A stretch of DNA of 64,000 nt, from positions 12,975 to 76,974 of the forward strand of contig JAIPJX010000008.1 in NCBI GenBank assembly GCA_021733945.1, in the 5' to 3' direction. The stretch is from Verrucomicrobiota bacterium (GTDB lineage Bacteria > Verrucomicrobiota > Verrucomicrobiia > Limisphaerales > SIBE01). The notes below the pieces were generated by a model, which was given only the letters and a program-made list of their open reading frames with translations, was not told the origin of the DNA and ran no database searches. A program made the position numbers and the translations under genes. Shown one piece after another: positions 1 to 64,000 of the stretch (position 1 is the first letter of the stretch; each line of letters begins with the position of its first letter).

Positions 1-323
1 TGAGGCCGCAACTCTTCGAGCCGGACGCATGGCCTGTCGGGCAGGGGCTGTTCTCGTCCCAGAGTTCGGTTTCAGTGGACCGACTGATGGGTTGTGATTC
101 AGTCCGATCCACTCAGCACAAACGGGGCCGAAGCCGAGGGTGGGCGGTTTTCCGGAATGGGAGCAGGCACCTGGAGGTGGTTTGGGTTGTCCGGCCAGAT
201 TGAGAGGGGGTAAGGGCGGTGGAGGGGGAAAAAAGATCGTGGTGCAGCAGGGTGGGTGGCAGGTTTTTCCGCATGCGCGTGAAGGAACCGGTGATTTGGT
301 TGGTTTTTTCCTGTTTTGGTGTG

Positions 324-339
324 TGGCACGTACCGTGCT
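324..339 (+). promoter_or_regulatory. sigma-54 (RpoN) -24/-12 promoter of the flgB operon
   Basis: TGGCACGTACCGTGCT matches TGGCACG-N4-TTGCW at 11 of 12 defined positions with exact GG-N10-GC spacing. It ends 24 nt before the flgB ATG. Almost the same 16-mer precedes flgF on the other strand. Confidence 0.7.
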
Positions 340-363
340 GAGGGGTGCAGGGTATATTTGGTT

Positions 364-744
364 ATGATTGAAGGACTCTTTTCAAGTAGCAGCTATCAAG
401 GGCTGCAGAAGATGATGGATGCCACGGTGATGCGCCAGGAGGCCATTGCCAGCAACCTGGCCCATGTGGAGACTCCGAATTACAAGCGGATCGACGTCGA
501 TTCGAGTTTTGGGTCCCAGCTGAGCGATGCCATCCGGTCCGGCAACAACACTGAGATCAAGCGGTTACAGCCGAGAATGATGGTGGACAAGGCAGCCTTG
601 GCGGCAAACCGGGATGGGAACACGGTGCAACTGGAGGAAGAAATGCTTTTGATGCAGAAAAACTCGATGGCTCACCGCATGCAGACACAGTTCATCTCCG
701 GACGTCTTTCGAAACTTAAAAGCGCAATTCAAGGAAAAGCCTGA
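364..744 (+). CDS. flgB: flagellar basal-body rod protein FlgB
   Basis: Translation ...RQEAIASNLAHVETPNYKRIDVD... and first position in a flgB-flgC-fliE array. ATG 364 is preferred over the track's TTG 316, which would overlap the sigma-54 promoter. Confidence 0.85.
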   Translation: MIEGLFSSSSYQGLQKMMDATVMRQEAIASNLAHVETPNYKRIDVDSSFGSQLSDAIRSGNNTEIKRLQPRMMVDKAALAANRDGNTVQLEEEMLLMQKNSMAHRMQTQFISGRLSKLKSAIQGKA

Positions 745-1172
745 TGATTAACATAATGCCAGGACTCGGGAGTGCGGCTTCTGCACTCAGTGCCGAAAAA
801 ATCCGGATGGAGGTGATCGCCCAGAACATTTCCAACGCCAACGTTACCAAGACCGCCTCCGGCAAGCCCTATGAACGGCAAGTGGTCGAATTTGAGGCGG
901 TTCTGAATCAAAAGGTTGGGTTCGGTTCGGATTCCGCACCGGAGTTGGTGAAGGCCGCGCGGATCGTGGGGGACGGACGGCCGCCCAAGACGATGTTCCA
1001 GCCCGGGCATCCGGATGCCAATGAAGCCGGAATGGTCTCCTATCCGAACATCGCGATTCACGAAGAAATGGCGGACATGATTGCCGCTTCACGGGCCTAC
1101 GAAGCGAATCTGGCGGTGATCAAGAACGCGCGTTCGATGGCGCTTCAGACTCTTTCCCTGGGGCAACGTTAG
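744..1172 (+). CDS. flgC: flagellar basal-body rod protein FlgC
   Basis: 142 aa. N-terminus ...MEVIAQNISNANVTKT... and C-terminus ...SYPNIAIHEEMADMIAASRAYEANLAVIKNA... are typical FlgC. The start overlaps the flgB stop (TGATG). Confidence 0.9.
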   Translation: MINIMPGLGSAASALSAEKIRMEVIAQNISNANVTKTASGKPYERQVVEFEAVLNQKVGFGSDSAPELVKAARIVGDGRPPKTMFQPGHPDANEAGMVSYPNIAIHEEMADMIAASRAYEANLAVIKNARSMALQTLSLGQR

Positions 1173-1190
1173 TCGGGTTAAAAAAACTTT

Positions 1191-1574
1191 ATGAATCCCA
1201 TAGCAGCAGGCGGCGGGTTTTCGGCAGACGCACTCGCCCTGTATCGGCAGGAATTGCTGACACGTCAGCAATCACCCGGTGGGCTGGATCCGATGTCCAA
1301 TCCGGCGATTCCGTCGATTGGACCGGAGGGGGTTGTGCCGTCCCAGACACCGGTGGTCGGTTTCGACAGTCTGCTGGGAAATTTTGTTCAGGAAGTCAAC
1401 ACGAAGCAGGTGGCGGCCGGGGATGCCGTCACCGGGCTGTTGAGTGGGAAGGATGTTCCCCTCCACCAAGCCATGATTGCGATGGAAGAGGCCAGCGTTT
1501 CCTTCCAGCTGATGGTCGAGGTCAGGAATAAACTGTTGGAGGGCTATCAGGAGCTGCTCCGCATGCAGGTCTAA
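1191..1574 (+). CDS. fliE: flagellar hook-basal body complex protein FliE
   Basis: 127 aa. C-terminal ...LHQAMIAMEEASVSFQLMVEVRNKLLEGYQELLRMQV is the FliE signature. Position after flgC. Confidence 0.85.
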   Translation: MNPIAAGGGFSADALALYRQELLTRQQSPGGLDPMSNPAIPSIGPEGVVPSQTPVVGFDSLLGNFVQEVNTKQVAAGDAVTGLLSGKDVPLHQAMIAMEEASVSFQLMVEVRNKLLEGYQELLRMQV

Positions 1575-1641
1575 GGCGGTGGTGGGACCAGGGCTGGAAC
1601 AAATTTTACGACTCAAACATTCATCGAACGCGAAATAACGG

Positions 1642-3369
1642 ATGCACGCTATAAGGTTATTAGGTCAGCAGCTGGGAAAGATCTGGAGTCAGCTCGGCAT
1701 CAACCAGCGGGTGACGATTGTCATGTCCGGTTTGGTGGTGTTCGCGGCGCTGTTCGGGTTGGTGTTTTGGTCGAGTCACCCGGATTACAGCCTGTTGTTT
1801 GGGCGGATGGACCCGACGGAAGCGGGCCGCGTGATCAGCGAATTGGAAGAGATGAATGTTGACCACAAGATTGGTGCCGGGGGCAGTTCGATCTACGTTC
1901 CGCGGAATGAGGTGCATCGGGTTCGGATGCAGTTGGCCACCAAGGGTCTGCCGGCTGCCTCGGGAGTTGGTTTTGAGATTTTCGATAAACCTGCGTTCGG
2001 CATGTCCGATTTCGTGCAGCAGGCGAATTACCTGCGGGCCATTCAGGGAGAGTTGGCCCGGACGATCGGAGAGATTGAGGGTGTGGATTCGGCTCGGGTG
2101 ATGGTTGTGAAGCCAGAGAGTCGGTTGTTGATTGATCCGAAGAAAAAGACCACCGCCTCGGTTTTTCTGAAGTTGCGCAGCTCCGGGGCGATTGACGGGA
2201 CCGCCGTCAATGCGATCCGGTATCTGGTGGCCAGTTCCGTGGAAGGTCTGAAGCCGGATCAGGTTTCGGTGGTGGATAATGCGGGCAATGTGCTTTCCGA
2301 GGTGGGTGAAGAAGGTTCCATGCACGCCATGAGCTCCAGTCAGTTTGCGGCCCGGCAGCGGGTCGAACAGTATTTGCAGAACAAGATTCGAGTGCTTCTC
2401 GAAGGCTTTCTGGGTCGCGGTCAGGTGGTGGTCAGTGTCGCCGCTGAGATCAACAACGAGACGATCACCAAGACGGCCGAGTATTATCCGAAAGAGGGGG
2501 GGGTGGCCCGGTCGACGACCAAGACCACGGAGACCACCGATACGGTCGTTCCCAAACCCGGTGGTGTTCCAGGCACTTCGATCAACGCTTCAGTGGATAC
2601 GAACGCGATCGCCTCGGCCACCCAGAACAACCGGACGTCGCGGGAGGACTCCACGGATGAGTATGCGGTGAGTCTTTTCAAGACGAATCTGGTGCGTACG
2701 GCGGGCAACATCAAGCGGGTGACCGCCTCCGTGTTTGTCAATACGAACGACAACCCTGCCATTACCACGCAGATGAAAGAGTTGCAGCAGGCGGTGGCCA
2801 ACGCACTCGGCATGGAGATTCCGGATGGAACCGAGGTTCAGGCGGCTGATGTGGCGATGAGTTTTGTTGGTTTCAGCACGAAGGAGGAGTCCGAGCTCAA
2901 GCTGCAGATGGATAACGATGAGAAGACCGAGCTGATGTGGCGGGTTGGAAAGAACGCGACCTACGTGCTGCTGGGTTTGACTGCTCTGATTGGATTTTGG
3001 AGGTTGGTGAAGAATTCGAGCGAAGAACTTTTACCAACAGGGATTCCGGTGGGTCAGCTCATCGGAGGCCAGTTGGTGTATGAAGCCCCGACGATGGCTC
3101 CCGGTATGGCGATGTCTTCCGGTGTGGTCCAGGGATCGCCGGATCAGAGAATCGACGAGATCATGCCCGAGGACGAGGATGTCGAGGAGTTGCAGGCTGC
3201 CAAGTCGAAGATGGTGATGGACTTCGGTCTGGGTCAGCAGGCACCGGAGCGCATCACGATCGAGGTGCTCAAGCAGTTGATTCGTGAGAATCCTGCCAAG
3301 ATGAGTCAGGCGGCACGCACCTGGATGGCCCGCAAAGCGCGTCCGGATGACAACGAATCCTATCAATAA
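1642..3369 (+). CDS. fliF: flagellar M-ring protein FliF
   Basis: 575 aa. N-terminal TM (VTIVMSGLVVFAALFGLVFW), YscJ/FliF ring region (ANYLRAIQGELARTIGEIEGVDSARV), second TM (ATYVLLGLTALIGFW). Follows fliE. Confidence 0.9.
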   Translation: MHAIRLLGQQLGKIWSQLGINQRVTIVMSGLVVFAALFGLVFWSSHPDYSLLFGRMDPTEAGRVISELEEMNVDHKIGAGGSSIYVPRNEVHRVRMQLATKGLPAASGVGFEIFDKPAFGMSDFVQQANYLRAIQGELARTIGEIEGVDSARVMVVKPESRLLIDPKKKTTASVFLKLRSSGAIDGTAVNAIRYLVASSVEGLKPDQVSVVDNAGNVLSEVGEEGSMHAMSSSQFAARQRVEQYLQNKIRVLLEGFLGRGQVVVSVAAEINNETITKTAEYYPKEGGVARSTTKTTETTDTVVPKPGGVPGTSINASVDTNAIASATQNNRTSREDSTDEYAVSLFKTNLVRTAGNIKRVTASVFVNTNDNPAITTQMKELQQAVANALGMEIPDGTEVQAADVAMSFVGFSTKEESELKLQMDNDEKTELMWRVGKNATYVLLGLTALIGFWRLVKNSSEELLPTGIPVGQLIGGQLVYEAPTMAPGMAMSSGVVQGSPDQRIDEIMPEDEDVEELQAAKSKMVMDFGLGQQAPERITIEVLKQLIRENPAKMSQAARTWMARKARPDDNESYQ

Positions 3370-3386
3370 AGGAGCCAGGAACGCAC

Positions 3387-4403
3387 GTGGATCAAGAACT
3401 CGAAAGACATGGCGGCAAGCCGATGATGACCCAGCTGCAGAAGCTGGCGGCACTGATGATTCTTCTGGGTGAAGACAGTGCGAGCATCATGCTCAAGAGC
3501 TTCGATGACAATGAGCGGGAGTTGATCTCGTCCGAGATGGCCAACCTGCCGCTGATGACCCTGGAGGAGCAGACTTCGGTGCTCAAGGAATTTACGGAGA
3601 TGGCGTTGCAGGCGAATGCAGCGCTGGGTGGATCTGTCGAGTATACAAGGGCCGTTTTGGAAAAATCGGTCGGTCTGTTCAAAGCCGCGGAGATCATCGG
3701 CCGCGTTTCCACCCGGAGGACTTCCGTGGCGACGATGCAGCAGATCATCGACATGGAGCCGCTGGCGATTGTCAACCTGATCAAGGAGGAACAGCCTCAG
3801 ACCATTGCTCTGGTGATCAGTTATCTGACGGCGCAGAAGGGTGCGGATGTTTTGCTGAACCTGCCGGAGCATCTGAGTGAGCAGGTTGTGGAACGGCTCG
3901 CCACACTTTCATCCACTCCGATTGAGGTGGTTGAAACGGTGGGTGAAGTTCTTTCCAAGAAGATCGGTGCGAAGATGTCCCGGGCGTTGAATCAAACCGG
4001 CGGCGTGAAGTCGGCGGCTGCGGTGCTCAACGTCATGGAGAAGCAGCGGCGGTTGGACATCCTGAACAAGCTGGATGAACGGACTCCCGAACTGGTCCGG
4101 TCGATCAAGATGAAGATGTTCACCTTTGATGACTTGGCGACGCTTGAGAGCAAGAGCATTCAGAAGATTCTGCGTGAGGTCGATTCCTCGACCCTGGCGA
4201 TCGCGCTGAGTGCGGCCAATGAGAATTTGCAGGCTGCATTGCTTGGATCGATTTCCAAGCGCGCGGCTGACACGGTCAAGGACGAGATCGCGAATCTGGG
4301 CCGTGTGGTGCTTCGCGAAATTGAACAGGCGCAGGACAGCATTATCGATGTGGTTCGCAAACTGGAAGCCGAGGGTGAGATATCCCTCGAAGGAGGAGGG
4401 TAA
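3387..4403 (+). CDS. fliG: flagellar motor switch protein FliG
   Basis: 338 aa. C-terminal torque region MKMFTFDDLATLESKSIQKILREVD and ISKRAADTVKDEI. The start is either GTG 3387 (after AAAGGAG) or ATG 3423. Confidence 0.9.
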   Translation: MDQELERHGGKPMMTQLQKLAALMILLGEDSASIMLKSFDDNERELISSEMANLPLMTLEEQTSVLKEFTEMALQANAALGGSVEYTRAVLEKSVGLFKAAEIIGRVSTRRTSVATMQQIIDMEPLAIVNLIKEEQPQTIALVISYLTAQKGADVLLNLPEHLSEQVVERLATLSSTPIEVVETVGEVLSKKIGAKMSRALNQTGGVKSAAAVLNVMEKQRRLDILNKLDERTPELVRSIKMKMFTFDDLATLESKSIQKILREVDSSTLAIALSAANENLQAALLGSISKRAADTVKDEIANLGRVVLREIEQAQDSIIDVVRKLEAEGEISLEGGG

Positions 4404-4406
4404 TTT

Positions 4407-5063
4407 ATGATTAATGTCGCACAGAATCCAGCATTACTGGGATACCTTCGGGATATCCGTTTGTCGGGCATCAAACGCCAGACCAAGCGGGAGGATGGAT
4501 ACGCGGCTCGGGGCGCGAATCGTCAGGGCGATGCTTCCGACGAATCCGGGGAGGCGAAGACTCCAGGGTTCGAGCGCGGGCGCAAGGAAGCGGAACAGCA
4601 GTTTGAGCGCCGTGTGGAGGAGTTGAAGAGTGAATGGGAGGCGGAGCACCGAACCGAGGTGGTTCAGGCCCTGGAGACATTAAACACGAGCATTCACAAG
4701 CAAATGTCCGAGGTCTTCAAGTCTCTCGAGAAGCACATGATGATGCTGGCCGCTGAAGCGGCCATCCGTTTGACAGCGGGGATTCCCGTGACGTCGGACA
4801 TGGTGGAGGCTTGCGTGCGCGAGGCTGTCGCCCCGGTCGAGAACGATTCGGAAGTCATGATCATTTTGAATCCCGAAGACTATGCCCTGCTTGAGCAGCA
4901 TCAGTCGAGCCTCCTGAACCGGGCTGGGGCTCATCCGGTATTTAAATTCCGCAGTGATGCGAAGATCGCTCGCGGCGGTTGCCTGGTGGAAACGAAGTTT
5001 GGTGAGCTGGACGCACGCCGGGAAACCAAGATCGAATTGCTTAGGAAGGCCGTTAACGAATGA
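4407..5063 (+). CDS. fliH: flagellar export ATPase regulator FliH
   Basis: 218 aa. Charged coiled-coil N-half and FliH-type C-terminus (IILNPEDYALLEQ..., GGCLVETKFGELDARRETKIELL). The stop overlaps the fliI start (ATGA). Confidence 0.75.
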   Translation: MINVAQNPALLGYLRDIRLSGIKRQTKREDGYAARGANRQGDASDESGEAKTPGFERGRKEAEQQFERRVEELKSEWEAEHRTEVVQALETLNTSIHKQMSEVFKSLEKHMMMLAAEAAIRLTAGIPVTSDMVEACVREAVAPVENDSEVMIILNPEDYALLEQHQSSLLNRAGAHPVFKFRSDAKIARGGCLVETKFGELDARRETKIELLRKAVNE

Positions 5064-6457
5064 TCAAATTGGTCGACGACTCGGGAACGGCCCCGTCCTT
5101 AATGGAGGGGGCCCGTTCGCGTTTACGGTCGTTGTCCCTTGTGGAACGTCACGGCCGGGTCGTGCAGATGATCGGTCTGGTGATCGAGTCGCGTGGACCG
5201 ATGTCGGCGATCGGGGACATTTGCCAGATTGAATCGGCGTCGAGTTCCGAGGGGTTGCTGGCGGAGGTGGTGGGGTTTCGAAACGAAAACCTATTGTTGA
5301 TGCCGCTGGGTGAAGTGACCGGCATTCATCCGGGAAGCCGGGTGATTGCGACCGGGGCGCCGCTTCGAATTCCCGTGGGGCCCGAGCTCATGGGCCGGGT
5401 GATCGACGGCTTGGGCAATCCGATGGACGATTTGGGCCCGATCCCGAGCCAGCTTCTGGAGGATCTCAATCTCACGGCACCGCATCCGCTCAAGCGGGAC
5501 CGGATTACCGAACAGTTTCGGACCGGGATCAAGGCGATCGACACCTTTGCTCCGTGTGGACGCGGACAGAGGATGGGAATTTTTGCCGGTAGTGGTGTGG
5601 GAAAATCGACCCTTCTGGGCATGATGGCCAGTCGGGCGGAGGCCGAAGTGAATGTAATTGCCCTGATCGGGGAGAGGGGTCGCGAAGTGCGCGAGTTCCT
5701 TGAGCGGGATCTGGATGAAGCGGGCAGGGCGAAGTCCGTGGTGGTGGTGGCGACTTCCAATTCGCCGGCGCTGGTGCGGGTGAGGGCGACGTTTTTGGCG
5801 ATGACCATCGCCGAGTATTTCCGGTCTGAAGGCAAGAATGTGTTGTTGATGATGGATTCGGTCACGCGGTTTGCGATGGCGCAGCGTGAGATCGGTCTGG
5901 CTGTGGGGGAACCCCCGACTTCGCGGGGCTATACTCCGTCTGTGTTTGCCCTGCTGCCGCAGCTTCTGGAACGTGCGGGAAACGATGATCAGGGATCCAT
6001 TACAGGTCTGTTTACCGTGCTGGTGGAAGGGGACGACATGAACGATCCCATCGCCGATGCGGCGCGGTCGATTCTGGACGGGCATCTGGTCTTGACTCGC
6101 GAACTGGCCGCTTTGAATCATTACCCGGCGATTGACATTCTGGACAGCGTCAGCCGGTTGACCCGCGATCTTTTGACACCCGATCAGGTTCGTTTGGTTG
6201 GGTTGGCACGGGAAGAGCTAGCAGTGTATCGGAAGAATCAGGATCTGATTACCATTGGCGCCTATGTGGGGGGCAGTAATCCGATGATCGATAAAGCGAT
6301 CCGGCTGCAGGCACCGTTGATTAAGTTCCTTCGGCAGGAAGTGACCGAGTCAAAGTCCATTTCAGAGAGTTGGCAATTGCTTCAGGGTGCCCTGACGCAA
6401 CCGGCACCGCCGCCGCCTCAGGGTCGGCAGGGTGCTCCGGCAGGCCGGCAGGGTTAA
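5060..6457 (+). CDS. fliI: flagellum-specific ATPase FliI
   Basis: 465 aa. Walker A GSGVGKST, Walker B LLMMDSVTRFA, F1/T3SS ATPase pattern throughout. Confidence 0.95.
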   Translation: MIKLVDDSGTAPSLMEGARSRLRSLSLVERHGRVVQMIGLVIESRGPMSAIGDICQIESASSSEGLLAEVVGFRNENLLLMPLGEVTGIHPGSRVIATGAPLRIPVGPELMGRVIDGLGNPMDDLGPIPSQLLEDLNLTAPHPLKRDRITEQFRTGIKAIDTFAPCGRGQRMGIFAGSGVGKSTLLGMMASRAEAEVNVIALIGERGREVREFLERDLDEAGRAKSVVVVATSNSPALVRVRATFLAMTIAEYFRSEGKNVLLMMDSVTRFAMAQREIGLAVGEPPTSRGYTPSVFALLPQLLERAGNDDQGSITGLFTVLVEGDDMNDPIADAARSILDGHLVLTRELAALNHYPAIDILDSVSRLTRDLLTPDQVRLVGLAREELAVYRKNQDLITIGAYVGGSNPMIDKAIRLQAPLIKFLRQEVTESKSISESWQLLQGALTQPAPPPPQGRQGAPAGRQG

Positions 6458-6460
6458 CGT

Positions 6461-6919
6461 ATGAAGCCATTTCGATTTTCGTTGCAGGCGGTTCTGACGA
6501 TTCGGCAGAACCAGGAGCGCAAGGCTTTGGAAGCCTTTGCCCTCGCGCAGCGGGCGTTTGCCGAGGCCGAGGCCCGGCTGCAGGCCATTCGCAGCGAAAT
6601 CGACGAGCTGCACGGAGCGCGTCGGGATGTATTCGTCCGATCGGTTTCGTCAGAGAGTCTCCAGGTGATGCAGCACGGATTGAGGGCATTGCAGAACCGG
6701 ATACCGGCTGCTCAGGAGCAGGTCGAAAAGGCGCGGGGTGTTGCGGTGCGGAGATCTGCAGAACTTCTGGAAGCTCGCAAGCAGAGGGAAGTGGTCGAGA
6801 AACTGTATGACAAACGACGCGCTGCTCACGCGGTGGATGCGGGGCGGGCGGAACAAAAGGCACTGGACGAGTTTGCATCCTACAAATCCGCAGGTGGCCT
6901 CGCAATGAAATGGCAGTAG
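6461..6919 (+). CDS. fliJ: flagellar export chaperone/stalk protein FliJ
   Basis: 152 aa, all-helical and charged (FRFSLQAVLTIRQNQERKALEAF...), immediately after fliI. Confidence 0.7.
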   Translation: MKPFRFSLQAVLTIRQNQERKALEAFALAQRAFAEAEARLQAIRSEIDELHGARRDVFVRSVSSESLQVMQHGLRALQNRIPAAQEQVEKARGVAVRRSAELLEARKQREVVEKLYDKRRAAHAVDAGRAEQKALDEFASYKSAGGLAMKWQ

Positions 6920-6926
6920 AGATTTT

Positions 6927-7655
6927 ATGAAAAAAATTCTGACATCCAAATGGTTTGCGCTCGGAGTCGGAATGGTTCTTTTCCTCGTTGTGCTCCTGCT
7001 TTCGAGCGCACCCGGCGAGGCGGACTCCGCGGCTGGTGCCCACGAGGGCGAAGGGGAAACCTCGACGAACGAGCTGGCTGCCGTGGAGCACGAAGAGGTC
7101 GATTCACCCCTGCACAAGGCGGAGCAGCCGATTGTTGCTCCCCCGCCGCTGACCCCGCTGCCGATCACGCAGGTCGGGGATCCGGGTTCCCTTCGATTCA
7201 ACAATCCTGACATTCAGCAACTCGTTGAAGAGCTCCAGCAGGAGCGGCAGAAGCTGCGGGATTGGGAGACGGAACTTGAGGAACTGCGGAAACGGCTGGA
7301 ACTGGACAAGATGTCCCTCGGCACCATTACCCAGAAATTCCTGCAGGCCAAAGCCGATCTGGAGCATACGCTGACCAACCAGTTGACCATGACGGAGACC
7401 CGGGAGCAGAAACAGCTCAGGGATTTGTCGGTGGTCTACACCAACATGCCTCCCTCGAGTGCTGTTGAGATTCTTTCATCCATGGACGCCAACGATGTTG
7501 CGCGGATTCTTCAATACATGTGGCCAGCTCAAATGGCCTCGATTCTTGAGAATTTCGCAACCAACAAAACAGTGCTGAGCTATGAGGAAGGGAAAGCCAC
7601 CATGATCAGCGAGAAGATCAGAAGACTTTCCGAAGTGCCGGCCATCCCCAAATAA
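6927..7655 (+). CDS. YlxF/MotE-like flagellar protein (MgtE-N-like C-terminal segment)
   Basis: 242 aa. Hydrophobic N-terminus, coiled coil, C-terminal PPSSAVEILSSMDANDVARILQYM segment. Occupies the slot that ylxF has between fliJ and fliK in the Bacillus fla/che operon. Confidence 0.45.
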   Translation: MKKILTSKWFALGVGMVLFLVVLLLSSAPGEADSAAGAHEGEGETSTNELAAVEHEEVDSPLHKAEQPIVAPPPLTPLPITQVGDPGSLRFNNPDIQQLVEELQQERQKLRDWETELEELRKRLELDKMSLGTITQKFLQAKADLEHTLTNQLTMTETREQKQLRDLSVVYTNMPPSSAVEILSSMDANDVARILQYMWPAQMASILENFATNKTVLSYEEGKATMISEKIRRLSEVPAIPK

Positions 7656-7659
7656 TTTC

Positions 7660-10600
7660 ATGAATATACTCTCATTCGATCCACCGAAGTCTTCCCAGCA
7701 GGGAGCTTCGTTGTTCGGCGTGGACGGCGCAAAGTCCTCTGGCAAGGTCGGGCTCACGGTTTCGTTCGAATCGGCTTTGAACACGGCTGCTCCTGAGTCC
7801 CAGCAGACTCCGGGAAGCTCCGGCAATGCGGGTCCATTGAACGAACAATCCCAGATCAGCAATCCATTCCAAACGCAGAACCCGAAAGCAGGAAACTCGC
7901 AGTCGGCAACGGTCCGGGACATGGAATCCCCGTATCCAATCGCACAGGAGGGAGACGCTCGGGAAGGTTCGGTCGCAGGCGGATTCTCCGGGGCGGAAAC
8001 GTCGGATCAGGAATCCGAACAGAAGAAGTTTCTCCAGAACGCTGCGGAAGAGCTTCTGCTGGTGGTGGAACAATCGTTGGTTGTGGGCGGCGTTTCTTCT
8101 CCGGTTGAGGCGCTGATTCCGGCAAAATCTCTGACTGCTTCCGAAGGAGACGCGACTTCGGGGCAAGCGGGAGAAGCGGTCGTTCCGCTGGTCGGTTCGG
8201 ATGCGATCGGTAATGAACCCAGGGTGTCCGGGAACGGAAGTCCGGGGGGTGGGGTGATCTTGGGTGGAAGCACTGAGCAATCCTCAGGCACCGGGACGGT
8301 AGTTGCTTTGCCTGACAAGACAGGGTCGTCGGGTGTCGGTGAATCTGGCTTGTCACAGAAGGTGTCAGGTCAGGTGGCTCAGCAGAGGCGTTCAATCCCG
8401 ACTCCTGGGAACGCACAGAAGGCTGTTTCTGAAGTTTTGGCGTCTGGCAGTACGATTGAGTCATCCGAAATTCCATCAGCTGCGGTTTCGGTAGATTCAT
8501 CTCCTGTAAATCTAAGTGCAGCTGGGCAGGGACAGGCCTTTTCGTCTGGTCCCAGCCTCTCTGGAGCCGCGACTGCCCAGTCGGGTGTTGAGTCCAAGGG
8601 ACCCAAACCGAGCACGAATGCCGCCGAACTGGCAGCGACTCCAATTGCAAAAAGCGGAGAGGTGTCCAATTCCCAATTGCTTTCAAAGGATGGGTTTGGC
8701 GTCAGACAGGATTTTGAACCTGAAGGTTCGGTTCGATTTAGTGAGATGTCTTTGGATGCGAAGGGCCAGAGCCTGTCCAGCGCGAGCGGTTCGATCCCGG
8801 CGCAGGGGGCGACCGCAACCCAGGGCGCGGACCATTCCGCAACCGCTGCAATTGCAGCCGAACGGAAGGCCTCTTTCACGGTGGGCGTGGGGGGCAAAGT
8901 GAGCGAAGGAAAGGTCCAACCGCTTCAGGGTACTGTTGCAACGACTCCGGAGGCCGATTCGTTGAGGGATTTTATTGCCCCAACACCGGGTCGGAACGTT
9001 TCCACGAGCTCCATGGGAGTTCAGTCAAATGTCAGTGCTGAGCTGCCCGTTCGTAAGGATTCGGGTGTGGCAGGGGATACGGTTCGGAACGTTCGGGAAT
9101 CTGTCGTCCAAAAAATGGCGGTGGGGGCCAAGTCCGATCCCGGCGTTTCCGGGAACCAGTTTCATTCTGGTGTTGGAAAGCAGGGTGTTCAGACTGGGAT
9201 CGAGAATTTGATGGATCAGAAAGTTTCAGACGAGCCGGTGAGTTCTCCTGCAACCACTGGCGCAACCGCTGGCGCAACCACTGGCGCAACCACTGGCGCA
9301 ACCACTGGCGCAGCGGCGCTGCCCCGGACGGGAGTTGCGTCCCAGCCCCGAGCGGCAGGAAGTGCGTTTGTTGAGAACCGTCCGGTCTCCGGCTCTGATG
9401 AGGTGGCCAAAGCCAAACCGTTGCAGTCGGACGCTCCGATCGGCAAGGGGGCGGTGGGTGGTGCTGCGCCCCAGGATTCGAAAACCGTGATCTCTCCGGT
9501 GTTGGTGGATGCAAGCGGGGAAGCGCGCGAGCTATCCTTGGCCCAACGTCTGAACCAGACGTCCGTTGCGCGGGGAGGCGAATTTGCCGCGCCATCCAGG
9601 GCGCAGGATCCGGTGGGGCAAACGGTTTCATCGGATCGAATGCCGGTTGCCGCAAGTCTGCCGGTTCAGGAAAAAGCGGCTGCTGGCGAAGGCGCCGAAG
9701 AGTTGACCGCAGCAGCAGCGCAATCGGGGAGGCCGAGCGGTGCGGGGGCGGTGGAATTTAGAATGGATGGGAAGAGTGGAGTGGCGGTGAGTCAGCCGGG
9801 TTCGGGATCGCAGTCCGCTGCGGATCAGGAATCGACGCCGGATTCGGGTGCCGGGAAAGATGGGGGCAGCAAGAATGGCGGCAAGCAATTGAACGGCACG
9901 GTAGCTGCTCAACGAGATAAAGACATGGCACATACGGCATCCAACGAGTCATACGGTCGGTTGATCGGGAAAAATATTCCTGATTCGGCTAAAAATGACA
10001 GTTTGCTCGGGACGGCGCGCGCTGGTGTTCCGATCGTGGAGGCAGGGTCCTCAGCGACGCGCCGGGGAACTGAGTTTTCGGGTGTGCCCGGGGTTCAGAT
10101 CGGTGCGATGGCCCAGTCGAGGGAATTTTCGGAGCTCGAGGGAGCCGATGGGGCGGGAGAAGTGGATGGGGTCCCGGGTTCAAAGCTCTCCGGGCAGGTA
10201 TGGTCCGCTGTTGAGAGTTTTCGGGCGCAGGGTGCGCGGGATTGGGTGGTTCGTATCCGACCGGATCAGGACACCGCCATGGAATTGCGGATGCGCATGC
10301 ATGGGGATCAGTTGGTGATCCACGCCCGGTTGGAGTCTGGTCGTGCCGAGATGATGCTGCCGCGCTGGACGGAGCTTCAGGGGATTCTGGCGGATCGGGG
10401 CATTCAGCTTCAGGGGTTGGAATCTGGAACGGGACACAATGCGGGGCAGGGTCCTGGGAATCAGGCCAATCAGGGCCAGGCCCGGGAAGACACGAATAAT
10501 CCACGTCAGTTTGATCAATCTGGGTCCAGCAGCTTTGAACAACGGGAAGCGGCTGAGCGGCAGAAACAGGCAGAGCGACTGACGCGGTTGGTGGGAGGTC

Positions 10601-10683
10601 GTTCAGGTCAGGGTGCCGCTTCGGTCGGATCCACCGGTGCAAAACCACGCAGCTCGAACAATGGATGGGAGAGCTGGGCTTAA
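7660..10683 (+). CDS. fliK: flagellar hook-length control protein FliK (unusually long, 1007 aa)
   Basis: C-terminal Flg_hook-type domain (WVVRIRPDQDTAMELRMRMHGDQLVIHARLESGRAEMMLPRW...). Lies between fliJ/ylxF-like and flgD. The preceding ~850 aa are S/G/A/P-rich low complexity. Confidence 0.75.
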   Translation: MNILSFDPPKSSQQGASLFGVDGAKSSGKVGLTVSFESALNTAAPESQQTPGSSGNAGPLNEQSQISNPFQTQNPKAGNSQSATVRDMESPYPIAQEGDAREGSVAGGFSGAETSDQESEQKKFLQNAAEELLLVVEQSLVVGGVSSPVEALIPAKSLTASEGDATSGQAGEAVVPLVGSDAIGNEPRVSGNGSPGGGVILGGSTEQSSGTGTVVALPDKTGSSGVGESGLSQKVSGQVAQQRRSIPTPGNAQKAVSEVLASGSTIESSEIPSAAVSVDSSPVNLSAAGQGQAFSSGPSLSGAATAQSGVESKGPKPSTNAAELAATPIAKSGEVSNSQLLSKDGFGVRQDFEPEGSVRFSEMSLDAKGQSLSSASGSIPAQGATATQGADHSATAAIAAERKASFTVGVGGKVSEGKVQPLQGTVATTPEADSLRDFIAPTPGRNVSTSSMGVQSNVSAELPVRKDSGVAGDTVRNVRESVVQKMAVGAKSDPGVSGNQFHSGVGKQGVQTGIENLMDQKVSDEPVSSPATTGATAGATTGATTGATTGAAALPRTGVASQPRAAGSAFVENRPVSGSDEVAKAKPLQSDAPIGKGAVGGAAPQDSKTVISPVLVDASGEARELSLAQRLNQTSVARGGEFAAPSRAQDPVGQTVSSDRMPVAASLPVQEKAAAGEGAEELTAAAAQSGRPSGAGAVEFRMDGKSGVAVSQPGSGSQSAADQESTPDSGAGKDGGSKNGGKQLNGTVAAQRDKDMAHTASNESYGRLIGKNIPDSAKNDSLLGTARAGVPIVEAGSSATRRGTEFSGVPGVQIGAMAQSREFSELEGADGAGEVDGVPGSKLSGQVWSAVESFRAQGARDWVVRIRPDQDTAMELRMRMHGDQLVIHARLESGRAEMMLPRWTELQGILADRGIQLQGLESGTGHNAGQGPGNQANQGQAREDTNNPRQFDQSGSSSFEQREAAERQKQAERLTRLVGGRSGQGAASVGSTGAKPRSSNNGWESWA
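9250..9309 (+). repeat. 12-bp in-frame tandem repeat x5 inside fliK
   Basis: Five head-to-tail copies of GCAACC(A/G)CTGGC starting at codon position 1, encoding ATTG-ATAG-ATTG-ATTG-ATTG. Confidence 0.95.
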
Positions 10684-10693
10684 TTTTGAAATC

Positions 10694-11155
10694 ATGATTT
10701 CTCCAATTACTCCAACCACAGCGGCGACACCTGCGGCAGCCGCCAGCAATCTGGCTACGGGAGAGCCGCCGTTGTCCCGGATTCCGACGAAGATCCTCAA
10801 GCAGGAGGATTTCCTGCAGCTTCTGGTGGCGCAATTGCAGAATCAGGATCCCATGGCTCCGCAAACGGACACGGAGTTTATCGGGATGATGACACAGTTT
10901 ACCTCCCTGGAGCAGACCCAGAACATGCAATCGGACATTGCGACGATGCGTTCGCAACAAGAGATGTTGCAGGCCATGTCGATGCTCGACAGGGAAGTCA
11001 TGGTTTCTTCGAAGGATGGAATTCCAGTAAGAGGGGTTGTCAAGGGTTTTGACATGGAAGGGCAGACGCCCAAGTTATTGATCGGCGACGGGCGGTATGC
11101 TCTGGCGGATATCCAGGCAATTCGAATGGTTAATCAAAACGAAACACAGAACTAA
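10694..11155 (+). CDS. flgD: flagellar hook assembly/capping protein FlgD
   Basis: FlgD N-domain ILKQEDFLQLLVAQLQNQDPMAPQTDTEFIGMMTQFTSLEQ. ATG 10694 is preferred because the track start 10613 would overlap the fliK 3' end. Confidence 0.85.
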   Translation: MISPITPTTAATPAAAASNLATGEPPLSRIPTKILKQEDFLQLLVAQLQNQDPMAPQTDTEFIGMMTQFTSLEQTQNMQSDIATMRSQQEMLQAMSMLDREVMVSSKDGIPVRGVVKGFDMEGQTPKLLIGDGRYALADIQAIRMVNQNETQN

Positions 11156-11167
11156 CAATAAGGCATT

Positions 11168-12097
11168 ATGTCTCTTCGAGCACTCAACACGGGCGTGTCT
11201 GGAATCAAGCAATTCCAATCCGCTCTGGATAACATCGGCAACAACCTCGCGAACATTAACACGATTGGTTTCAAATCAAGCCGTGTCGAGTTCGCCGACA
11301 CACTCAACCAGACGCTGAAGTCTTCCGCCCCGGATAGTGGTGCTGGTTACTCGGGAACCTCCACCGCTCAGGTTGGAAATGGTGTCACGGTTGCCGGTGT
11401 GAAGAATCTTTTCACCCAGGGTGCGGTGACCCAGACCGGGGTGAGCACGGATTTGGCGATCAGCGGAGAGGGCTTTTTCACGATCCGGAAACCGAACCCG
11501 GACCCGGCCGCCACAACGTCCGAGTATTTTGCGACTCGCGCCGGTGATTTTCGGTTGGACAGCAATGGCTATCTGGTGACCAACAACGGCTACCGGGTGC
11601 AGGGGATCACCGATTCGTTGTTGCCGGGTGGAGCCTCGGATTACGCGGATGGCGCAAACACGGGTGACATCAAGATTGATCCGGACGGCATCACCGCGAT
11701 CAGCACGTCGCCGATCTCCAGCGTTGCGATTGACACGAATGGAAAGGTGAACGTCACGCTGCAGGACGGGACGCAGTTTGTGCGGGGGCAGCTTCTTCTC
11801 CAGAACTTCACCAACCCGAACGCCCTCATGAAGAGTGGCAACAATCTCTATTCCAACCTCGAAAATGCAGGTCGGCTGACGGGCACCGGTACATTCGGGG
11901 CGGGCGGGGTTCTCGGAGGCAAGCCGAACACCAACGGTATGGGGCGGATTGATTCCGGGGCATTGGAACTTTCAAATGTGGACATCTCGCGAGAATTTGC
12001 GAATATGATCACGACACAGCGCGCCTTCCAGGCAAATGCACGGGTTGTCACGACCAGCGATCAGATATTGCAAGAAATTGTACAGCTCGTAAGATAG
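11168..12097 (+). CDS. flgE: flagellar hook protein FlgE (short, 309 aa)
   Basis: N-terminus MSLRALNTGVSGIKQFQSALDNIGNNLANINTIGFK and C-terminus ELSNVDISREFANMITTQRAFQANARVVTTSDQIL. Follows flgD. Confidence 0.85.
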   Translation: MSLRALNTGVSGIKQFQSALDNIGNNLANINTIGFKSSRVEFADTLNQTLKSSAPDSGAGYSGTSTAQVGNGVTVAGVKNLFTQGAVTQTGVSTDLAISGEGFFTIRKPNPDPAATTSEYFATRAGDFRLDSNGYLVTNNGYRVQGITDSLLPGGASDYADGANTGDIKIDPDGITAISTSPISSVAIDTNGKVNVTLQDGTQFVRGQLLLQNFTNPNALMKSGNNLYSNLENAGRLTGTGTFGAGGVLGGKPNTNGMGRIDSGALELSNVDISREFANMITTQRAFQANARVVTTSDQILQEIVQLVR

Positions 12098-12107
12098 TAG
12101 TTCGTTT

Positions 12108-12863
12108 ATGGCAGATGAAACCCCTGAGTCCGCAGCGGAAAGCGAAGACGCGGCGTCAGCGACGGCAACGTCGACCGGCGTTGCTGCCTTGCTGAACAAT
12201 AAGTACCTTCCGCTCATCGTGGCCGTGGTCGTGATGCCAATCATGGCCTGGGGGGTTATCAAGTTCCGTTCATCGGGCAGCAAGGCGAAGCCGGAAGCCG
12301 CGGCCGAATCCCATGCGGCAGAGGCCGAATCCTCCCACGGGGCCGCTCCAAGTGGAGGGGGGCACGGGGGTGGCGGGCACGGTGGAGCTGCTGCGGAAGA
12401 ATCATCCCATGAGGTTGATACCTCGGGAGACACCCGGCTCACGGTCCCTGTTCCCATCACACGCGATCCTGTTGCTTTCCAGCGGAAGGCCAGGAAACCG
12501 GCAGACGGGATCGTTGACTACGACAAGATCGTCGTCCTTGATTACAAGGGGGAGGCCAGGGATCTGGCTCAGGCGGACAAGATCGTGGTCAACATTTCCG
12601 GGACTGAAGGCCAACGTTATGCCGTGGCGCGTGTGCTGGTCACCGGACGCAGCACCGAATTGATCGATGCGGTCAACACGTATCGGGAAGCCTTGCTCGA
12701 CAAGGCTACCGGGGCACTCTCGAGCAAAACGCTCGATGACATCAACAAACCGGGCTTCAGGAATTTCCTGCGCGCCGAGCTCCTGACTCTTTTTAATGAG
12801 GTGATTCGTTCCCGTGGGAATCTCATTGAAGATGTCATCATCACAGAGTTTGTTATTCAATAG
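12108..12863 (+). CDS. fliL: flagellar basal body-associated protein FliL
   Basis: 251 aa. Single TM (YLPLIVAVVVMPIMAWGVI) and FliL-like C-domain (VVNISGTEGQRYAVARVLV..., FRNFLRAELLTLFNEV). Position before fliM. Confidence 0.7.
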   Translation: MADETPESAAESEDAASATATSTGVAALLNNKYLPLIVAVVVMPIMAWGVIKFRSSGSKAKPEAAAESHAAEAESSHGAAPSGGGHGGGGHGGAAAEESSHEVDTSGDTRLTVPVPITRDPVAFQRKARKPADGIVDYDKIVVLDYKGEARDLAQADKIVVNISGTEGQRYAVARVLVTGRSTELIDAVNTYREALLDKATGALSSKTLDDINKPGFRNFLRAELLTLFNEVIRSRGNLIEDVIITEFVIQ

Positions 12864-12871
12864 ACCTGACT

Positions 12872-13858
12872 ATGGCCCGTATCGGCGCACCATCCGTTCA
12901 GACGTCAGCCGCCGTTTCGGCTGCCCCGCAATCGGTACAGGTTTTTACGTTCCGTGGCTTAAAGACCAGTCTGCCGCCGGATCGTGTCCGGAACTATGCC
13001 GTTGGACAGTCTGCAGCCCTTAGCTCGAGCGAGTTACATCGGTTCAAGTCGCATAACGAATCCGTGGTGCGTGGTGTGGGGGCGAGGTTGTCCCTGTTTC
13101 TTCGAATCGAGTTTACCCTCGAGTTGCTTTCCCTGGATACCATCACGCTTCCGAAGTTCGCGGATTCCGCGCCGCCTCCCCGGCACATGATTCTGTTCAA
13201 GATCGATCCCCTGCGCGGAATCGGTCTGTTTGACATCCCGCCGCCGCTGGCATTGTCCGTGGCGGACCGGATGCTCGGAGGCAAAGGGTTCTCCGTGAAT
13301 CCAAACCGGGCATTGCGCGAGGTGGAAATAGCGCTGGTCAATCAGATGGCACAGATTGCGATCAAGGAATGGTGCGCCGCCTGGCACAGTCAGGACGAGC
13401 TGCGCCCGGCCCTGCTTGGCCATGAAAGCAATCCCCGATTTTTGCAGATCAGTGATCCGGACGAGACTTTTTACATGCTGAAGATGGAGGCGGGCATCGG
13501 TGATTGCATTGAGCAAATGCTGATGGCCATGCCCGTCAAGATGCTGGATCCGCTGGTTCGGCAGCTGTCTCTCGAGACGGACAGCGTCAAGATGGAGCGT
13601 GCCGCCAAGGAGACTGTGGTTCCGAAATGGAATCCCGGGTACGACGAAGTCAAGATCCCGCTCTCGGCCGAATGGCGGGAGTTGGAGATTAAGACACGGG
13701 ATCTGTTGAATTTCCAGGTGGGTGATGTGATTCCTTTGGATTCGGATCAACTCAACCGGGTGGAAGTTTGTTTGGCTGGAAAACCCAAGTATATGGGGCG
13801 TTTGGGGAGTTCGGGCCCAAAATGCGCGGTTGAAATCACCGATATTCTCTCACGTTGA
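12872..13858 (+). CDS. fliM: flagellar motor switch protein FliM
   Basis: 328 aa. FliM middle domain including RMLGGKG, and a C-terminal SpoA-type domain (LLNFQVGDVIPLD...). No in-frame upstream extension is evident. Confidence 0.85.
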   Translation: MARIGAPSVQTSAAVSAAPQSVQVFTFRGLKTSLPPDRVRNYAVGQSAALSSSELHRFKSHNESVVRGVGARLSLFLRIEFTLELLSLDTITLPKFADSAPPPRHMILFKIDPLRGIGLFDIPPPLALSVADRMLGGKGFSVNPNRALREVEIALVNQMAQIAIKEWCAAWHSQDELRPALLGHESNPRFLQISDPDETFYMLKMEAGIGDCIEQMLMAMPVKMLDPLVRQLSLETDSVKMERAAKETVVPKWNPGYDEVKIPLSAEWRELEIKTRDLLNFQVGDVIPLDSDQLNRVEVCLAGKPKYMGRLGSSGPKCAVEITDILSR

Positions 13859-13873
13859 TCTGGTTCTATCGTT

Positions 13874-14143
13874 ATGAGCACATCTCCTGAAAACATGCCC
13901 AGCTTGGATTTCCTGCTGGATGTTCCGATCAAGTTGACGGTTGAACTGGGAGGATGCCAGATTTCGATGCGTGATCTCTTGCAGTTGAGTGTCGGATCGG
14001 TGGTCCAGTTGGACAAGTCGGCCAATGCATCGGTCGATCTGTTCGTGAATCAAAAGCTGGTGGCGCGTGGCGAGGTGGTCGTTGTGGAGGAGAACTTCGG
14101 GATCAAGATCACTGAGATTCTCGCTAAAGCAACGCCGACATGA
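13874..14143 (+). CDS. fliN: flagellar motor switch protein FliN (SpoA domain only)
   Basis: 89 aa. LDVPIKLTVELGGCQISMRDLLQLSVGSVVQLDKSANASVDLFVNQKLVARGEVVVVEENFGIKITEI. Confidence 0.9.
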   Translation: MSTSPENMPSLDFLLDVPIKLTVELGGCQISMRDLLQLSVGSVVQLDKSANASVDLFVNQKLVARGEVVVVEENFGIKITEILAKATPT

Positions 14144-14589
14144 GAATCCGGTTGATCCTTGGTCTCTCCGGACTCGTTTTCGGTCTGTCCTCTTCGAGTC
14201 TTGGAGCTGCATCTTCGATCACCAACAGTCCTCCCACGTTCGGTCCATCCTCCGAGGATCTCGTCGCCATCCTCATCCGGATGCTTGGAGCCTTTGCGAT
14301 TGTGGTGGGGGTGTTTCTGGTGGCGGCATGGTTCTTCAAGAAATCACGCCTGTTTGCGACTTACCAGGGTGCGGGGGCGCAACTGAAGATACTGGAAACC
14401 AGATCGTTGGGGCATCGGAATTCGCTCATCGTGGTTGGGTATCAGAACCGACGGTTTCTTCTCGCCGCTTCTTCGACCGGAGTGCAATTCCTGAGTCCGC
14501 TGCCGGATACGGAAGATGGGGAATTGGAGGGGCAGGACGACGGGACCTTTGCCCAGCGCCTGGATGCAGCGCAGGAAGGGAAAACGTGA
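14140..14589 (+). CDS. fliO: flagellar biosynthesis protein FliO/FliZ-like
   Basis: 149 aa. Signal-like N-terminus, one TM (LGAFAIVVGVFLVAAWFF), then LKILETRSLG... Lies between fliN and fliP and overlaps both neighbours. Confidence 0.5.
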   Translation: MRIRLILGLSGLVFGLSSSSLGAASSITNSPPTFGPSSEDLVAILIRMLGAFAIVVGVFLVAAWFFKKSRLFATYQGAGAQLKILETRSLGHRNSLIVVGYQNRRFLLAASSTGVQFLSPLPDTEDGELEGQDDGTFAQRLDAAQEGKT

Positions 14590-15362
14590 GAAGACTACTC
14601 TGTGGTGTTTTAATTCTGCTCGGATTGTTCGCTCTGGGGGAGGTGTGGAGTGTTTCGGCGCAGGCTCCCGGCGCAGCCTCCAGCTCGGCGAGCAACAGCG
14701 TGAACTTCGGGGTGAACCTGCCGACCCAGCCGAAGGACATCGATGTAGCGATTCGAATCCTGTTCGTAATGACGCTGCTGACGCTGGCGCCATCCATGAT
14801 CATGCTCATGACGAGTTTTACGCGGATCGTGATTGTGTTTTCGTTTCTTCGAACCGCACTTTCGCTCCAGGGAACTCCAGCCACCCAGTTGTTGATCGGG
14901 TTTTCGCTGTTCATGACGTTTTTCATCATGGCGCCGACCTATCAACAGATCAATGCGGACGCGTTGGAGCCGTATGCGGCGAGCCAGATCACCAGTCAGG
15001 AGGCCTTCGACCGGGCGGCCAACCACATGAAGAACTTCATGCTGCAGCAGAGCCGGGTGCAGGATATGGAGGTTTTTGTGGAGTTGGCAAAGCTGGGGCC
15101 TACGACTCCGGACCAGCTCCCGCTGAAAGTCGTGATCCCGGGGTTTATCCTGAGTGAACTGCGGACAGGTTTTCAGATGGGGTTCCTGATTTTTATTCCG
15201 TTTATTCTGATCGATTTCGTGGTGGCGATTGTGTTGATGAGTTTGGGGCTGATGATGTTGCCTCCGGCGTTGATCTCGCTGCCGCTGAAGTTGTTGCTGT
15301 TTGTGCTGGTAGATGGGTGGACCCTGTTGGTCCGATCTCTGGCCGCGAGCTTTGAAGTCTGA
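14586..15362 (+). CDS. fliP: flagellar export apparatus protein FliP
   Basis: GTG 14586 (GTGA overlap with the fliO stop). Signal peptide, then LTLAPSMIMLMTSFTRIVIVFSFLRTALSLQGTP... The first 173 codons of track ORF 14067..15362 are out-of-gene read-through. Confidence 0.9.
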   Translation: MRRLLCGVLILLGLFALGEVWSVSAQAPGAASSSASNSVNFGVNLPTQPKDIDVAIRILFVMTLLTLAPSMIMLMTSFTRIVIVFSFLRTALSLQGTPATQLLIGFSLFMTFFIMAPTYQQINADALEPYAASQITSQEAFDRAANHMKNFMLQQSRVQDMEVFVELAKLGPTTPDQLPLKVVIPGFILSELRTGFQMGFLIFIPFILIDFVVAIVLMSLGLMMLPPALISLPLKLLLFVLVDGWTLLVRSLAASFEV

Positions 15363-15364
15363 CC

Positions 15365-15634
15365 ATGAATCCGGACTACACAGTGGATCTGCTGCGCGGG
15401 TTGTTGACTCAGGCGGTGACGGTCGCTGCACCGTTCCTGCTGACGGCATTGGTGGTTGGTTTGTCCGTCAGCCTCTTTCAGACCATTACATCGATCCAGG
15501 AGCAAACCCTGACGTTTGTCCCGAAGGCGCTGGCCGTTGTTGCGCTTCTTTTTATGGTGTTGCCCTGGTTGATTCGGACACTGATGGATTTTACGGTGGC
15601 CATGATCAGTCAAATCCCGAACATGGTTCGGTAG
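15365..15634 (+). CDS. fliQ: flagellar export apparatus protein FliQ
   Basis: 89 aa, two TM segments, ...FQTITSIQEQTLTFVPK... FliQ/SctS pattern. Confidence 0.9.
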   Translation: MNPDYTVDLLRGLLTQAVTVAAPFLLTALVVGLSVSLFQTITSIQEQTLTFVPKALAVVALLFMVLPWLIRTLMDFTVAMISQIPNMVR

Positions 15635-15687
15635 GGCGTTGCCGCGATCATCCGAACGGACCTTAAACGATTCCCAAATCCCATCTG

Positions 15688-16452
15688 ATGGAGCTGTTTT
15701 TCACCTGGTTTCTGGTTTTTGTAAGAACAGCCGCTTTCCTGTACTTCTTTCCGCTTTTTTCTGGCGGAAATGTTCCTGCGCGCCTGCGAATCAGTCTGGC
15801 CGGGATGTTTTCGATCCTGATCGCATCCAGTGTTCAGAATCCGGTCGATCTGGCCAGTTTTCAGGTGGTGCAGGTGGTGTTCCTGATATTTCAGGAAGTA
15901 TCCATCGGTCTCTACCTGAGCATGTCGACGAGGCTCATTTTTTACGGGATTCAGTTAGCAGGGCATTTTATGTCGACGGAGATGGGGCTTCAAACCTCGA
16001 CGTTGATCACCCCTGCGGACTCGATTCCCGTGGCGATTCCTGCGGCGGTACTAAACATGCTTGCCATTATGTTGTTTCTAAGTCTGGATATTCATCACAT
16101 GCTGATTTTGACCTTTCAACGGACTTACGATGTGTTGCCGATTGGCGGAGCTGTCCTAAGCAACCCGTTGTTCGACGATATGACCCTGAGGGCCGGAAGA
16201 TTGTTCCTCCTGGGAGTTCAAATCGCCGCGCCTCTGATTGCGATCAGCTTTTTGTTGAACGTCGTGTTGATGATGCTTGGCCGTGCGGTTCCCCAGATGA
16301 ACATATTTTTTGAAAGCTTCACAATTCGGTTGATGTCGGGTTTGATTGTATTTGGGGTGAGCATCAGCCTTGCCTCCCAACGGATTGCGGACGAATTGAG
16401 GCGATTGCCACAAAATCTCATCGAGGCCGGGCGTCTTCTGTCCGGGCACTAA
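15688..16452 (+). CDS. fliR: flagellar export apparatus protein FliR
   Basis: 254-aa polytopic membrane protein directly after fliQ and before flhB. Confidence 0.85.
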   Translation: MELFFTWFLVFVRTAAFLYFFPLFSGGNVPARLRISLAGMFSILIASSVQNPVDLASFQVVQVVFLIFQEVSIGLYLSMSTRLIFYGIQLAGHFMSTEMGLQTSTLITPADSIPVAIPAAVLNMLAIMLFLSLDIHHMLILTFQRTYDVLPIGGAVLSNPLFDDMTLRAGRLFLLGVQIAAPLIAISFLLNVVLMMLGRAVPQMNIFFESFTIRLMSGLIVFGVSISLASQRIADELRRLPQNLIEAGRLLSGH

Positions 16453-16458
16453 TCGAGT

Positions 16459-17550
16459 ATGTCCGATTCAGGCGAAAAGACGGAAAAACCGACAGCCAAA
16501 CGCACCTCTGAGGCGTGGGCGAAGGGGCAGTTTGCCAAGACGGCGGAGATTCAAACGGTTTTTGTGCTGACGGCTGGTCTCTGGATCCTCAGCACCTCGG
16601 GGGATGCGATGATCCGCGTGCTCTCGACTTCAATGGTGCAAACCCTGGGACAGGTGGGGCAACTGTCCCTCTCCACAACTTCCATTTACGGGTATGTGAC
16701 CTCGATCATGGGATGGATGTTGAGTTGCGTATTGCCAATCATGGGCTCGGCTGCGGCTGCGGGGTTGCTGGCGGGCGGGTTGCAGAGCCGCTTTCACCTG
16801 ACCCCCAAGCGGTTGGAGCTGAGCTGGAAGAAGCTGAACCCGATCACGAACGCGCAGCAGCTGTTCAAGCCGATGCCATCGCTGGTTCGAGCCGGTACGA
16901 ACGCATTGAAGTTCATCGTGATTCTTGGATTGACCTACATGGTCATCAAACGCCTTTTGGAACATCCGATCTTCCATTCCGCCACTGATTTTGATCAGGT
17001 GCTGCTTTTCATGGTGGAATCGGTGAAATCGATCACCATGCGGGTTCTCATGGGATTAACCGTGATTGCAGCAGCGGATTACGGGTATCAATTCTGGAAA
17101 AACCAGCAGGACATGCTGATGTCCAAGGAGGACATCAAGGAAGAGACCAAGAGTTCGGAAGGCAGTCCGCAAGCCAAGGGGGAAATGCGCCGTCGTCGTT
17201 CCGCCATTCTTCGGCAGACGTTGATGCAGGAGATCCCCCAGGCCGATGTGGTGGTCACCAACCCGACCCATCTGGCGGTTGCTTTGAAATACGATCGAGC
17301 CACCATGCGGGCACCCCGCGTCATTGCCAAGGGGGCACGGTTTAACGCCTTGAGGATCCGTGAAATAGCGGAGCAATTTCAGATTCCGATTGTCGAGAAC
17401 AAGCCGGTGGCGCGCATGCTCTTCAAGTTCGCCAAGGTGGGGCAGGAAATTCCGCCGGAAGTCTATTCCGCTGTGGCGGAGATCCTTGCCTATGTTTATC
17501 GGACCAACAAGTTCCGTTATCACCTTCAATCCCAGCGGGGTGGCTCATGA
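16459..17550 (+). CDS. flhB: flagellar export switch protein FlhB
   Basis: 363 aa. N-terminal TM domain and autocleavage motif NPTH (VVVTNPTHLAVALKY). Confidence 0.9.
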   Translation: MSDSGEKTEKPTAKRTSEAWAKGQFAKTAEIQTVFVLTAGLWILSTSGDAMIRVLSTSMVQTLGQVGQLSLSTTSIYGYVTSIMGWMLSCVLPIMGSAAAAGLLAGGLQSRFHLTPKRLELSWKKLNPITNAQQLFKPMPSLVRAGTNALKFIVILGLTYMVIKRLLEHPIFHSATDFDQVLLFMVESVKSITMRVLMGLTVIAAADYGYQFWKNQQDMLMSKEDIKEETKSSEGSPQAKGEMRRRRSAILRQTLMQEIPQADVVVTNPTHLAVALKYDRATMRAPRVIAKGARFNALRIREIAEQFQIPIVENKPVARMLFKFAKVGQEIPPEVYSAVAEILAYVYRTNKFRYHLQSQRGGS

Positions 17551-19661
17551 CGACAGCGACCGCCGCCGTCCCGGTAAAACGCTTTTGGAAGTATGGTGAC
17601 CTGGGGTTGGTCGTCTTCATGTTTGGCACCCTGCTGCTGCTCGTGCAGCCGGTGCCTCCGTTTATTCTGGATCTGCTCCTGGCCCTGAGCATTGCGGTGG
17701 GCATGCTGATCATGCTCGTCATCCTCTACCTTCGGGAGCCCTCGGATTTCAGCGGGTTTCCAACTCTGCTCCTGATCATCACCCTGTTTCGGTTGGGGCT
17801 CAATGTGGCGTCCACACGGCTGATCCTTCTGGACGGATATGCCGGGGAGGTGATCAATGCCTTCGGCAACTACGTTGTGAGGGGGAACTATGTCGTTGGC
17901 GCGGTCATCTTCCTGATCCTCACGGTCATCAACTTTATCGTCATCACCAAGGGCGCCGGGCGTATTGCTGAAGTCGCGGCCCGATTCACCTTGGACGCGT
18001 TGCCTGGTAAACAGATGTCCATTGACGCGGAACTCAATGCGGGATTGATCAAGGAGGATCAGGCCCGCGTCCGTCGGACTGCGCTTCAGCAGGAGACAGA
18101 TTTTTATGGCGCCATGGACGGTGCCAGCAAGTTCGTGCGAGGGGATGCCGTGGCGGCGGTGTTGATTACGTTGATCAATATCCTGGGCGGATTCGGAATT
18201 GGGGTGGTTCAGCGGGGGCTCTCGCTGATGGATTCGTTGCAGGTTTACACGGTTCTTTCGATCGGGGACGGTTTGGTGTCGCAGATTCCGGCGCTCGTCG
18301 TCTCGACCGCTGCCGGTATTCTCGTTACCCGGGCCGCCTCCAAGGAGAATCTGGGACACAGCCTCACCCGCCAGCTGTTTTTCTATCCCCGGGCTCTTGG
18401 GATCCTGGCGATCGGGATGGTGGTCTTCGCTTTGGTGCCCGGGTTGCCGTGGATTCCGTTTCTCCTGCTCGCCCTGTTGTTTGGTGGACTCTACCGGGCC
18501 TTGAAGAAGAGCGGGCTTGGAATCGATCTGGAGGGGCAGGAGCTTCTCGAGGCCGGAAAGGCTGGACAGCAGGGGGACGGAAAATCACAGGCCTCGGCAA
18601 AACCCGTGGCCGCTCCCGAGAAACTGGAAACCTTGCTCAATGTCGATACGCTGCAGATCGAACTTGGTTATGGACTGGTTTCGCTGGCCGATGTTCGGAA
18701 GGGGGGGGATTTGCTGGAACGGGTGACCGGGGTTCGCCGGAATTTTGTGCAGGATATGGGGTTTATCATCCCGCCCATTCGCCTGCGGGATAACCTTCAG
18801 TTGGGGCCCAACGAATATCGTTTTCTGCTGCGGGGACATTTTATTGCCACGGGCGAAATCATGCCGGGTCATTATCTGGCCATGAACACCGGGAACAGCA
18901 AGACGACCCTCGCTGGGATCCCCACGACGGAGCCTGTGTTCCAGCTGCCCGCCACGTGGATCAAGGAGATGGACCGGCGCAATGCGGAGGTGGCGGGGTT
19001 TACGATTGTGGACCCCGCTTCGGTGTTGGTCACCCACCTGGGAGAAACCATCAAGCGCAGCTGTCACCAGATCCTGAGCCGTCAGGACGTTCAGGTCTTG
19101 CTCGAGAACCTCAAGCAAAACCATCCCGCGCTGGTGAACGAATTGGTGCCGAGCCTGTTGAGCACTGGGCAGGTCCAGCGGATTCTCCAGAACCTCCTCG
19201 CCGAAGGGGTCTCGATCCGCAATCTCGTCGGTATTCTGGAGCGCGTGGCCGATTATTCCGCGGTGACGAAGAATCCGGATGAATTGTCCGAACAGGCGCG
19301 TCGTGCTCTTGGGGCGCAGATCGTCAAGCCCTATCAGAATGAACAGGGGGCTTTGCAGGCGATCACCATGGACCCCTGGTTGGAGGAGGAAATCTCGAAG
19401 GGACTGCGTCAGTCGTCCAACGAAACGCTCCTGTTCATGGAACCGAAACTCTCCCAGCATCTGACTTATCATCTTTCCAAGCTGGTACAACCCATGATTG
19501 CCGAAGGCAGAGCGCCGGTGATGATTTGCTCGGCGGTCATTCGCCTGGGGCTCCGGCGGTTTTTTGCCGCAAATTTCCCTGAAACGGCATTTCTTGCCTA
19601 TGAAGAGCTGCCCCCCAGAATTGAGATCCATGCTGCCGGTTCCATTCCGAGCCCGGCTTGA
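17547..19661 (+). CDS. flhA: flagellar export gate protein FlhA
   Basis: 704 aa. FHIPEP-type region ...FLILTVINFIVITKGAGRIAEVAARFTLDALPGKQMSIDAE... plus a large cytoplasmic C-domain. ATGA overlap with flhB. Confidence 0.95.
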   Translation: MTTATAAVPVKRFWKYGDLGLVVFMFGTLLLLVQPVPPFILDLLLALSIAVGMLIMLVILYLREPSDFSGFPTLLLIITLFRLGLNVASTRLILLDGYAGEVINAFGNYVVRGNYVVGAVIFLILTVINFIVITKGAGRIAEVAARFTLDALPGKQMSIDAELNAGLIKEDQARVRRTALQQETDFYGAMDGASKFVRGDAVAAVLITLINILGGFGIGVVQRGLSLMDSLQVYTVLSIGDGLVSQIPALVVSTAAGILVTRAASKENLGHSLTRQLFFYPRALGILAIGMVVFALVPGLPWIPFLLLALLFGGLYRALKKSGLGIDLEGQELLEAGKAGQQGDGKSQASAKPVAAPEKLETLLNVDTLQIELGYGLVSLADVRKGGDLLERVTGVRRNFVQDMGFIIPPIRLRDNLQLGPNEYRFLLRGHFIATGEIMPGHYLAMNTGNSKTTLAGIPTTEPVFQLPATWIKEMDRRNAEVAGFTIVDPASVLVTHLGETIKRSCHQILSRQDVQVLLENLKQNHPALVNELVPSLLSTGQVQRILQNLLAEGVSIRNLVGILERVADYSAVTKNPDELSEQARRALGAQIVKPYQNEQGALQAITMDPWLEEEISKGLRQSSNETLLFMEPKLSQHLTYHLSKLVQPMIAEGRAPVMICSAVIRLGLRRFFAANFPETAFLAYEELPPRIEIHAAGSIPSPA

Positions 19662-19787
19662 AGTAATGGGGCTTGCAGCACGGACTCCAGATATCGCCGG
19701 GATCCGCTCCTGCTCCGGGGAGGATGGCAGTCGCTCCGGTCAGGGTGGTTGTGATCGCCCACTCGGGACCATTCGTAGCGCTCAAAC

Positions 19788-20948
19788 ATGAAACTACTGA
19801 CGATTGTTGCCGATTCGGTTGCTGAAGCACTCGCGGAGGTGAACCGACAGCTCGGACCTACGGCCGTGATCGTGAATGTGCGGCGCACGAGCTCTGGCGG
19901 TTTGAGCCGGATATGGAAGAAGCCACAAATCGAGGTGCAGGCGACCGTCCCGGAGCAGGCGCAAAAACCTGAAACCAAACCCAAAGCCCCCCCCCCGAAA
20001 CCTCAACCGGAACCAGGACGCCCAGATCGGCCGGTCGGATTGGATCCTGGCACCCGAAAACGTCCCAGTCTCACACCGCGCCCAACCGAGCGTCCGGCTT
20101 CTTTCAGCGGTTCTCCGAGATCGCAAGGTTCGATTGCCGAGATCTATGGAAGGCCCAAGATTGAGCCCGCAGCCAGGGAACCCCAGCTGAACCTCACGCA
20201 GATGCTCGAAAATCTGGGATTGTTGCCGCTGCATGTGCAATGGCTGAAGGATCAACTCAGGCAGCGGGAGGGGGGGGGGCTCAGAGGAGGTCTGAGAGAG
20301 GAGTTTGGCGCGGTTCAACAGCTTTTGGTCAACTATTGGAATCGTCTGGCGGGTGGTTTTCATCCTCAGGTGGGTGTCACGCGCATTCTCATAGGGACCT
20401 CTGGAGTCGGGAAGACCACGTGCCTGTGCAAATGGCTCACTCAGGAGGTGCTTTTCTCGAATCAGAAGGCGCGTGTTTGGCGGTTGGACGGGACTTGTGC
20501 CAACACGGCGGAATTCCTCAGCATTCACGGGGAAATCCTCGGGGTGCCGGTGGAGCGGGTCTGGAGTGAGGAATTGTACGAACCGACAAACGATGTTCAG
20601 TTTGTTGATCTGCCGGGCGTATCCGCTCAGGATCTTCCGGGAATAGCGGCTTTGAAGCCGTTTTTGAAGCATTTCGAACCGGCCCAGTTCTATCTGGTGC
20701 TGAATGCCGCATACGACCTGAGCCATCTGTTGGATCACGTAAAGGCGTTTTCGGTACTGCCGATTTCCGGCCTCATCCTCACGCATCTCGACGAGGACCG
20801 GCGCTGGGGCAAGTTCTGGAACCTGCTCCTGGGAACCCGGGTTCCAGTGGTTTACCTCTCGGCGGATCAGAATATTCCTGGCGATTTTACGAAAGCGGCC
20901 CCCAGCTCGTTGTTTGATCTTGCTGGGGATCAGGGGCTGGAGTCTTGA
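19788..20948 (+). CDS. flhF: flagellar SRP-type GTPase FlhF
   Basis: 386 aa. N-terminus MKLLTIVADSVAEALAEVNRQLGPTAVIVNVRR, G1 GTSGVGKTT, DLPG, THLDE. Pro/basic-rich B-domain. Confidence 0.8.
   Translation: MKLLTIVADSVAEALAEVNRQLGPTAVIVNVRRTSSGGLSRIWKKPQIEVQATVPEQAQKPETKPKAPPPKPQPEPGRPDRPVGLDPGTRKRPSLTPRPTERPASFSGSPRSQGSIAEIYGRPKIEPAAREPQLNLTQMLENLGLLPLHVQWLKDQLRQREGGGLRGGLREEFGAVQQLLVNYWNRLAGGFHPQVGVTRILIGTSGVGKTTCLCKWLTQEVLFSNQKARVWRLDGTCANTAEFLSIHGEILGVPVERVWSEELYEPTNDVQFVDLPGVSAQDLPGIAALKPFLKHFEPAQFYLVLNAAYDLSHLLDHVKAFSVLPISGLILTHLDEDRRWGKFWNLLLGTRVPVVYLSADQNIPGDFTKAAPSSLFDLAGDQGLES
19987..19996 (+). repeat. C10 homopolymer inside flhF
   Basis: Ten consecutive C covering the codons for APPPKP. 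Confidence 0.95.
20270..20279 (+). repeat. G10 homopolymer inside flhF
   Basis: Ten consecutive G covering the codons for EGGGL. Confidence 0.95.
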
Positions 20949-21013
20949 TCCAGACGGTGTGAGGGAGGGGGCTGGACCCAGTCCGGGTGGTATTTTTGTC
21001 CACATTCTTCCGT

Positions 21014-21029
21014 TGGCAGGTGAATTGCC
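21014..21029 (+). promoter_or_regulatory. candidate sigma-54 promoter upstream of fliW-csrA-flagellin
   Basis: TGGCAGGTGAATTGCC: 10 of 12 defined positions of TGGCACG-N4-TTGCW with correct spacing. Lies in the 224-nt gap after flhF, ~145 nt upstream of fliW. Confidence 0.55.
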
Positions 21030-21098
21030 GAACGGGGGCATTTTTTGCCAGCAGGTGGGGATTAATTTACCTGGTTCTTCGAGGTGGGCTTTCAAGGT

Positions 21099-21121
21099 GG
21101 TAAAAAAAGGGACTTTTTACC
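21099..21121 (+). promoter_or_regulatory. stem-loop presenting a GGA motif (CsrA-site-like) in the fliW leader
   Basis: GGTAAAAA/TTTTTACC is a perfect 8-bp stem with loop AAGGGAC. An orphan AAGGAGG at 21135-21141 follows, with no start codon at Shine-Dalgarno distance. Confidence 0.35.
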
Positions 21122-21154
21122 CCGGAAAACTGAAAAGGAGGTATTTTTCGAACC

Positions 21155-21170
21155 TGGTACAGCCCCTGCT
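21155..21170 (+). promoter_or_regulatory. second, weaker sigma-54-like element abutting fliW
   Basis: TGGTACAGCCCCTGCT: correct GG-N10-GC spacing, 9 of 12 defined positions, with a -12 region (CTGCT) resembling the flgB/flgF elements (GTGCT). Confidence 0.35.
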
Positions 21171-21172
21171 AG

Positions 21173-21625
21173 ATGGGTTTTGGTCATATGCTCACCATTG
21201 AACAAAATCGGCTGGAAGAGAAAGTCATTCCTCTTTTTACGGAGAGTGCCATTGATTTGCGTGTTCCTTGCGGGGTGCTCGGATTCGAGCAGGTCAAGGA
21301 TTACAAATTGCACGCCTTCGAGGACATTTACCCTTTTCTCTGGCTTGAGGCCCTCACCGGAGCGGAGCTCTGTTTCCTGGTGGTGCCGCCGCAGCATGTC
21401 GTCGAGTCCTACAGCATTGAGCTGAGTGACGACGACGTGGCGTTCCTGGGTTTGGAGAATGGGGACGATGCCGTGGTGTTGAACATTGCCACGTTTCACC
21501 CGGACAACTCGATCACGGTCAATCTCAAGGGGCCGATTGTTTACAATCGGAAAACGCTACTGGGCAGGCAGGTCGTTCCCCGGAACGCCGCAGACCTTTC
21601 CATCAAGCACCCGCTCGGGAACTAG
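21173..21625 (+). CDS. fliW: flagellar assembly factor FliW
   Basis: 150 aa (145 aa if ATG 21188 is used). ...IDLRVPCGVLGFEQVKDYKLHAF..., FLVVPPQ..., ITVNLKGPIVYN fit FliW. Followed by csrA, as in the Bacillus fliW-csrA-hag arrangement. Confidence 0.8.
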   Translation: MGFGHMLTIEQNRLEEKVIPLFTESAIDLRVPCGVLGFEQVKDYKLHAFEDIYPFLWLEALTGAELCFLVVPPQHVVESYSIELSDDDVAFLGLENGDDAVVLNIATFHPDNSITVNLKGPIVYNRKTLLGRQVVPRNAADLSIKHPLGN

Positions 21626-21648
21626 GTTCGGAGAAAAACTTTAGAGCC

Positions 21649-21939
21649 ATGCTCGTACTTTCCCGAAGAATCAACGAAAGCATCGTGATTGATGGACGCA
21701 TCACGGTGAGCATCCTCCGCGTGGAGGGTGAGGTGGTCAAGGTGGGGGTCACGGCCCCCAAGGAAATTCACGTCCTGCGCAAAGAGGTGTACGATGAAAT
21801 TCAATCCAACAACCTTCAGGCAGTGGGTGCCTCTAGGTCCGCGTTGGAGCGTCTCTTAAATGGCAAGAAGACTGCTATGCAGGCAAACAAGCGTGAGATG
21901 GAGGCAGTTTGTTCCTCTCCGCAGGCACCGGTCAATTAG
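21649..21939 (+). CDS. csrA: carbon storage/translational regulator CsrA (flagellar type, extended C-terminus)
   Basis: MLVLSRRINESIVIDGRITVSILRVEGEVVKVGVTAPKEIHVLRKEVYDEI is the CsrA fold. 96 aa, i.e. a ~40-aa C-terminal extension. Confidence 0.9.
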   Translation: MLVLSRRINESIVIDGRITVSILRVEGEVVKVGVTAPKEIHVLRKEVYDEIQSNNLQAVGASRSALERLLNGKKTAMQANKREMEAVCSSPQAPVN

Positions 21940-21970
21940 GCGTTAGACAGCTAGAACAGGAATCAAGATT

Positions 21971-22783
21971 ATGGTCATCAACACAAATATTGAGGCGCTT
22001 GTAACCTCAAACAACCTTCAGGCCAGCAGCGCGCGTCTTGCGAAATCGCTATCGCGCCTTAGCTCGGGTACCAAGATTGTGGCGCCTTCCGACGACGCCG
22101 CGGGACTTGCGGTGTCATCCCGGCTGAAAGCGCAGATCGGGCGTCTGGACGCGGCCATGACGAACATCGTCAATGCTGTTTCGTTCACACAGACGCAGGA
22201 TGGGTTCCTCAAAACCGTCGGCAACGCCCTGAGCCGCATGAGCGAACTGGCGATGTTGGCGCAGGACGGAACCAAGTCCAACGACGACCGCGCTCTGTAT
22301 CATGCTGAATTTTCCCAGCTCAAGGACTTCATCTCGGTGACCCAGAGCAAGGAGTTTAATTCGGTCTCGCTCTTCTCCACCGCCACCTTGGATGTCACCA
22401 TCGATTCCTCCGGGAGCACATTCGGGTTGACCGGCATCGACATGAGCGCGGCGAGCTATTCGGCCGCCTATGCCGGGACGCTTGATATTTCCACTTCCCT
22501 TGGAGCCGTGAGCGCGGTTTCCGTGGTTCGGGCTGCCATCGACCGGGTTTCCCTGGATCGCGCCACGCTCGGTTCCCTGCAGGCTCGCCTGAATTTCACC
22601 AGTGAGCAGCTGAGCGTGACCAAGGAAAACCTGAGCGCCGCAACTTCGCGAATCACCGACGTCGATGTGGCCGATGAATCCACCGAATTTGCGCGTGGCC
22701 AAATCCTGGTTCAATCAGGCACGGCGATGTTGGCGCAGGCAAACACGCTCCCGCAGTCCGCCTTGCGTCTGCTCGGCGCGTAG
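21971..22783 (+). CDS. fliC: flagellin paralog 1 (270 aa, D0/D1-only size)
   Basis: MVINTNIEAL...SSGTKIVAPSDDAAGLAVSSRL... N-terminus and ...FARGQILVQSGTAMLAQANTLPQSALRLLGA C-terminus. Confidence 0.95.
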   Translation: MVINTNIEALVTSNNLQASSARLAKSLSRLSSGTKIVAPSDDAAGLAVSSRLKAQIGRLDAAMTNIVNAVSFTQTQDGFLKTVGNALSRMSELAMLAQDGTKSNDDRALYHAEFSQLKDFISVTQSKEFNSVSLFSTATLDVTIDSSGSTFGLTGIDMSAASYSAAYAGTLDISTSLGAVSAVSVVRAAIDRVSLDRATLGSLQARLNFTSEQLSVTKENLSAATSRITDVDVADESTEFARGQILVQSGTAMLAQANTLPQSALRLLGA

Positions 22784-22817
22784 GTCTGATTGGGTTCGCC
22801 TTTTATTACTCTGAGTC

Positions 22818-23636
22818 ATGGCTGTCATTAACACCAACACGGTTGCCGAGCAGACCTCGAACAACCTGCGGGCCAGCACAGCCTCCCTTTCCAAGTCCCT
22901 CTCGCGACTCAGCTCCGGGTTAAAGATCGTCCAGCCTTCCGATGACGCCGCCGGATTGGCGGTGAGTTCCCGGTTGGAGGCGCAAATCCGTCGTCTGGAC
23001 GCGGCCCTCAACAACGTTGTCAATGCGGTTTCCTTCACCCAGACCCAGGATGGGTTTCTGAAGACGGTTGACAAGGCATTGCGCCGGATGGGTGAGCTTG
23101 CGATGCTCTCGCAGGACACCACCAAGTCCCAGTCCGATCGTACGCTTTACAACCAGGAGTATGTTCAGCTTCAGGACTACATCCGCGCCACGGCCACCAA
23201 GGATTTCAACTCCGTTTCGCTTTTCTCATCAACCACCTTTGGTGTGACGATCGATGAGAAAGGAAGCACTTTTGATTTTCCGGGAACCCCCATCCTCAGC
23301 AACGCATCGTATGCGAACGCGATCGATCCATCGATTGACTTGACCACTTCGCTCGGCTCCGTGCAAGCCCTGGCCAACGTCTCCGGGGCAATCAATCAGA
23401 TTGCATTGGACCGTGCTCGTTTGGGTGCCGTTCAATCGCGTTTAAACTTTACGAACGATCAGTTGACGACTACAAAGGAGAACCTGAGCGCAGCAATCAG
23501 CCGGATCTCCGACGTCGACGTGGCCGAAGAGGCAACCCAGTTCGCACGCTTCCAGATTCTGGTGCAGTCCGGCACGACGATGTTGGCCCAGGCAAACGCC
23601 CTGCCGCAATCCGTGCTTGAGCTGCTGCGGTCGTAG
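22818..23636 (+). CDS. fliC: flagellin paralog 2 (272 aa)
   Basis: MAVINTNTVAE...SSGLKIVQPSDDAAGLAVSSRL... and ...FARFQILVQSGTTMLAQANALPQSVLELLRS. By eye roughly two-thirds identical to paralog 1 in the conserved termini. Confidence 0.95.
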   Translation: MAVINTNTVAEQTSNNLRASTASLSKSLSRLSSGLKIVQPSDDAAGLAVSSRLEAQIRRLDAALNNVVNAVSFTQTQDGFLKTVDKALRRMGELAMLSQDTTKSQSDRTLYNQEYVQLQDYIRATATKDFNSVSLFSSTTFGVTIDEKGSTFDFPGTPILSNASYANAIDPSIDLTTSLGSVQALANVSGAINQIALDRARLGAVQSRLNFTNDQLTTTKENLSAAISRISDVDVAEEATQFARFQILVQSGTTMLAQANALPQSVLELLRS

Positions 23637-23816
23637 GCCTGGTTCGGATTGAGTTTCGGGCGATTGTAGGATGCTTGGATCCGCTGTCTTTTAGTCGGTT
23701 GGGCCAGGTGCAACAAAGATACGCATGATGAAAGCCTGGAGTTTTATGCTTGATACCCGGGGTGCGGCAGCTTTGTCTTCGAATCTGGTGAGGAAGTCGT
23801 TGGCCGGCACCCGTTG

Positions 23817-24353
23817 ATGCACGATTTAGACACAGTTCGACGCTGGTATTGTGTTCGAAGCACCTGTGGCTATGAATTGCGAGCTGCGGAGTTGTTGAGC
23901 CGTTCTGTGGGGAATCTTAAGGCTGCAATCGGGGAGGTTGACGTTTTTTGTCCCACTCTTCGAAGGCACATGCGAGTAGGAGGGCATCGTCGTCAGATTC
24001 TTGCCCCCCTGTTTCCAGGTTATTTCTTCAGCCGCTTCAATTTGGGAGTTGCGGCCCGGTTTGTTTCCAGTCGCCCTGGGGTCATAGGGTTGGTTCGATT
24101 TGGGGAGGAACCGGAGTCCGTTTCCGATCGAGTCATCGACGAGCTCAGGGAGACGGAATTTGACTCCGAACTGCATTGTGAAAGATTTTCACCTGGGCAA
24201 CACCTCACCGTTTCCGAAGGTCCGTTCGCGGGTATGGAAGTCGAATACGTTGCCTCGCTCAACGACGGACAGAGAGCGCTGCTTCTGGTGGAGTATCTGC
24301 ACCAAAGGGTGAATTTAGTTATTGAACAAACCTCGTTGGAAGCCGCAGCCTGA
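23817..24353 (+). CDS. NusG paralog (RfaH/UpxY-type specialised transcription antiterminator)
   Basis: NGN-like N-half (WYCVRSTCGYELRAAELL..., VFCPT..., LFPGYFFSRFNL) and KOW-like C-half (GQHLTVSEGPFAGMEVEYV). First gene of the island. ATG 23817 sits one codon inside the track's TTG 23814. Confidence 0.7.
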   Translation: MHDLDTVRRWYCVRSTCGYELRAAELLSRSVGNLKAAIGEVDVFCPTLRRHMRVGGHRRQILAPLFPGYFFSRFNLGVAARFVSSRPGVIGLVRFGEEPESVSDRVIDELRETEFDSELHCERFSPGQHLTVSEGPFAGMEVEYVASLNDGQRALLLVEYLHQRVNLVIEQTSLEAAA

Positions 24354-24393
24354 GGTGGTTCGTCGATTTTGGGGCAACGTGTTTCCCTCTGCA

Positions 24394-25959
24394 ATGGATC
24401 CAGTCACCCAATCGGCTTCGAGCCAGCTTCCCGACTATCGGGCAAAGATCGCGGACATTGACCGACTGACCGTCATCATTGCGGCAAAGAAGGCGGAGGG
24501 AAAGAGAATTGTCCATGCCCACGGTGTGTTCGACCTCCTCCACGTGGGGCATATACGGCATCTCAAGGAAGCGAGGCAGATGGGGGATGTGCTGGTGGTG
24601 ACCCTTACCCCGGATCAGTTTGTCAACAAGGGGCCACACCGTCCGGCGTTTCCTCAGGAACTCCGTGTCGAATCGCTCGCTGCGCTTCAGATGGTTGACT
24701 ATGTAGGGGTTTCTCGATGGCCCACGTCGGTCGAAATAATCGGTCGGTTGAAGCCCGACATTTACGTCAAAGGGGCGGAGTTTAAGGAACTCGAGGATAT
24801 CACGGGTGCGGTCAGCGAAGAAGTCAAAGCTGTTCGCGGTGTGGGTGGCGAGGTGCGCTTCACGGAAGATTTAACCTTCAGTTCGTCAAATCTCCTCAAT
24901 CGTTTCTTTGGGCAGTTCTCTGCCGAAACGGAGAGCTATCTGGAACAATTTCGGCAGGGTCATTCTGCGGACGAAGTATTGGAGTGGTTGGAAAAAGTCG
25001 CACTGATCTCGCCGTTGGTGGTGGGCGAGGCAATTATTGACGAATATCAGTTCTGCCATGGCATTGGAAAATCGACGAAGGATCCGGTGCTTGCAGTCCT
25101 TCACGAAGATTTAAAGGCGTGTGCGGGGGGGAGTCTGGCGATAGCCAATCACCTGGCTGGCTTCTGCAGCAGAGTCCGGTTGGTGACGCAGTTGGGGGAA
25201 ATCGATTCTCGAGAAGAATTTGTGCGAAGTTCGCTGCGTCCAAATGTGGACGGGACCTTTCTCATAAAGTCCAAATCACCCACCATCCACAAGCGGCGGA
25301 TCATTGATAAATATTCGGGAAACAAACTGCTTGAAGTTTACCGGATGGATGACCGATCGACCTCCGGACCGAATGACGAACAGCTGGACTCGATTTTGGC
25401 GGAAGATCTTCGGGACAGCGGCCTTGATCTGTCGATCGTGGCTGACTACGGGCACGGAATGCTCAATGAGGAAACCATCCACCGGATTTCAAACGACGCT
25501 CAGTGGCTTGCTTTGAACGTGCAGTGTAATGCTGGTAACCGGGGTTTAAACCACATTTCCAAATACCCCAAGGCCGACTATGTTTGTTTGGCGAATCACG
25601 AGCTGGACATAGAGGTGCGTCACCGGGAGTTGACTCTTAAGGAACGAATTAAACTCCTCGCGAGTCGGATTCAGTGCCCTCGCTTCACAATCACGGGCGG
25701 GAGCACCGGAACGATGCACTTCGATTCCTCGAATGAATTTCATGAAGCTCCCTCCCTTGCCATGCGGGTTGTGGATCGTGTTGGTGCCGGGGACGCTGTG
25801 TTTGCGATCACCTCCCTGCTCGTGAAGATAGGGGCACCTTGGCCAATTGTGGGTTTCATAGGGAATGCGGCGGGTGGAATGGTCGTTTCAAGCCTTGGGA
25901 ACCGTGTTCCGCTAAACAAGGTCGCGTTGAGTCGGTATCTGATTTCCCTGCTGAAATAG
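24394..25959 (+). CDS. bifunctional nucleotidyltransferase (cytidylyl/adenylyl-transferase fold) + PfkB-family sugar kinase; HldE-like with swapped domain order
   Basis: N-half IVHAHGVFDLLHVGHIRHLKEARQMGDVLVVTLTPDQ...KGPHRPAFP...VDYV...PDIYVKG aligns by eye with HldE domain II. C-half is ribokinase-like (…VVDRVGAGDAVFAI…). ATG 24394 avoids overlap with the NusG paralog. Confidence 0.7.
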   Translation: MDPVTQSASSQLPDYRAKIADIDRLTVIIAAKKAEGKRIVHAHGVFDLLHVGHIRHLKEARQMGDVLVVTLTPDQFVNKGPHRPAFPQELRVESLAALQMVDYVGVSRWPTSVEIIGRLKPDIYVKGAEFKELEDITGAVSEEVKAVRGVGGEVRFTEDLTFSSSNLLNRFFGQFSAETESYLEQFRQGHSADEVLEWLEKVALISPLVVGEAIIDEYQFCHGIGKSTKDPVLAVLHEDLKACAGGSLAIANHLAGFCSRVRLVTQLGEIDSREEFVRSSLRPNVDGTFLIKSKSPTIHKRRIIDKYSGNKLLEVYRMDDRSTSGPNDEQLDSILAEDLRDSGLDLSIVADYGHGMLNEETIHRISNDAQWLALNVQCNAGNRGLNHISKYPKADYVCLANHELDIEVRHRELTLKERIKLLASRIQCPRFTITGGSTGTMHFDSSNEFHEAPSLAMRVVDRVGAGDAVFAITSLLVKIGAPWPIVGFIGNAAGGMVVSSLGNRVPLNKVALSRYLISLLK

Positions 25960-25970
25960 CAGGCGTCCGA

Positions 25971-25982
25971 GGCGGTAGGGTT
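25971..25982 (+). promoter_or_regulatory. ops/JUMPStart-like element GGCGGTAGGGTT
   Basis: Matches the enterobacterial RfaH ops GGCGGTAGnnTG at 9 of 10 defined positions. Lies on the non-template (+) strand in the 151-nt gap before the next gene, 1.6 kb downstream of the NusG paralog. Confidence 0.3.
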
Positions 25983-26110
25983 GTGTTGAAATCCGGATGA
26001 TCGATGGTCCTCGGGCATCGGTCCAAAAATCCGGAGCACCTTGGGAATGGGTATATTCCCGAAACTTCCATCGCAATTCGGAAACACCTTTGAATTATCT
26101 GAATCTATCA

Positions 26111-27121
26111 ATGAAAGAAGTGGATGCTGAGGGCAAAACGGTCCTTGTTACGGGCGGGGCCGGATATGTTGGAGCGGTGCTGGTGCCCCGCCTCTTGGAA
26201 CAAGGCTTCAGGGTCAAAGTTCTGGATCTGTTTATTTACGGGGATGACGTGCTGAGGGGGGTGCAAGGGAATTCGAACCTTGAGCAAATCCGGGGTGATA
26301 TACGAGATCAGAAACTGCTTCGAGAAACGATGCGGGGGTGTTATTCGGTGATTCATCTGGCCTGCATTTCCAATGATCCAAGCTTTGAGTTGGATCCCGA
26401 GTTGGGGCGGTCGATTAATTTCGATGCGTTTGGACCTCTGGTCGATATCGCGATTGAATCCGGGGTTCAACGATTCATCTACGCTTCTTCATCGAGCGTC
26501 TATGGACTGAAAAGCGAGTCCGATGTTACTGAGGATCTTGCGCTGGAGCCCCTGACGGATTATTCAAAATACAAGGCCCTCTGTGAGGAGATCCTGCTCG
26601 AAAAGAGGACCTCCAATTTCACCACACTCATTCTCCGACCAGCTACGATTTGCGGTTACTCCCCGCGATTGCGGCTGGATCTGACCGTGAACATCCTCAC
26701 GAGCCACGCTTTTCATAACCGGTTGATCACGGTGTTTGGCGGAACCCAGATGCGCCCGAATCTGCATATCGAGGATATGGCGGCTCTCTACGTCAAATCC
26801 CTGAAGCTACCGGCTGAATCGATTGACGGAAAGATCTACAACGCCGGATATGAGAATCATCGGGTTAGTGAAATCGCCATGATTGTCAAGTCTTTTGTTG
26901 GACCGGATGTCCAGATTGTGACAAAATCCACGGATGATAATCGTTCATACCACATTTCATCCGAGAAGATCCGACGGGAGCTGGACTTTATACCCAAACA
27001 TACCCTTCAGGATGCCGTAAGTGGTCTGGTTGCTGCGTTCAACCAAAATCTCGTGCCGGACGCATTGACCAAAGACATCTACTACAATATTCGCAAGATG
27101 CAGGGCCTTTCTCTCGCGTGA
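26111..27121 (+). CDS. NAD-dependent nucleotide-sugar epimerase/dehydratase (extended SDR)
   Basis: ATG 26111. Rossmann TGGAGYVG, catalytic YSKYK. The longer track start 25997 adds non-protein-like sequence. Confidence 0.75.
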   Translation: MKEVDAEGKTVLVTGGAGYVGAVLVPRLLEQGFRVKVLDLFIYGDDVLRGVQGNSNLEQIRGDIRDQKLLRETMRGCYSVIHLACISNDPSFELDPELGRSINFDAFGPLVDIAIESGVQRFIYASSSSVYGLKSESDVTEDLALEPLTDYSKYKALCEEILLEKRTSNFTTLILRPATICGYSPRLRLDLTVNILTSHAFHNRLITVFGGTQMRPNLHIEDMAALYVKSLKLPAESIDGKIYNAGYENHRVSEIAMIVKSFVGPDVQIVTKSTDDNRSYHISSEKIRRELDFIPKHTLQDAVSGLVAAFNQNLVPDALTKDIYYNIRKMQGLSLA

Positions 27122-27942
27122 CAGAGCAGAACCAAGACCTAGCGGTGATGTGCAGAGCCATTCGAACCCGTTTGGTGGAGATGTCCCATCAGGCTGGGGT
27201 ACCTCATTTGGGTTCGTCGTTATCTTGTGTCGAAATCCTGGCAGCCGCTTATTGGGGGGGGTTGAACCTCGATCCCTCCTGTCCGGATGACCCGGACCGG
27301 GACCGGTTTATTCTGAGCAAAGGACATGCGGCGTCCACGCTTTACGCGGCACTCGCGCTCAGGGGATTTTTTCCGCTTTCGTTGCTGGATGATTTTGCCA
27401 AGGCTGGAAGTCGGTTTCCTGAACATCCGAGTCCTCATTGCCTTCCGGGCGTCGAAGTTGCCACAGGGTCGCTTGGTCACGGTTTGTCGTTGGCGCTTGG
27501 GATGGCTCTGGCGGGCCGAATCCAGGCTCGAAAATTTCGTTCGTTCGCAGTCTTGAGTGATGGCGAGTGCAACGAGGGAACCGTTTGGGAGGCAGCCTTG
27601 TTCGCTGGAGGGCAGAAACTGGATCGCGTTGGTGTTATTATCGATTACAACAAATGGCAGGCCACGGGACGAAGCAACGAAGTGATGGCGTTGGAACCCA
27701 TGCGGGAGAAGTGGAATAGTTTCGGGTGGAGCACCTATGAGATTGATGGGCATGATTTGAAGGCGCTCGGGTCAACCATTCGGGCGGTTCCGGATGGGAC
27801 CGGAAAACCGGTTGCCGTCGTGGCTCATACGGTCAAGGGAAAGGGTGTGTCGTTCATGGAAGACGACAACAACTGGCATTATCGCGTTCCCTCTGCGAGT
27901 GAGTTGGCGGAGGCAAAACGAGAAATCGAGTCACTCGCATGA
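27118..27942 (+). CDS. transketolase, N-terminal (TPP-binding) subunit
   Basis: 274 aa. ...HLGSSLSCVEIL..., GSLGHGLSLALGMALA, LSDGECNEG. GTG start overlapping the upstream stop. Confidence 0.85.
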   Translation: MTEQNQDLAVMCRAIRTRLVEMSHQAGVPHLGSSLSCVEILAAAYWGGLNLDPSCPDDPDRDRFILSKGHAASTLYAALALRGFFPLSLLDDFAKAGSRFPEHPSPHCLPGVEVATGSLGHGLSLALGMALAGRIQARKFRSFAVLSDGECNEGTVWEAALFAGGQKLDRVGVIIDYNKWQATGRSNEVMALEPMREKWNSFGWSTYEIDGHDLKALGSTIRAVPDGTGKPVAVVAHTVKGKGVSFMEDDNNWHYRVPSASELAEAKREIESLA

Positions 27943-28880
27943 GAAACGCGTTTGCTGCGGAGATGGCAGATCTTGCTGAGGCGGATCAACGCATCGTTCT
28001 TATGTCGGGGGATATAGGAAATCGCCTCTTCGACCGGTTCAAAAACTGCTATCCGAAACGTTTTTTGAATTGTGGCGTTGCCGAGGCGAACATGGTCAGC
28101 ATGGCTGCCGGAATGGCGATGTGCGGGTTCAGGCCAGTTGCCTACACGATAGCTTCCTTCATGACCAGTCGTTGCTTCGAGCAGATTCGAGTTGATCTTT
28201 GTTATCATAATGTTCCGGTGGTCATCGTCGGAGTTGGCGCAGGACTTTCCTATGCCGCCAACGGCCCGACTCACCACAGTTGTGAGGATGTTGCCATTTT
28301 ACGGGCGCTCCCTCACATCACTGTGATTTGTCCCGCTGATCCGATTGAGACTCGCCTTGCCCTCAAAGCGGCGCTTGCGAACGACGGACCCTGTTACATT
28401 CGCTTGGGAAAAAAGGGGGAGCCGAACCTGCATGGAAACATTCCGGAATTCCTGATCGGAAAAGGCATCGTTGTTCATAGAGGCTCGGGGGTTTGCCTTC
28501 TCGGGACAGGGACAATCCTTCCCGTCGCCGTTGAGGCAGCAGAACGTCTCGGGAAGGACGGGATTCGACCGGAAGTTGTGAGCCTGCACACGGTCAAGCC
28601 ACTCGATGAAGAGCTCCTTTTCGATGTCTTCTCACGTTTCGAAGTTGTTGTAACGGTTGAGGAGCACAGCGTTATTGGCGGACTTGGCAGTGCGGTGGCC
28701 GAGTGGATTGCGGATCATCCGTTTCTGAAGGGGCGCCTCTACCGAATTGGCACTGCAGATAGGTTTATCCACGAAGCGGGAGGTCAGGAGCATGCCCGAA
28801 AACACTTTGGCCTCACTCCGGAAGCGATTGCCCAGAAAGTAACCAGCTGGGTCCGCGGAGGGGCGGTGGAGGTCAAATGA
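27939..28880 (+). CDS. transketolase, C-terminal (pyrimidine-binding) subunit
   Basis: 313 aa. ...NCGVAEANMVSMAAGMA..., ...EEHSVIGGLGSAVAE... ATGA overlap with the N-subunit gene. Confidence 0.85.
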   Translation: MRNAFAAEMADLAEADQRIVLMSGDIGNRLFDRFKNCYPKRFLNCGVAEANMVSMAAGMAMCGFRPVAYTIASFMTSRCFEQIRVDLCYHNVPVVIVGVGAGLSYAANGPTHHSCEDVAILRALPHITVICPADPIETRLALKAALANDGPCYIRLGKKGEPNLHGNIPEFLIGKGIVVHRGSGVCLLGTGTILPVAVEAAERLGKDGIRPEVVSLHTVKPLDEELLFDVFSRFEVVVTVEEHSVIGGLGSAVAEWIADHPFLKGRLYRIGTADRFIHEAGGQEHARKHFGLTPEAIAQKVTSWVRGGAVEVK

Positions 28881-29926
28881 AAACGCTTGCTGCAGTCCTC
28901 GTCGAAACGGGACGGCCTTTGGAATTGGCAGAACTTGAAGTCCCCACCCTACAGGCGGGACAGGTTCTGGTGGATATCGCCTTTAGCGGTGTCTGCCATA
29001 CCCAGCTGCTGGAGGCTAGGGGATACCGCGGCAACGATCCATTCCTGCCTCATTGCATGGGGCATGAAGGAAGTGGGAGGGTAATCGAAGTCGGACCCGA
29101 AGTCTCCAAGGTCAAATCCGGCGACGAGGTGGTGCTCTCCTGGATCCAGGGAACGGGAGCAAATGTCCAGAGCACGATTTACAAATGGAATGGTCGTGCG
29201 GTAAATGCGGGTGCCGTTACCACGTTTAGTCGTCAATCCATTATAAGTGAGAATCGCCTGACCCGGTTGCCGGCTCATGTTCCGACGGAGGCAGCAGCGC
29301 TCCTTGGGTGTGCTATTCCGACTGGGTTCGGTTCGGTTTTGAATACAGCCCAGGCGCGCCCTGGCCAGAGCATAGCCGTTTTTGGGGTTGGAGGAGTTGG
29401 GCTATGCGCGGTAGTGGCCGCTGCCATGGTCGGATGTAAGCCGATCATCGCCGTGGATGTGTTGGCGCACAAATTGGAATTGGCGAAACTGGCTGGGGCA
29501 ACTGACATAGTCATGGCTTCTTCAGGCGACCCCTTGCAGGCGATCCGCCGCCTGATCCCGGACGGGATAGATCTAGCCGTTGAAGCGACCGGGCGCCCCG
29601 AGGTGATGGTTCAGGCTTTGGCCGCAGTCAGACGAAGAGGCGGAACTTCGATTGTCATTGGAAATGCACGGAAGGGTGAGCGCCTCAGTTTGGATCCCGG
29701 CGAGTTTAACCAAGGCAAGCGAATACTCGGAACCTGGGGTGGAGACAGTAGTCCGGACATTGATTTTCCTCGGTACGCAAAACTCCTGGTTTCGTCAAAA
29801 CTGAATCTGCCGGCCCTTCTTGGGCGAATCTATTCGCTGGAATCAATCAATGAGGCTTTGGAAGGTCTTGAATCCGGGCAGGTCGCAAGGCCCCTGATCG
29901 ACATGAGGCTCGGAGCACCGTGTTGA
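28877..29926 (+). CDS. zinc-dependent alcohol dehydrogenase family (MDR) oxidoreductase
   Basis: 349 aa. GVCHTQL, CMGHEGSGRV, Rossmann AVFGVGGVG. Confidence 0.8.
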   Translation: MKTLAAVLVETGRPLELAELEVPTLQAGQVLVDIAFSGVCHTQLLEARGYRGNDPFLPHCMGHEGSGRVIEVGPEVSKVKSGDEVVLSWIQGTGANVQSTIYKWNGRAVNAGAVTTFSRQSIISENRLTRLPAHVPTEAAALLGCAIPTGFGSVLNTAQARPGQSIAVFGVGGVGLCAVVAAAMVGCKPIIAVDVLAHKLELAKLAGATDIVMASSGDPLQAIRRLIPDGIDLAVEATGRPEVMVQALAAVRRRGGTSIVIGNARKGERLSLDPGEFNQGKRILGTWGGDSSPDIDFPRYAKLLVSSKLNLPALLGRIYSLESINEALEGLESGQVARPLIDMRLGAPC

Positions 29927-29948
29927 AATTCCCTGACTCCCCCTTTCG

Positions 29949-30572
29949 ATGTTAATAGGCCTGGACTTTGACAATACCATAATCTGCTATGACTCCGTGT
30001 TTCATCAGGTCGCGGTAGAAAGGGCGCTCATCCCCTCCAGTGTGCCAGCGATCAAAGAGGCGATCCGGAACTATTTGCGATCTGCGGGAAAAGAAAGAGA
30101 ATGGACCGAGCTTCAAGGCTATGTTTATGGAAAGCGGATCACTGAGGCGGAAGCCTTTCCCGGACTGTTCGAGTTCCTTGGAGGGTGCAAGGATCGAAAC
30201 ATCGATTTCATTGTGATCAGTCACAAAACGCAGTTTCCATTTCAGGGGCCACCTTACGATTTGCACGTTTCGGCGCGAAATTGGATGGAACAAAAGGGCT
30301 TCTTCGATTCGAGTCGTATCGACTTCAGTGAAGATCGACTTTTTTTCGAGCCCACAAAACAGCGCAAATTGAACCGAATCGCTGCGATGGGCTGTCAGCA
30401 TTTTGTAGACGATTTGCCTGAAATCTTTGCCGACCCCGAATTTCCCGTAGGTGTGCACGGGATCCTGTTTGATCCAGCTTCAAGAGGCACTGAAGTGCCG
30501 GGGGTTCAGTCGGTTGTTTCCTGGACGGAGGTCGGAGGCATTGTTTTCTCAATCGGAGAAGTAACACTTTGA
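29949..30572 (+). CDS. HAD-superfamily hydrolase (probable sugar phosphatase)
   Basis: 207 aa. HAD motif I at the extreme N-terminus (LIGLDFDNTI). Confidence 0.6.
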   Translation: MLIGLDFDNTIICYDSVFHQVAVERALIPSSVPAIKEAIRNYLRSAGKEREWTELQGYVYGKRITEAEAFPGLFEFLGGCKDRNIDFIVISHKTQFPFQGPPYDLHVSARNWMEQKGFFDSSRIDFSEDRLFFEPTKQRKLNRIAAMGCQHFVDDLPEIFADPEFPVGVHGILFDPASRGTEVPGVQSVVSWTEVGGIVFSIGEVTL

Positions 30573-31591
30573 TCACGGAGGAAGTCAGGGAAATCGCTAC
30601 GGGTCTGGCTTTCGCGTGTGGGGGCGGACCCATCAGTGACATTTTCCAACGGACAGGAGGGGGGAACAACCGGGGGTTCGAAGTCCGTGGGCGGATTCGA
30701 ATGTTCCTGAAGCTTTATTTTCAGCATCCGTGTGATCCACGCGATCGGCTACGGGCCGAGTATGATTTTTGCGAGTTGCTGTGGAATCAAGGCCTGCGGA
30801 GCGCTCCGCAGCCGTTGGTCCGGGATCCGTCGCACCATGCGGCGCTTTACGAGTTTATCGAGGGTCGCTCTTTAAGTGAAGACGAGATCACGGAAGGCAG
30901 AATCCTCGAAGCTGTCGAGTTTCTCCTGGGAGTGAACGAACTCAAAACGAGAGCGCGCCCTTTGAACAAGGCGTCAGAAGCCTGTTTTAGTTTGGACGAG
31001 CATTTGGAATGTGTGGGGCACCGGGTTCAGGGTATGCTGGTCATCGGCGATGCTTCGGAGGAAGATCGGGAGGCCTCGGTGTTCGTTCGGCAACATCTGC
31101 TGCCGGCGTGGGAGCGGATCAAAAAACAAACGATCGAATGGTCAAGCCGCGTTCTGGGCAGAACTTTGAGTGATGCTGAACGATGTGTTTCACCTTCTGA
31201 TTTCGGGTTTCACAACGCGTTGCTAACATCGCACGATCGATTGCGTTTCATCGATTTTGAATACGCTGGCTGGGATGATCCTGCAAAACTGGCATGCGAT
31301 TTTTTCTGCCAACCGGCGTTGCCGGTGCCTGTTCGATTTCTAGACGCCTTTTTGCGACCGTTGCTCAACAAATTCGGGGACCCCGATCTGCTTCGGGAAC
31401 GAATCCGGTTGCTCTTGCCAGTCTACAGGATCAAGTGGTGCTGCATCCTCCTGAACGAATACCTGCCTGCTGGCAAGGCTCGCAGGAGGTTTGCAGACAA
31501 GACCTTCAATTCAGACCATCGTAAACCAGTCCAACTTGCAAGAGCCCGGGACCTTCTTGAAAGCGCCCTCCGCTCGGAAGCGAGAAGTTAA
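30569..31591 (+). CDS. APH/choline-kinase-fold phosphotransferase
   Basis: 340 aa. Catalytic segment FGFHNALLTSHDRLRFIDFEYAGWDDP. The TTG start (overlapping the HAD stop) is uncertain. Confidence 0.6.
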   Translation: MITEEVREIATGLAFACGGGPISDIFQRTGGGNNRGFEVRGRIRMFLKLYFQHPCDPRDRLRAEYDFCELLWNQGLRSAPQPLVRDPSHHAALYEFIEGRSLSEDEITEGRILEAVEFLLGVNELKTRARPLNKASEACFSLDEHLECVGHRVQGMLVIGDASEEDREASVFVRQHLLPAWERIKKQTIEWSSRVLGRTLSDAERCVSPSDFGFHNALLTSHDRLRFIDFEYAGWDDPAKLACDFFCQPALPVPVRFLDAFLRPLLNKFGDPDLLRERIRLLLPVYRIKWCCILLNEYLPAGKARRRFADKTFNSDHRKPVQLARARDLLESALRSEARS

Positions 31592-31601
31592 AAAGGCTCA
31601 G

Positions 31602-32603
31602 ATGAACTCAACTAGAAAAGTCGTCGTTTTGGGGGCGAATTCGTTTTCCGGTCAGGATTTCGTCGATCTTCTTCTCGATGATCCCAAATATCAGGTCATA
31701 GGCATTAGTCGATCGCCAGAGAGATCCGCCGTATTCCTAAGATACCGGATTCGTTCTGATCTGGGCCGGTACCGGTATCATGCTCTGGATCTGAATCACG
31801 ATGCCGAAGATTTGCTTCAATTGCTCGATGTGGAACGTCCCGAATATATTGTCAATTTCGCTGCTCAGAGCGAGGTGGCGCCCAGTTGGGATTGGCCGGA
31901 GCACTGGTTTCAAACCAACACGGTGGCTTTGGCTCGCTTGGTGAATCATCTTCGTAAACAAGATTATCTCAAACGTTATATTCATATTTCGTCGCCGGAA
32001 GTCTATGGAAACTGTCACGGAACGGTCTTCGAAGACGCCCCGTTGAATCCGAGCACTCCCTACGCCGCCTCGAAGGCCGCGGCGGATATGTTACTTGATG
32101 TATATCAAAAACAGTATGGCTTTCCCGTCCTGAAAGTAAGGGCGACGAACGTTTATGGAGCGCGGCAACAACTCTTTAAGATAATTCCAAGAACGGTGAT
32201 ATACATCCGGTTGGGCAAACGAATCCCTCTCCATGGCGGAGGACGGTCGGTTAAATCCTATATTCATGTTCGGGATGTGTCGCGCGGCGAGGCGGCGGTG
32301 ATGGAGCACGGTCAAGTCGGGTCGTTGTATCACCTATCGCCGGTTGGGGGAGTGGCGGTGCGAACCGTGGTAAAGTCAATCGTGGAAATACTCGGAAAAT
32401 CCTTTGAGGATGCTGTTGATTCTGTGGAGGAGCGACCTGGTCAGGATGCGGCCTACGTGATTGATTCAACTCGGGCGCGAACCGAACTGGGTTGGTCCCC
32501 GAAAATGGAATTGACGACGGGAATTGAGGAAACCGTCCGATGGATTGAGGACTATTGGCAGCAGATTGCTGAAATGCCGTTGGAATACCTCCATAAAAGT
32601 TAA
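31602..32603 (+). CDS. NDP-sugar 4,6-dehydratase-like extended SDR
   Basis: ATG 31602. VVVLGANSFSGQ Rossmann, YAASKAAADML (YxxxK). RmlB/GMD-like overall. Confidence 0.7.
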   Translation: MNSTRKVVVLGANSFSGQDFVDLLLDDPKYQVIGISRSPERSAVFLRYRIRSDLGRYRYHALDLNHDAEDLLQLLDVERPEYIVNFAAQSEVAPSWDWPEHWFQTNTVALARLVNHLRKQDYLKRYIHISSPEVYGNCHGTVFEDAPLNPSTPYAASKAAADMLLDVYQKQYGFPVLKVRATNVYGARQQLFKIIPRTVIYIRLGKRIPLHGGGRSVKSYIHVRDVSRGEAAVMEHGQVGSLYHLSPVGGVAVRTVVKSIVEILGKSFEDAVDSVEERPGQDAAYVIDSTRARTELGWSPKMELTTGIEETVRWIEDYWQQIAEMPLEYLHKS

Positions 32604-32611
32604 GGTTCGCT

Positions 32612-33274
32612 ATGGCATACATAGATTTTATAACAACAATTCACAGATCTACGAAGCGCGATTACGTTGCACGGGTGAATGAGTTCGACAAAGCCAAGGC
32701 GGCGGAGAAAGCCGGGCAGTTTGGGTTTGATTACTGGGATGGAGACCGAAAATTCGGATACGGCGGATACCGTTACGATGGTCGATGGCACCGGGTGGCG
32801 GAGATGATGGCCAAACACTATGATCTCAAGGAGGGGGCGCGTATTCTGGATGTGGGCTGTGGGAAGGGGTTTCTGCTTTATGAATTCACCCAGGTGATTC
32901 CGGGTGCGCAGGTGGTTGGAATCGACGTTTCTGCCTATGCGATTCAGAACGCCAAGGAGGAGGTGCGGCCCCAGTTGGGTCTTGGAAATGCGAACGCACT
33001 TCCGTTTGCCAACGAGTCGTTCGATCTGGTTTACTCAATCAACACGCTTCACAATCTCTACATCAACGATCTGTGGATGGCGCTGAAAGAAATCGAGCGC
33101 GTGGGGCGTGAATCGAAGCATGTCACTGTTGAAGCCTATCGCAACGAAAGAGAAAAGGTGAATTTGCTTTACTGGCAATTGACCTGTCGTGCGTTTCACA
33201 CGCCGCATGAATGGGAGTGGATTTATCAACAGGCCGGCTACTCCGGGGATCACTCATATATCACGTTCGAGTAG
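32612..33274 (+). CDS. class I SAM-dependent methyltransferase
   Basis: 220 aa. Motif I ILDVGCGKGF. Confidence 0.75.
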   Translation: MAYIDFITTIHRSTKRDYVARVNEFDKAKAAEKAGQFGFDYWDGDRKFGYGGYRYDGRWHRVAEMMAKHYDLKEGARILDVGCGKGFLLYEFTQVIPGAQVVGIDVSAYAIQNAKEEVRPQLGLGNANALPFANESFDLVYSINTLHNLYINDLWMALKEIERVGRESKHVTVEAYRNEREKVNLLYWQLTCRAFHTPHEWEWIYQQAGYSGDHSYITFE

Positions 33275-33314
33275 TCTGGCGGATGAGCGCACCCTCGATC
33301 ATGGGAAATTCCGT

Positions 33315-34583
33315 ATGAATGAGATCAAGGTGACGAAACGGACAACCTGCCGACTTTGCGAAAGCCCTCGCTTGGAACTGGGAGCTTCACTGGCACCCAC
33401 GCCGGTGGCGGAAAAATACGTTGCGAGGGACGAGTTGGATCTTCCGACTCCGGCTCATCCGCTGGATCTGTTCATTTGCCTCGACTGCGGGCACGTACAG
33501 CTCCTTTACGTGGTGGATTCGGAATACCTCTTTGATAATTACACCTACGTCAGTGGCGGTACGAAGTCCCTCGTTCAACATTTCGATGAATGCGCTGCGG
33601 CAACCATCGAGCGTTTCAAGATTGGAACCGACAGCCTCATTGTTGACATTGGCAGCAATGACGGATCTTTGCTTCGGTGTTTCCAGAGGCGCGGGCTACG
33701 GGTGCTTGGAGTTGATCCGGCGAAGGAGATCGCCCGGAAAGCCACGGAAGCTGGGATTCCGACGTTCCCTGCCTTTCTGACGCAGGAGCTGGCTGGAAGG
33801 ATTCGTCGTGAGCATGGCCCGGCTTCTGTGGTCTGCGCATTCAACGTGTATGCCCATGCTGATGCGCTCGGCTTAATGACGGAGAGCATTCGGGAGTTGC
33901 TGTCGCCCACAGGCGTGTTCGTTTTTGAGTTCTCGTATTTGATGGATATCTTCGATCGCATGCTGCTTGGAACAATATTTCACGAGCATCTGAGCTACCA
34001 TTCCTTAAAACCAATGGATTTGTTCCTGAAGAGGCATGGTTTGGAATTGATCGATGTCCAGCGCAACCTGATTCAGGGCGGTTCCGTTATCGGGACTGCG
34101 CAATTCATCGGGGGGCCCCATTTGGAGGCCCCATCGGTGAAGGAATCGCTGCGACTTGAAGAAGCCCGGAACATCGACAAACCGGAGACTCTCAAAATGT
34201 TTGCGGCGAAACTGCAGCAGGTCAAAGGCGAACTGGGGGGGCTGATCGCAGATTTCAAGAATCAGGGAAAATCAGTCTGGGGATACGGTGCCGCGCGGAG
34301 CGGAACGACGCTCATCGCTCAGATGAATCTCGGGGGAATTATCAGTCACATCGTCGACGATAGCCCGGACAAGCAGGATATGTTCAGCCCGGGTGACCAT
34401 ATCCCGATCCTGCCGGCGCAAGCACTCACAGAGAAAATGCCCGACTACGTTTTCATCTTGGCCTGGATTCACGCACCAAGCATTATTAGGAATAATCGGG
34501 AATACCTCGCAAAGGGTGGACGCTTCATACTTTGCTTTCCTGAGATTCAGATCGTGGGAGAAGAAGAGACGGGTGATCAATGA
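33315..34583 (+). CDS. NDP-hexose C-methyltransferase-like enzyme (TylC3-type layout)
   Basis: ATG 33315. N-terminal zinc ribbon CRLCES...CLDCGH, SAM motif VDIGSNDGS, and a C-terminal extra domain as in sugar C-methyltransferases. Confidence 0.65.
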   Translation: MNEIKVTKRTTCRLCESPRLELGASLAPTPVAEKYVARDELDLPTPAHPLDLFICLDCGHVQLLYVVDSEYLFDNYTYVSGGTKSLVQHFDECAAATIERFKIGTDSLIVDIGSNDGSLLRCFQRRGLRVLGVDPAKEIARKATEAGIPTFPAFLTQELAGRIRREHGPASVVCAFNVYAHADALGLMTESIRELLSPTGVFVFEFSYLMDIFDRMLLGTIFHEHLSYHSLKPMDLFLKRHGLELIDVQRNLIQGGSVIGTAQFIGGPHLEAPSVKESLRLEEARNIDKPETLKMFAAKLQQVKGELGGLIADFKNQGKSVWGYGAARSGTTLIAQMNLGGIISHIVDDSPDKQDMFSPGDHIPILPAQALTEKMPDYVFILAWIHAPSIIRNNREYLAKGGRFILCFPEIQIVGEEETGDQ

Positions 34584-35734
34584 ATCGATGCCTCGTGTGC
34601 CAAGGGTCGCGTGTCCGTCAGTTGGTGGACTTTGGAACGCAACCAATCAGTCATCATTTTCTTGCCGGCAGCGGCACGGCACGACGCTATCCGTTGGCAT
34701 TGGGGCAGTGTGACGACTGCTGCCTTGTGCAGCTGTTGGGTGTGATCTCCGCTGAGGAGCTGGTTCCTCAATTTGACTGGATTCGGTACAACGAACCGGA
34801 GTTTCATCTCGACGCAATGGTTGACTCCCTCTGCCTGCGACTTCCCCCTGGAGCGACGATCTGCGGTTTGAGTCATAAGGATGATTCGACACTCCGTCGC
34901 TTTCGTGATCGAGGCTTTGAGAATACCCATCGCCTCGATTTGGGAATTGCCGATCCGCGGGCAGGAGTGGAGACGATACAGGACAGATTAAGACCTGAGA
35001 ATCTTGACCTGCGGGAGCCCGTGGATCTTGTGGTTGCTCGCCATATCCTTGAGCATTCGCATAATCCTCTCGTATTTATGGGGGCATTGCGGAAGCTCAT
35101 CAAACCATCCGGGTATGTTGCAGTGGAGATACCCGACACCAGATTGCCGTTTGACCTGCTCGATTACACCGTTCTCTGGGAGGATCACAGTCTCTATTTC
35201 TCTGAGTCCACGCTTCGGGAGACTTTGAAGGTGGGCGGTTTTCAATGCGTCGCGGTCACCAGCTATTCCGCACGGTATGAGACTGCCGTCGTCGCAGTTG
35301 TCCGGCCTGGAGAAGGAGGGGGGTGGCTCTCAATGGATGGCGAGCGCGAGCGGGCAAATCGATTTGCGCAGGCCTACCCTAGGAGACGGAACGAGTGGCG
35401 TGAGCTCCTGACGAATCGTGGAAGAGTTGCGCTGTTTGGGGCGGGGCATCATGCATCCGTATTTACGAATCTGATGGGGGTCGCTGATCTGATCGAATTT
35501 ATTGTGGATGATTCGCCCAATAAATGTGGTTTGAGAATGCCTGGAACCGAACTTCCGATTGTCGGTTCGGAACGTTTGAGCGACATCGAAATGTGCCTCA
35601 GCAGTCTTGGTGATGGCAGTGAAAGGGCGGTTTTGGCACAGCTTCAGCCGTTTATTAGACGTGGCGGGATCTTCGCCTCGATTTTCCCGAGCAATCCCAA
35701 TTCTCCATTCACACTGATCGGAGGGGAACTGTGA
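34580..35734 (+). CDS. second, divergent C-methyltransferase-like enzyme
   Basis: 384 aa. CLVCQG...CDDCCL zinc ribbon, MT core, same three-part layout. ATGA overlap with the previous gene. Confidence 0.55.
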   Translation: MNRCLVCQGSRVRQLVDFGTQPISHHFLAGSGTARRYPLALGQCDDCCLVQLLGVISAEELVPQFDWIRYNEPEFHLDAMVDSLCLRLPPGATICGLSHKDDSTLRRFRDRGFENTHRLDLGIADPRAGVETIQDRLRPENLDLREPVDLVVARHILEHSHNPLVFMGALRKLIKPSGYVAVEIPDTRLPFDLLDYTVLWEDHSLYFSESTLRETLKVGGFQCVAVTSYSARYETAVVAVVRPGEGGGWLSMDGERERANRFAQAYPRRRNEWRELLTNRGRVALFGAGHHASVFTNLMGVADLIEFIVDDSPNKCGLRMPGTELPIVGSERLSDIEMCLSSLGDGSERAVLAQLQPFIRRGGIFASIFPSNPNSPFTLIGGEL

Positions 35735-36237
35735 AATCGGTCAACCCCGAGGTCTTTGTTTCGGAGGACCGTATTGTCACCGTTGGAGCCGCTCAACTCG
35801 AGACATTAAAGAAACAGGCTGCAAGGAACGCTCGAAGGCGTTGCAGGTTGTGCGCGCACAAGACTCCGCAGGATCGTCTCCACGAAATGTTTATCGTGTT
35901 GGCCCGGGGTATTTATATCCGACCCCATAAACATATTGGAAAGACAGAGTCCTTCCATGTCATTGAAGGGGCCGCTGATATTATCTTCTTCGACGACGTC
36001 GGTGGGATAGAAGAGGTTCTGCGTGTGGATTCTGCGGGAATCTTCTACTTTCGGAATGACGAGCCCCGTTTTCATACGCAGATCGTCATCACCGAATTTT
36101 TGGTCGTACACGAAATCACGAACGGCCCGTTTGATCGAACCGACACGGTTGGAGCGACCTGGGCTCCAGACGAATCCGATGTTGCGGCCGGAGCCGCCTA
36201 TTTGGAGTGTTTGAAACGCGATGTCGCACCGGTCTAG
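35731..36237 (+). CDS. WbuC-type cupin-fold protein
   Basis: 168 aa. ...CRLCAHKTPQDRLHEMFIVLARGIYIRPHKHIGKTESFHVIEG... Confidence 0.6.
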   Translation: MKSVNPEVFVSEDRIVTVGAAQLETLKKQAARNARRRCRLCAHKTPQDRLHEMFIVLARGIYIRPHKHIGKTESFHVIEGAADIIFFDDVGGIEEVLRVDSAGIFYFRNDEPRFHTQIVITEFLVVHEITNGPFDRTDTVGATWAPDESDVAAGAAYLECLKRDVAPV

Positions 36238-37090
36238 TTTAAGGTTTCTCGTGGTGGGCGCATCCGGGTTTATTGGATGCCATCTCATGCACCACATCCG
36301 TTCACGAGGTTTTGATGCCTTCGGGACTTCGTCGGCGACGATGAACCTGCTGACGGACCGGATTGCGGATGTTATCGGGGATTTCCGGCCGACTCATACA
36401 ATCATCGCCGCAGTTATCAGTAACATGGATCGCTGTCTTGCGGAGAGGGAGATGAGTTACAGAGTCAATGTCACAAACACGATACGCCTGATAGAGGATG
36501 TCAGAAGCATGGGCAGTCGACCGGTGTTTCTCTCAACCAATTTTGTCTTTGACGGTTCGGTTGGGTGTTACAATGAGGAAGCCCCCATATCTCCGGTCAA
36601 TGAATACGGCCGGCACAAGGCGGAAGTGGAGGGATACCTTCGAGCCAATGTTCCAGAAGGTTTGGTGACGCGGCTCTCCACGAATGTTGGAGACAATCCG
36701 GGGGAAGCGCATTTGTTTTCACAATGGTATCAATTACTGATCGAAAACAAGCCGATTGTCTGCATTGACGGCGCAATGATTTCCCCGACTTATGTTGAAG
36801 ATGTAGCGCATGCGCTTGTGACCTGCTGTGAGCGAAAGATAACGGGATTGTTTCATCTGGCTAACACAGAGAGTTTTTACAGGAATGATTTAGCTCTAAA
36901 GTTTTGCGATGCGTTCGGCAAGAAAGCGAATATCATTCGCAAGCCGCTAAGGGAATTTGGTTTCCTCGATAACCGTGCATTGAAGGCGGATCTGGACAGT
37001 TCCAAATTTGTTCACACGACAGGATTGAGCTTCACTCCAATGGGGGAAGTAATTCGAAGATTCATTGAAAACGTCCGGTTGAACCAGTGA
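36221..37090 (+). CDS. RmlD-like NDP-4-keto-sugar reductase (SDR)
   Basis: 289 aa. VVGASGFIG Rossmann, YGRHK. 17-nt overlap with the cupin gene. Confidence 0.65.
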   Translation: MSHRSSLRFLVVGASGFIGCHLMHHIRSRGFDAFGTSSATMNLLTDRIADVIGDFRPTHTIIAAVISNMDRCLAEREMSYRVNVTNTIRLIEDVRSMGSRPVFLSTNFVFDGSVGCYNEEAPISPVNEYGRHKAEVEGYLRANVPEGLVTRLSTNVGDNPGEAHLFSQWYQLLIENKPIVCIDGAMISPTYVEDVAHALVTCCERKITGLFHLANTESFYRNDLALKFCDAFGKKANIIRKPLREFGFLDNRALKADLDSSKFVHTTGLSFTPMGEVIRRFIENVRLNQ

Positions 37091-37216
37091 TTTATTGAAT
37101 TTTGTGGCCTGAATCCCACGAAGCCATGGATGTCACCGGATCTTTCGTGGTTCTCGATTCGTCCATGCCGGGGTGATCGGCTTGACGGGGCCCGTGTGGT
37201 TCGAATACAAAAAACT

Positions 37217-37924
37217 ATGCCTGATGTGTTGATTACGGGAACAAGCAGCGGTTTGGGCTTGGAATTCGTCCGATCCATGGCGGCCGAGGGTTGGAGGATC
37301 ATTGCAACCTGCCGAAATCCTTCGGACGCCCTTGCGCTCAAGGGAGTTGGTGGAGACATTCGAATTCGCCCGATGGATGTTTCAAGGACGGAACAGATCA
37401 GGGCCGTTGCAGGTGAATTTTCCGGTGTTCCTTTGGATATGGTGATCAACAATGCCGGAACCCATGGCCCACGGGATGCCAGTGGGACTTTTGGCGACAT
37501 AGATGTCGAAGCGTGGATCGAGGTTCTTCGGGTCAATGCGATCGGGCCAGCGAAGGTTGCCGAGGCGTTTCTTCCGAACATCCGACTTGGTCGGATGAAG
37601 AAACTCGTCTTCGTGACAAGTCGTGCCGGGAGTATTTCGGAACGGGGTAGCCTGCCTCACATGAGGCGCGGCGGACCTTATATTTACCGGACAAGCAAGG
37701 CTGCCGCGAACGCCGCCGCTAAAGCAATCGCGTACGATCTGCAACCGGAGGGAATCAGCGTTGTGGTTTTGCATCCGGGGTGGGTGAAGACGGAGACCGG
37801 TGGGTGGGATGCGCCCGGTGACCCGGCCATCAGTGTTGCTGGAATGCGAAAGGTAATCGATTCAGCCTCGCCCGCGGACAACGGAATTTTTCGAAATGTG
37901 GACGGAGCCCCGATTCCATGGTGA
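37217..37924 (+). CDS. classical short-chain dehydrogenase/reductase
   Basis: ATG 37217. TGTSSGLG and YRTSK motifs. Confidence 0.75.
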   Translation: MPDVLITGTSSGLGLEFVRSMAAEGWRIIATCRNPSDALALKGVGGDIRIRPMDVSRTEQIRAVAGEFSGVPLDMVINNAGTHGPRDASGTFGDIDVEAWIEVLRVNAIGPAKVAEAFLPNIRLGRMKKLVFVTSRAGSISERGSLPHMRRGGPYIYRTSKAAANAAAKAIAYDLQPEGISVVVLHPGWVKTETGGWDAPGDPAISVAGMRKVIDSASPADNGIFRNVDGAPIPW

Positions 37925-38134
37925 CGACAAAACCGGGGTTATGATGATAGGTGCCGATAAGTGACAAAATTCAAGAATTTAGGAGCAATCCTCTGTGTGA
38001 GTTCTCGTGTTCGGAGACATGGTGCGAAACCGTTGCTCGCGCAGGCCGATGGACATGCAGCCGGCGGGGCGATCAGCTCCTGCCTGGCTCTGCGAACGTG
38101 TCGATGGGGCTCATGCTTTGGACGGAAAAACCGA

Positions 38135-38196
38135 CCCTCTTCTAAGAGGGGATGGATGCCTGATGCATCCTTGCACCGGGGCGGCGAGCCCGCCCC
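38135..38196 (+). other. three adjacent stem-loops in a 372-nt non-coding gap
   Basis: CCCTCT-tcta-AGAGGG (38135-38150), GGATGC-ctgat-GCATCC (38154-38170), GGGGCGG-cgagc-CCGCCCC (38178-38196). None is followed by a T-run. Confidence 0.4.
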
Positions 38197-38296
38197 AATC
38201 GACGTGAGGGCGGAAGCAGTCGAAAACACGGAGGATTGGCATAACTCGATATTGCAGGCAGGTTTCCGAGATTGAGGCGCTTTGGGTTGATTAAGT

Positions 38297-39559
38297 ATGG
38301 AAAAGAATTCCCAGTTTTCGCATGGTCTGTTTACCGAGGTTGAGTGGGCGCAGACGCCAGAGGCGATTAGACGATTTGTTCAAGGATTGACGGATATGGC
38401 GAGGTTTTCCCAGATGGAAGCTGAAGTCTTTCGTCAGGAAGCCGTAAAAATGGCAACTGTTGCGTCGCGACGGAGTCGGGTTCCGGAGGAAGTGGTTTTC
38501 GTGGCCGATCGTCCCGGAATGAGGGTGAACAAGTTCGCATACGGTTTGAAACAGATCGGCTGGCGGGTGATCCTTCTGCACAGGGAGGCTCCAGATTTCG
38601 ATCCTTCCCAGCACTTTGTCGGTGTGCATCGGTACGCGAATCAATGGCAAGCGCTCGCAATCGCTTCGAGCTATTCCCCAGCGGCGTATCATTTGTTTTC
38701 AAGTTGGAATTTCGAGGTTGCCTCCACATTCATTCAGTGCAAACCAGGAAAAATTGTTTTTGAAACCTGGGACCTGGCGAATGGAATGCTCAAGGAAGAT
38801 TTTGCGGCCGGGATGAAAGAGGGCATAAAACTGGAACGGTTCTGTCTTGAAAATGCAGATGGAGTAAGTTGTCGCGGTTTGCATACTCAGTATTTGAAGC
38901 GAAACGAGGGATTCAAATTTCGGAAGAGGATCCTGTTTCCAGACTATTGCTGGGCAAAACCGAGGCAAGGAATGACTCAGGAAAAGATGTCGGACGGGAT
39001 CCACGCGGTTTATCTGGGCAATTTGCAGATGGACCCCAATCATCCTGCCGGCTTTACGTATCGTTTGGCGGAGCAGTTGAGCAGAAACGGAGTGCACTTT
39101 CACATTTATCCGTCCTTCCCGAATCAGGCGACTCAGCTCCGCACGGTCATGACCGAGTATTTCAAGGGAGCATCGGTTCCTGAACTTGTCCATATTCACG
39201 AGAAGGTTCCGTCTGACAGATTGACGGAGGAATTATCGAAATACCATTTTGGGATTTTTGTCTCGTCGCAGACAGAAGGTCTCCGGACTGACAACGATGC
39301 CTACCATCCGCGTTTCAATGAATACGTGACGGCGAACAAGGTGTTCGACTACATTGACGCAGGCCTGTTTGTGCTGGCCCAGAATGGGCGCTGGCTGCGG
39401 CGTGTCATCGGTCAGTATGGGAATGGGAAGACAGTGAAAACCATGGAGGATATTGTGCATCTTTGTAAAACCGAGCCGCTGAGGCACATTCCCGTTCCGA
39501 GGGGATATACCCTCCAGGCGAATGTGTCCCGTTTGGCGAGTTTTTATTCCTCTCTCTAG
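38297..39559 (+). CDS. hypothetical protein, possibly a GT-B-fold glycosyltransferase
   Basis: 420 aa, codon-plausible ORF. Rossmann-like VVFVADRPGMRVNKFAYGLKQIGWRVILLH. No canonical GT motif that I can name. Confidence 0.35.
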   Translation: MEKNSQFSHGLFTEVEWAQTPEAIRRFVQGLTDMARFSQMEAEVFRQEAVKMATVASRRSRVPEEVVFVADRPGMRVNKFAYGLKQIGWRVILLHREAPDFDPSQHFVGVHRYANQWQALAIASSYSPAAYHLFSSWNFEVASTFIQCKPGKIVFETWDLANGMLKEDFAAGMKEGIKLERFCLENADGVSCRGLHTQYLKRNEGFKFRKRILFPDYCWAKPRQGMTQEKMSDGIHAVYLGNLQMDPNHPAGFTYRLAEQLSRNGVHFHIYPSFPNQATQLRTVMTEYFKGASVPELVHIHEKVPSDRLTEELSKYHFGIFVSSQTEGLRTDNDAYHPRFNEYVTANKVFDYIDAGLFVLAQNGRWLRRVIGQYGNGKTVKTMEDIVHLCKTEPLRHIPVPRGYTLQANVSRLASFYSSL

Positions 39560-39772
39560 CGAAGCGGTTCGGTGTGATTCTGTTTTACAACGAAAGACGA
39601 ACGGGTTCCTCCAAAATGACCCAACCGGAGGGAAGAATCGGTTCGAATATCGGAGCAACTGGACCTCCTGCGAGCTCGATCCTCGATCGATTGGCGCTTC
39701 GGAAGCGTTGCCCCTCTCGCAAAGCGGTGGGGTCCGCCAGAAAAATGACTTAGGAACGAGTTACCGACGATC

Positions 39773-40855
39773 ATGAGCGAGAATACAGATTTGTTGATTC
39801 ACATTGGGCAACCCAAGACGGGTACGACGACGCTGCAGAGCTTTTTCAAGCTCAATGCAAGCTTTCTGAAAAAAAACGGAGTTTGTTTTCATCTCCTCGA
39901 TGAAAACCACGATCGCACCTATATCGAAGCGGCCCTGCGAAGGGAAATGTATGGAAAGGATGGGGTTGACCGGGTCACGGCGTTGATCTCGAAGATCGCA
40001 GCGCGAAGAGGTTGCACGCATGTGCTAAGCGACGAGGCTCTGTTCATTGCGCCGAGACTCGCTGGAACGGTTCGTGACATCGTCGCAGGGGTATCTCCGA
40101 CAATGTCTGTCAAAGTTGTCGTCTACCTGAGAAGGCAGGATCAGTGGTTGAGTTCGCTTCACGCAGCAAACATCAAAAACCCGCATGTGTATACGACCGA
40201 AGTGCACGGCCGGAGACTCAGTCAGATTCTGACCGACTTCGAGCTCTTTTCAATACCGGAGATTCCGCTGGACTACTATCATATCATTGAGGAATGGAGT
40301 CGCGCATTTGGGGCCGAGAATCTCATTGTCAGAGTGTACGAAAAGGAACAGCTGAACGGTGACATTATTGAGGATTTTCTGCGAAACGTTTTAAAATTAA
40401 CGCTGACCGGGGAATGTTCAGTGCCGGGGAACCAGAACATCAGCCTGCCTGAAGTCTGTACCGAAATCCTCCGGATCTGCAATGACAGCGGTTATTTTAA
40501 AAAAACAGAGGATATGCGTCAGAATCAGGAGCTTTTTGCGCGAATAGTCCTGCCGAGACACAGGGAAAGCCGAATATTTGATCTGACCCCTGTTCAGCGA
40601 CGAAGAATTCTCGAGAAGTGCGCCCAATCGAATGCAGCGATTGCGAGAAAGTACCTGCATCGGGATGACGGAATTTTGTTCCATGAGCCAGTTGGGGAAG
40701 CGCGTGATGCCAAGGGCAACTCGGAGCTGAAAATTGAGGACATTGTGCAGCCCCTTGTATTCGCGCTAGGGCAGCAGCGGAATGAGATCGAGGCGATCAA
40801 ACGGCAGTTGTTCGAAATCATAAGGTTTTTGCAGGCCCAGACACGAACTCCATGA
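39773..40855 (+). CDS. sulfotransferase-like protein
   Basis: 360 aa. 5'-PSB-like IHIGQPKTGTTTLQSFF and 3'-PB-like VVYLRRQDQWLSS. Confidence 0.5.
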   Translation: MSENTDLLIHIGQPKTGTTTLQSFFKLNASFLKKNGVCFHLLDENHDRTYIEAALRREMYGKDGVDRVTALISKIAARRGCTHVLSDEALFIAPRLAGTVRDIVAGVSPTMSVKVVVYLRRQDQWLSSLHAANIKNPHVYTTEVHGRRLSQILTDFELFSIPEIPLDYYHIIEEWSRAFGAENLIVRVYEKEQLNGDIIEDFLRNVLKLTLTGECSVPGNQNISLPEVCTEILRICNDSGYFKKTEDMRQNQELFARIVLPRHRESRIFDLTPVQRRRILEKCAQSNAAIARKYLHRDDGILFHEPVGEARDAKGNSELKIEDIVQPLVFALGQQRNEIEAIKRQLFEIIRFLQAQTRTP

Positions 40856-41048
40856 TATCCGGTATGATAATTCAGTCCGTGACGAGCGCAGCCAGGCAGC
40901 ACTCGCGTTTGAGCAGGGTGAGATTGGTTAAGGCGCGACGGGATTCGCCGACAATGCGATGGGCGGGTCGGTACCCTCGTGCTGGACGTGACCATATGGT
41001 GCGTTGCGAACCCATGTATTGATATAGAATCGGAAAGGCTAATTTTTC

Positions 41049-44000
41049 GTGAAAACACCAACAACGGACAACAAGCCAGCGATCTCCCGAATCGCTGGAA
41101 ACAAAGCGCCTCGCTTCAGCTTTGTGACGATCGTGCTCAATGGAATGCCATTTATCGAGCACGCACTCAAGGCCGTGTACGCATTCGCTCATGAGATTAT
41201 TGTAATCGAAGGGGCTGTTGAGAATTGTCAGTTCGCTGCAAATTCTGACGGTAGCTCGCGGGACGGAACCGTGGACTGCATACGGAATATGCCGGATCCA
41301 AGCGGCAAGATTCGGCTGCTGCAGGGTAAATGGCCGGAAAAATGCGAAATGCAGAATGCCGCTCTGGCGCATGTTACCGGCGATTACGTGTGGTTGATGG
41401 ATTCCGATGAAATATACCGGAGCGAAGATTTGGAAAAGATCCGCGAAATGATTCAAGCGGATCCTTCGATCACACAAGTGAATTTTATTCCGGACAATTT
41501 CTGGAGGGGGTTTGATTACATTTTTATTTCGTCCGAATTCTTCAAAGCTCCCCACCATTATCGAAGGTTGTTTCAATTCAAACCGGGAGCGCGGTTTTTG
41601 ACCCACCGTCCACCGACGATGCTTCTTCCTGGTGCGGACCGGTCTACCGAGCAAATGAAATGTGTGGGAGGTGATATTACTCGAGCGATGGGAGTGATTC
41701 CTTACCATTACAGTTATGTTCTCGAGAGTCAGGTGAAGCAGAAGATCGAACTTTACAATCGATACGGCTGGGGGGCGATGTGGGGCGTTGATATGAACCT
41801 TTGGTTGAATGAAGGGTTCCTTCAGTGGACCCCGGAGAATCGACGAGAGCTCGAGAAGAGGTATCCACCTTGGACAGGTGACAGGGGGTCCTTCACAGTT
41901 CCTTTCACAAAAGAACACCCGGAGGTGATGAAGGATTTTATTGCCGAATTTCGCGGCAAGGCTGAAAAGCGAACAGTTTTTCGAATACCGGATGAAGACT
42001 TGTTGATGCCTGTGATCGGAGACCCTTACTATTTGGAGAGGGTTCTGGAGGCCTGGAATCATATTGAATTGGACGCTCCTTTGCGGGGGCGTCAATCCAC
42101 CATTCGGAAGCATTTGACCAAAGGGACTTCCTTTTGGAACGTTCATGTGGGAATTGCGTTTCTTGCGAGCAGGCTCAAACCGCGGCGTTATCTCGAGATC
42201 GGTGTGCGGACTGGCGGGTCATTCGTTCAGGCCCTCTATAATGCTCCAATTGAGGAGGCAGTGGCAGTCGATATGTGGGCCGGCTCGTATTCGGGTCTCC
42301 CGAATACCAAGGATTATACGGTTTCTCAAATCGATCGGTTCCAAACGGAAGTGCGAAGGATTCCCGAGATAAAATATATTCACGGAAACAGTCATGTTGA
42401 GCTCAAGAAGCTGATTGAGGCGAAGTGCAGATTTGATCTGATCAATGTGGATGGGGACCATACGGAAGCTGGGGCGATTGAGGATTTGGAGGACGCTGTG
42501 CGACTTTTGAATCCTCGTGGCGCGATTGTGTTCGATGATGTGATCCATGTTTCGTTTCGCTTTCTTTTGGATGTAGCCAAACAGTTCGTCGAACGTCATC
42601 CTGAATTCACGCTCCTTTTAAATACCAGCCAGGATAACGGAACGGCCCTTTTTGTTCGTGGCCTGGCATTGGAGGAAATTCTTGCACCCCGGGAGGCGGT
42701 TCGGAAGCGCCCGAAGATTGCCGGCGAGGTGAAATCGGATCACGATCTGACCGCCGTTGGCAGCGAATCGGAGTTCAGCCGGAGTATTGGTCAACTCTTT
42801 GAGAAGATCAGGCCGCAGAAACTGATTGAAACCGGCACTTATTTGGGTACAGGAACCACCCGGACCATTGGGAATGCACTGAAGGAATTGGGGTGTGATG
42901 GCGCGGTCTTCTTTTCGATCGAAGTGAACCCGCGACATTTGAGCCAGGCATACGCCAATCTCGAGGCGGATGGATTGATGTCGAGGGTCCGGCTGTGCCA
43001 CGGTTTGTCAGTACCCCGTTCGATTCTGCCGAGTATTGAGGAGATTGAGGCGGCGACCGTAAGAAACATACAATCGGAGGAGATTTTTGTTGATCATCAG
43101 GAACATGAACGCGCGGCCCTTTATTACAGGGAAACGTGTTTTGAGGGGGTGCCTGATGATCTTTTGGGTAGATGCCTTGGGGAATTCAATTGCAGGCCTG
43201 ATTTTGTCATTCTTGACAGCGGAGGGCATTTGGGAAATGTGGAATTCAACTACCTGATCGAACGTCTTCAGGGCGAGTGTCATATCGCTTTGGATGACAT
43301 CTACCACATCAAACACAACCGAAGCTATTTGCAGATTCTGAATGATCCAAGATTCGAATTGGTTGTGTCTTCGAAGGAAAAGTTTGGGTTTTGCATTGCA
43401 AAATTCAGCCCCAAAGTCCAGGCGGAACCTAGGGTTCAGAGCGTGTTCTGGGTAAGACCCGATTCGATTGGGGACGCTGTTCTGTCGCTTTCTCAGCTTC
43501 CCTATATACGGGGCAAATACCCCGATGCCAGGATTGTCGTGTTGTGCCAGGAGCACGTCGCCGAGCTCTATGAGGCGAGTCCGTATGTGGACGCGATCGA
43601 GACGATCCGACAAGCGGACGCCCTCTCCAACAAGGAGTATCAAGCGCGTCTGGTTCAGCGAGTTCGAGCCGTTCAGGCTGATGTCTGCCTGAATCCGGTT
43701 TATTCCCGTGACCCGCTAAGCGATTTTCTTGCACTCAACTCGAACGCTCCGACCCGCGTTGCCTTTGAAGGGGGTGTTGAGAACATGATGCCCGAGGTGC
43801 GAGATCACCATAACCGACACTATACGAAACTGATTCCGAACAGGTCCAAATGGAAGGGTGAGTTGGAGAGGAATCGTGATTTTCTTCAGGGCATCGGAAT
43901 TGAGGTTTCCGAATTGGGTGCATTGATCTGGCTGAACAACGAAGATCTTGAATTTGCAGAGGATGTATTCAGAGCGAATCAACTGGATCCGAACAGAACG

Positions 44001-45227
44001 ATCGCCATGTTCGCGGGGGCTCAGCACGATTGCAGGCACTATTTGGGGTACGGAGAGGCGCTGAAGGAGATTTGCCGGGAGCGGGGTCTTGTCGTGGTCG
44101 GGTTGGGGGCGAAGCGGGATTTTGAAATAAACCAGAAGAATCTGGAAGCGACGGGTGCACCCGGGCTGAATCTTTCGGGCAAGATGACTCTGCGTCAAAA
44201 TGCTGCATTTCTCAAGAAATGCAGGCTGGCAGTGGGAGCGGAGACGGGACTGGCACACATTGCCTGTGCGGTCGAGGTGCCAAACGTGATACTTCTTGGT
44301 GGCGGGCATTTTGGAAGATTCATGCCGTATTCAGCGTTGACCTCGGTTGCGTGCCTTCCGCTGGAGTGCTTTGGCTGCAATTGGCAGTGCCGATTCTCTC
44401 GACCTCATTGTGTCAAGGATCTGCTGCCGGGAGTGATTGAGGCCGCGGTTCGGCGGACGCTGGATTCAAAATCGCAAAAGCCCAGGATCTTTGTGCAAGA
44501 CGATTCCATGCTGTCTCCCGGACCTGGCACTCCTGGATTGGGATCCTTCGATCAGCTCATTGATTCCGGCCGGGTCGAGGTGTTGATTGTAAATAGGGAA
44601 TCCGGTTCGGTTTGTTCAGGTAATTCCGGGATTCGGACTCGTGGAAATGAAGCTTCGATTCTGGAGCTGCTCCAGACTGCTGAAAGCCTCTATCGATCCG
44701 GAAAGACACAGGATGCGGTGGAGCATCTCAAACAGGCGAATTCGAATTACCCTGGTTCGGCTCAAATATTGGCGACTCTTTCGAATGTTCTTCTTCAAGC
44801 GGAAGATTTTGCCGGTGCTGAGCCTCGACTAAAAGAGTGGTTGAAGTTGCAGCCTCAAGATGCGAATGCATGGACCGGATTGGCTGTTGCGAAAAGCAGA
44901 CTTCAGGATCGTGAGGGATGCAAACAGGCGCTGAATCGGGTTCTTGAACTGGAACCTCGTAATCAGGGGGCTTTGCGATTGCTGGCGGACAATCTGCTGA
45001 TTGAAGGAGATTACCGGGCTGCAGGTGAGTTGTATGCGAAAATGCTCGAAGCGACGCCCGATGATCTCGATCTACTCGTGCGACGGGGCGTATGCCTTTT
45101 TAGGGCTCTGGAATACGACGCTGCGGCTTCATTTTTTGATCGTGTGCTCAAAATTGATCCGAATCATGGGTTGGCTACAGAGAATCGTGAAGCTGTCGAC
45201 CTGGCAAGGGCGATTCGTAAGGTATAG
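41049..45227 (+). CDS. multidomain GT2 - methyltransferase - methyltransferase-like - GT9 (heptosyltransferase-like) - TPR protein (1392 aa)
   Basis: GT2 (~41100-41950: FSFVTIVLNGMPFIEHAL..., LMDSDE). MT (~42130-42660: LEIGVRTGGS..., NVDGDH). Second Rossmann/MT-like domain (~42790-43410: LIETGTYLGTGTT). GT9 (~43430-44470: VFWVRPDSIGDAVLSL..., LSGKMTLRQNAAFLKKCRLAVGAETGLAHIA). TPR (~44660-45227). GTG start. Confidence 0.75.
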   Translation: MKTPTTDNKPAISRIAGNKAPRFSFVTIVLNGMPFIEHALKAVYAFAHEIIVIEGAVENCQFAANSDGSSRDGTVDCIRNMPDPSGKIRLLQGKWPEKCEMQNAALAHVTGDYVWLMDSDEIYRSEDLEKIREMIQADPSITQVNFIPDNFWRGFDYIFISSEFFKAPHHYRRLFQFKPGARFLTHRPPTMLLPGADRSTEQMKCVGGDITRAMGVIPYHYSYVLESQVKQKIELYNRYGWGAMWGVDMNLWLNEGFLQWTPENRRELEKRYPPWTGDRGSFTVPFTKEHPEVMKDFIAEFRGKAEKRTVFRIPDEDLLMPVIGDPYYLERVLEAWNHIELDAPLRGRQSTIRKHLTKGTSFWNVHVGIAFLASRLKPRRYLEIGVRTGGSFVQALYNAPIEEAVAVDMWAGSYSGLPNTKDYTVSQIDRFQTEVRRIPEIKYIHGNSHVELKKLIEAKCRFDLINVDGDHTEAGAIEDLEDAVRLLNPRGAIVFDDVIHVSFRFLLDVAKQFVERHPEFTLLLNTSQDNGTALFVRGLALEEILAPREAVRKRPKIAGEVKSDHDLTAVGSESEFSRSIGQLFEKIRPQKLIETGTYLGTGTTRTIGNALKELGCDGAVFFSIEVNPRHLSQAYANLEADGLMSRVRLCHGLSVPRSILPSIEEIEAATVRNIQSEEIFVDHQEHERAALYYRETCFEGVPDDLLGRCLGEFNCRPDFVILDSGGHLGNVEFNYLIERLQGECHIALDDIYHIKHNRSYLQILNDPRFELVVSSKEKFGFCIAKFSPKVQAEPRVQSVFWVRPDSIGDAVLSLSQLPYIRGKYPDARIVVLCQEHVAELYEASPYVDAIETIRQADALSNKEYQARLVQRVRAVQADVCLNPVYSRDPLSDFLALNSNAPTRVAFEGGVENMMPEVRDHHNRHYTKLIPNRSKWKGELERNRDFLQGIGIEVSELGALIWLNNEDLEFAEDVFRANQLDPNRTIAMFAGAQHDCRHYLGYGEALKEICRERGLVVVGLGAKRDFEINQKNLEATGAPGLNLSGKMTLRQNAAFLKKCRLAVGAETGLAHIACAVEVPNVILLGGGHFGRFMPYSALTSVACLPLECFGCNWQCRFSRPHCVKDLLPGVIEAAVRRTLDSKSQKPRIFVQDDSMLSPGPGTPGLGSFDQLIDSGRVEVLIVNRESGSVCSGNSGIRTRGNEASILELLQTAESLYRSGKTQDAVEHLKQANSNYPGSAQILATLSNVLLQAEDFAGAEPRLKEWLKLQPQDANAWTGLAVAKSRLQDREGCKQALNRVLELEPRNQGALRLLADNLLIEGDYRAAGELYAKMLEATPDDLDLLVRRGVCLFRALEYDAAASFFDRVLKIDPNHGLATENREAVDLARAIRKV

Positions 45228-45517
45228 TCTCTGGGTGCGACCGCCGCAGCCGAGTCATGCGATGTGCGAACGGGAACTCCGCCAGTCGGCGCATCCTGAG
45301 GTGGCCTAGAATCGTGATGGGATCCACCTCTTTCAACAATTCATTCGATGCTACTCGTGGAGCCGTGACATCCTTGTCCACCGAGGTTCGCGGGGCGGGC
45401 GGCAAAGTCGATGGTGGAAAACGGTGGGTATCTCCTTCCTGCGGAGTATCGCCTCCGGAAACGGGTGGTACGGGTTCCGGAAGCAGCAGGGGGATAGCAC
45501 AGCCGAGCTCGTTCGCT

Positions 45518-48500
45518 ATGGATAAAAAATGCCAGTCACGTGGCCCACTTGTTTCGGCCATTGTGTCGACGTACAATTCGGAGGGGTATCTTCGCGGGTG
45601 TTTAAGGGACTTGGTGGGGCAAACGCTTTTTGCCCAGGGGAAACTTGAGATTTTCGTAATCGACAGCGGGTCCCAGCAGAACGAAGGCAGGGTGGTTGAA
45701 GAGTTTCAGAGGCAGTTTCCGAGTATTCGTTATCTCCGAACGGAGCGGGAGCCGATCTACGCCGCCTGGAATCGCGCGATCCCCCTTCTGTCCGGCAAGT
45801 ACATCACGAATGCAAACACGGATGATGCCCATCGGGCGGATGCGCTGGAATTGCTCGCGGCGGCGTTGGACAGGTTTCCGGAGGCCGGGCTGGCGTACGG
45901 GGATTTTGTAAATTCATCGGTTCCAAACGATTCGTTTGACGACCCGCACGTTCTCCGCGAGGTGCGGTTTCCAGCCTATGAACCGAGCGATGTGCTTTTT
46001 TACTGCCCCATCGGGTGTCATCCGATGTGGCGGAGGGATGTGTTCGAGCAACTCGGAAATTTCGACCCCCGGCACTGGTCGGTGGGCGATTACGAATTTC
46101 TGCTGCGGTTTGTGGATGCCGGGATGATCGCTGTCCGTGTTCCGGAACTGCTGAGCCTCTTCTTTGAGAACCCGTCCGGAATCCAGTTCAAATCGGCCCA
46201 GGAGACCTACCAACAGTTTCTGAATGTAAGACACGAGTATCGCATCAAGATCCCGGTCGAAAAGATCTACGAAGCGGATCCGGCGGATCCTTCGGCGATT
46301 GCCAGAGCCTGGGTAGCTCTGGGGAACAAGGCGATGCATCATCGGATCCCGTGGTTTCCCAATCCGGCATCGGAGCTCCCGTATGCCGAGTTCTGTTACC
46401 GGCGGGCTCTCGAGGCATGTCCCTCCTTCATGCCGGCTCTCCGGAATTTGTGCGTGTTGTGGAGCTTGCAGAAGGAGGAAACGAAGGTTGCCGGGCTTTT
46501 GCTGAGATTGCCTTCCGGGACGGCTACGGAGGTTAAGAGTAAACTGGAGACCGAAGGGCTCAGGCTGGTTCATGTGGACGTCGTTCCGAAAGGTCAGACT
46601 CTGAAAGCGGAGGGATCCGAGCCCCACCCTTCCGCTCCGAAAGAGGTGGCGGCTCGACGAGCCGAAGTAATGGATGGGCAGAGCCCCGGGTTCAAGAATG
46701 CCCCGCAGAGTCGCGAACGGTTTCGGATTCTCCTGACCCTGGATGATCGAGGTGAGGGGCGGGTCGGCGCGTTCGGTCCCGGAGTTGTTGCGGAGGAACT
46801 CGTGCGACGGGGGCACGATGTCTCGGTGCTGTATGCCGCTGGCACCCATCCCTCGTCGCGGACTCCATACTTCCTCGAAGAAACAACGTCGCCGGGTGGG
46901 GTGCGCCTGTTTGGCGTGTACAACGGTCCCGTGACAGGGTGCGATCCTGAGAATCCGGATCGGGAAACGCTGGACCCGGAAATGATCCGGTGTTTCGGCG
47001 AGGTGATCGAGCGCTGCAAACCGGGCCTCGTGCATTTCCATACCTTCCAGGGATTGACTTTGGCGCTCGCCGCCGAGGCGAAACGGAAGGGGTTGGTGAC
47101 AATTTACAGCCCGCACAATTATCACCTGATCGATCCGGCGCTTTACCTGTTGGGGGCTGATCTCTCGGCGTGGACAGGGACGGATTTTTTCCGAAACTCG
47201 GAATGGGTGGCGCGTCGCCCCGACCTGCGCGGGGCCTACGCCCGACGTGCTGAAGCAGGCCGGGCGGTGTTGAACGAGCATTTGGATCTGACTCTTGCCG
47301 GTTCGTATCGTGCCCGCGACCTGTTTGAGGACTTCTGCGGTCGGCACGGCCGGATTGCCGTCGTTCACCAGGGTTACCCAGGTTCGGAGAGGGTGCCTGG
47401 CGAGGTTGGGGGCGAGTCGGGTCGGACGGGGCCGCTGAGAGTGGGGTTCCTGGGGCCGATCGTGCCTCGCGAAGGGCTGCATATTCTGGCCGCTGCCCTT
47501 CAGCGTGTATCCCCGGGCGGTGTGGAGGCCCATGTGTTTGGAGTGGTTGATGCCGCCTACAAGGAGCAGGTGATGGCGGTTGATGGGCGGCGGGTAATCC
47601 GTTGGCGGGGGGCCATCGAACCGGAGGCCCTGGGGGCAATCGCGAAGGAAACGGACTTGGTCGTGGTTCCAAGCCTCTGGGAAGCGGGAGCAGGGTCGGA
47701 GATTGTCGATGCATTGGCCATGGGGCGTCCGGTGGTCGCTGCGCGAATCGGGAGTGCGGCCGATTTTGTTGTTGATGGGTTTAACGGGCGCTTATACCGT
47801 AGTGATTCGATCGACGAATTGGCAGAAATCCTGGAGGAGCTGGTTCGCGACCGAGCTTTGGTTGAGCGGTTGAGCAGGAACTGTCGGCTGCCCCATGCGT
47901 TTGGAGACTATGTTGATCACGTTGTTTCGATTTATCACAGATTGCTCAAGGGCGAGCGAGTCCTTCCCGGAACCGCCTCCCTGGTTTTTCCGAGCTCTCC
48001 AACCAAGCCTCTTCCGCAGTCTGAGCCCGCAGGCGGGGGAGCCGCATCGGCTCCCGCCGATTTAGCTGAAGCCATGCACCACCCGCTCGACCTGCTGTTT
48101 GCCCGCGCTTCCTCCGATCTTGAATCTGGAAATTTGGCGGCTGCACGAAATGTTCTGATCGAAATCCTGGCACAGGCGCCGGACAGCTTCGAGGCCCGGG
48201 TCTCGCTCGGTTCGGTCCTGTTTCATCTGGAGGATTTTGAGGGGTCCTGGGTGCATTACGACCGGGCGCTGAGCCTCAAGAAGGACGATGCGGGCCTTTG
48301 TGTTCAGGCGGCCCTGGTGTGTCTCAAGCTTGGACGCATGAGTGACTTCGAACGGGTGATCGAACTAGCTCTGAAACTGGAGCCGGAGCATGTGGGCGCC
48401 CTGAAACTCCTGGGTGATCTCAACCTTCAGGAAGGGCGCTTTGCGGATGCTGGCCGGTGTTACTCCAGAATACTGAGCCGGGAACCCGGGAACTGCGATA

Positions 48501-51500
48501 TCCTGATTGCTTTGGGTGTGTCCTTCTTCAAGGGGGGGGACCCGGAGATGGCGAAGGCGGTTTTCGGGCAGGTGCTGGTGCGCGAACCGGAGCATGCTCT
48601 GGCAAAGGAGAATCTGGAGGTGATTCGACGGAGCATGGAGCAGGGGGCCGGCTCCGGCGCGCCTGTTCCTCAGGCGGCTCCTGAGGAGGTTGATTCCGCC
48701 GCGAAAGAAATTCTGGAGTTGATCGAGAGCGCCGATCGTCATTTTGAGGAGGGGCGGTACTTTGATGCGAAGGAACACCTGCTGAAGGTGCTTCAGCTGA
48801 GATCCGACGACATTCGGGCACTGACGTCGCTGGCCGCCGTGGCCGATGCCCTGGGCGATGTGGCTGGGTCCCGACATTATCTGCAGGAGGCTCTGCGGGT
48901 GAAGGGCGAGGATGCGGATCTTTATTTGCAGTGGGCTCTCGTGGAACTGAAGCAGGATGATGTTGAGCGGTTCGAGGAGTTGTTGGCCAAGGCCTTTGCA
49001 GTGGATCCCAAACATCACGCCTCTCTCAAGCTCCTTGCCGATCTGAATTTTCGGAGCGATCGCCTGAAGGCCGCAGCGGAGTCCTACACGACGATTCTGA
49101 CGCATTACCCCGACGATGTGGAGGCGATGGTTTCCCTGGGGGCCTGCTTCATGAACGATGGAGATTTGGAGACCGCGCGGATGGTGTTGACACGGGCGTT
49201 GGAGCTGGATGCGAGCTGCGCCAGTGCGAAGGAGCATCTCGAAACCATTGCCAGCCGGCTCGGCGACACGGGGGCCCGTCCCGGAGCGAGTGGTTCGGCC
49301 GTTGATTCGCAGGACGGGCCAAAAACTGCGCCGGAGACGATTCAACCAGCGGTTTCCAAAAAGAAGAACTCGGAGCGGGTCCAGGACCTGGTGGATGAAG
49401 CTGATTTTTTCAGCGAAGTGGGAAACCTGGAAGCATCGCTTGAGACCCTGGAACGGGCTTTGGAACTTGCGCCCCGGGACATGGGCCTGCTTTCGGCGGT
49501 GGGCAGCCTGCACTATACGATGGGGGACTACGAGGCTTCGCGCGCGAAGTTTCGGAACGTGATCGAATCCAGACCCCGGGATCCGGAGGCTTACACGAGA
49601 CTGGCCATGGCGTGCCTGCGGCTGGATCGGATCGAGGAGATGGAGGCGGCCCTGGGCATTGCGTTGGAGATTGATCCGGAAAACCGGGAGGCGCTCAAGT
49701 TTCTTGCGAAAACAAATCTGGAGGCGGAGCGGGTCCGGGACGCCGGGCGCGCCTATGCAAAACTTCTGGAGGAGCAGCCCGATGACATGGAATCGCTCCT
49801 GGCGCTGGGGTTGTGTTTCTTCAAGGGCGGGGATCTTCCGGCAGCGCGCATGGTGTACGGCCGGGTGTTGGAGTATGACGCGGAAAATCCGACGGCTGTT
49901 GAGAATTTGGCCCAGATCGACGCCAGGGAGAATCGTTCAACCCCAAAAAGAGGGAAGTCCGAAGCAGAGGAAGCCAGGGAACGTTCCGGGAAGGTGAATG
50001 AATTGATGGCTGCGGCCGAGGGGGCGTTCAAGGCCAAGAACCTGCCAGCCGCGAGGGATGCGTTGAAGAATGCCGTTGAGCTGGCTCCCAATGCGATCGA
50101 ACTCCTGGCTGCGTTGGGAAGCCTCCATTTTCAACTGGACGAAATGCCCGAGGCGCGCGAGGTGTTGTGCCGATTGGTGGAGCTGGCTCCGGCGGAACCC
50201 GCCAAATGGGTTCAGCTGGCTTTGACGCACTATCAGCTGAACGAGATTGAGGACTTCGAGAAGGCGCTGAAACGGGCTCTGGAATTGGATCCGGATCATT
50301 TCGAGGCGTTGCGCTTGTTGGCGCACATGAGTTTCAAGCATGGAAACTTCCGGGACGCAGCGCAGACGTATGGTCGCATCCTGAAGCGGGCTCCGAACGA
50401 CGTGGAGATTCTGTCTGCCTTGGGAGTTTGCTTTTTCAAGGGCGGGGACATGGATGCCGCCGGCATGATGTTTGAGAAGGTTCTCGAAGTGGAGCCCGGA
50501 AACGCGATCGCGACCGAAAACCTGAGCGTCATCGAAAACCGGAGTGCAGGCAATTCCGCAGGAGCGTTGCCGAGTGTTTCGAATCCCGGGAATGAGGGGG
50601 AAGGTGGCGCTTCCGACGAACCTGCATCGAAGCGCATGGAAAGGGTCGATGAGTTGCTCGTGGATGCGGACAGGTGCGCCACCAGCGGGGATGTTTCCGG
50701 CGCGTGTGATCGGTTGAGGAAGGCGTGCGAACTTGAGCCCGAAACCCATGAGATTCATGCTGCCCTGGGCAGCTTGCTCTACCAGCTTGGGCAGTGGGAC
50801 GCGGGGGTCGCGTCGCTCAAGCGCGCCACGCAACTGGCTCCGAATTCCGCCGATTACCACACGCGGCTCGCGATCAGCCTTCTGTCCGTGGATAGCGTCG
50901 GCGAGTTTGAAGAAGCCCTGCAAAAGGCCCTGACCCTTGATCCCAGCCACCGGCCGGCTCTGCGGTTGCTGGCGGATCTGAATCTTCGCGGAGGTAATTT
51001 CAAGGACGCGGCACACACCTATCACCGGTTGCTTTTGCAGACACCCGATGATGTGGATGTCATGCTTCCGATGGCGGTGTGTTTCTACAAGAACGGGGAT
51101 CCGCAGGCTGCGCGAATGGTTTTCAACCGGATCCTGACACTCGATCCCGAGCACGCCATCGCGCGTGAGAATCGGGATTTGCTGGATCGTGAGGAAGCGG
51201 GTTCGGGTGCTGCAGGCGCTACATCCGGGGGAAGTGTCCCGACCGTGGCACCGGCCTCTGTGGCTGTGCCGGCGGTTGGAAAGGTTTCGGTGCTCTGGGA
51301 GGGATCCCAGTTTGTTCATCATTCACTGGCGCTCGTGAATCGTGAGCTCTGTTTCCAGTTGCTGCAGATGGGCCATGACGTTTCGATCCTCCCTTACGAA
51401 CCGGACCAATTCGGGGCGGAGATGGATCCGCGATTTGTGCGGCTGGCGGGGGCGGTCCGGGCGCCCCTTTCAAAAGCGCCTGAAATCCACCTGCGCCATC

Positions 51501-54500
51501 AGTGGCCTTTCAATCCGGTTCCTCCCAAGGAGGGGCGATGGGTGGTGATCCAGCCCTGGGAATATGGGATGCTTCCCAAGGAATGGCTTCCGGTTCTCAG
51601 GGAGCAGGTCGACGAAATCTGGACCTATAGCAATTTTGTTCGGGATACCTACATTCGATCCGGAGTCCCTGCTGAGAAGGTTTTTGTGGTTCCGTGTGGG
51701 GTGGATCCGGACCGGTTTCATCCCGGAGCATCTCCGGCGAAGCTTGCCACGCAGAAGAAGTATAAGTTCCTGTTCGTGGGTGGTTTGATTCATCGCAAGG
51801 GAATCGACCTGTTGCTCAACACCTACATGAACCGGTTCCGGGCCAGTGATGATGTTTGTCTGGTCATCAAGGCATTCGGCAGCGGGTGGTATCGGGACGA
51901 CAAGGTGAGGGCTCAGATTAAAAAGATTCAACAGACGCCCGGCAGTCCGGAGATCCTGCTTTTGGATCGGGACATGGAGCCCGCTGAGTTGCCGGGTCTG
52001 TACACTACGTGCGATTGTCTGGTGCATCCCTATCGTGGGGAAGGCTTCGGGTTGCCCGTGCTTGAGGCGATGGCGTGCGAATTGCCGGTGATTGTGACCG
52101 GGGGCGGATCGACGGATGATTTTGCCACCGACGAACTGGCCAGCCGGGTGGCTGCGGTTCGAAAGAATTTGGGAACCCGGGTCATGGACCTGGAGCTGGC
52201 GGGTGAGGGCTGGTTGTTGGAACCCGACCCGGCCGACCTGGGTGAGCGCATGACCTGGATGGTGAATCATCCGGATGAAGCCGCGGCAATGGCGCGGCGG
52301 GCCAGTGAGGTGGCACGCACCAAATGGTCCTGGGCTGCGGGGGCGGCCAGGGCGGAGGCGCGACTCAGGGCCTTATCCAAATGCAATGAGCTGCCGATGC
52401 GGTTCACCTCGCAACCTGGGCAAAGCGCGTCCGGGCAGAACCCTGGGACGGTGGTCGAAAAAGAAGTGGGTGATCAACGGTCGTTGGGTAAAGAGCCGGG
52501 ATCCGCATCGGCCGGGAACGGGGTTGATGTTGTGTGGGAGGGACCCCAGTTCAGCCATCATTCTCTGGCACTGATCAATCGCGAGGTTTGTCTCAGTTTG
52601 ATCGCGGGCGGAACTGCGGTCAGGGTGCAGTCCGTCGGGGACAAGGTGTTTGGCCCCGAGGCGGACCCGAGGTTTCAGGAACTCGAGAAGCGCATGAATG
52701 GAGTCGGGCCTTCGGCCTCGGCGTTGCGGGTGCGCCATCAGTGGCCCATGAATCTTGAGCCGCCCCTCGACGGACCCTGGATCGTCATGCAGCCTTGGGA
52801 ATTCGGGGCGATTCCGAGGGATTGGCTCGAGCCAATGCAACACCGGGTTGATGAGATTTGGGCGTATACGGAATTTGTGCGGCAGACCTACATCCAATGC
52901 GGGGTGCCGCCGGAGAAGGTGTTTGTCATCCCGTGCGGAGTGCACCCGGGGAAATTTCATCCCGAGGTAACCCGGGCGAACCTGGCGACTCGCAAGAAAT
53001 TCAAGTTCCTTTTTGTGGGCGGCACGATTCTGAGGAAGGGGCCCGATGTCCTGTTGAACGCCTACCTTCGCACATTCACTGCGCAGGACGATGTCTGTCT
53101 GGTGATCAAGGATTTTGGAGGCAGGGATGTGTACAAGGGGCAGACGATCGAACGATCGATTCGTGAGGCGCAGGCGAGGTCCGGGGCACCGGAGATCCTT
53201 CATCTGACCGAGGACATGACGCCCGACGAGTTGCCGGGACTTTACGCGGCCTGCGATTGTCTGGTGCATCCGTACCGGGGGGAGGGCTTCGGGTTGCCGG
53301 TGTTGGAGGCCATGGCCGTGGGACTGCCTGTTATTGTGACTGAGGGTGGGTCCACGGACGATTTTGCGCCAGCCAACGTTGCCTACCGAATTCCTTCAAA
53401 ATCGGTCGAAGTACCCAACTGGGCTGGTCCGGAACTGGTCGGGAGCCCGACTTGGCTGGAGCCCGATCAGGGTGTGTTGGAGCAAGTCATGCGTGCTGTG
53501 TTTCAGGATCCTGAAGCCGGACGCAGGATGGGGCGGGCTGCGAGTGCCCATGTTCACCAATCGTGGACCTGGGATTGCGCCGCGACCCGGGTTTTGGAAC
53601 GTCTGAAGAGCCTCGCGAGCCGGACGGAACTGCCCGTTCGGTTCCAGGGCCAGGGCATGATTCCGCCGTCCCTGATTCCCGGGGGAAACGCCGAAATTAA
53701 GGTTCCTGCGGCGGGAGAGGTCGGGTCTCTCGAGAAGGTGCACGCGTTGGTTGAGAAAAGGAAATTTCTGAAAGCGTGGAACGCGACACTGGACGCGATT
53801 CGGCAGCGGCCCTTTCATCCGGACGCCTACTTGCAGATGGTGGATATTGCGTTGCGTGCGGAGGATATCCGCCAGGCTCTTGCCTGTGCGGAGCGATTGA
53901 TCCGAATGACACCCAACTGGACGACCGCACGGCGGATCCACGATTCCCTCAAGAAGGAACGTAAACCGAAGAAATCCAAAGTCAGGTGGACGCCTCTTCC
54001 CAAGCCGGGCGCGCGTCCGAGCCTGAGCGTCTGCCTGATTGTCCGGAATGAGGAGGAACACATCGGGCGCTGCCTGGCATCGGTCAAGGACATAGCGACG
54101 CAGATCGTGGTGGTGGACACCGGATCGAGCGACCGGACGGTGGCGATTGCGAAGGAGTACGGGGCCGAAGTTTATCATTTTGAATGGAACGACGATTTCA
54201 GTGACGCTCGGAACGAGGGACACCGGCATGCGCGCGGGGATTGGGTCCTGATTCTGGATGCGGACGAAGAGTTGCCGGTCGAAAGCCATAAACAGCTCCT
54301 GGAGGACATGGCTGTGGAAAATGTGCTCGGGTACCGGATTCCGATCTGCAACATTCATGAAGCCGATGACTCCGTGACCTATGTCCCGCGCCTGTTCCGA
54401 AACGCGCCGGCGCTCTTTTTTGTGGGTCGGGTGCACGAGCAGATTTACGCGAGCGTGATCGCACGGAAGTCGGAGTGGAACATGGAAGCGGTTCTGGGTA

Positions 54501-55633
54501 CGGCCAGAATCAATCATTACGGATACGATCCGGGCCTGGTGAAGCGTCGGCAGAAGGTCCGGCGAAACCTTCGGCTGCTCGAGCGTGCGATTCAGGAGAT
54601 GCCGAACGAGGCGGCGCTCGTGATGAATTACGGTCTGGATCTTGTGAATGACGGTCGGCTCGAGGAGGGGCTTGTCCAGTATCGCAACGCGGTCCGTATC
54701 ATGGAGCCGCACAAACCGGATGCCATTCTTCCCGAGGTGCGTGAGCGCCTCCTGACAATCTTCGGGGTGCATCTGCTGAGAGCCGACCGATTCGAAGAAG
54801 TCGTGCAGGTGATGACTTCACGACTTGCCAATGACTGCGGTCCAACGGCCTCGCTGCACTTTCTGGCCGCTGCCGGATTGATGAAGCTGGACCGGCCTGC
54901 GGAGGCGATTCCCCATCTTCAGGCGTGCCTGGCCAAGCGCGGGCAACCCACGCTCACGCCCCCTTGCAAGCAGGTGTTCCGCGGTGGTCCCAGGCATTTG
55001 CTTGCGGAATGTTTTTGCAGGACCAAGCAGGTTGCAGAGGCTGAGGAGGCCTTCAAGGAAGGACTCAAGGAGGATCCGGATTCGGTGGGGCTCCTGCGTG
55101 ATTACGCCTATTTTCTGCATAAAAGTGAACGATCCCTGGAGGCAATGCAGGTGTTGCATCAATTTCTGGGCTCCGGGGTCGACGATGAGCATATCTGGCA
55201 TTTGGGATGTCTGATTTCAAACAGTCGACCCGAGTTCGCCGAGTTCGCCTCCGATTGGACGGCGGAAGCCATCAAGTTTCATCCTGAACATCCGGGGATT
55301 GTGCGGGCCCGGGGGGAAGCGTTGCTGAAAGCGGGTGAACTCCGGGAATCGGTGCCGTTTTTCAAAAAGGCACCGCATCGGGAGGAGTCGGACGCTCTGG
55401 CCGCCGTGGTTCTCGCGGAGTTGGGCGCAGGGGATCCGGTGTCCGGAGTGGGATCTGCGAACGAAGCCGATGTCAGCCGGGAGTTCATCGCCTGGTACCG
55501 CCGTCTCCTGGCCACCAAAGCGCAGAAAGCCGTCCGTGCGATCAACGGAAAACTGGAAATTCTTGCGGGGGTTTTGCCGACTGCGAGCCGGATGCTGAAG
55601 CAGGCACTGGAGGAAGCCGGTTCGCCTGAGTGA
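45518..55633 (+). CDS. giant multi-glycosyltransferase/TPR protein (3371 aa from ATG 45518; 3458 aa from track start 45257)
   Basis: One uninterrupted frame. In order: GT2 (~45545-46200), GT4-like (~46720-47950), 5 TPR super-modules (~48070-51200), two paralogous GT4 domains (~51280-52400 and ~52520-53650), a short TPR stretch, GT2 (~54010-54600), helical/TPR tail. The first 87 codons of the track ORF are R/G/S-rich and look non-coding. Confidence 0.8.
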   Translation: MDKKCQSRGPLVSAIVSTYNSEGYLRGCLRDLVGQTLFAQGKLEIFVIDSGSQQNEGRVVEEFQRQFPSIRYLRTEREPIYAAWNRAIPLLSGKYITNANTDDAHRADALELLAAALDRFPEAGLAYGDFVNSSVPNDSFDDPHVLREVRFPAYEPSDVLFYCPIGCHPMWRRDVFEQLGNFDPRHWSVGDYEFLLRFVDAGMIAVRVPELLSLFFENPSGIQFKSAQETYQQFLNVRHEYRIKIPVEKIYEADPADPSAIARAWVALGNKAMHHRIPWFPNPASELPYAEFCYRRALEACPSFMPALRNLCVLWSLQKEETKVAGLLLRLPSGTATEVKSKLETEGLRLVHVDVVPKGQTLKAEGSEPHPSAPKEVAARRAEVMDGQSPGFKNAPQSRERFRILLTLDDRGEGRVGAFGPGVVAEELVRRGHDVSVLYAAGTHPSSRTPYFLEETTSPGGVRLFGVYNGPVTGCDPENPDRETLDPEMIRCFGEVIERCKPGLVHFHTFQGLTLALAAEAKRKGLVTIYSPHNYHLIDPALYLLGADLSAWTGTDFFRNSEWVARRPDLRGAYARRAEAGRAVLNEHLDLTLAGSYRARDLFEDFCGRHGRIAVVHQGYPGSERVPGEVGGESGRTGPLRVGFLGPIVPREGLHILAAALQRVSPGGVEAHVFGVVDAAYKEQVMAVDGRRVIRWRGAIEPEALGAIAKETDLVVVPSLWEAGAGSEIVDALAMGRPVVAARIGSAADFVVDGFNGRLYRSDSIDELAEILEELVRDRALVERLSRNCRLPHAFGDYVDHVVSIYHRLLKGERVLPGTASLVFPSSPTKPLPQSEPAGGGAASAPADLAEAMHHPLDLLFARASSDLESGNLAAARNVLIEILAQAPDSFEARVSLGSVLFHLEDFEGSWVHYDRALSLKKDDAGLCVQAALVCLKLGRMSDFERVIELALKLEPEHVGALKLLGDLNLQEGRFADAGRCYSRILSREPGNCDILIALGVSFFKGGDPEMAKAVFGQVLVREPEHALAKENLEVIRRSMEQGAGSGAPVPQAAPEEVDSAAKEILELIESADRHFEEGRYFDAKEHLLKVLQLRSDDIRALTSLAAVADALGDVAGSRHYLQEALRVKGEDADLYLQWALVELKQDDVERFEELLAKAFAVDPKHHASLKLLADLNFRSDRLKAAAESYTTILTHYPDDVEAMVSLGACFMNDGDLETARMVLTRALELDASCASAKEHLETIASRLGDTGARPGASGSAVDSQDGPKTAPETIQPAVSKKKNSERVQDLVDEADFFSEVGNLEASLETLERALELAPRDMGLLSAVGSLHYTMGDYEASRAKFRNVIESRPRDPEAYTRLAMACLRLDRIEEMEAALGIALEIDPENREALKFLAKTNLEAERVRDAGRAYAKLLEEQPDDMESLLALGLCFFKGGDLPAARMVYGRVLEYDAENPTAVENLAQIDARENRSTPKRGKSEAEEARERSGKVNELMAAAEGAFKAKNLPAARDALKNAVELAPNAIELLAALGSLHFQLDEMPEAREVLCRLVELAPAEPAKWVQLALTHYQLNEIEDFEKALKRALELDPDHFEALRLLAHMSFKHGNFRDAAQTYGRILKRAPNDVEILSALGVCFFKGGDMDAAGMMFEKVLEVEPGNAIATENLSVIENRSAGNSAGALPSVSNPGNEGEGGASDEPASKRMERVDELLVDADRCATSGDVSGACDRLRKACELEPETHEIHAALGSLLYQLGQWDAGVASLKRATQLAPNSADYHTRLAISLLSVDSVGEFEEALQKALTLDPSHRPALRLLADLNLRGGNFKDAAHTYHRLLLQTPDDVDVMLPMAVCFYKNGDPQAARMVFNRILTLDPEHAIARENRDLLDREEAGSGAAGATSGGSVPTVAPASVAVPAVGKVSVLWEGSQFVHHSLALVNRELCFQLLQMGHDVSILPYEPDQFGAEMDPRFVRLAGAVRAPLSKAPEIHLRHQWPFNPVPPKEGRWVVIQPWEYGMLPKEWLPVLREQVDEIWTYSNFVRDTYIRSGVPAEKVFVVPCGVDPDRFHPGASPAKLATQKKYKFLFVGGLIHRKGIDLLLNTYMNRFRASDDVCLVIKAFGSGWYRDDKVRAQIKKIQQTPGSPEILLLDRDMEPAELPGLYTTCDCLVHPYRGEGFGLPVLEAMACELPVIVTGGGSTDDFATDELASRVAAVRKNLGTRVMDLELAGEGWLLEPDPADLGERMTWMVNHPDEAAAMARRASEVARTKWSWAAGAARAEARLRALSKCNELPMRFTSQPGQSASGQNPGTVVEKEVGDQRSLGKEPGSASAGNGVDVVWEGPQFSHHSLALINREVCLSLIAGGTAVRVQSVGDKVFGPEADPRFQELEKRMNGVGPSASALRVRHQWPMNLEPPLDGPWIVMQPWEFGAIPRDWLEPMQHRVDEIWAYTEFVRQTYIQCGVPPEKVFVIPCGVHPGKFHPEVTRANLATRKKFKFLFVGGTILRKGPDVLLNAYLRTFTAQDDVCLVIKDFGGRDVYKGQTIERSIREAQARSGAPEILHLTEDMTPDELPGLYAACDCLVHPYRGEGFGLPVLEAMAVGLPVIVTEGGSTDDFAPANVAYRIPSKSVEVPNWAGPELVGSPTWLEPDQGVLEQVMRAVFQDPEAGRRMGRAASAHVHQSWTWDCAATRVLERLKSLASRTELPVRFQGQGMIPPSLIPGGNAEIKVPAAGEVGSLEKVHALVEKRKFLKAWNATLDAIRQRPFHPDAYLQMVDIALRAEDIRQALACAERLIRMTPNWTTARRIHDSLKKERKPKKSKVRWTPLPKPGARPSLSVCLIVRNEEEHIGRCLASVKDIATQIVVVDTGSSDRTVAIAKEYGAEVYHFEWNDDFSDARNEGHRHARGDWVLILDADEELPVESHKQLLEDMAVENVLGYRIPICNIHEADDSVTYVPRLFRNAPALFFVGRVHEQIYASVIARKSEWNMEAVLGTARINHYGYDPGLVKRRQKVRRNLRLLERAIQEMPNEAALVMNYGLDLVNDGRLEEGLVQYRNAVRIMEPHKPDAILPEVRERLLTIFGVHLLRADRFEEVVQVMTSRLANDCGPTASLHFLAAAGLMKLDRPAEAIPHLQACLAKRGQPTLTPPCKQVFRGGPRHLLAECFCRTKQVAEAEEAFKEGLKEDPDSVGLLRDYAYFLHKSERSLEAMQVLHQFLGSGVDDEHIWHLGCLISNSRPEFAEFASDWTAEAIKFHPEHPGIVRARGEALLKAGELRESVPFFKKAPHREESDALAAVVLAELGAGDPVSGVGSANEADVSREFIAWYRRLLATKAQKAVRAINGKLEILAGVLPTASRMLKQALEEAGSPE
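48070..51200 (+). repeat. five tandem ~213-aa TPR super-modules (protein-level repeat) inside the giant ORF
   Basis: The landmark CFFKGGD (variants CFMNDGD, CFYKNGD) recurs at 48524, ~49148, 49817, 50432 and ~51082 (period 615-670 nt). Each module ends ...A.EN(L/R).... Confidence 0.8.
51280..53650 (+). repeat. tandem duplication of a ~400-aa GT4 domain inside the giant ORF
   Basis: VLWEGSQFVHHSLALVNRELC... versus VVWEGPQFSHHSLALINREVC... Both contain CDCLVHPYRGEGFGLPVLEAMA. The DNA around 52021 versus 53261 is ~80% identical by eye. Confidence 0.85.
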
Positions 55634-55680
55634 GGACGAACGGCAGGGGCATCAGGTTAAAACTGAAAAAATCTTGATGA

Positions 55681-55714
55681 CGCGCCTTTTCACCCCGTGT
55701 GAAGGGCGCGTTTT
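55681..55714. terminator. bidirectional intrinsic terminator between the giant ORF and flgL
   Basis: CGCGCCTTTTCAC-cccgt-GTGAAGGGCGCG stem-loop (~12 bp, one bulge) followed by TTTT on the + strand, with an A-rich tract upstream (a T-run for the minus strand). Lies between convergent stop codons. Confidence 0.6.
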
Positions 55715-55717
55715 GCG

Positions 55718-56653
55718 TTAACGGATGTAGTCGAGGAGGGACGTGCCGAGGATCTTTCCTCCGGTTTGCAGCGCAGCGGTGTAGGCGTTTTGCACTTCGC
55801 TCAGGGAGACCAGGGTCAGGGACAGATCGGCATCCGCCTCCTGGGAGACGAGGCCTTCGAGAGACGCTTTCTGGCGATTGGCAATCGAGCTGGCGGTGTC
55901 GAGTCGGGTCTGGGTGGCACCGATTCTGCCGTAGTGATGAATGATGTTCTCTTCGTCCTTCAGGAGATTGCCGAGATCCACCTTGTTGATCGTTTCCGCA
56001 TTCCCCGCCTGCAGATTGTCCCGCAGGGCGATGAGGTGGGCGAAGAAATCGGATCCCGATCGGGGATCCGCCAGCAGGCCCCGCTCGCCGACTCCCGATG
56101 CATTTGCCCCGGGAATCATGGCTGAAATCTTGATTCCCTCTCCGATTTCGCTTTCCGCCACTGTGGAGGAACCCTGGTAGGCGACGGAAACGACCTTGCC
56201 ATTCGCATCGCGGGTTGCGTTGAACGGGAGAGTGGAGTTCTTGGTTCCGCCGAACAGGTAGGAGGCGTGATGCCGGGTGTTGGAGATTTGCAGCGTTCGT
56301 TCGATGAGCTGGTCCACCTCGGTTGCGAATGTGACGAGTTCCTCGGGTGTCTTCAGGGAATCGACGCGTGTGGCGATTTCTCCCGCCCGATCTGAAACCT
56401 TCTTGATGCCCGAGATGGATACGTAGGACGCTTCGACGGTGTCCTTGAGATTGGCAATGTTCTTTTCGTACTGCCCCAGCAGCTTGATCTCGCCCTGCAT
56501 GTCCAGGACCCTGCGCATTGCCCGGGGATCCTCGCTTGAGACATGAAATCGTTGACCGGTTCCCGCCTGGGTCTGGAGACGCGCCTGCTTGGTGGCCAGA
56601 TTGGTGAGCTGGTTTCGCAGAGCCGTGGGGAATGTGCTGGAAGTTACTCGCAT
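55718..56653 (-). CDS. flgL: hook-filament junction protein FlgL
   Basis: 311 aa. MRVTSSTFPTALRNQLTNLATKQARLQTQAGTGQRF... flagellin-like termini. Follows flgK. Confidence 0.85.
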   Translation of the reverse strand: MRVTSSTFPTALRNQLTNLATKQARLQTQAGTGQRFHVSSEDPRAMRRVLDMQGEIKLLGQYEKNIANLKDTVEASYVSISGIKKVSDRAGEIATRVDSLKTPEELVTFATEVDQLIERTLQISNTRHHASYLFGGTKNSTLPFNATRDANGKVVSVAYQGSSTVAESEIGEGIKISAMIPGANASGVGERGLLADPRSGSDFFAHLIALRDNLQAGNAETINKVDLGNLLKDEENIIHHYGRIGATQTRLDTASSIANRQKASLEGLVSQEADADLSLTLVSLSEVQNAYTAALQTGGKILGTSLLDYIR

Positions 56654-56703
56654 ATGGTCAGGCAGGAAAAGGTTTTATGGGTCAGGCGGTTTCTCCCGGA
56701 TGG

Positions 56704-58140
56704 TTATTGACCGAGGTTGATCACGCTCTGCAGCAGTTCATCCATTGTCTGCACCATTCGGGCGGACGCCTGAAAAGCTCGTTGAAAAATGATGAGATTG
56801 GACATTTCTTCATCAATGGAGACGCCGCCCAGGGAGTCCCGCTGGCGCAGCAGCATCTGGTTGACCGCGTTTTGGTCGAGCAGTTCGCTGTTGGTATTGT
56901 TCAGGGCCTGTCCCAGGTCCGCAACCGCCTGGTTGTAGCTTTCGGCGAAGGTCAGATTGCCAAGTGCCGCCTGTGGAGTTTGACCGAGTGTGGCCAAGGC
57001 GAGGGCGATTTCGTTGTTGCCCGGGTCGCCGTTGGCGCTCGCCTGAAGCAAATTCGGGTCAGCTTTCAGCGCCGCGCTCACCTGGATGTCGGAGGCCTTT
57101 GTGCCGGTAAAGAAAGGCTGCCCGGTGGTCGTTCCGTCCAGTGCCGTTCCAGCGCCATGAATCGTGTTGAAGACGGTAATCAGGGTGTCGGCGAGCGTGT
57201 CGATCTCCGATTGAATGGTGGCCAATTCACCGTCACGGGCATCGATGGTGCCCTTGATGGATCCCCCGGAAATGGTGGGTGCGGCCCCGGAAGTTGTCTG
57301 AACCTGGATTCCACCGTTGGCGTCCGTAAGTGTGGTGAGGGAATCTATCTTGTTGTCGGCACGAATCACCTCCACGCCACCGATAAACATGGAAAGAGCG
57401 CCGGAGCTGGTATCCTCGGTTGTGGTGAAATCAACCAGTTCCGCCAACTGCTCAAGCTGCGCCTGACGCCTGTCCCGCAGGTCGTTCGAATTTCCCTTGC
57501 TCGATTTGCCTTCGTCGGTCGTGATCGAAAGGCTGAGGTCCGCGATCTGGGTGATCAGAGTGTCGGCCTGTCGGATATCCTCGGTTGTCGAGGTGTTGAG
57601 ATCCGCACGGAGCCGTGTGAACCGCTGGTCGAGAGCGTTGAATTTGTTGGTCAGGCTGTCGGCTTCGAGCAGGACGATCTGGCGATCGGAGGTCGCGGCG
57701 GGAGATGTGCTCAGAGCCTGAAGCGCGTTGAACAGGTCGCTGAACCCTTCAACCAGCCCGTGCTGGCCACCGATGCCCTGGGCGGCCGTGGCACCCTCGG
57801 CTGTGGACGACTGGCGGTCGAGTTGTTGGCCCAAGTTGACCTCGGTGAACTCGAGTGCCTTCTGTCGACCCTCGAGAAATCCGGTGACGCTCGTTTCGGT
57901 CAGGATCTGGGTGTCGAGCAACTTGCTGCGCACCTGGGAAACTCCGGAGACAGTGGCGCCGGTTCCGACCGGGCCGTTGGAGCTCGGAAGCGTGGCCCCC
58001 GTTTCAATCCTGAGTTGCTGTCGGGAGTACGCCGTATTGCTGACATTGGCCAGATTATGACCGGTCACCTCGATGCCACGCATGTTGGTATCGAGCGACC
58101 GTTTGGCCAATTCCAATGTTCCAATGAGACCGAGTGACAT
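56704..58140 (-). CDS. flgK: hook-filament junction protein FlgK
   Basis: 478 aa. N-terminus MSLGLIGTLELAKRSLDTNMRGIEVTGHNLANVSNTAYSRQ, C-terminus GVSIDEEMSNLIIFQRAFQASARMVQTMDELL. Confidence 0.9.
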   Translation of the reverse strand: MSLGLIGTLELAKRSLDTNMRGIEVTGHNLANVSNTAYSRQQLRIETGATLPSSNGPVGTGATVSGVSQVRSKLLDTQILTETSVTGFLEGRQKALEFTEVNLGQQLDRQSSTAEGATAAQGIGGQHGLVEGFSDLFNALQALSTSPAATSDRQIVLLEADSLTNKFNALDQRFTRLRADLNTSTTEDIRQADTLITQIADLSLSITTDEGKSSKGNSNDLRDRRQAQLEQLAELVDFTTTEDTSSGALSMFIGGVEVIRADNKIDSLTTLTDANGGIQVQTTSGAAPTISGGSIKGTIDARDGELATIQSEIDTLADTLITVFNTIHGAGTALDGTTTGQPFFTGTKASDIQVSAALKADPNLLQASANGDPGNNEIALALATLGQTPQAALGNLTFAESYNQAVADLGQALNNTNSELLDQNAVNQMLLRQRDSLGGVSIDEEMSNLIIFQRAFQASARMVQTMDELLQSVINLGQ

Positions 58141-58152
58141 AGCAGTTTGCCT

Positions 58153-58650
58153 TTAAAGGATCATCTCGCAGAGGGAGCTCTGCGGCAGGGGACCGGATTT
58201 GACCATGCCAGCCTGGCTGTAGGTCTGCCCTCCGCTCGATGGGAACAGGCTGAAAATCATCTGCTGCATCAGGTCGAGGGAACGGCTGAGCAGGAGGTGA
58301 TTCTGGCGAAGCCGCTGCTGCGAACGCATCAACAGATCGTTGATCTCGTCGACGAGAGCCTCCAGAAGCGGTTGGTAATCGGCCGGCACGAGGAGCACGA
58401 GCTGCCGGAAGGAGAGTGTGGAGGGGTTGCCCATGGAGACAGCCAGGTCTTTGCGCAGTTGGTCGCGGCGCTGGCGTGCGGCGGCCACGACCGGCACCTG
58501 GGCGTTGATGGCACCCAGATTCTCCAGGAGACCCTCAGCGGAACGGCTGACGATCAGATCTTGTTGCTGCTCCAGAAGGGCGAGCAACTCTCCGTATTGG
58601 GTGAGTTCCTCCCGGAGGGTTTCGATTAGCGTGTCCAGTTCGACTTTCAT
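58153..58650 (-). CDS. flgN: FlgN-like flagellar export chaperone
   Basis: 165 aa, helical. LIETLREELTQYGELLALLEQQQDLIVSRSAEGLLE... Directly upstream of flgK. Confidence 0.65.
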   Translation of the reverse strand: MKVELDTLIETLREELTQYGELLALLEQQQDLIVSRSAEGLLENLGAINAQVPVVAAARQRRDQLRKDLAVSMGNPSTLSFRQLVLLVPADYQPLLEALVDEINDLLMRSQQRLRQNHLLLSRSLDLMQQMIFSLFPSSGGQTYSQAGMVKSGPLPQSSLCEMIL

Positions 58651-59000
58651 TCGATGGGCGCCGGAGTTGGATCGGAGTCGGCAGCGGCTTTTTTAGGGTG
58701 GACCATTTGAGTTTGAAAGGATTTCGCGAGTCCGAATTTTCCGGACTTGCTGATCGAATCGGCCAGATGTTCGACCATCATGTCCTTGTAGATGTCGTTG
58801 ACGGAATTGTTTTCCTCGCCCTTGGGATTGAGCACCGGTTTGTAGGCTTCCGTGAGAAACTGGCGGAGCATGATCGCCTCGAAGTGACGGCTCACACCCG
58901 CGACCTTCTGATCTTCCGTGAGGGTCGTGCTGGCGGCCATCCGTTCCAACGGCATGTTGTCCGGGTCGAGCGTCCGCGAAAAGAAGGGTTGAATTTCCAT
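58647..59000 (-). CDS. flgJ: rod-binding protein (FlgJ N-terminal domain only, no muramidase domain)
   Basis: 117 aa. ...SRHFEAIMLRQFLTEAYKPVL...DIYKDMMVEHLADSISKSGKFGLAKSF... fits the Rod_binding pattern. Follows flgI. Confidence 0.6.
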   Translation of the reverse strand: MEIQPFFSRTLDPDNMPLERMAASTTLTEDQKVAGVSRHFEAIMLRQFLTEAYKPVLNPKGEENNSVNDIYKDMMVEHLADSISKSGKFGLAKSFQTQMVHPKKAAADSDPTPAPIE

Positions 59001-59002
59001 GG

Positions 59003-60112
59003 TTAACGGACGATCAATTCTGCGTGAAGGGCGCCCGCCTGTTTCATGGCCTGGAAGATGGCCATCATGTCACGGGGAGTCGCGCCCAGTTCATTCATCG
59101 CCGCGGCCACACGGTCGACGGTCGGCATTTCCGGAAACGCCTTCATTTGCGCCGCCTGCTCGGTGACGTCGACCTGCGTGGTTGGAACCACCTGCGTGGT
59201 GCCGGTCTGGGCAAAGGGGCTGGGTTGGGAAACATCCAGGGTTTCGGAAATCTGAACAATGATGTTTCCGTGGGCGACGGCGCAGCTGGAGATCTTGGTC
59301 CGGGCCGTTGCGACGATCGTGCCGGTTTTTTCATTGATGACCACGCGGGCCGGGGTGTCGACCTGAAAGGTAATCTCGCGGAGTTGGGCCACGAAATCGA
59401 TCGGGTGAGTCTGATAGGTGTCCGGAATCTCGACGCGAACACTTCCGCCATCGACAGCGTGTGCCGAGCTCGGGAACTTGGCGTTGACGGCTTCGGCCAT
59501 GCGGGCCGAGTTGCTGAAGTCGTAGTCCCGCAGCACCAGTTCAATGGCGTTGCCCCGGACGAGGGTGACAGGAACCGTTTTTTCGACGCTTGCACCGCCG
59601 ATAATCTGACCGGTCAGAGGGTGGTTTTTCTGAACATTCGCGCCGCCGCCGCCGCCGCCACCGAGGGAAAAGCCGCCAATGGCAACAGGGCCCTGACCGA
59701 TGGCGTAGACGTTTCCGTCCACACCGTAAAGGAGCGTCTGGGCAAGCATGCCGCCTTCGAGCGATTTGGCGTCGCCCATCGCGGAAACCGTGACATCAAT
59801 CCGGCTGCCCGATTTGGCGAAGGGCGGCAGGTCGGCCGTGACGAGCACGACGGCGATGTCCTTGGAGGTGAGGCTGGTTGCGGGGAGATTGATTCCGAAT
59901 CGTCGGAGGGTGTTCGCCAGGGCAGCCCGCGTCTGGGCCGGGTCCTTGTCACCCACGGTGTTCAAGCCTGAAACCAAACCGACACCGATCAATTGGTTGG
60001 AGCGTTCGCCCAGGACAAATGCCTGGTCGCCCACGCGCACCAAAGCGCCCTGAGTGTTCAGGGCGACCAGAAGCAGTCCGGTTCGGAGGATGTTCTTGAG
60101 GATTAGATTCAT
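59003..60112 (-). CDS. flgI: flagellar P-ring protein FlgI
   Basis: Signal peptide, then VRVGDQAFVLGERSNQLIGVGLVSGLNTVGD... ATG at 60110-60112 is preferred; the track's TTG 60145 would overlap flgH. Confidence 0.9.
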   Translation of the reverse strand: MNLILKNILRTGLLLVALNTQGALVRVGDQAFVLGERSNQLIGVGLVSGLNTVGDKDPAQTRAALANTLRRFGINLPATSLTSKDIAVVLVTADLPPFAKSGSRIDVTVSAMGDAKSLEGGMLAQTLLYGVDGNVYAIGQGPVAIGGFSLGGGGGGGANVQKNHPLTGQIIGGASVEKTVPVTLVRGNAIELVLRDYDFSNSARMAEAVNAKFPSSAHAVDGGSVRVEIPDTYQTHPIDFVAQLREITFQVDTPARVVINEKTGTIVATARTKISSCAVAHGNIIVQISETLDVSQPSPFAQTGTTQVVPTTQVDVTEQAAQMKAFPEMPTVDRVAAAMNELGATPRDMMAIFQAMKQAGALHAELIVR

Positions 60113-60120
60113 GATGGAGA

Positions 60121-60753
60121 TTAAAAAGGAGTGAGCACGTCCCAAGCCCGGGTGAACCAGCCCTTTTTCTGGCTGTTGCTGATGGCCCCGGAATCGACAA
60201 ATTTGATGGAGACATCGGCCAGGCTGTAGCTGAAGACCGTGTTCGCGGGGGAGATGTCATCCCTCCGGACGGTGCCGCGCAGGATCACCGTGCGTGATTC
60301 GCCGGAAAAGGAGGTCTGGCGCAATCCCTCGACGATCATGTTCTTGTTGGGCAGCACATCGACCACCCGGACCCCGAATCGTGCGACGATCGTCTCGGAG
60401 TTGTTGATTGCTCCGCCACCGTCAAAATTATTGTTGGAAGTCATGGCCATGGCCGGGAGATTCCCGCCCTTGGTCATGAAGTTGCTCGCCGTGGGAGCAA
60501 ACAGGAAGGACTGAAGGGCCGCATCCGTTGAGGTTGTCTTGGAGGACTTGGTGCTGGTGTCCTTCTTGGTGCTGGCGCTTTCCTGAACGATCACCGAGAT
60601 GATATCGCCCACCGCGTTGGCGCGCGAGTCGGAGATCAGGGACATGACGATTTCCTCCGACCAGAGTGAATCGGCGTGTGCTCCGGTCAGAAGGATCGGA
60701 AGAGTTGCCAGTGCAACCAGTGGTTTAGAGATCAACTTGAATGGTGTCTTCAT
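60121..60753 (-). CDS. flgH: flagellar L-ring protein FlgH
   Basis: 210 aa. Signal peptide ...LLTGAHA/DSLW..., then ...IVEGLRQTSFSGESRTVILRGTVRRDDISPANTV... Confidence 0.85.
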   Translation of the reverse strand: MKTPFKLISKPLVALATLPILLTGAHADSLWSEEIVMSLISDSRANAVGDIISVIVQESASTKKDTSTKSSKTTSTDAALQSFLFAPTASNFMTKGGNLPAMAMTSNNNFDGGGAINNSETIVARFGVRVVDVLPNKNMIVEGLRQTSFSGESRTVILRGTVRRDDISPANTVFSYSLADVSIKFVDSGAISNSQKKGWFTRAWDVLTPF

Positions 60754-61675
60754 TAATTACCCTTCCTTGAAATTCCTTGCGTGTTTTCGGGTTTCTGGCG
60801 CGGATCATGTCGCCCGGAGCCCCGTCTTCGAGGGCTTCAACTCTGGCACTGATCGACATCGTTCCGGATTGAACGACGGCGCGGACGAGCTGCATCCGCT
60901 TGATGACCGGTCGGGGGCGAACCGCGCGATCGAACACCACGGCTCCGGCGGGAACGCCTTCCACAAAATGAAACGAAGGGTCCAGAGCGATTTCGGTCCA
61001 GGCGGGCACCCGCAGATTGATGATATCCCTGGGTTCCCGCACGAGATCCGCTTCATCAACCGGAGTGCCGCGACGGATGGTTGATTGCGCCACCCAGACG
61101 TCGCGAATGAGATTGGCTTCGAGAAAGGCCGAATAGGTTCCGACAGATTCCTCCTCGGATTTGAGCTGGAACCGCACGGAGAATCGGGCGGCGAGTCCGG
61201 TCGCCGGTTTGTCCAGGATGACAAGCTGCACCTTGCCGACCGGAACCTGCACCGGAGACCAGCGGGTCAGGCGAACCGACAGGCGTCCATCCCGTTCAGG
61301 ATCTGAACCGGGCTGCAGGGCGGCCGTCAGAAGCTCCACCAGTTCGGCTTCGTCCAAATTGCGCGAGTGCCTCGAAATGGTGATGGACTCGGCGCCTGTA
61401 AAATTCTGCGTGGGCACCAGCGGGGCGGCTTTCGCAACGAGATCGATGACCTCGGCCCGGCTCCACTTGACAGTTTGGCCCCAGCGCGGTGCGGGTGCCA
61501 GATGGATGTTCGAGAAACCCTGATCGTCTGCGGAGGAGACGATTTCACTGAGAAAGATGCCGATGGATTCCACCGAGGCTTCGGGGCGCAGGGTGATCGG
61601 ACCCGCTTGAGCCGACAACACCGCAAGAAATACGGTGAACGTGGACCAAGCTCGGAATGTGCGGTTAAAAGCCAT
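60725..61675 (-). CDS. flgA: P-ring assembly chaperone FlgA
   Basis: 316 aa. Signal peptide, SAF/ChapFlgA-type C-terminus (...VIKRMQLVRAVVQSGTMSISARVEALEDGAPGDMIRARNPKTRKEFQGRVI). Confidence 0.75.
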   Translation of the reverse strand: MAFNRTFRAWSTFTVFLAVLSAQAGPITLRPEASVESIGIFLSEIVSSADDQGFSNIHLAPAPRWGQTVKWSRAEVIDLVAKAAPLVPTQNFTGAESITISRHSRNLDEAELVELLTAALQPGSDPERDGRLSVRLTRWSPVQVPVGKVQLVILDKPATGLAARFSVRFQLKSEEESVGTYSAFLEANLIRDVWVAQSTIRRGTPVDEADLVREPRDIINLRVPAWTEIALDPSFHFVEGVPAGAVVFDRAVRPRPVIKRMQLVRAVVQSGTMSISARVEALEDGAPGDMIRARNPKTRKEFQGRVINEDTIQVDL

Positions 61676-61679
61676 CCAA

Positions 61680-62462
61680 TTAGCGTCTCAAATTGTTGCT
61701 CTGTTGGAGCATTTCGTCCGCAGCCTGAATCGCCTTTGAGTTTACCTCATAAGCGCGCTGGGCGAGGATCAGTTTGACCATTTCCTCGACGACCTTGACG
61801 TTCGACATTTCCAGGAAGCCTTGGGAGAGCTCGCCGAAACCGTTTTCTCCCGGGTTGCCGGTTTCGGGGGCACCTGAAGCGAGACTCTCGCGGAAGAGGT
61901 TTCCTCCGACCGCCTGCAGGCCCGCCGGATTGTTGAACCGGGTCAGCTGCACCTGAAAATTGGTGACTCCGGCACTGCCGCTCAAACTCACGGCTCCGTT
62001 GGGAGCAATCGTGACGCCCGTCGTGCCTGGGGGCACGGGTTGGAAACCGCTCAAGACCGAAAGACCGTCACTGGTTGTGATTCGTCCGTCGGAAGCGACC
62101 TTGAAGGCACCGTCGCGGGTGTATGCCTGAGTGCCGTCCGGGAGTTGCACTTCGAAAAAACCGTCCCCTGCGATGGCAACGTCGAGTTTTTCACCCGTCT
62201 GCGTGACTTCACCGGTTGTGAAGATCCGGGAGGTGGCTACTGCCCTGGAACCGTGACCGATCTGGAGTCCTGTGGGGAGAGTGTTTCCGGCACCCTGCTC
62301 GGCACCGGCGGTGCGGGTGGTCTGGTAGAGCAGATCCTGGAACTCGATCTTGCTTTTCTTAAAACCCGTGGTGTTGACGTTCGCGAGGTTGTTCGCGATG
62401 ACATCCAGGTTCATCTGCTGCGACTGCATGCCGGTCGCGGAGGAAAAGAGTGCTCGTAACAT
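61680..62462 (-). CDS. flgG: distal rod protein FlgG
   Basis: 260 aa. MLRALFSSATGMQSQQMNLDVIANNLANVNTTGFKKSKIEFQDL... and ...VKVVEEMVKLILAQRAYEVNSKAIQAADEML. Confidence 0.9.
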   Translation of the reverse strand: MLRALFSSATGMQSQQMNLDVIANNLANVNTTGFKKSKIEFQDLLYQTTRTAGAEQGAGNTLPTGLQIGHGSRAVATSRIFTTGEVTQTGEKLDVAIAGDGFFEVQLPDGTQAYTRDGAFKVASDGRITTSDGLSVLSGFQPVPPGTTGVTIAPNGAVSLSGSAGVTNFQVQLTRFNNPAGLQAVGGNLFRESLASGAPETGNPGENGFGELSQGFLEMSNVKVVEEMVKLILAQRAYEVNSKAIQAADEMLQQSNNLRR

Positions 62463-62477
62463 GGTGAAAAAATCGGA

Positions 62478-63233
62478 CTACGTGGTGGAGGCAAGTTCCT
62501 GGATGGTCTTGCCCATGCGTTCGTCGGTGATCTGAATCACCTTCTGGTTTGCCTCGTAATGCCGCAGAGCCAGCATCAGGGTGCTCATTTCGGTCGAGGG
62601 CGTTGTATTGGAAGATTCCAAGTGGCCTTGGGCGACCGTCGTGTCCACTGCGGGAACCGGTTCCACGCCTTGTGGCGGCAGAAAATAGCCGTTGCCGACC
62701 CGGGTCAGGGTGGTTTGATCTTCAAATTCGAACAGGCTGAGTTGGCCTTTGATTTCCAGACCTTCACTCACGACACCGGCTGTGGAAACTGCGATGTTGT
62801 CCTTGTTCCTCGGGTTGACAACGATTGGTTGGCCACTTTCGGCTACCAATTCGTATCCATCCTTGTTCCGGATTTCGCCGTCGTTGGTCACTCCGAACTC
62901 GCCGTCACGGGTATAATAGATATTACCGTCGGGAAGCTTGACGGCGAAATACCCGGGCCCATCCAGAGCGAGGTCGGATGACGAGCCGCTTCCCTGCAGG
63001 GCACCGCGTGCGAAGTTTGTGGAAATCGTGGGGGCGGGCAGAAGTGAATGACTCTGCTGCATCGCGATCGTGTCCGATCCCGACCCGAGCAGACCCGCTT
63101 CGATCGAATGGAATGATATCTCGTTCTTCTTAAAAGCCGGTACCGAGCCAGCCGCCACATTCTCAGCAATCATCTGCTGCCACTGGATGTTGGCATCCAG
63201 TGCTGCTGCGGCTTGGTAAAGACTGACGTTCAT
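62478..63233 (-). CDS. flgF: proximal rod protein FlgF
   Basis: MNVSLYQAAAALDANIQWQQMIAENVAAGSVPAFKK... and ...EMSTLMLALRHYEANQKVIQ. ATG at 63231-63233 is preferred over the track's GTG 63263, which lies inside the promoter. Confidence 0.85.
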   Translation of the reverse strand: MNVSLYQAAAALDANIQWQQMIAENVAAGSVPAFKKNEISFHSIEAGLLGSGSDTIAMQQSHSLLPAPTISTNFARGALQGSGSSSDLALDGPGYFAVKLPDGNIYYTRDGEFGVTNDGEIRNKDGYELVAESGQPIVVNPRNKDNIAVSTAGVVSEGLEIKGQLSLFEFEDQTTLTRVGNGYFLPPQGVEPVPAVDTTVAQGHLESSNTTPSTEMSTLMLALRHYEANQKVIQITDERMGKTIQELASTT

Positions 63234-63246
63234 TCGGGACCTTCCG

Positions 63247-63262
63247 AGCACGCGGCGTGCCA
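63247..63262 (-). promoter_or_regulatory. sigma-54 (RpoN) -24/-12 promoter of the flgF operon
   Basis: The minus strand reads TGGCACGCCGCGTGCT: 11 of 12 defined consensus positions, and the same TGGCACG-N4-GTGCT form as at flgB. It ends 13 nt before the flgF ATG. Confidence 0.7.
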
Positions 63263-63539
63263 CTGGGAAGGGTTGGGGTCCGATCGGTCGGAATGTGCCT
63301 CGATAGGTTTTTTTTATGATTAGTATCGGTTAATTGAAAAAGTATAATTCCCTGGGGTGGAGCGGTTTTGGAAGAAGCGGGGGAGATCGGCTGGATTTAT
63401 TGGGAGTGTTTGTAAAACTCTGAAGGTGAACAGTATATGTCGATAAAGAGTCGCGTTCGATTTGAATGCGCTGCGATGGTGCGCCCGTTTTATGGGGGGA
63501 TGATCGAAATCGAAGAGTAGGAAGCTTAATGAAGAATGG

Positions 63540-64000
63540 TCATATCGGCTTTGATTGGGGAATAGCCGTGACTCCAGATCGATTTGCCTTTTCAAAAGCA
63601 GGTTCGACGTTTGGGTTCGGAAACAGGGGGGAGGTGGCAACTATTTCTCCCGTCGCAGAAAAAAGTGCCACGGGGGACGAAATGGATTTCGGAGGCGGAA
63701 AGAAATGCTGTCCGAGTCGGTTGGTGAAGGGAACTGCCAGCCGGACGAGTGCTAGGAATAAGCCTGCCAGAATGAGTTTCCGCTCTTTCCGTAGGCCTGT
63801 TGGATGAATTTAAGGCTGCTGATGGTCTTGTTGGATTCCTTCAGCTCCAGATCGGTTTCGGCAATCCGGGTGGTGAGCACGGTCTGATTTTGTTTCTCGA
63901 GGAGCATGAGTTCGGCGGTGGTCCGTTTGAGGCGTTGCCGTTCGGCTTCCTTGGCATCATCGGGCAGGGCCGGATTCTGAAAGAAGGTCGTCTCGGCGGC
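63540..64000 (-). CDS. 3' part of an unidentified gene running off the window (coiled-coil segment, then a hydrophobic helix)
   Basis: This is the only minus-strand frame without stops from 64000 down to TGA at 63540-63542. It reads ...AKEAERQRLKRTTAELMLLEKQNQTVLTTRIAETDLELKESNKTISSLKF...GKLILAGLFLALVRLAVPF... It is absent from the ORF track, apparently because it touches the window edge. Function unknown. Confidence 0.35.

Follow-up and report, generated by a model that had tools for sequence, protein, structure and literature searches.

A giant open reading frame joining five glycosyltransferase domains to repeated TPR modules in a verrucomicrobial flagellar gene cluster

The window, i.e., the whole 64,000-nucleotide stretch of Verrucomicrobiota contig JAIPJX010000008.1 that was analysed, carries among its flagellar genes an open reading frame of more than 10 kb, which raises the question of whether this frame encodes a single protein and, if so, on what such a protein acts.

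Integrity of the frame

Mechanical listing and translation of open reading frames placed the giant ORF at 45257..55633 on the + strand. As claimed in the first-pass annotation, the frame was uninterrupted, with 3458 codons from the first ATG and no internal stops in the translation. The probability of 3458 stop-free codons arising by chance was ~1e-54 (calculated with the base composition of the ORF itself), and composition by codon position was coding-like in every 200-codon block (GC1/GC2/GC3 of ~0.67/0.44/0.69). Residues 1-87 alone deviated from this periodicity (0.51/0.69/0.60), similarity to relatives started only at approximately aa 97, and M88 (ATG 45518) was as good a start candidate as M1. 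ATG 45518 is a probable alternative start, which would give a protein of 3371 aa, and the resulting range of 3371-3458 aa agrees with the length of 10.1-10.4 kb originally reported. In a public gene call, the start is GTG 45563. No credible transmembrane segment was found in the giant protein, the sole hydrophobic window lying within the catalytic motif of its third GT4 domain (GT4b, below).

The window is a contig from a short-read metagenome (Logan SRR12088351) and two ORFs were called in the corresponding region of the closest relative, as might be seen if the single frame were an artefact of chimeric assembly or of a missed frameshift and the region comprised several genes or a pseudogene. 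This explanation is, however, extremely improbable. The break in the closest relative fell exactly at an A10 homopolymer, and one added A at this tract restored a single frame. A positional ortholog of 5089 aa (P0122) from an independent assembly (ENA ERZ24794644) had the domains of the giant, identically ordered, in a single ORF, and residues 71-3455 of the giant aligned with residues 1618-5085 of this protein in a single collinear HSP of 3,495 columns with 56.8% identity. The TPR array was also fused to the core in two further relatives (P0123 and P0006). Codon periodicity was uniform, and Tandem Repeats Finder detected no DNA-level repeats in the giant gene that could have been mis-assembled; thus, the TPR and GT4 repeats described below are old duplications rather than products of a collapsed or duplicated assembly. 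The giant fusion is not an assembly artefact, and a protein of approximately 3,400 residues with five glycosyltransferase (GT) domains and repeated TPR modules is real.

Domain order and TPR super-modules

Pfam scans of separate segments of the giant recovered each domain named in the first-pass annotation and confirmed the proposed order of GT2, GT4, five modules of five TPRs, GT4, GT4, a short TPR stretch, GT2 and a helical/TPR tail. The N-terminal GT2 (GT-A; 45545..46156, +; approximately aa 97-300) was matched by PF00535 at about aa 100-226 and carries SpsA-like motifs (VIDSGS ... NTDD); its nearest homologs were often fused with TPR, methyltransferase or Maf (PF01973) domains. Both lobes of the first GT4 (GT-B; 46787..47884, +; approximately aa 511-876) were matched, by PF13439 and PF00534/PF13692. 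The EX7E site of this domain is a non-canonical E-X8-D (WEAGAGSEIVDA), which makes activity less certain, and judging from this motif the first GT4 may be inactive. The other two GT4 domains, GT4a (51263..52414, +; aa 2003-2386) and GT4b (52502..53653, +; aa 2416-2799), gave Pfam GT4 matches at approximately aa 2072-2365 and 2513-2780. They were approximately 55% identical by tile-BLAST, as fits the paralogs they had been taken to be, and EX7E was unbroken in both (canonical E2262-E2270, HPYRGEGFGLPVLEAMA, in GT4a and E2676-E2684 in GT4b). Sugar- or lipid-acceptor GT2 and GT4 enzymes were the best matches of all four GT domains other than the C-terminal GT2. No match to PF01973 (MAF_flag10/MptE-like) was noted in the giant, its segments or elsewhere in the window, and no NCBIfam equivalog scored above its own cut-off for any segment of the giant.

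Pfam TPR families covered approximately aa 940-2000, and tile-BLAST resolved the whole array (48077..51211, +) into the five super-modules that had been described, with starts near aa 951, 1159, 1387, 1587 and 1810 (48077-48706, 48707-49366, 49367-49981, 49982-50641 and 50642-51211, all +), 30-48% identity and a period of 200-228 aa. The one module that was modelled, module 4, consisted of 11 helices over ~190 aa (five TPRs and a cap), followed by a disordered linker rich in Gly, Ser, Ala and Pro. Another copy of the super-module (aa 1206-1384) ends the 1392-aa megaprotein encoded upstream of the giant (41049..45227, +), which also contains GT2, methyltransferase (PF13578) and GT9 heptosyltransferase-like domains. 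The TPR module of the giant superposed on the TPRs of OGT with a TM score of 0.77-0.78 and an rmsd of 1.7-2.0 Å. In the O-GlcNAc transferases of eukaryotes and bacteria (OGT, GT41) and in SPINDLY, a long TPR superhelix brings protein substrates to the glycosyltransferase; the superhelix of OGT is continuous, whereas the giant has five separate 5-repeat units on flexible linkers and lacks the GT41 catalytic domain. Membership of the giant in OGT/GT41 was rejected, as Pfam gave GT2 and GT4 as the only GT families and the likeness is confined to the TPRs.

The C-terminal module and its relatives

The C-terminal module consists of the short TPR stretch (53696..54001, +; aa 2814-2915, six helices), the second GT2 (54002..54661, +; aa 2916-3135) and an all-helical, TPR-containing tail (54662..55630, +; aa 3136-3458) that is conserved with the GT2 as a single module. 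The short stretch, which was always N-terminal to this GT2, matched OGT TPRs in profile searches, and Pfam matches were noted at aa 2924-3035 (GT2) and, in the tail, at approximately aa 3190-3320 (TPR). Family-invariant residues of the GT2 were DTGSxD (D2954...D2959), DADE (3001-3004) and HE, of which DTGSxD and DADE, corresponding to the nucleotide-sugar and metal-binding motifs DxGSxD and DxD, were unchanged across 30 relatives.

The last ~650 aa had been likened to a stand-alone TPR-containing flagellin glycosyltransferase and, in agreement with this suggestion, among solved structures the C-terminal GT2 matched best to GmaR, the flagellin O-GlcNAc transferase and MogR antirepressor of Listeria monocytogenes. 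Thus, a phmmer search of the PDB matched query residues 104-300 to the GmaR GT domain (22ao_A) with an E-value of 4.9e-32, the family profile of the module matched the same domain at 2.7e-44, and SunS (9e-30) and then ThuS (3e-23) followed. The AF2 model of aa 2814-3458 (pLDDT 91.6) contained only helices after residue ~286, with pLDDT >90, and its best Foldseek matches were ThuS and SunS, which combine GT-A with a helical substrate-binding domain (E-values of 1e-14 to 1e-12), followed by OGT TPRs. Among the GT domains of the giant, the C-terminal GT2 alone belongs to the protein/peptide-modifying class.

GmaR consists of an N-terminal GT2 followed by TPRs and more helical repeats, and it shares with the C-terminal module both the DxD motif and the position of TPR/helical repeats directly C-terminal to the GT2; its 637 aa are also close to the ~640 aa of stand-alone family members. 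The giant, unlike GmaR, has an extra three-TPR stretch ahead of this GT2. It also carries four further GT domains and five additional TPR modules, whereas GmaR attaches a single GlcNAc by means of its one catalytic domain. Residues 141-637 of GmaR (TPR/linker/antirepressor) did not match the giant tail by phmmer at E<=0.01 or with the family profile, and no counterpart of the MogR-binding antirepressor domain was matched in the giant; regulation of the MogR type is expected to be specific to Listeria. GmaR acts in the cytoplasm on a short flagellin, and a role of its TPRs in flagellin binding has been proposed (PMC9638930).

SunS and ThuS, in which GT-A is followed by a helical/TPR-like peptide-binding domain, have a fold in common with the C-terminal module. 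They are, however, S-glycosyltransferases that act on small ribosomal peptides (glycocins), and the flagellar link on one side and the glycocin precursor on the other set the systems apart. The giant was rejected as a member of the SunS family (TIGR04195), as it scored 74.5 bits and the cut-off is 350. FlmG, the flagellin pseudaminyl/legionaminyl transferase of Caulobacter/Brevundimonas, was compared with the giant by architecture, the likeness being that TPRs precede a GT-B domain; it has 596 aa and one GT domain, which transfers nonulosonic acid, as opposed to five GT domains in the giant. FlmG's N-terminal TPR domain is both necessary and sufficient for binding of flagellin, and the enzyme acts on short flagellins (PMC7591256). 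In Shewanella Maf-1, a C-terminal TPR is the flagellin-binding determinant, and enzyme and adaptor are fused in some related systems and split in others (bioRxiv 10.1101/2023.12.03.569772), a situation paralleled by the fused and split TPR arrays in the family of the giant. The PF01973 domain of Maf, which the giant lacks, is sometimes fused to homologs of the N-terminal GT2.

At E<=1e-30, the family of the C-terminal module comprised at least 2,963 clusters at 50% identity, mostly from Verrucomicrobiota MAGs, with lengths that ranged from ~640 aa for stand-alone proteins to 5,089 aa. Domain maps were made for 90 + 27 relatives, and the position of the module was taken from the best 150 representatives, in essentially all of which the tail was at the C-terminus. 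The module of ~640 aa, usually preceded by one or more GT4 domains of GT4b type, defines a mostly verrucomicrobial multi-GT family into which the giant fits; it also exists alone, as proteins of ~630-700 aa. Family members had one to four GT4 copies, and the GT4b type was the copy present in nearly all of them. Five-GT fusions of 2,200-2,300 aa were common among relatives, and the longest relative, the 5,089-aa protein, had eight recognisable GT domains. The first-pass annotation had implied that so many fused GT domains might be unique; at the database level this is wrong, because, of the best 150 representatives, 16 others are longer than 3,000 aa. With thousands of sequence clusters in its family, the giant is no isolated case. 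No paper describing this multi-GT family, and none on flagellin glycosylation in Verrucomicrobiota, was found in the literature. To our knowledge, the known flagellin glycosyltransferases (GmaR, FlmG and Maf) each have a single catalytic domain. Longer flagellar glycans are made by several separate proteins; the giant joins a GmaR-like module to at least four additional GT domains and repeated TPR units.

Flagellar context and proposed function

A flagellar supercluster surrounds the giant gene, with genes from fliF to flhF, fliW (21173-21625) directly upstream of two short flagellin genes (21971..23636, +; 270 and 272 aa, 22-23% Ser+Thr) and a sugar-biosynthesis cluster upstream of the giant gene. 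The two flagellins are presumed to be its substrates. The co-directional sugar cluster (23814..40855, +; ~17 kb), headed by an RfaH/UpxY-like NusG paralog, consists of genes for synthesis and tailoring of activated sugars, including an HldE-like kinase/nucleotidyltransferase, 4,6-dehydratase-like enzymes, a split transketolase, two C-methyltransferases, an RmlD-like reductase, other methyltransferases and a weak Gtf3-like ORF. No NeuB/Pse pathway was found in the window; the loci of some family members have one. Downstream, and convergent with the giant gene, lie flgL (55718-56653, -), flgK (56704-58140, -), flgN, flgI and flgH. The same five genes follow the 5089-aa ortholog, and flgL and flgK recur as neighbours in both syntenic relatives.

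Homology with GmaR and the flagellar context together give good support to the giant being a flagellin glycosyltransferase, and the combination of a flagellar cluster with a GmaR-related end module indicates that it most likely adds a complex sugar chain to flagellin. Read from its sequence, the giant is with a probability of about 0.65 a GmaR-type flagellin O-glycosyltransferase, multi-catalytic, soluble and located in the cytoplasm. We infer flagellin as the acceptor, priming by the C-terminal GT2, serial action in cis and docking through TPRs. Thus, the conserved C-terminal module would bind flagellin before export and, through its putatively inverting GmaR/SunS-like GT2, attach the first sugar to Ser/Thr, from which the N-terminal GT2 and the three GT4 domains would lengthen the glycan. 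The upstream GT2/methyltransferase/GT9/TPR protein may also take part in extension, donors would be unusual activated sugars from the adjacent 17-kb cluster, and the five 5-TPR beads on flexible linkers would serve as docking or adaptor modules that hold flagellin or partners near the catalytic domains.

The GT domains of a flagellin glycosyltransferase could also work in parallel, with different monosaccharides, sites or flagellins, or some could be dead scaffolds and the TPR beads serve mainly for oligomerisation or partner binding. The presence of two flagellin paralogs in the window, the variant EX7E position of the first GT4, the freely varying number of GT4 copies in the family and the distinct serines targeted by Shewanella Maf-1 and Maf-2 (bioRxiv 10.1101/2023.12.03.569772) are all consistent with such an arrangement. 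It is nevertheless rather unlikely, as the GT domains other than the C-terminal GT2 resemble enzymes with sugar or lipid acceptors and the neighbouring cluster makes several differently tailored sugars, which fits an oligosaccharide.

Serial extension of a flagellin glycan can be elaborated, tentatively and with more doubt than confidence, into a 'glycan assembly line' that is cytoplasmic and protein-templated. The structure of the flagellin glycan would be set by how many GT, methyltransferase and GT29 domains are fused ahead of the invariant GmaR-like priming module, of which type and in which order; detachable strings of 5-TPR beads would keep hold of flagellin during glycan assembly, perhaps as several copies or in complex with a chaperone, and domain shuffling, together with fusion and fission at linker homopolymers such as A10, would provide fast diversification or on/off switching. 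If the serial model is true, these proteins would be a modular system, occurring in nature, by which defined oligosaccharides are built on protein in the cytoplasm, with relevance to the encoding of glycan structure, to flagellar surface diversification in environmental bacteria and to glyco-engineering. Reconstitution in a heterologous host has already been achieved for FlmG and Maf, and since the TPR array occurs both fused and separate, the family offers a clean test case for the role of TPRs in substrate selection.

The distribution of related loci bears on whether the acceptor is flagellin at all or whether flagellar genes are merely nearby, the target instead being some other protein of the flagellum or cell surface, such as hook-associated proteins, pilins or an S-layer protein, or else a glycan, either soluble or of the cell envelope. 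Flagellar genes were present within 10 kb at 9 of 15 loci with the full core module and missing at the other six, of which two or three were short contigs. Cyanobacteria, which lack flagella, likewise have GmaR-like GT2+TPR proteins, so this type of GT2 is not flagellin-specific, and a cyanobacterial TPR-glycosyltransferase homologue is reported to be required for pilin glycosylation (PMC9306852). A target other than flagellin is still improbable. The giant lacks transmembrane segments, no Wzx/Wzy, polyprenyl-phosphate glycosyltransferase or oligosaccharyltransferase families were noted among the ORFs scanned in the window, and the best structural homolog, GmaR, is a proven flagellin glycosyltransferase. 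Direct adjacency to flagellin genes, moreover, was repeated across independent lineages; one core-module locus was placed between two flagellin genes, and 17 of 74 distant GT2-only relatives, across several other phyla, were flagellin-adjacent.

Reading frame and domain organization of the giant ORF

The ORF at 45257..55633 (+) was translated as a single frame of 3458 aa with zero stops (ORF listing and translation of the window). With base composition as in the ORF itself, a stop-free run of this length would be expected by chance with a probability of about 1e-54, and GC at the three codon positions was about 0.67/0.44/0.69 in every 200-codon block. The decisive control for the frame was P0122, a related protein of 5089 aa from an independent assembly (ENA ERZ24794644, 37.8-kb contig), which was encoded at the same position as the giant, followed by flgL, flgK, flgN, a rod-binding protein gene, flgI, flgH, flgA, flgG, flgF and fliS. 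Residues 71-3455 of the giant were aligned with residues 1618-5085 of P0122 in a single HSP of 3,495 columns (56.8% identity), and the N-terminus of P0122 contained four extra GT domains relative to the giant. Thus, the one uninterrupted frame claimed in the first-pass annotation was confirmed by the absence of stops, uniform codon periodicity and collinearity with P0122. The window itself is a short-read metagenome contig (Logan SRR12088351, 66.8 kb), on which the giant was likewise called as one product of 3458 aa. The sole homopolymer of at least 7 bases in the ORF was a G8 run (48532-48539), on both sides of which the frame was conserved relative to P0122. Long antisense ORFs within the giant (e.g., 45914..47533) were read as shadow ORFs, the coding region being GC-rich.

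Depending on the start codon (M88 or M1), the length of the giant is 3371-3458 aa. Similarity to relatives started at about aa 97 and codon-position GC was atypical for aa 1-87; since this region is Gly/Ser/Pro-rich, its composition was not decisive for M88 as the true start. The public gene call (P0121, 3356 aa) begins still later, at GTG 45563; having been recognized as the window's own protein, it was rejected as a relative and left out of counts.

In the closest syntenic relative (GCA_016209525.1, locus L002), two overlapping ORFs of different frames encoded the TPR array on the one hand and the GT4-GT4-GT2-tail portion on the other. The break was exactly at an A10 run (JACQWK010000151, ~4620-4632) in a gene that is otherwise GC-rich, and A11 in place of A10 would give one fused frame (...PQAKKKTIAAKASSDRSLSVVWEGSQF...), so that the split amounts to a one-base homopolymer difference. 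This difference may stem from misassembly or from a recent frameshift, or else mark a slippage or phase-variable site at which the scaffold is switched between fused and separate forms. In two other relatives a TPR array was likewise fused to the core: P0123 (3199 aa) had GT2, six TPR modules and GT4 ahead of it, and P0006 (2308 aa, fully contained in its contig) had six TPR modules and GT4. The fused state is the norm at the giant's locus.

Each domain previously read from the translation was recovered by Pfam run on separate in-frame segments of the giant, i.e., GT2 at about aa 100-226, GT4 as a complete GT-B at about aa 511-876, TPR families at about aa 940-2000, two further GT4 domains at about aa 2072-2365 and 2513-2780, GT2 at aa 2924-3035 and TPRs in the tail. 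No NCBIfam equivalog was above cut-off for any segment, and no curated name therefore applies. Internal repeats were mapped by tile-BLAST, whole-protein self-BLAST having given the identity match alone. The five TPR super-modules and paralogous GT4 pair reported earlier held up, the former beginning near aa 951, 1159, 1387, 1587 and 1810 (30-48% identity) and the latter being about 55% identical at an offset of 413 aa. Tandem Repeats Finder detected no DNA-level tandem repeats in the giant, so that the protein repeats are ancient and not the product of assembly duplication. The one super-module that was modelled (module 4) comprised eleven helices, which form five TPRs plus a cap (pLDDT >95); it superposed on the TPRs of OGT and on MamA, and was followed by about 28 disordered residues. 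The most fitting picture of the array is therefore one of five beads strung on flexible linkers, not of a single superhelix.

The N-terminal GT2 matched chondroitin synthase, GalT1 and SpsA, and the GT4 domains matched PimA/PimB, MshA, TarM and sucrose-phosphate-synthase-like proteins. The EX7E motif was canonical in GT4a (aa 2003-2386) and GT4b (aa 2416-2799), and E-X8-D occupied this position in the first GT4. By these matches, the GT domains other than the C-terminal GT2 resemble generic sugar-elongating enzymes. Neither the giant nor the neighbouring 1392-aa megaprotein had a credible membrane segment, and the single hydrophobic window of the giant fell within the GT4b catalytic motif.

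The C-terminal module and its family

Exhaustive phmmer comparison of the last 645 aa (aa 2814-3458) with 1.84 billion representatives gave 38,749 matches at E<=1e-3 and 2,963 at E<=1e-30. In the best 150 representatives the module was matched, essentially always at the C-terminus, and among the matches listed module-bearing proteins ranged from about 630-700 aa, when consisting of just the module, up to 5,089 aa. Judged by these matches, the last 645 aa form a single evolutionary unit. The top solved-structure match of the C-terminal GT2 was the glycosyltransferase domain of GmaR (E 4.9e-32, and 2.7e-44 with a 30-sequence profile), followed by the glycocin S-glycosyltransferases SunS and ThuS; the top NCBIfam match was the SunS family, far under cut-off. 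An AlphaFold2 model of the module (pLDDT 91.6, pTM 0.82) comprised six helices, a GT-A domain and about 20 helices, in that order, for which Foldseek ranked ThuS and SunS at the top and then OGT TPRs. The motifs DTGSxD and DADE were invariant in the C-terminal GT2 of relatives. The proposal that the last ~650 aa resemble a TPR+GT flagellin glycosyltransferase was thus well founded, given GmaR as the best sequence match among solved structures and the occurrence of the module alone.

The uniqueness implied for the giant was not borne out, as 16 other representatives among the best 150 exceeded 3,000 aa. The giant is therefore not a singular oddity of the window but a member of a large modular family, which was delineated from three queries (the TPR-poor C-terminal half, the N-terminal 843 aa and, in the exhaustive phmmer comparison, the last 645 aa) and from domain maps of 90 + 27 relatives. 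A GT4 of b type, a TPR stretch of about 100 aa, GT2 and the tail formed a near-universal core. N-terminal additions varied freely and included one to four GT4 copies, an N-type GT2, TPR super-modules, SAM or FkbM methyltransferases and, from precomputed Pfam, GT29 sialyltransferase-like and HAD domains. Five-GT fusions (four GT4 and GT2) of 2,200-2,300 aa were common, the giant and its two to three closest relatives being set apart by a five- or six-bead TPR array plus an extra N-terminal GT2-GT4. Some close homologs of the N-terminal GT2 were fused to Maf (PF01973) domains. Named sources were almost all Verrucomicrobiota MAGs (e.g., Pedosphaera, Limisphaerales, Lacunisphaera). One contig labelled 'uncultured Bifidobacteriaceae' (L013, CAYQWK010000125.1) carried a full-length core module adjoining fliW and flagellin; it looks verrucomicrobial and is probably mis-binned.

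The giant is not an ortholog of GmaR, to whose antirepressor region it showed no similarity, nor a member of the SunS family, since its score was under the family cut-off, nor a Maf protein, since PF01973 is absent, nor a GT41 enzyme. Its enzyme classes and TPR logic are already known. In the literature searched, mostly outside subscription journals, neither flagellin glycosylation in Verrucomicrobia nor a comparable multi-domain flagellin glycosyltransferase was described. Thus, a large modular family in which a GmaR-like primer is fused to another four to seven GT domains and to strings of TPR beads appears to be undescribed.

Flagellar and sugar-synthesis context

The window is a flagellar supercluster. 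Its first part contained, in order, fliF, fliG, fliH, fliI, fliJ, two unassigned ORFs, flgD and an flgE/F/G-type hook/rod gene, followed by fliL, fliM, fliP, fliR, flhB, flhA and flhF. The fliJ-flgD interval is the usual place of the hook-length regulator FliK; the 1007-aa ORF found there (7660-10683, +) had no Pfam or NCBIfam match. The preceding 242-aa ORF (6927-7655, +) matched FlbB, a periplasmic-flagella collar protein, weakly (4.5e-10) and under cut-off. Further on were fliW and two short flagellin genes (21971-23636, +; 270 and 272 aa). Both flagellins were minimal, without outer domains (Ser+Thr 22-23%), and of the short type on which GmaR and FlmG act.

From the flagellins, a co-directional run of about 32 kb (23.8-55.6 kb, +) took in the glycosylation cluster through the giant. 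First in this run, directly behind the flagellins, was an RfaH/UpxY-like NusG paralog (23814-24353, +; TIGR01955, 79 bits, under the cut-off of 144). It may be an operon-specific antiterminator, acting on a very long transcript of which the 10-kb gene is a part. Genes for sugar-nucleotide synthesis and tailoring (24322-37924, +) encoded an HldE-like bifunctional enzyme of reversed domain order, a split transketolase (27118-28880), two sugar C-methyltransferases (33189-35734), 4,6-dehydratase- and epimerase-type enzymes, an alcohol dehydrogenase and a phosphotransferase, the sugar cluster also including an RmlD-like reductase, an SDR and further methyltransferases (+). Such an unusual pathway may lead to a deoxy-heptose or -hexose that is branched or C-methylated. 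Unlike the loci of some relatives, the window's sugar cluster contained no NeuB/Pse genes, and no lipid-carrier glycan machinery was noted among the ORFs scanned in the window. The 1392-aa megaprotein (41049-45227, +) consisted of GT2, a class-24 methyltransferase, a GT9 heptosyltransferase-like domain and, at its C-terminus, one copy of the giant's TPR super-module (28-34% whole-module identity, E 7e-29); the gene upstream of P0122 (L089, 1-2040) ended with the same super-module. After the giant, flgL, flgK, flgN, flgI, flgH, flgA and rod genes were on the minus strand.

Flagellar genes were within 10 kb in 9 of 15 loci with a full core module, a set that is a sample rather than a census and includes 6 full-length loci among 600 pattern matches listed. 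The expectation for a random gene is a few per cent, a rough guess from flagellar regulon size and not a computed value. The relative adjoined flgL in L002 (P0001) and fliD and fliS in L008 (P0002), directly followed two flagellins in L005 (P0035), and lay between two flagellin genes in L004 (P0046), with fliW, csrA, fliD and fliS close by; in L003 (P0011), flagellin, a Maf-like protein and NeuB were encoded upstream and che genes downstream, and the remaining loci were that of P0122 (L089), L011, L012 and L013. No flagellar genes were found within 10 kb for P0020, P0105, P0006, L009, L010 and L014, two to three of which were short contigs. The P0020 locus contained a NeuB/TPP-enzyme sugar cluster in common with the P0011 locus, where this cluster adjoins flagellin. 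Among the matches listed, 17 of 74 distant GT2-only relatives were flagellin-adjacent and spanned Gemmatimonadota, Acidobacteriota, Bacteroidota/Ignavibacteria, Desulfobacterota, Actinomycetota and Bacillota. Relatives were also present in cyanobacteria, which are without flagella.

Proposed role in flagellin glycosylation

The giant is soluble, combines five glycosyltransferase domains, ends in a module of GmaR/SunS type, and is encoded in a conserved context of flagellar and sugar-synthesis genes. We put the probability that it is a flagellin glycosyltransferase at roughly three in four. By analogy, its C-terminus would work like GmaR, and its use of TPRs would be in common with FlmG, Maf-1 and OGT. 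Thus, unexported flagellin would be bound by the C-terminal module through the flanking TPR and helical parts, and the same module would add the first sugar to flagellin Ser/Thr. Extension and methylation of the glycan may then be carried out by the other GT domains of the giant and by the 1392-aa megaprotein, the GT9 domain of which would fit the gene for HldE-like heptose activation. Common to both megaproteins and sometimes separately encoded, the TPR beads may be docking adaptors, on the precedent of FlmG (PMC7591256) and Maf-1 (bioRxiv 10.1101/2023.12.03.569772), in which TPR domains determine flagellin binding, and of GmaR, for the TPRs of which such a role has been proposed (PMC9638930). 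The combination of C-terminal priming, extension by the other GT domains and TPR docking is favoured, somewhat less firmly than the assignment to flagellin itself, and serial assembly by the GT domains in cis, as in the assembly line first proposed, is about evenly balanced.

Just upstream of the megaproteins were two ORFs without confident family, of 420 aa (38297-39559, +) and 360 aa (39773-40855, +). The former had a weak precomputed match to Gtf3_C; Gtf3 functions in O-glycan extension on serine-rich-repeat adhesins.
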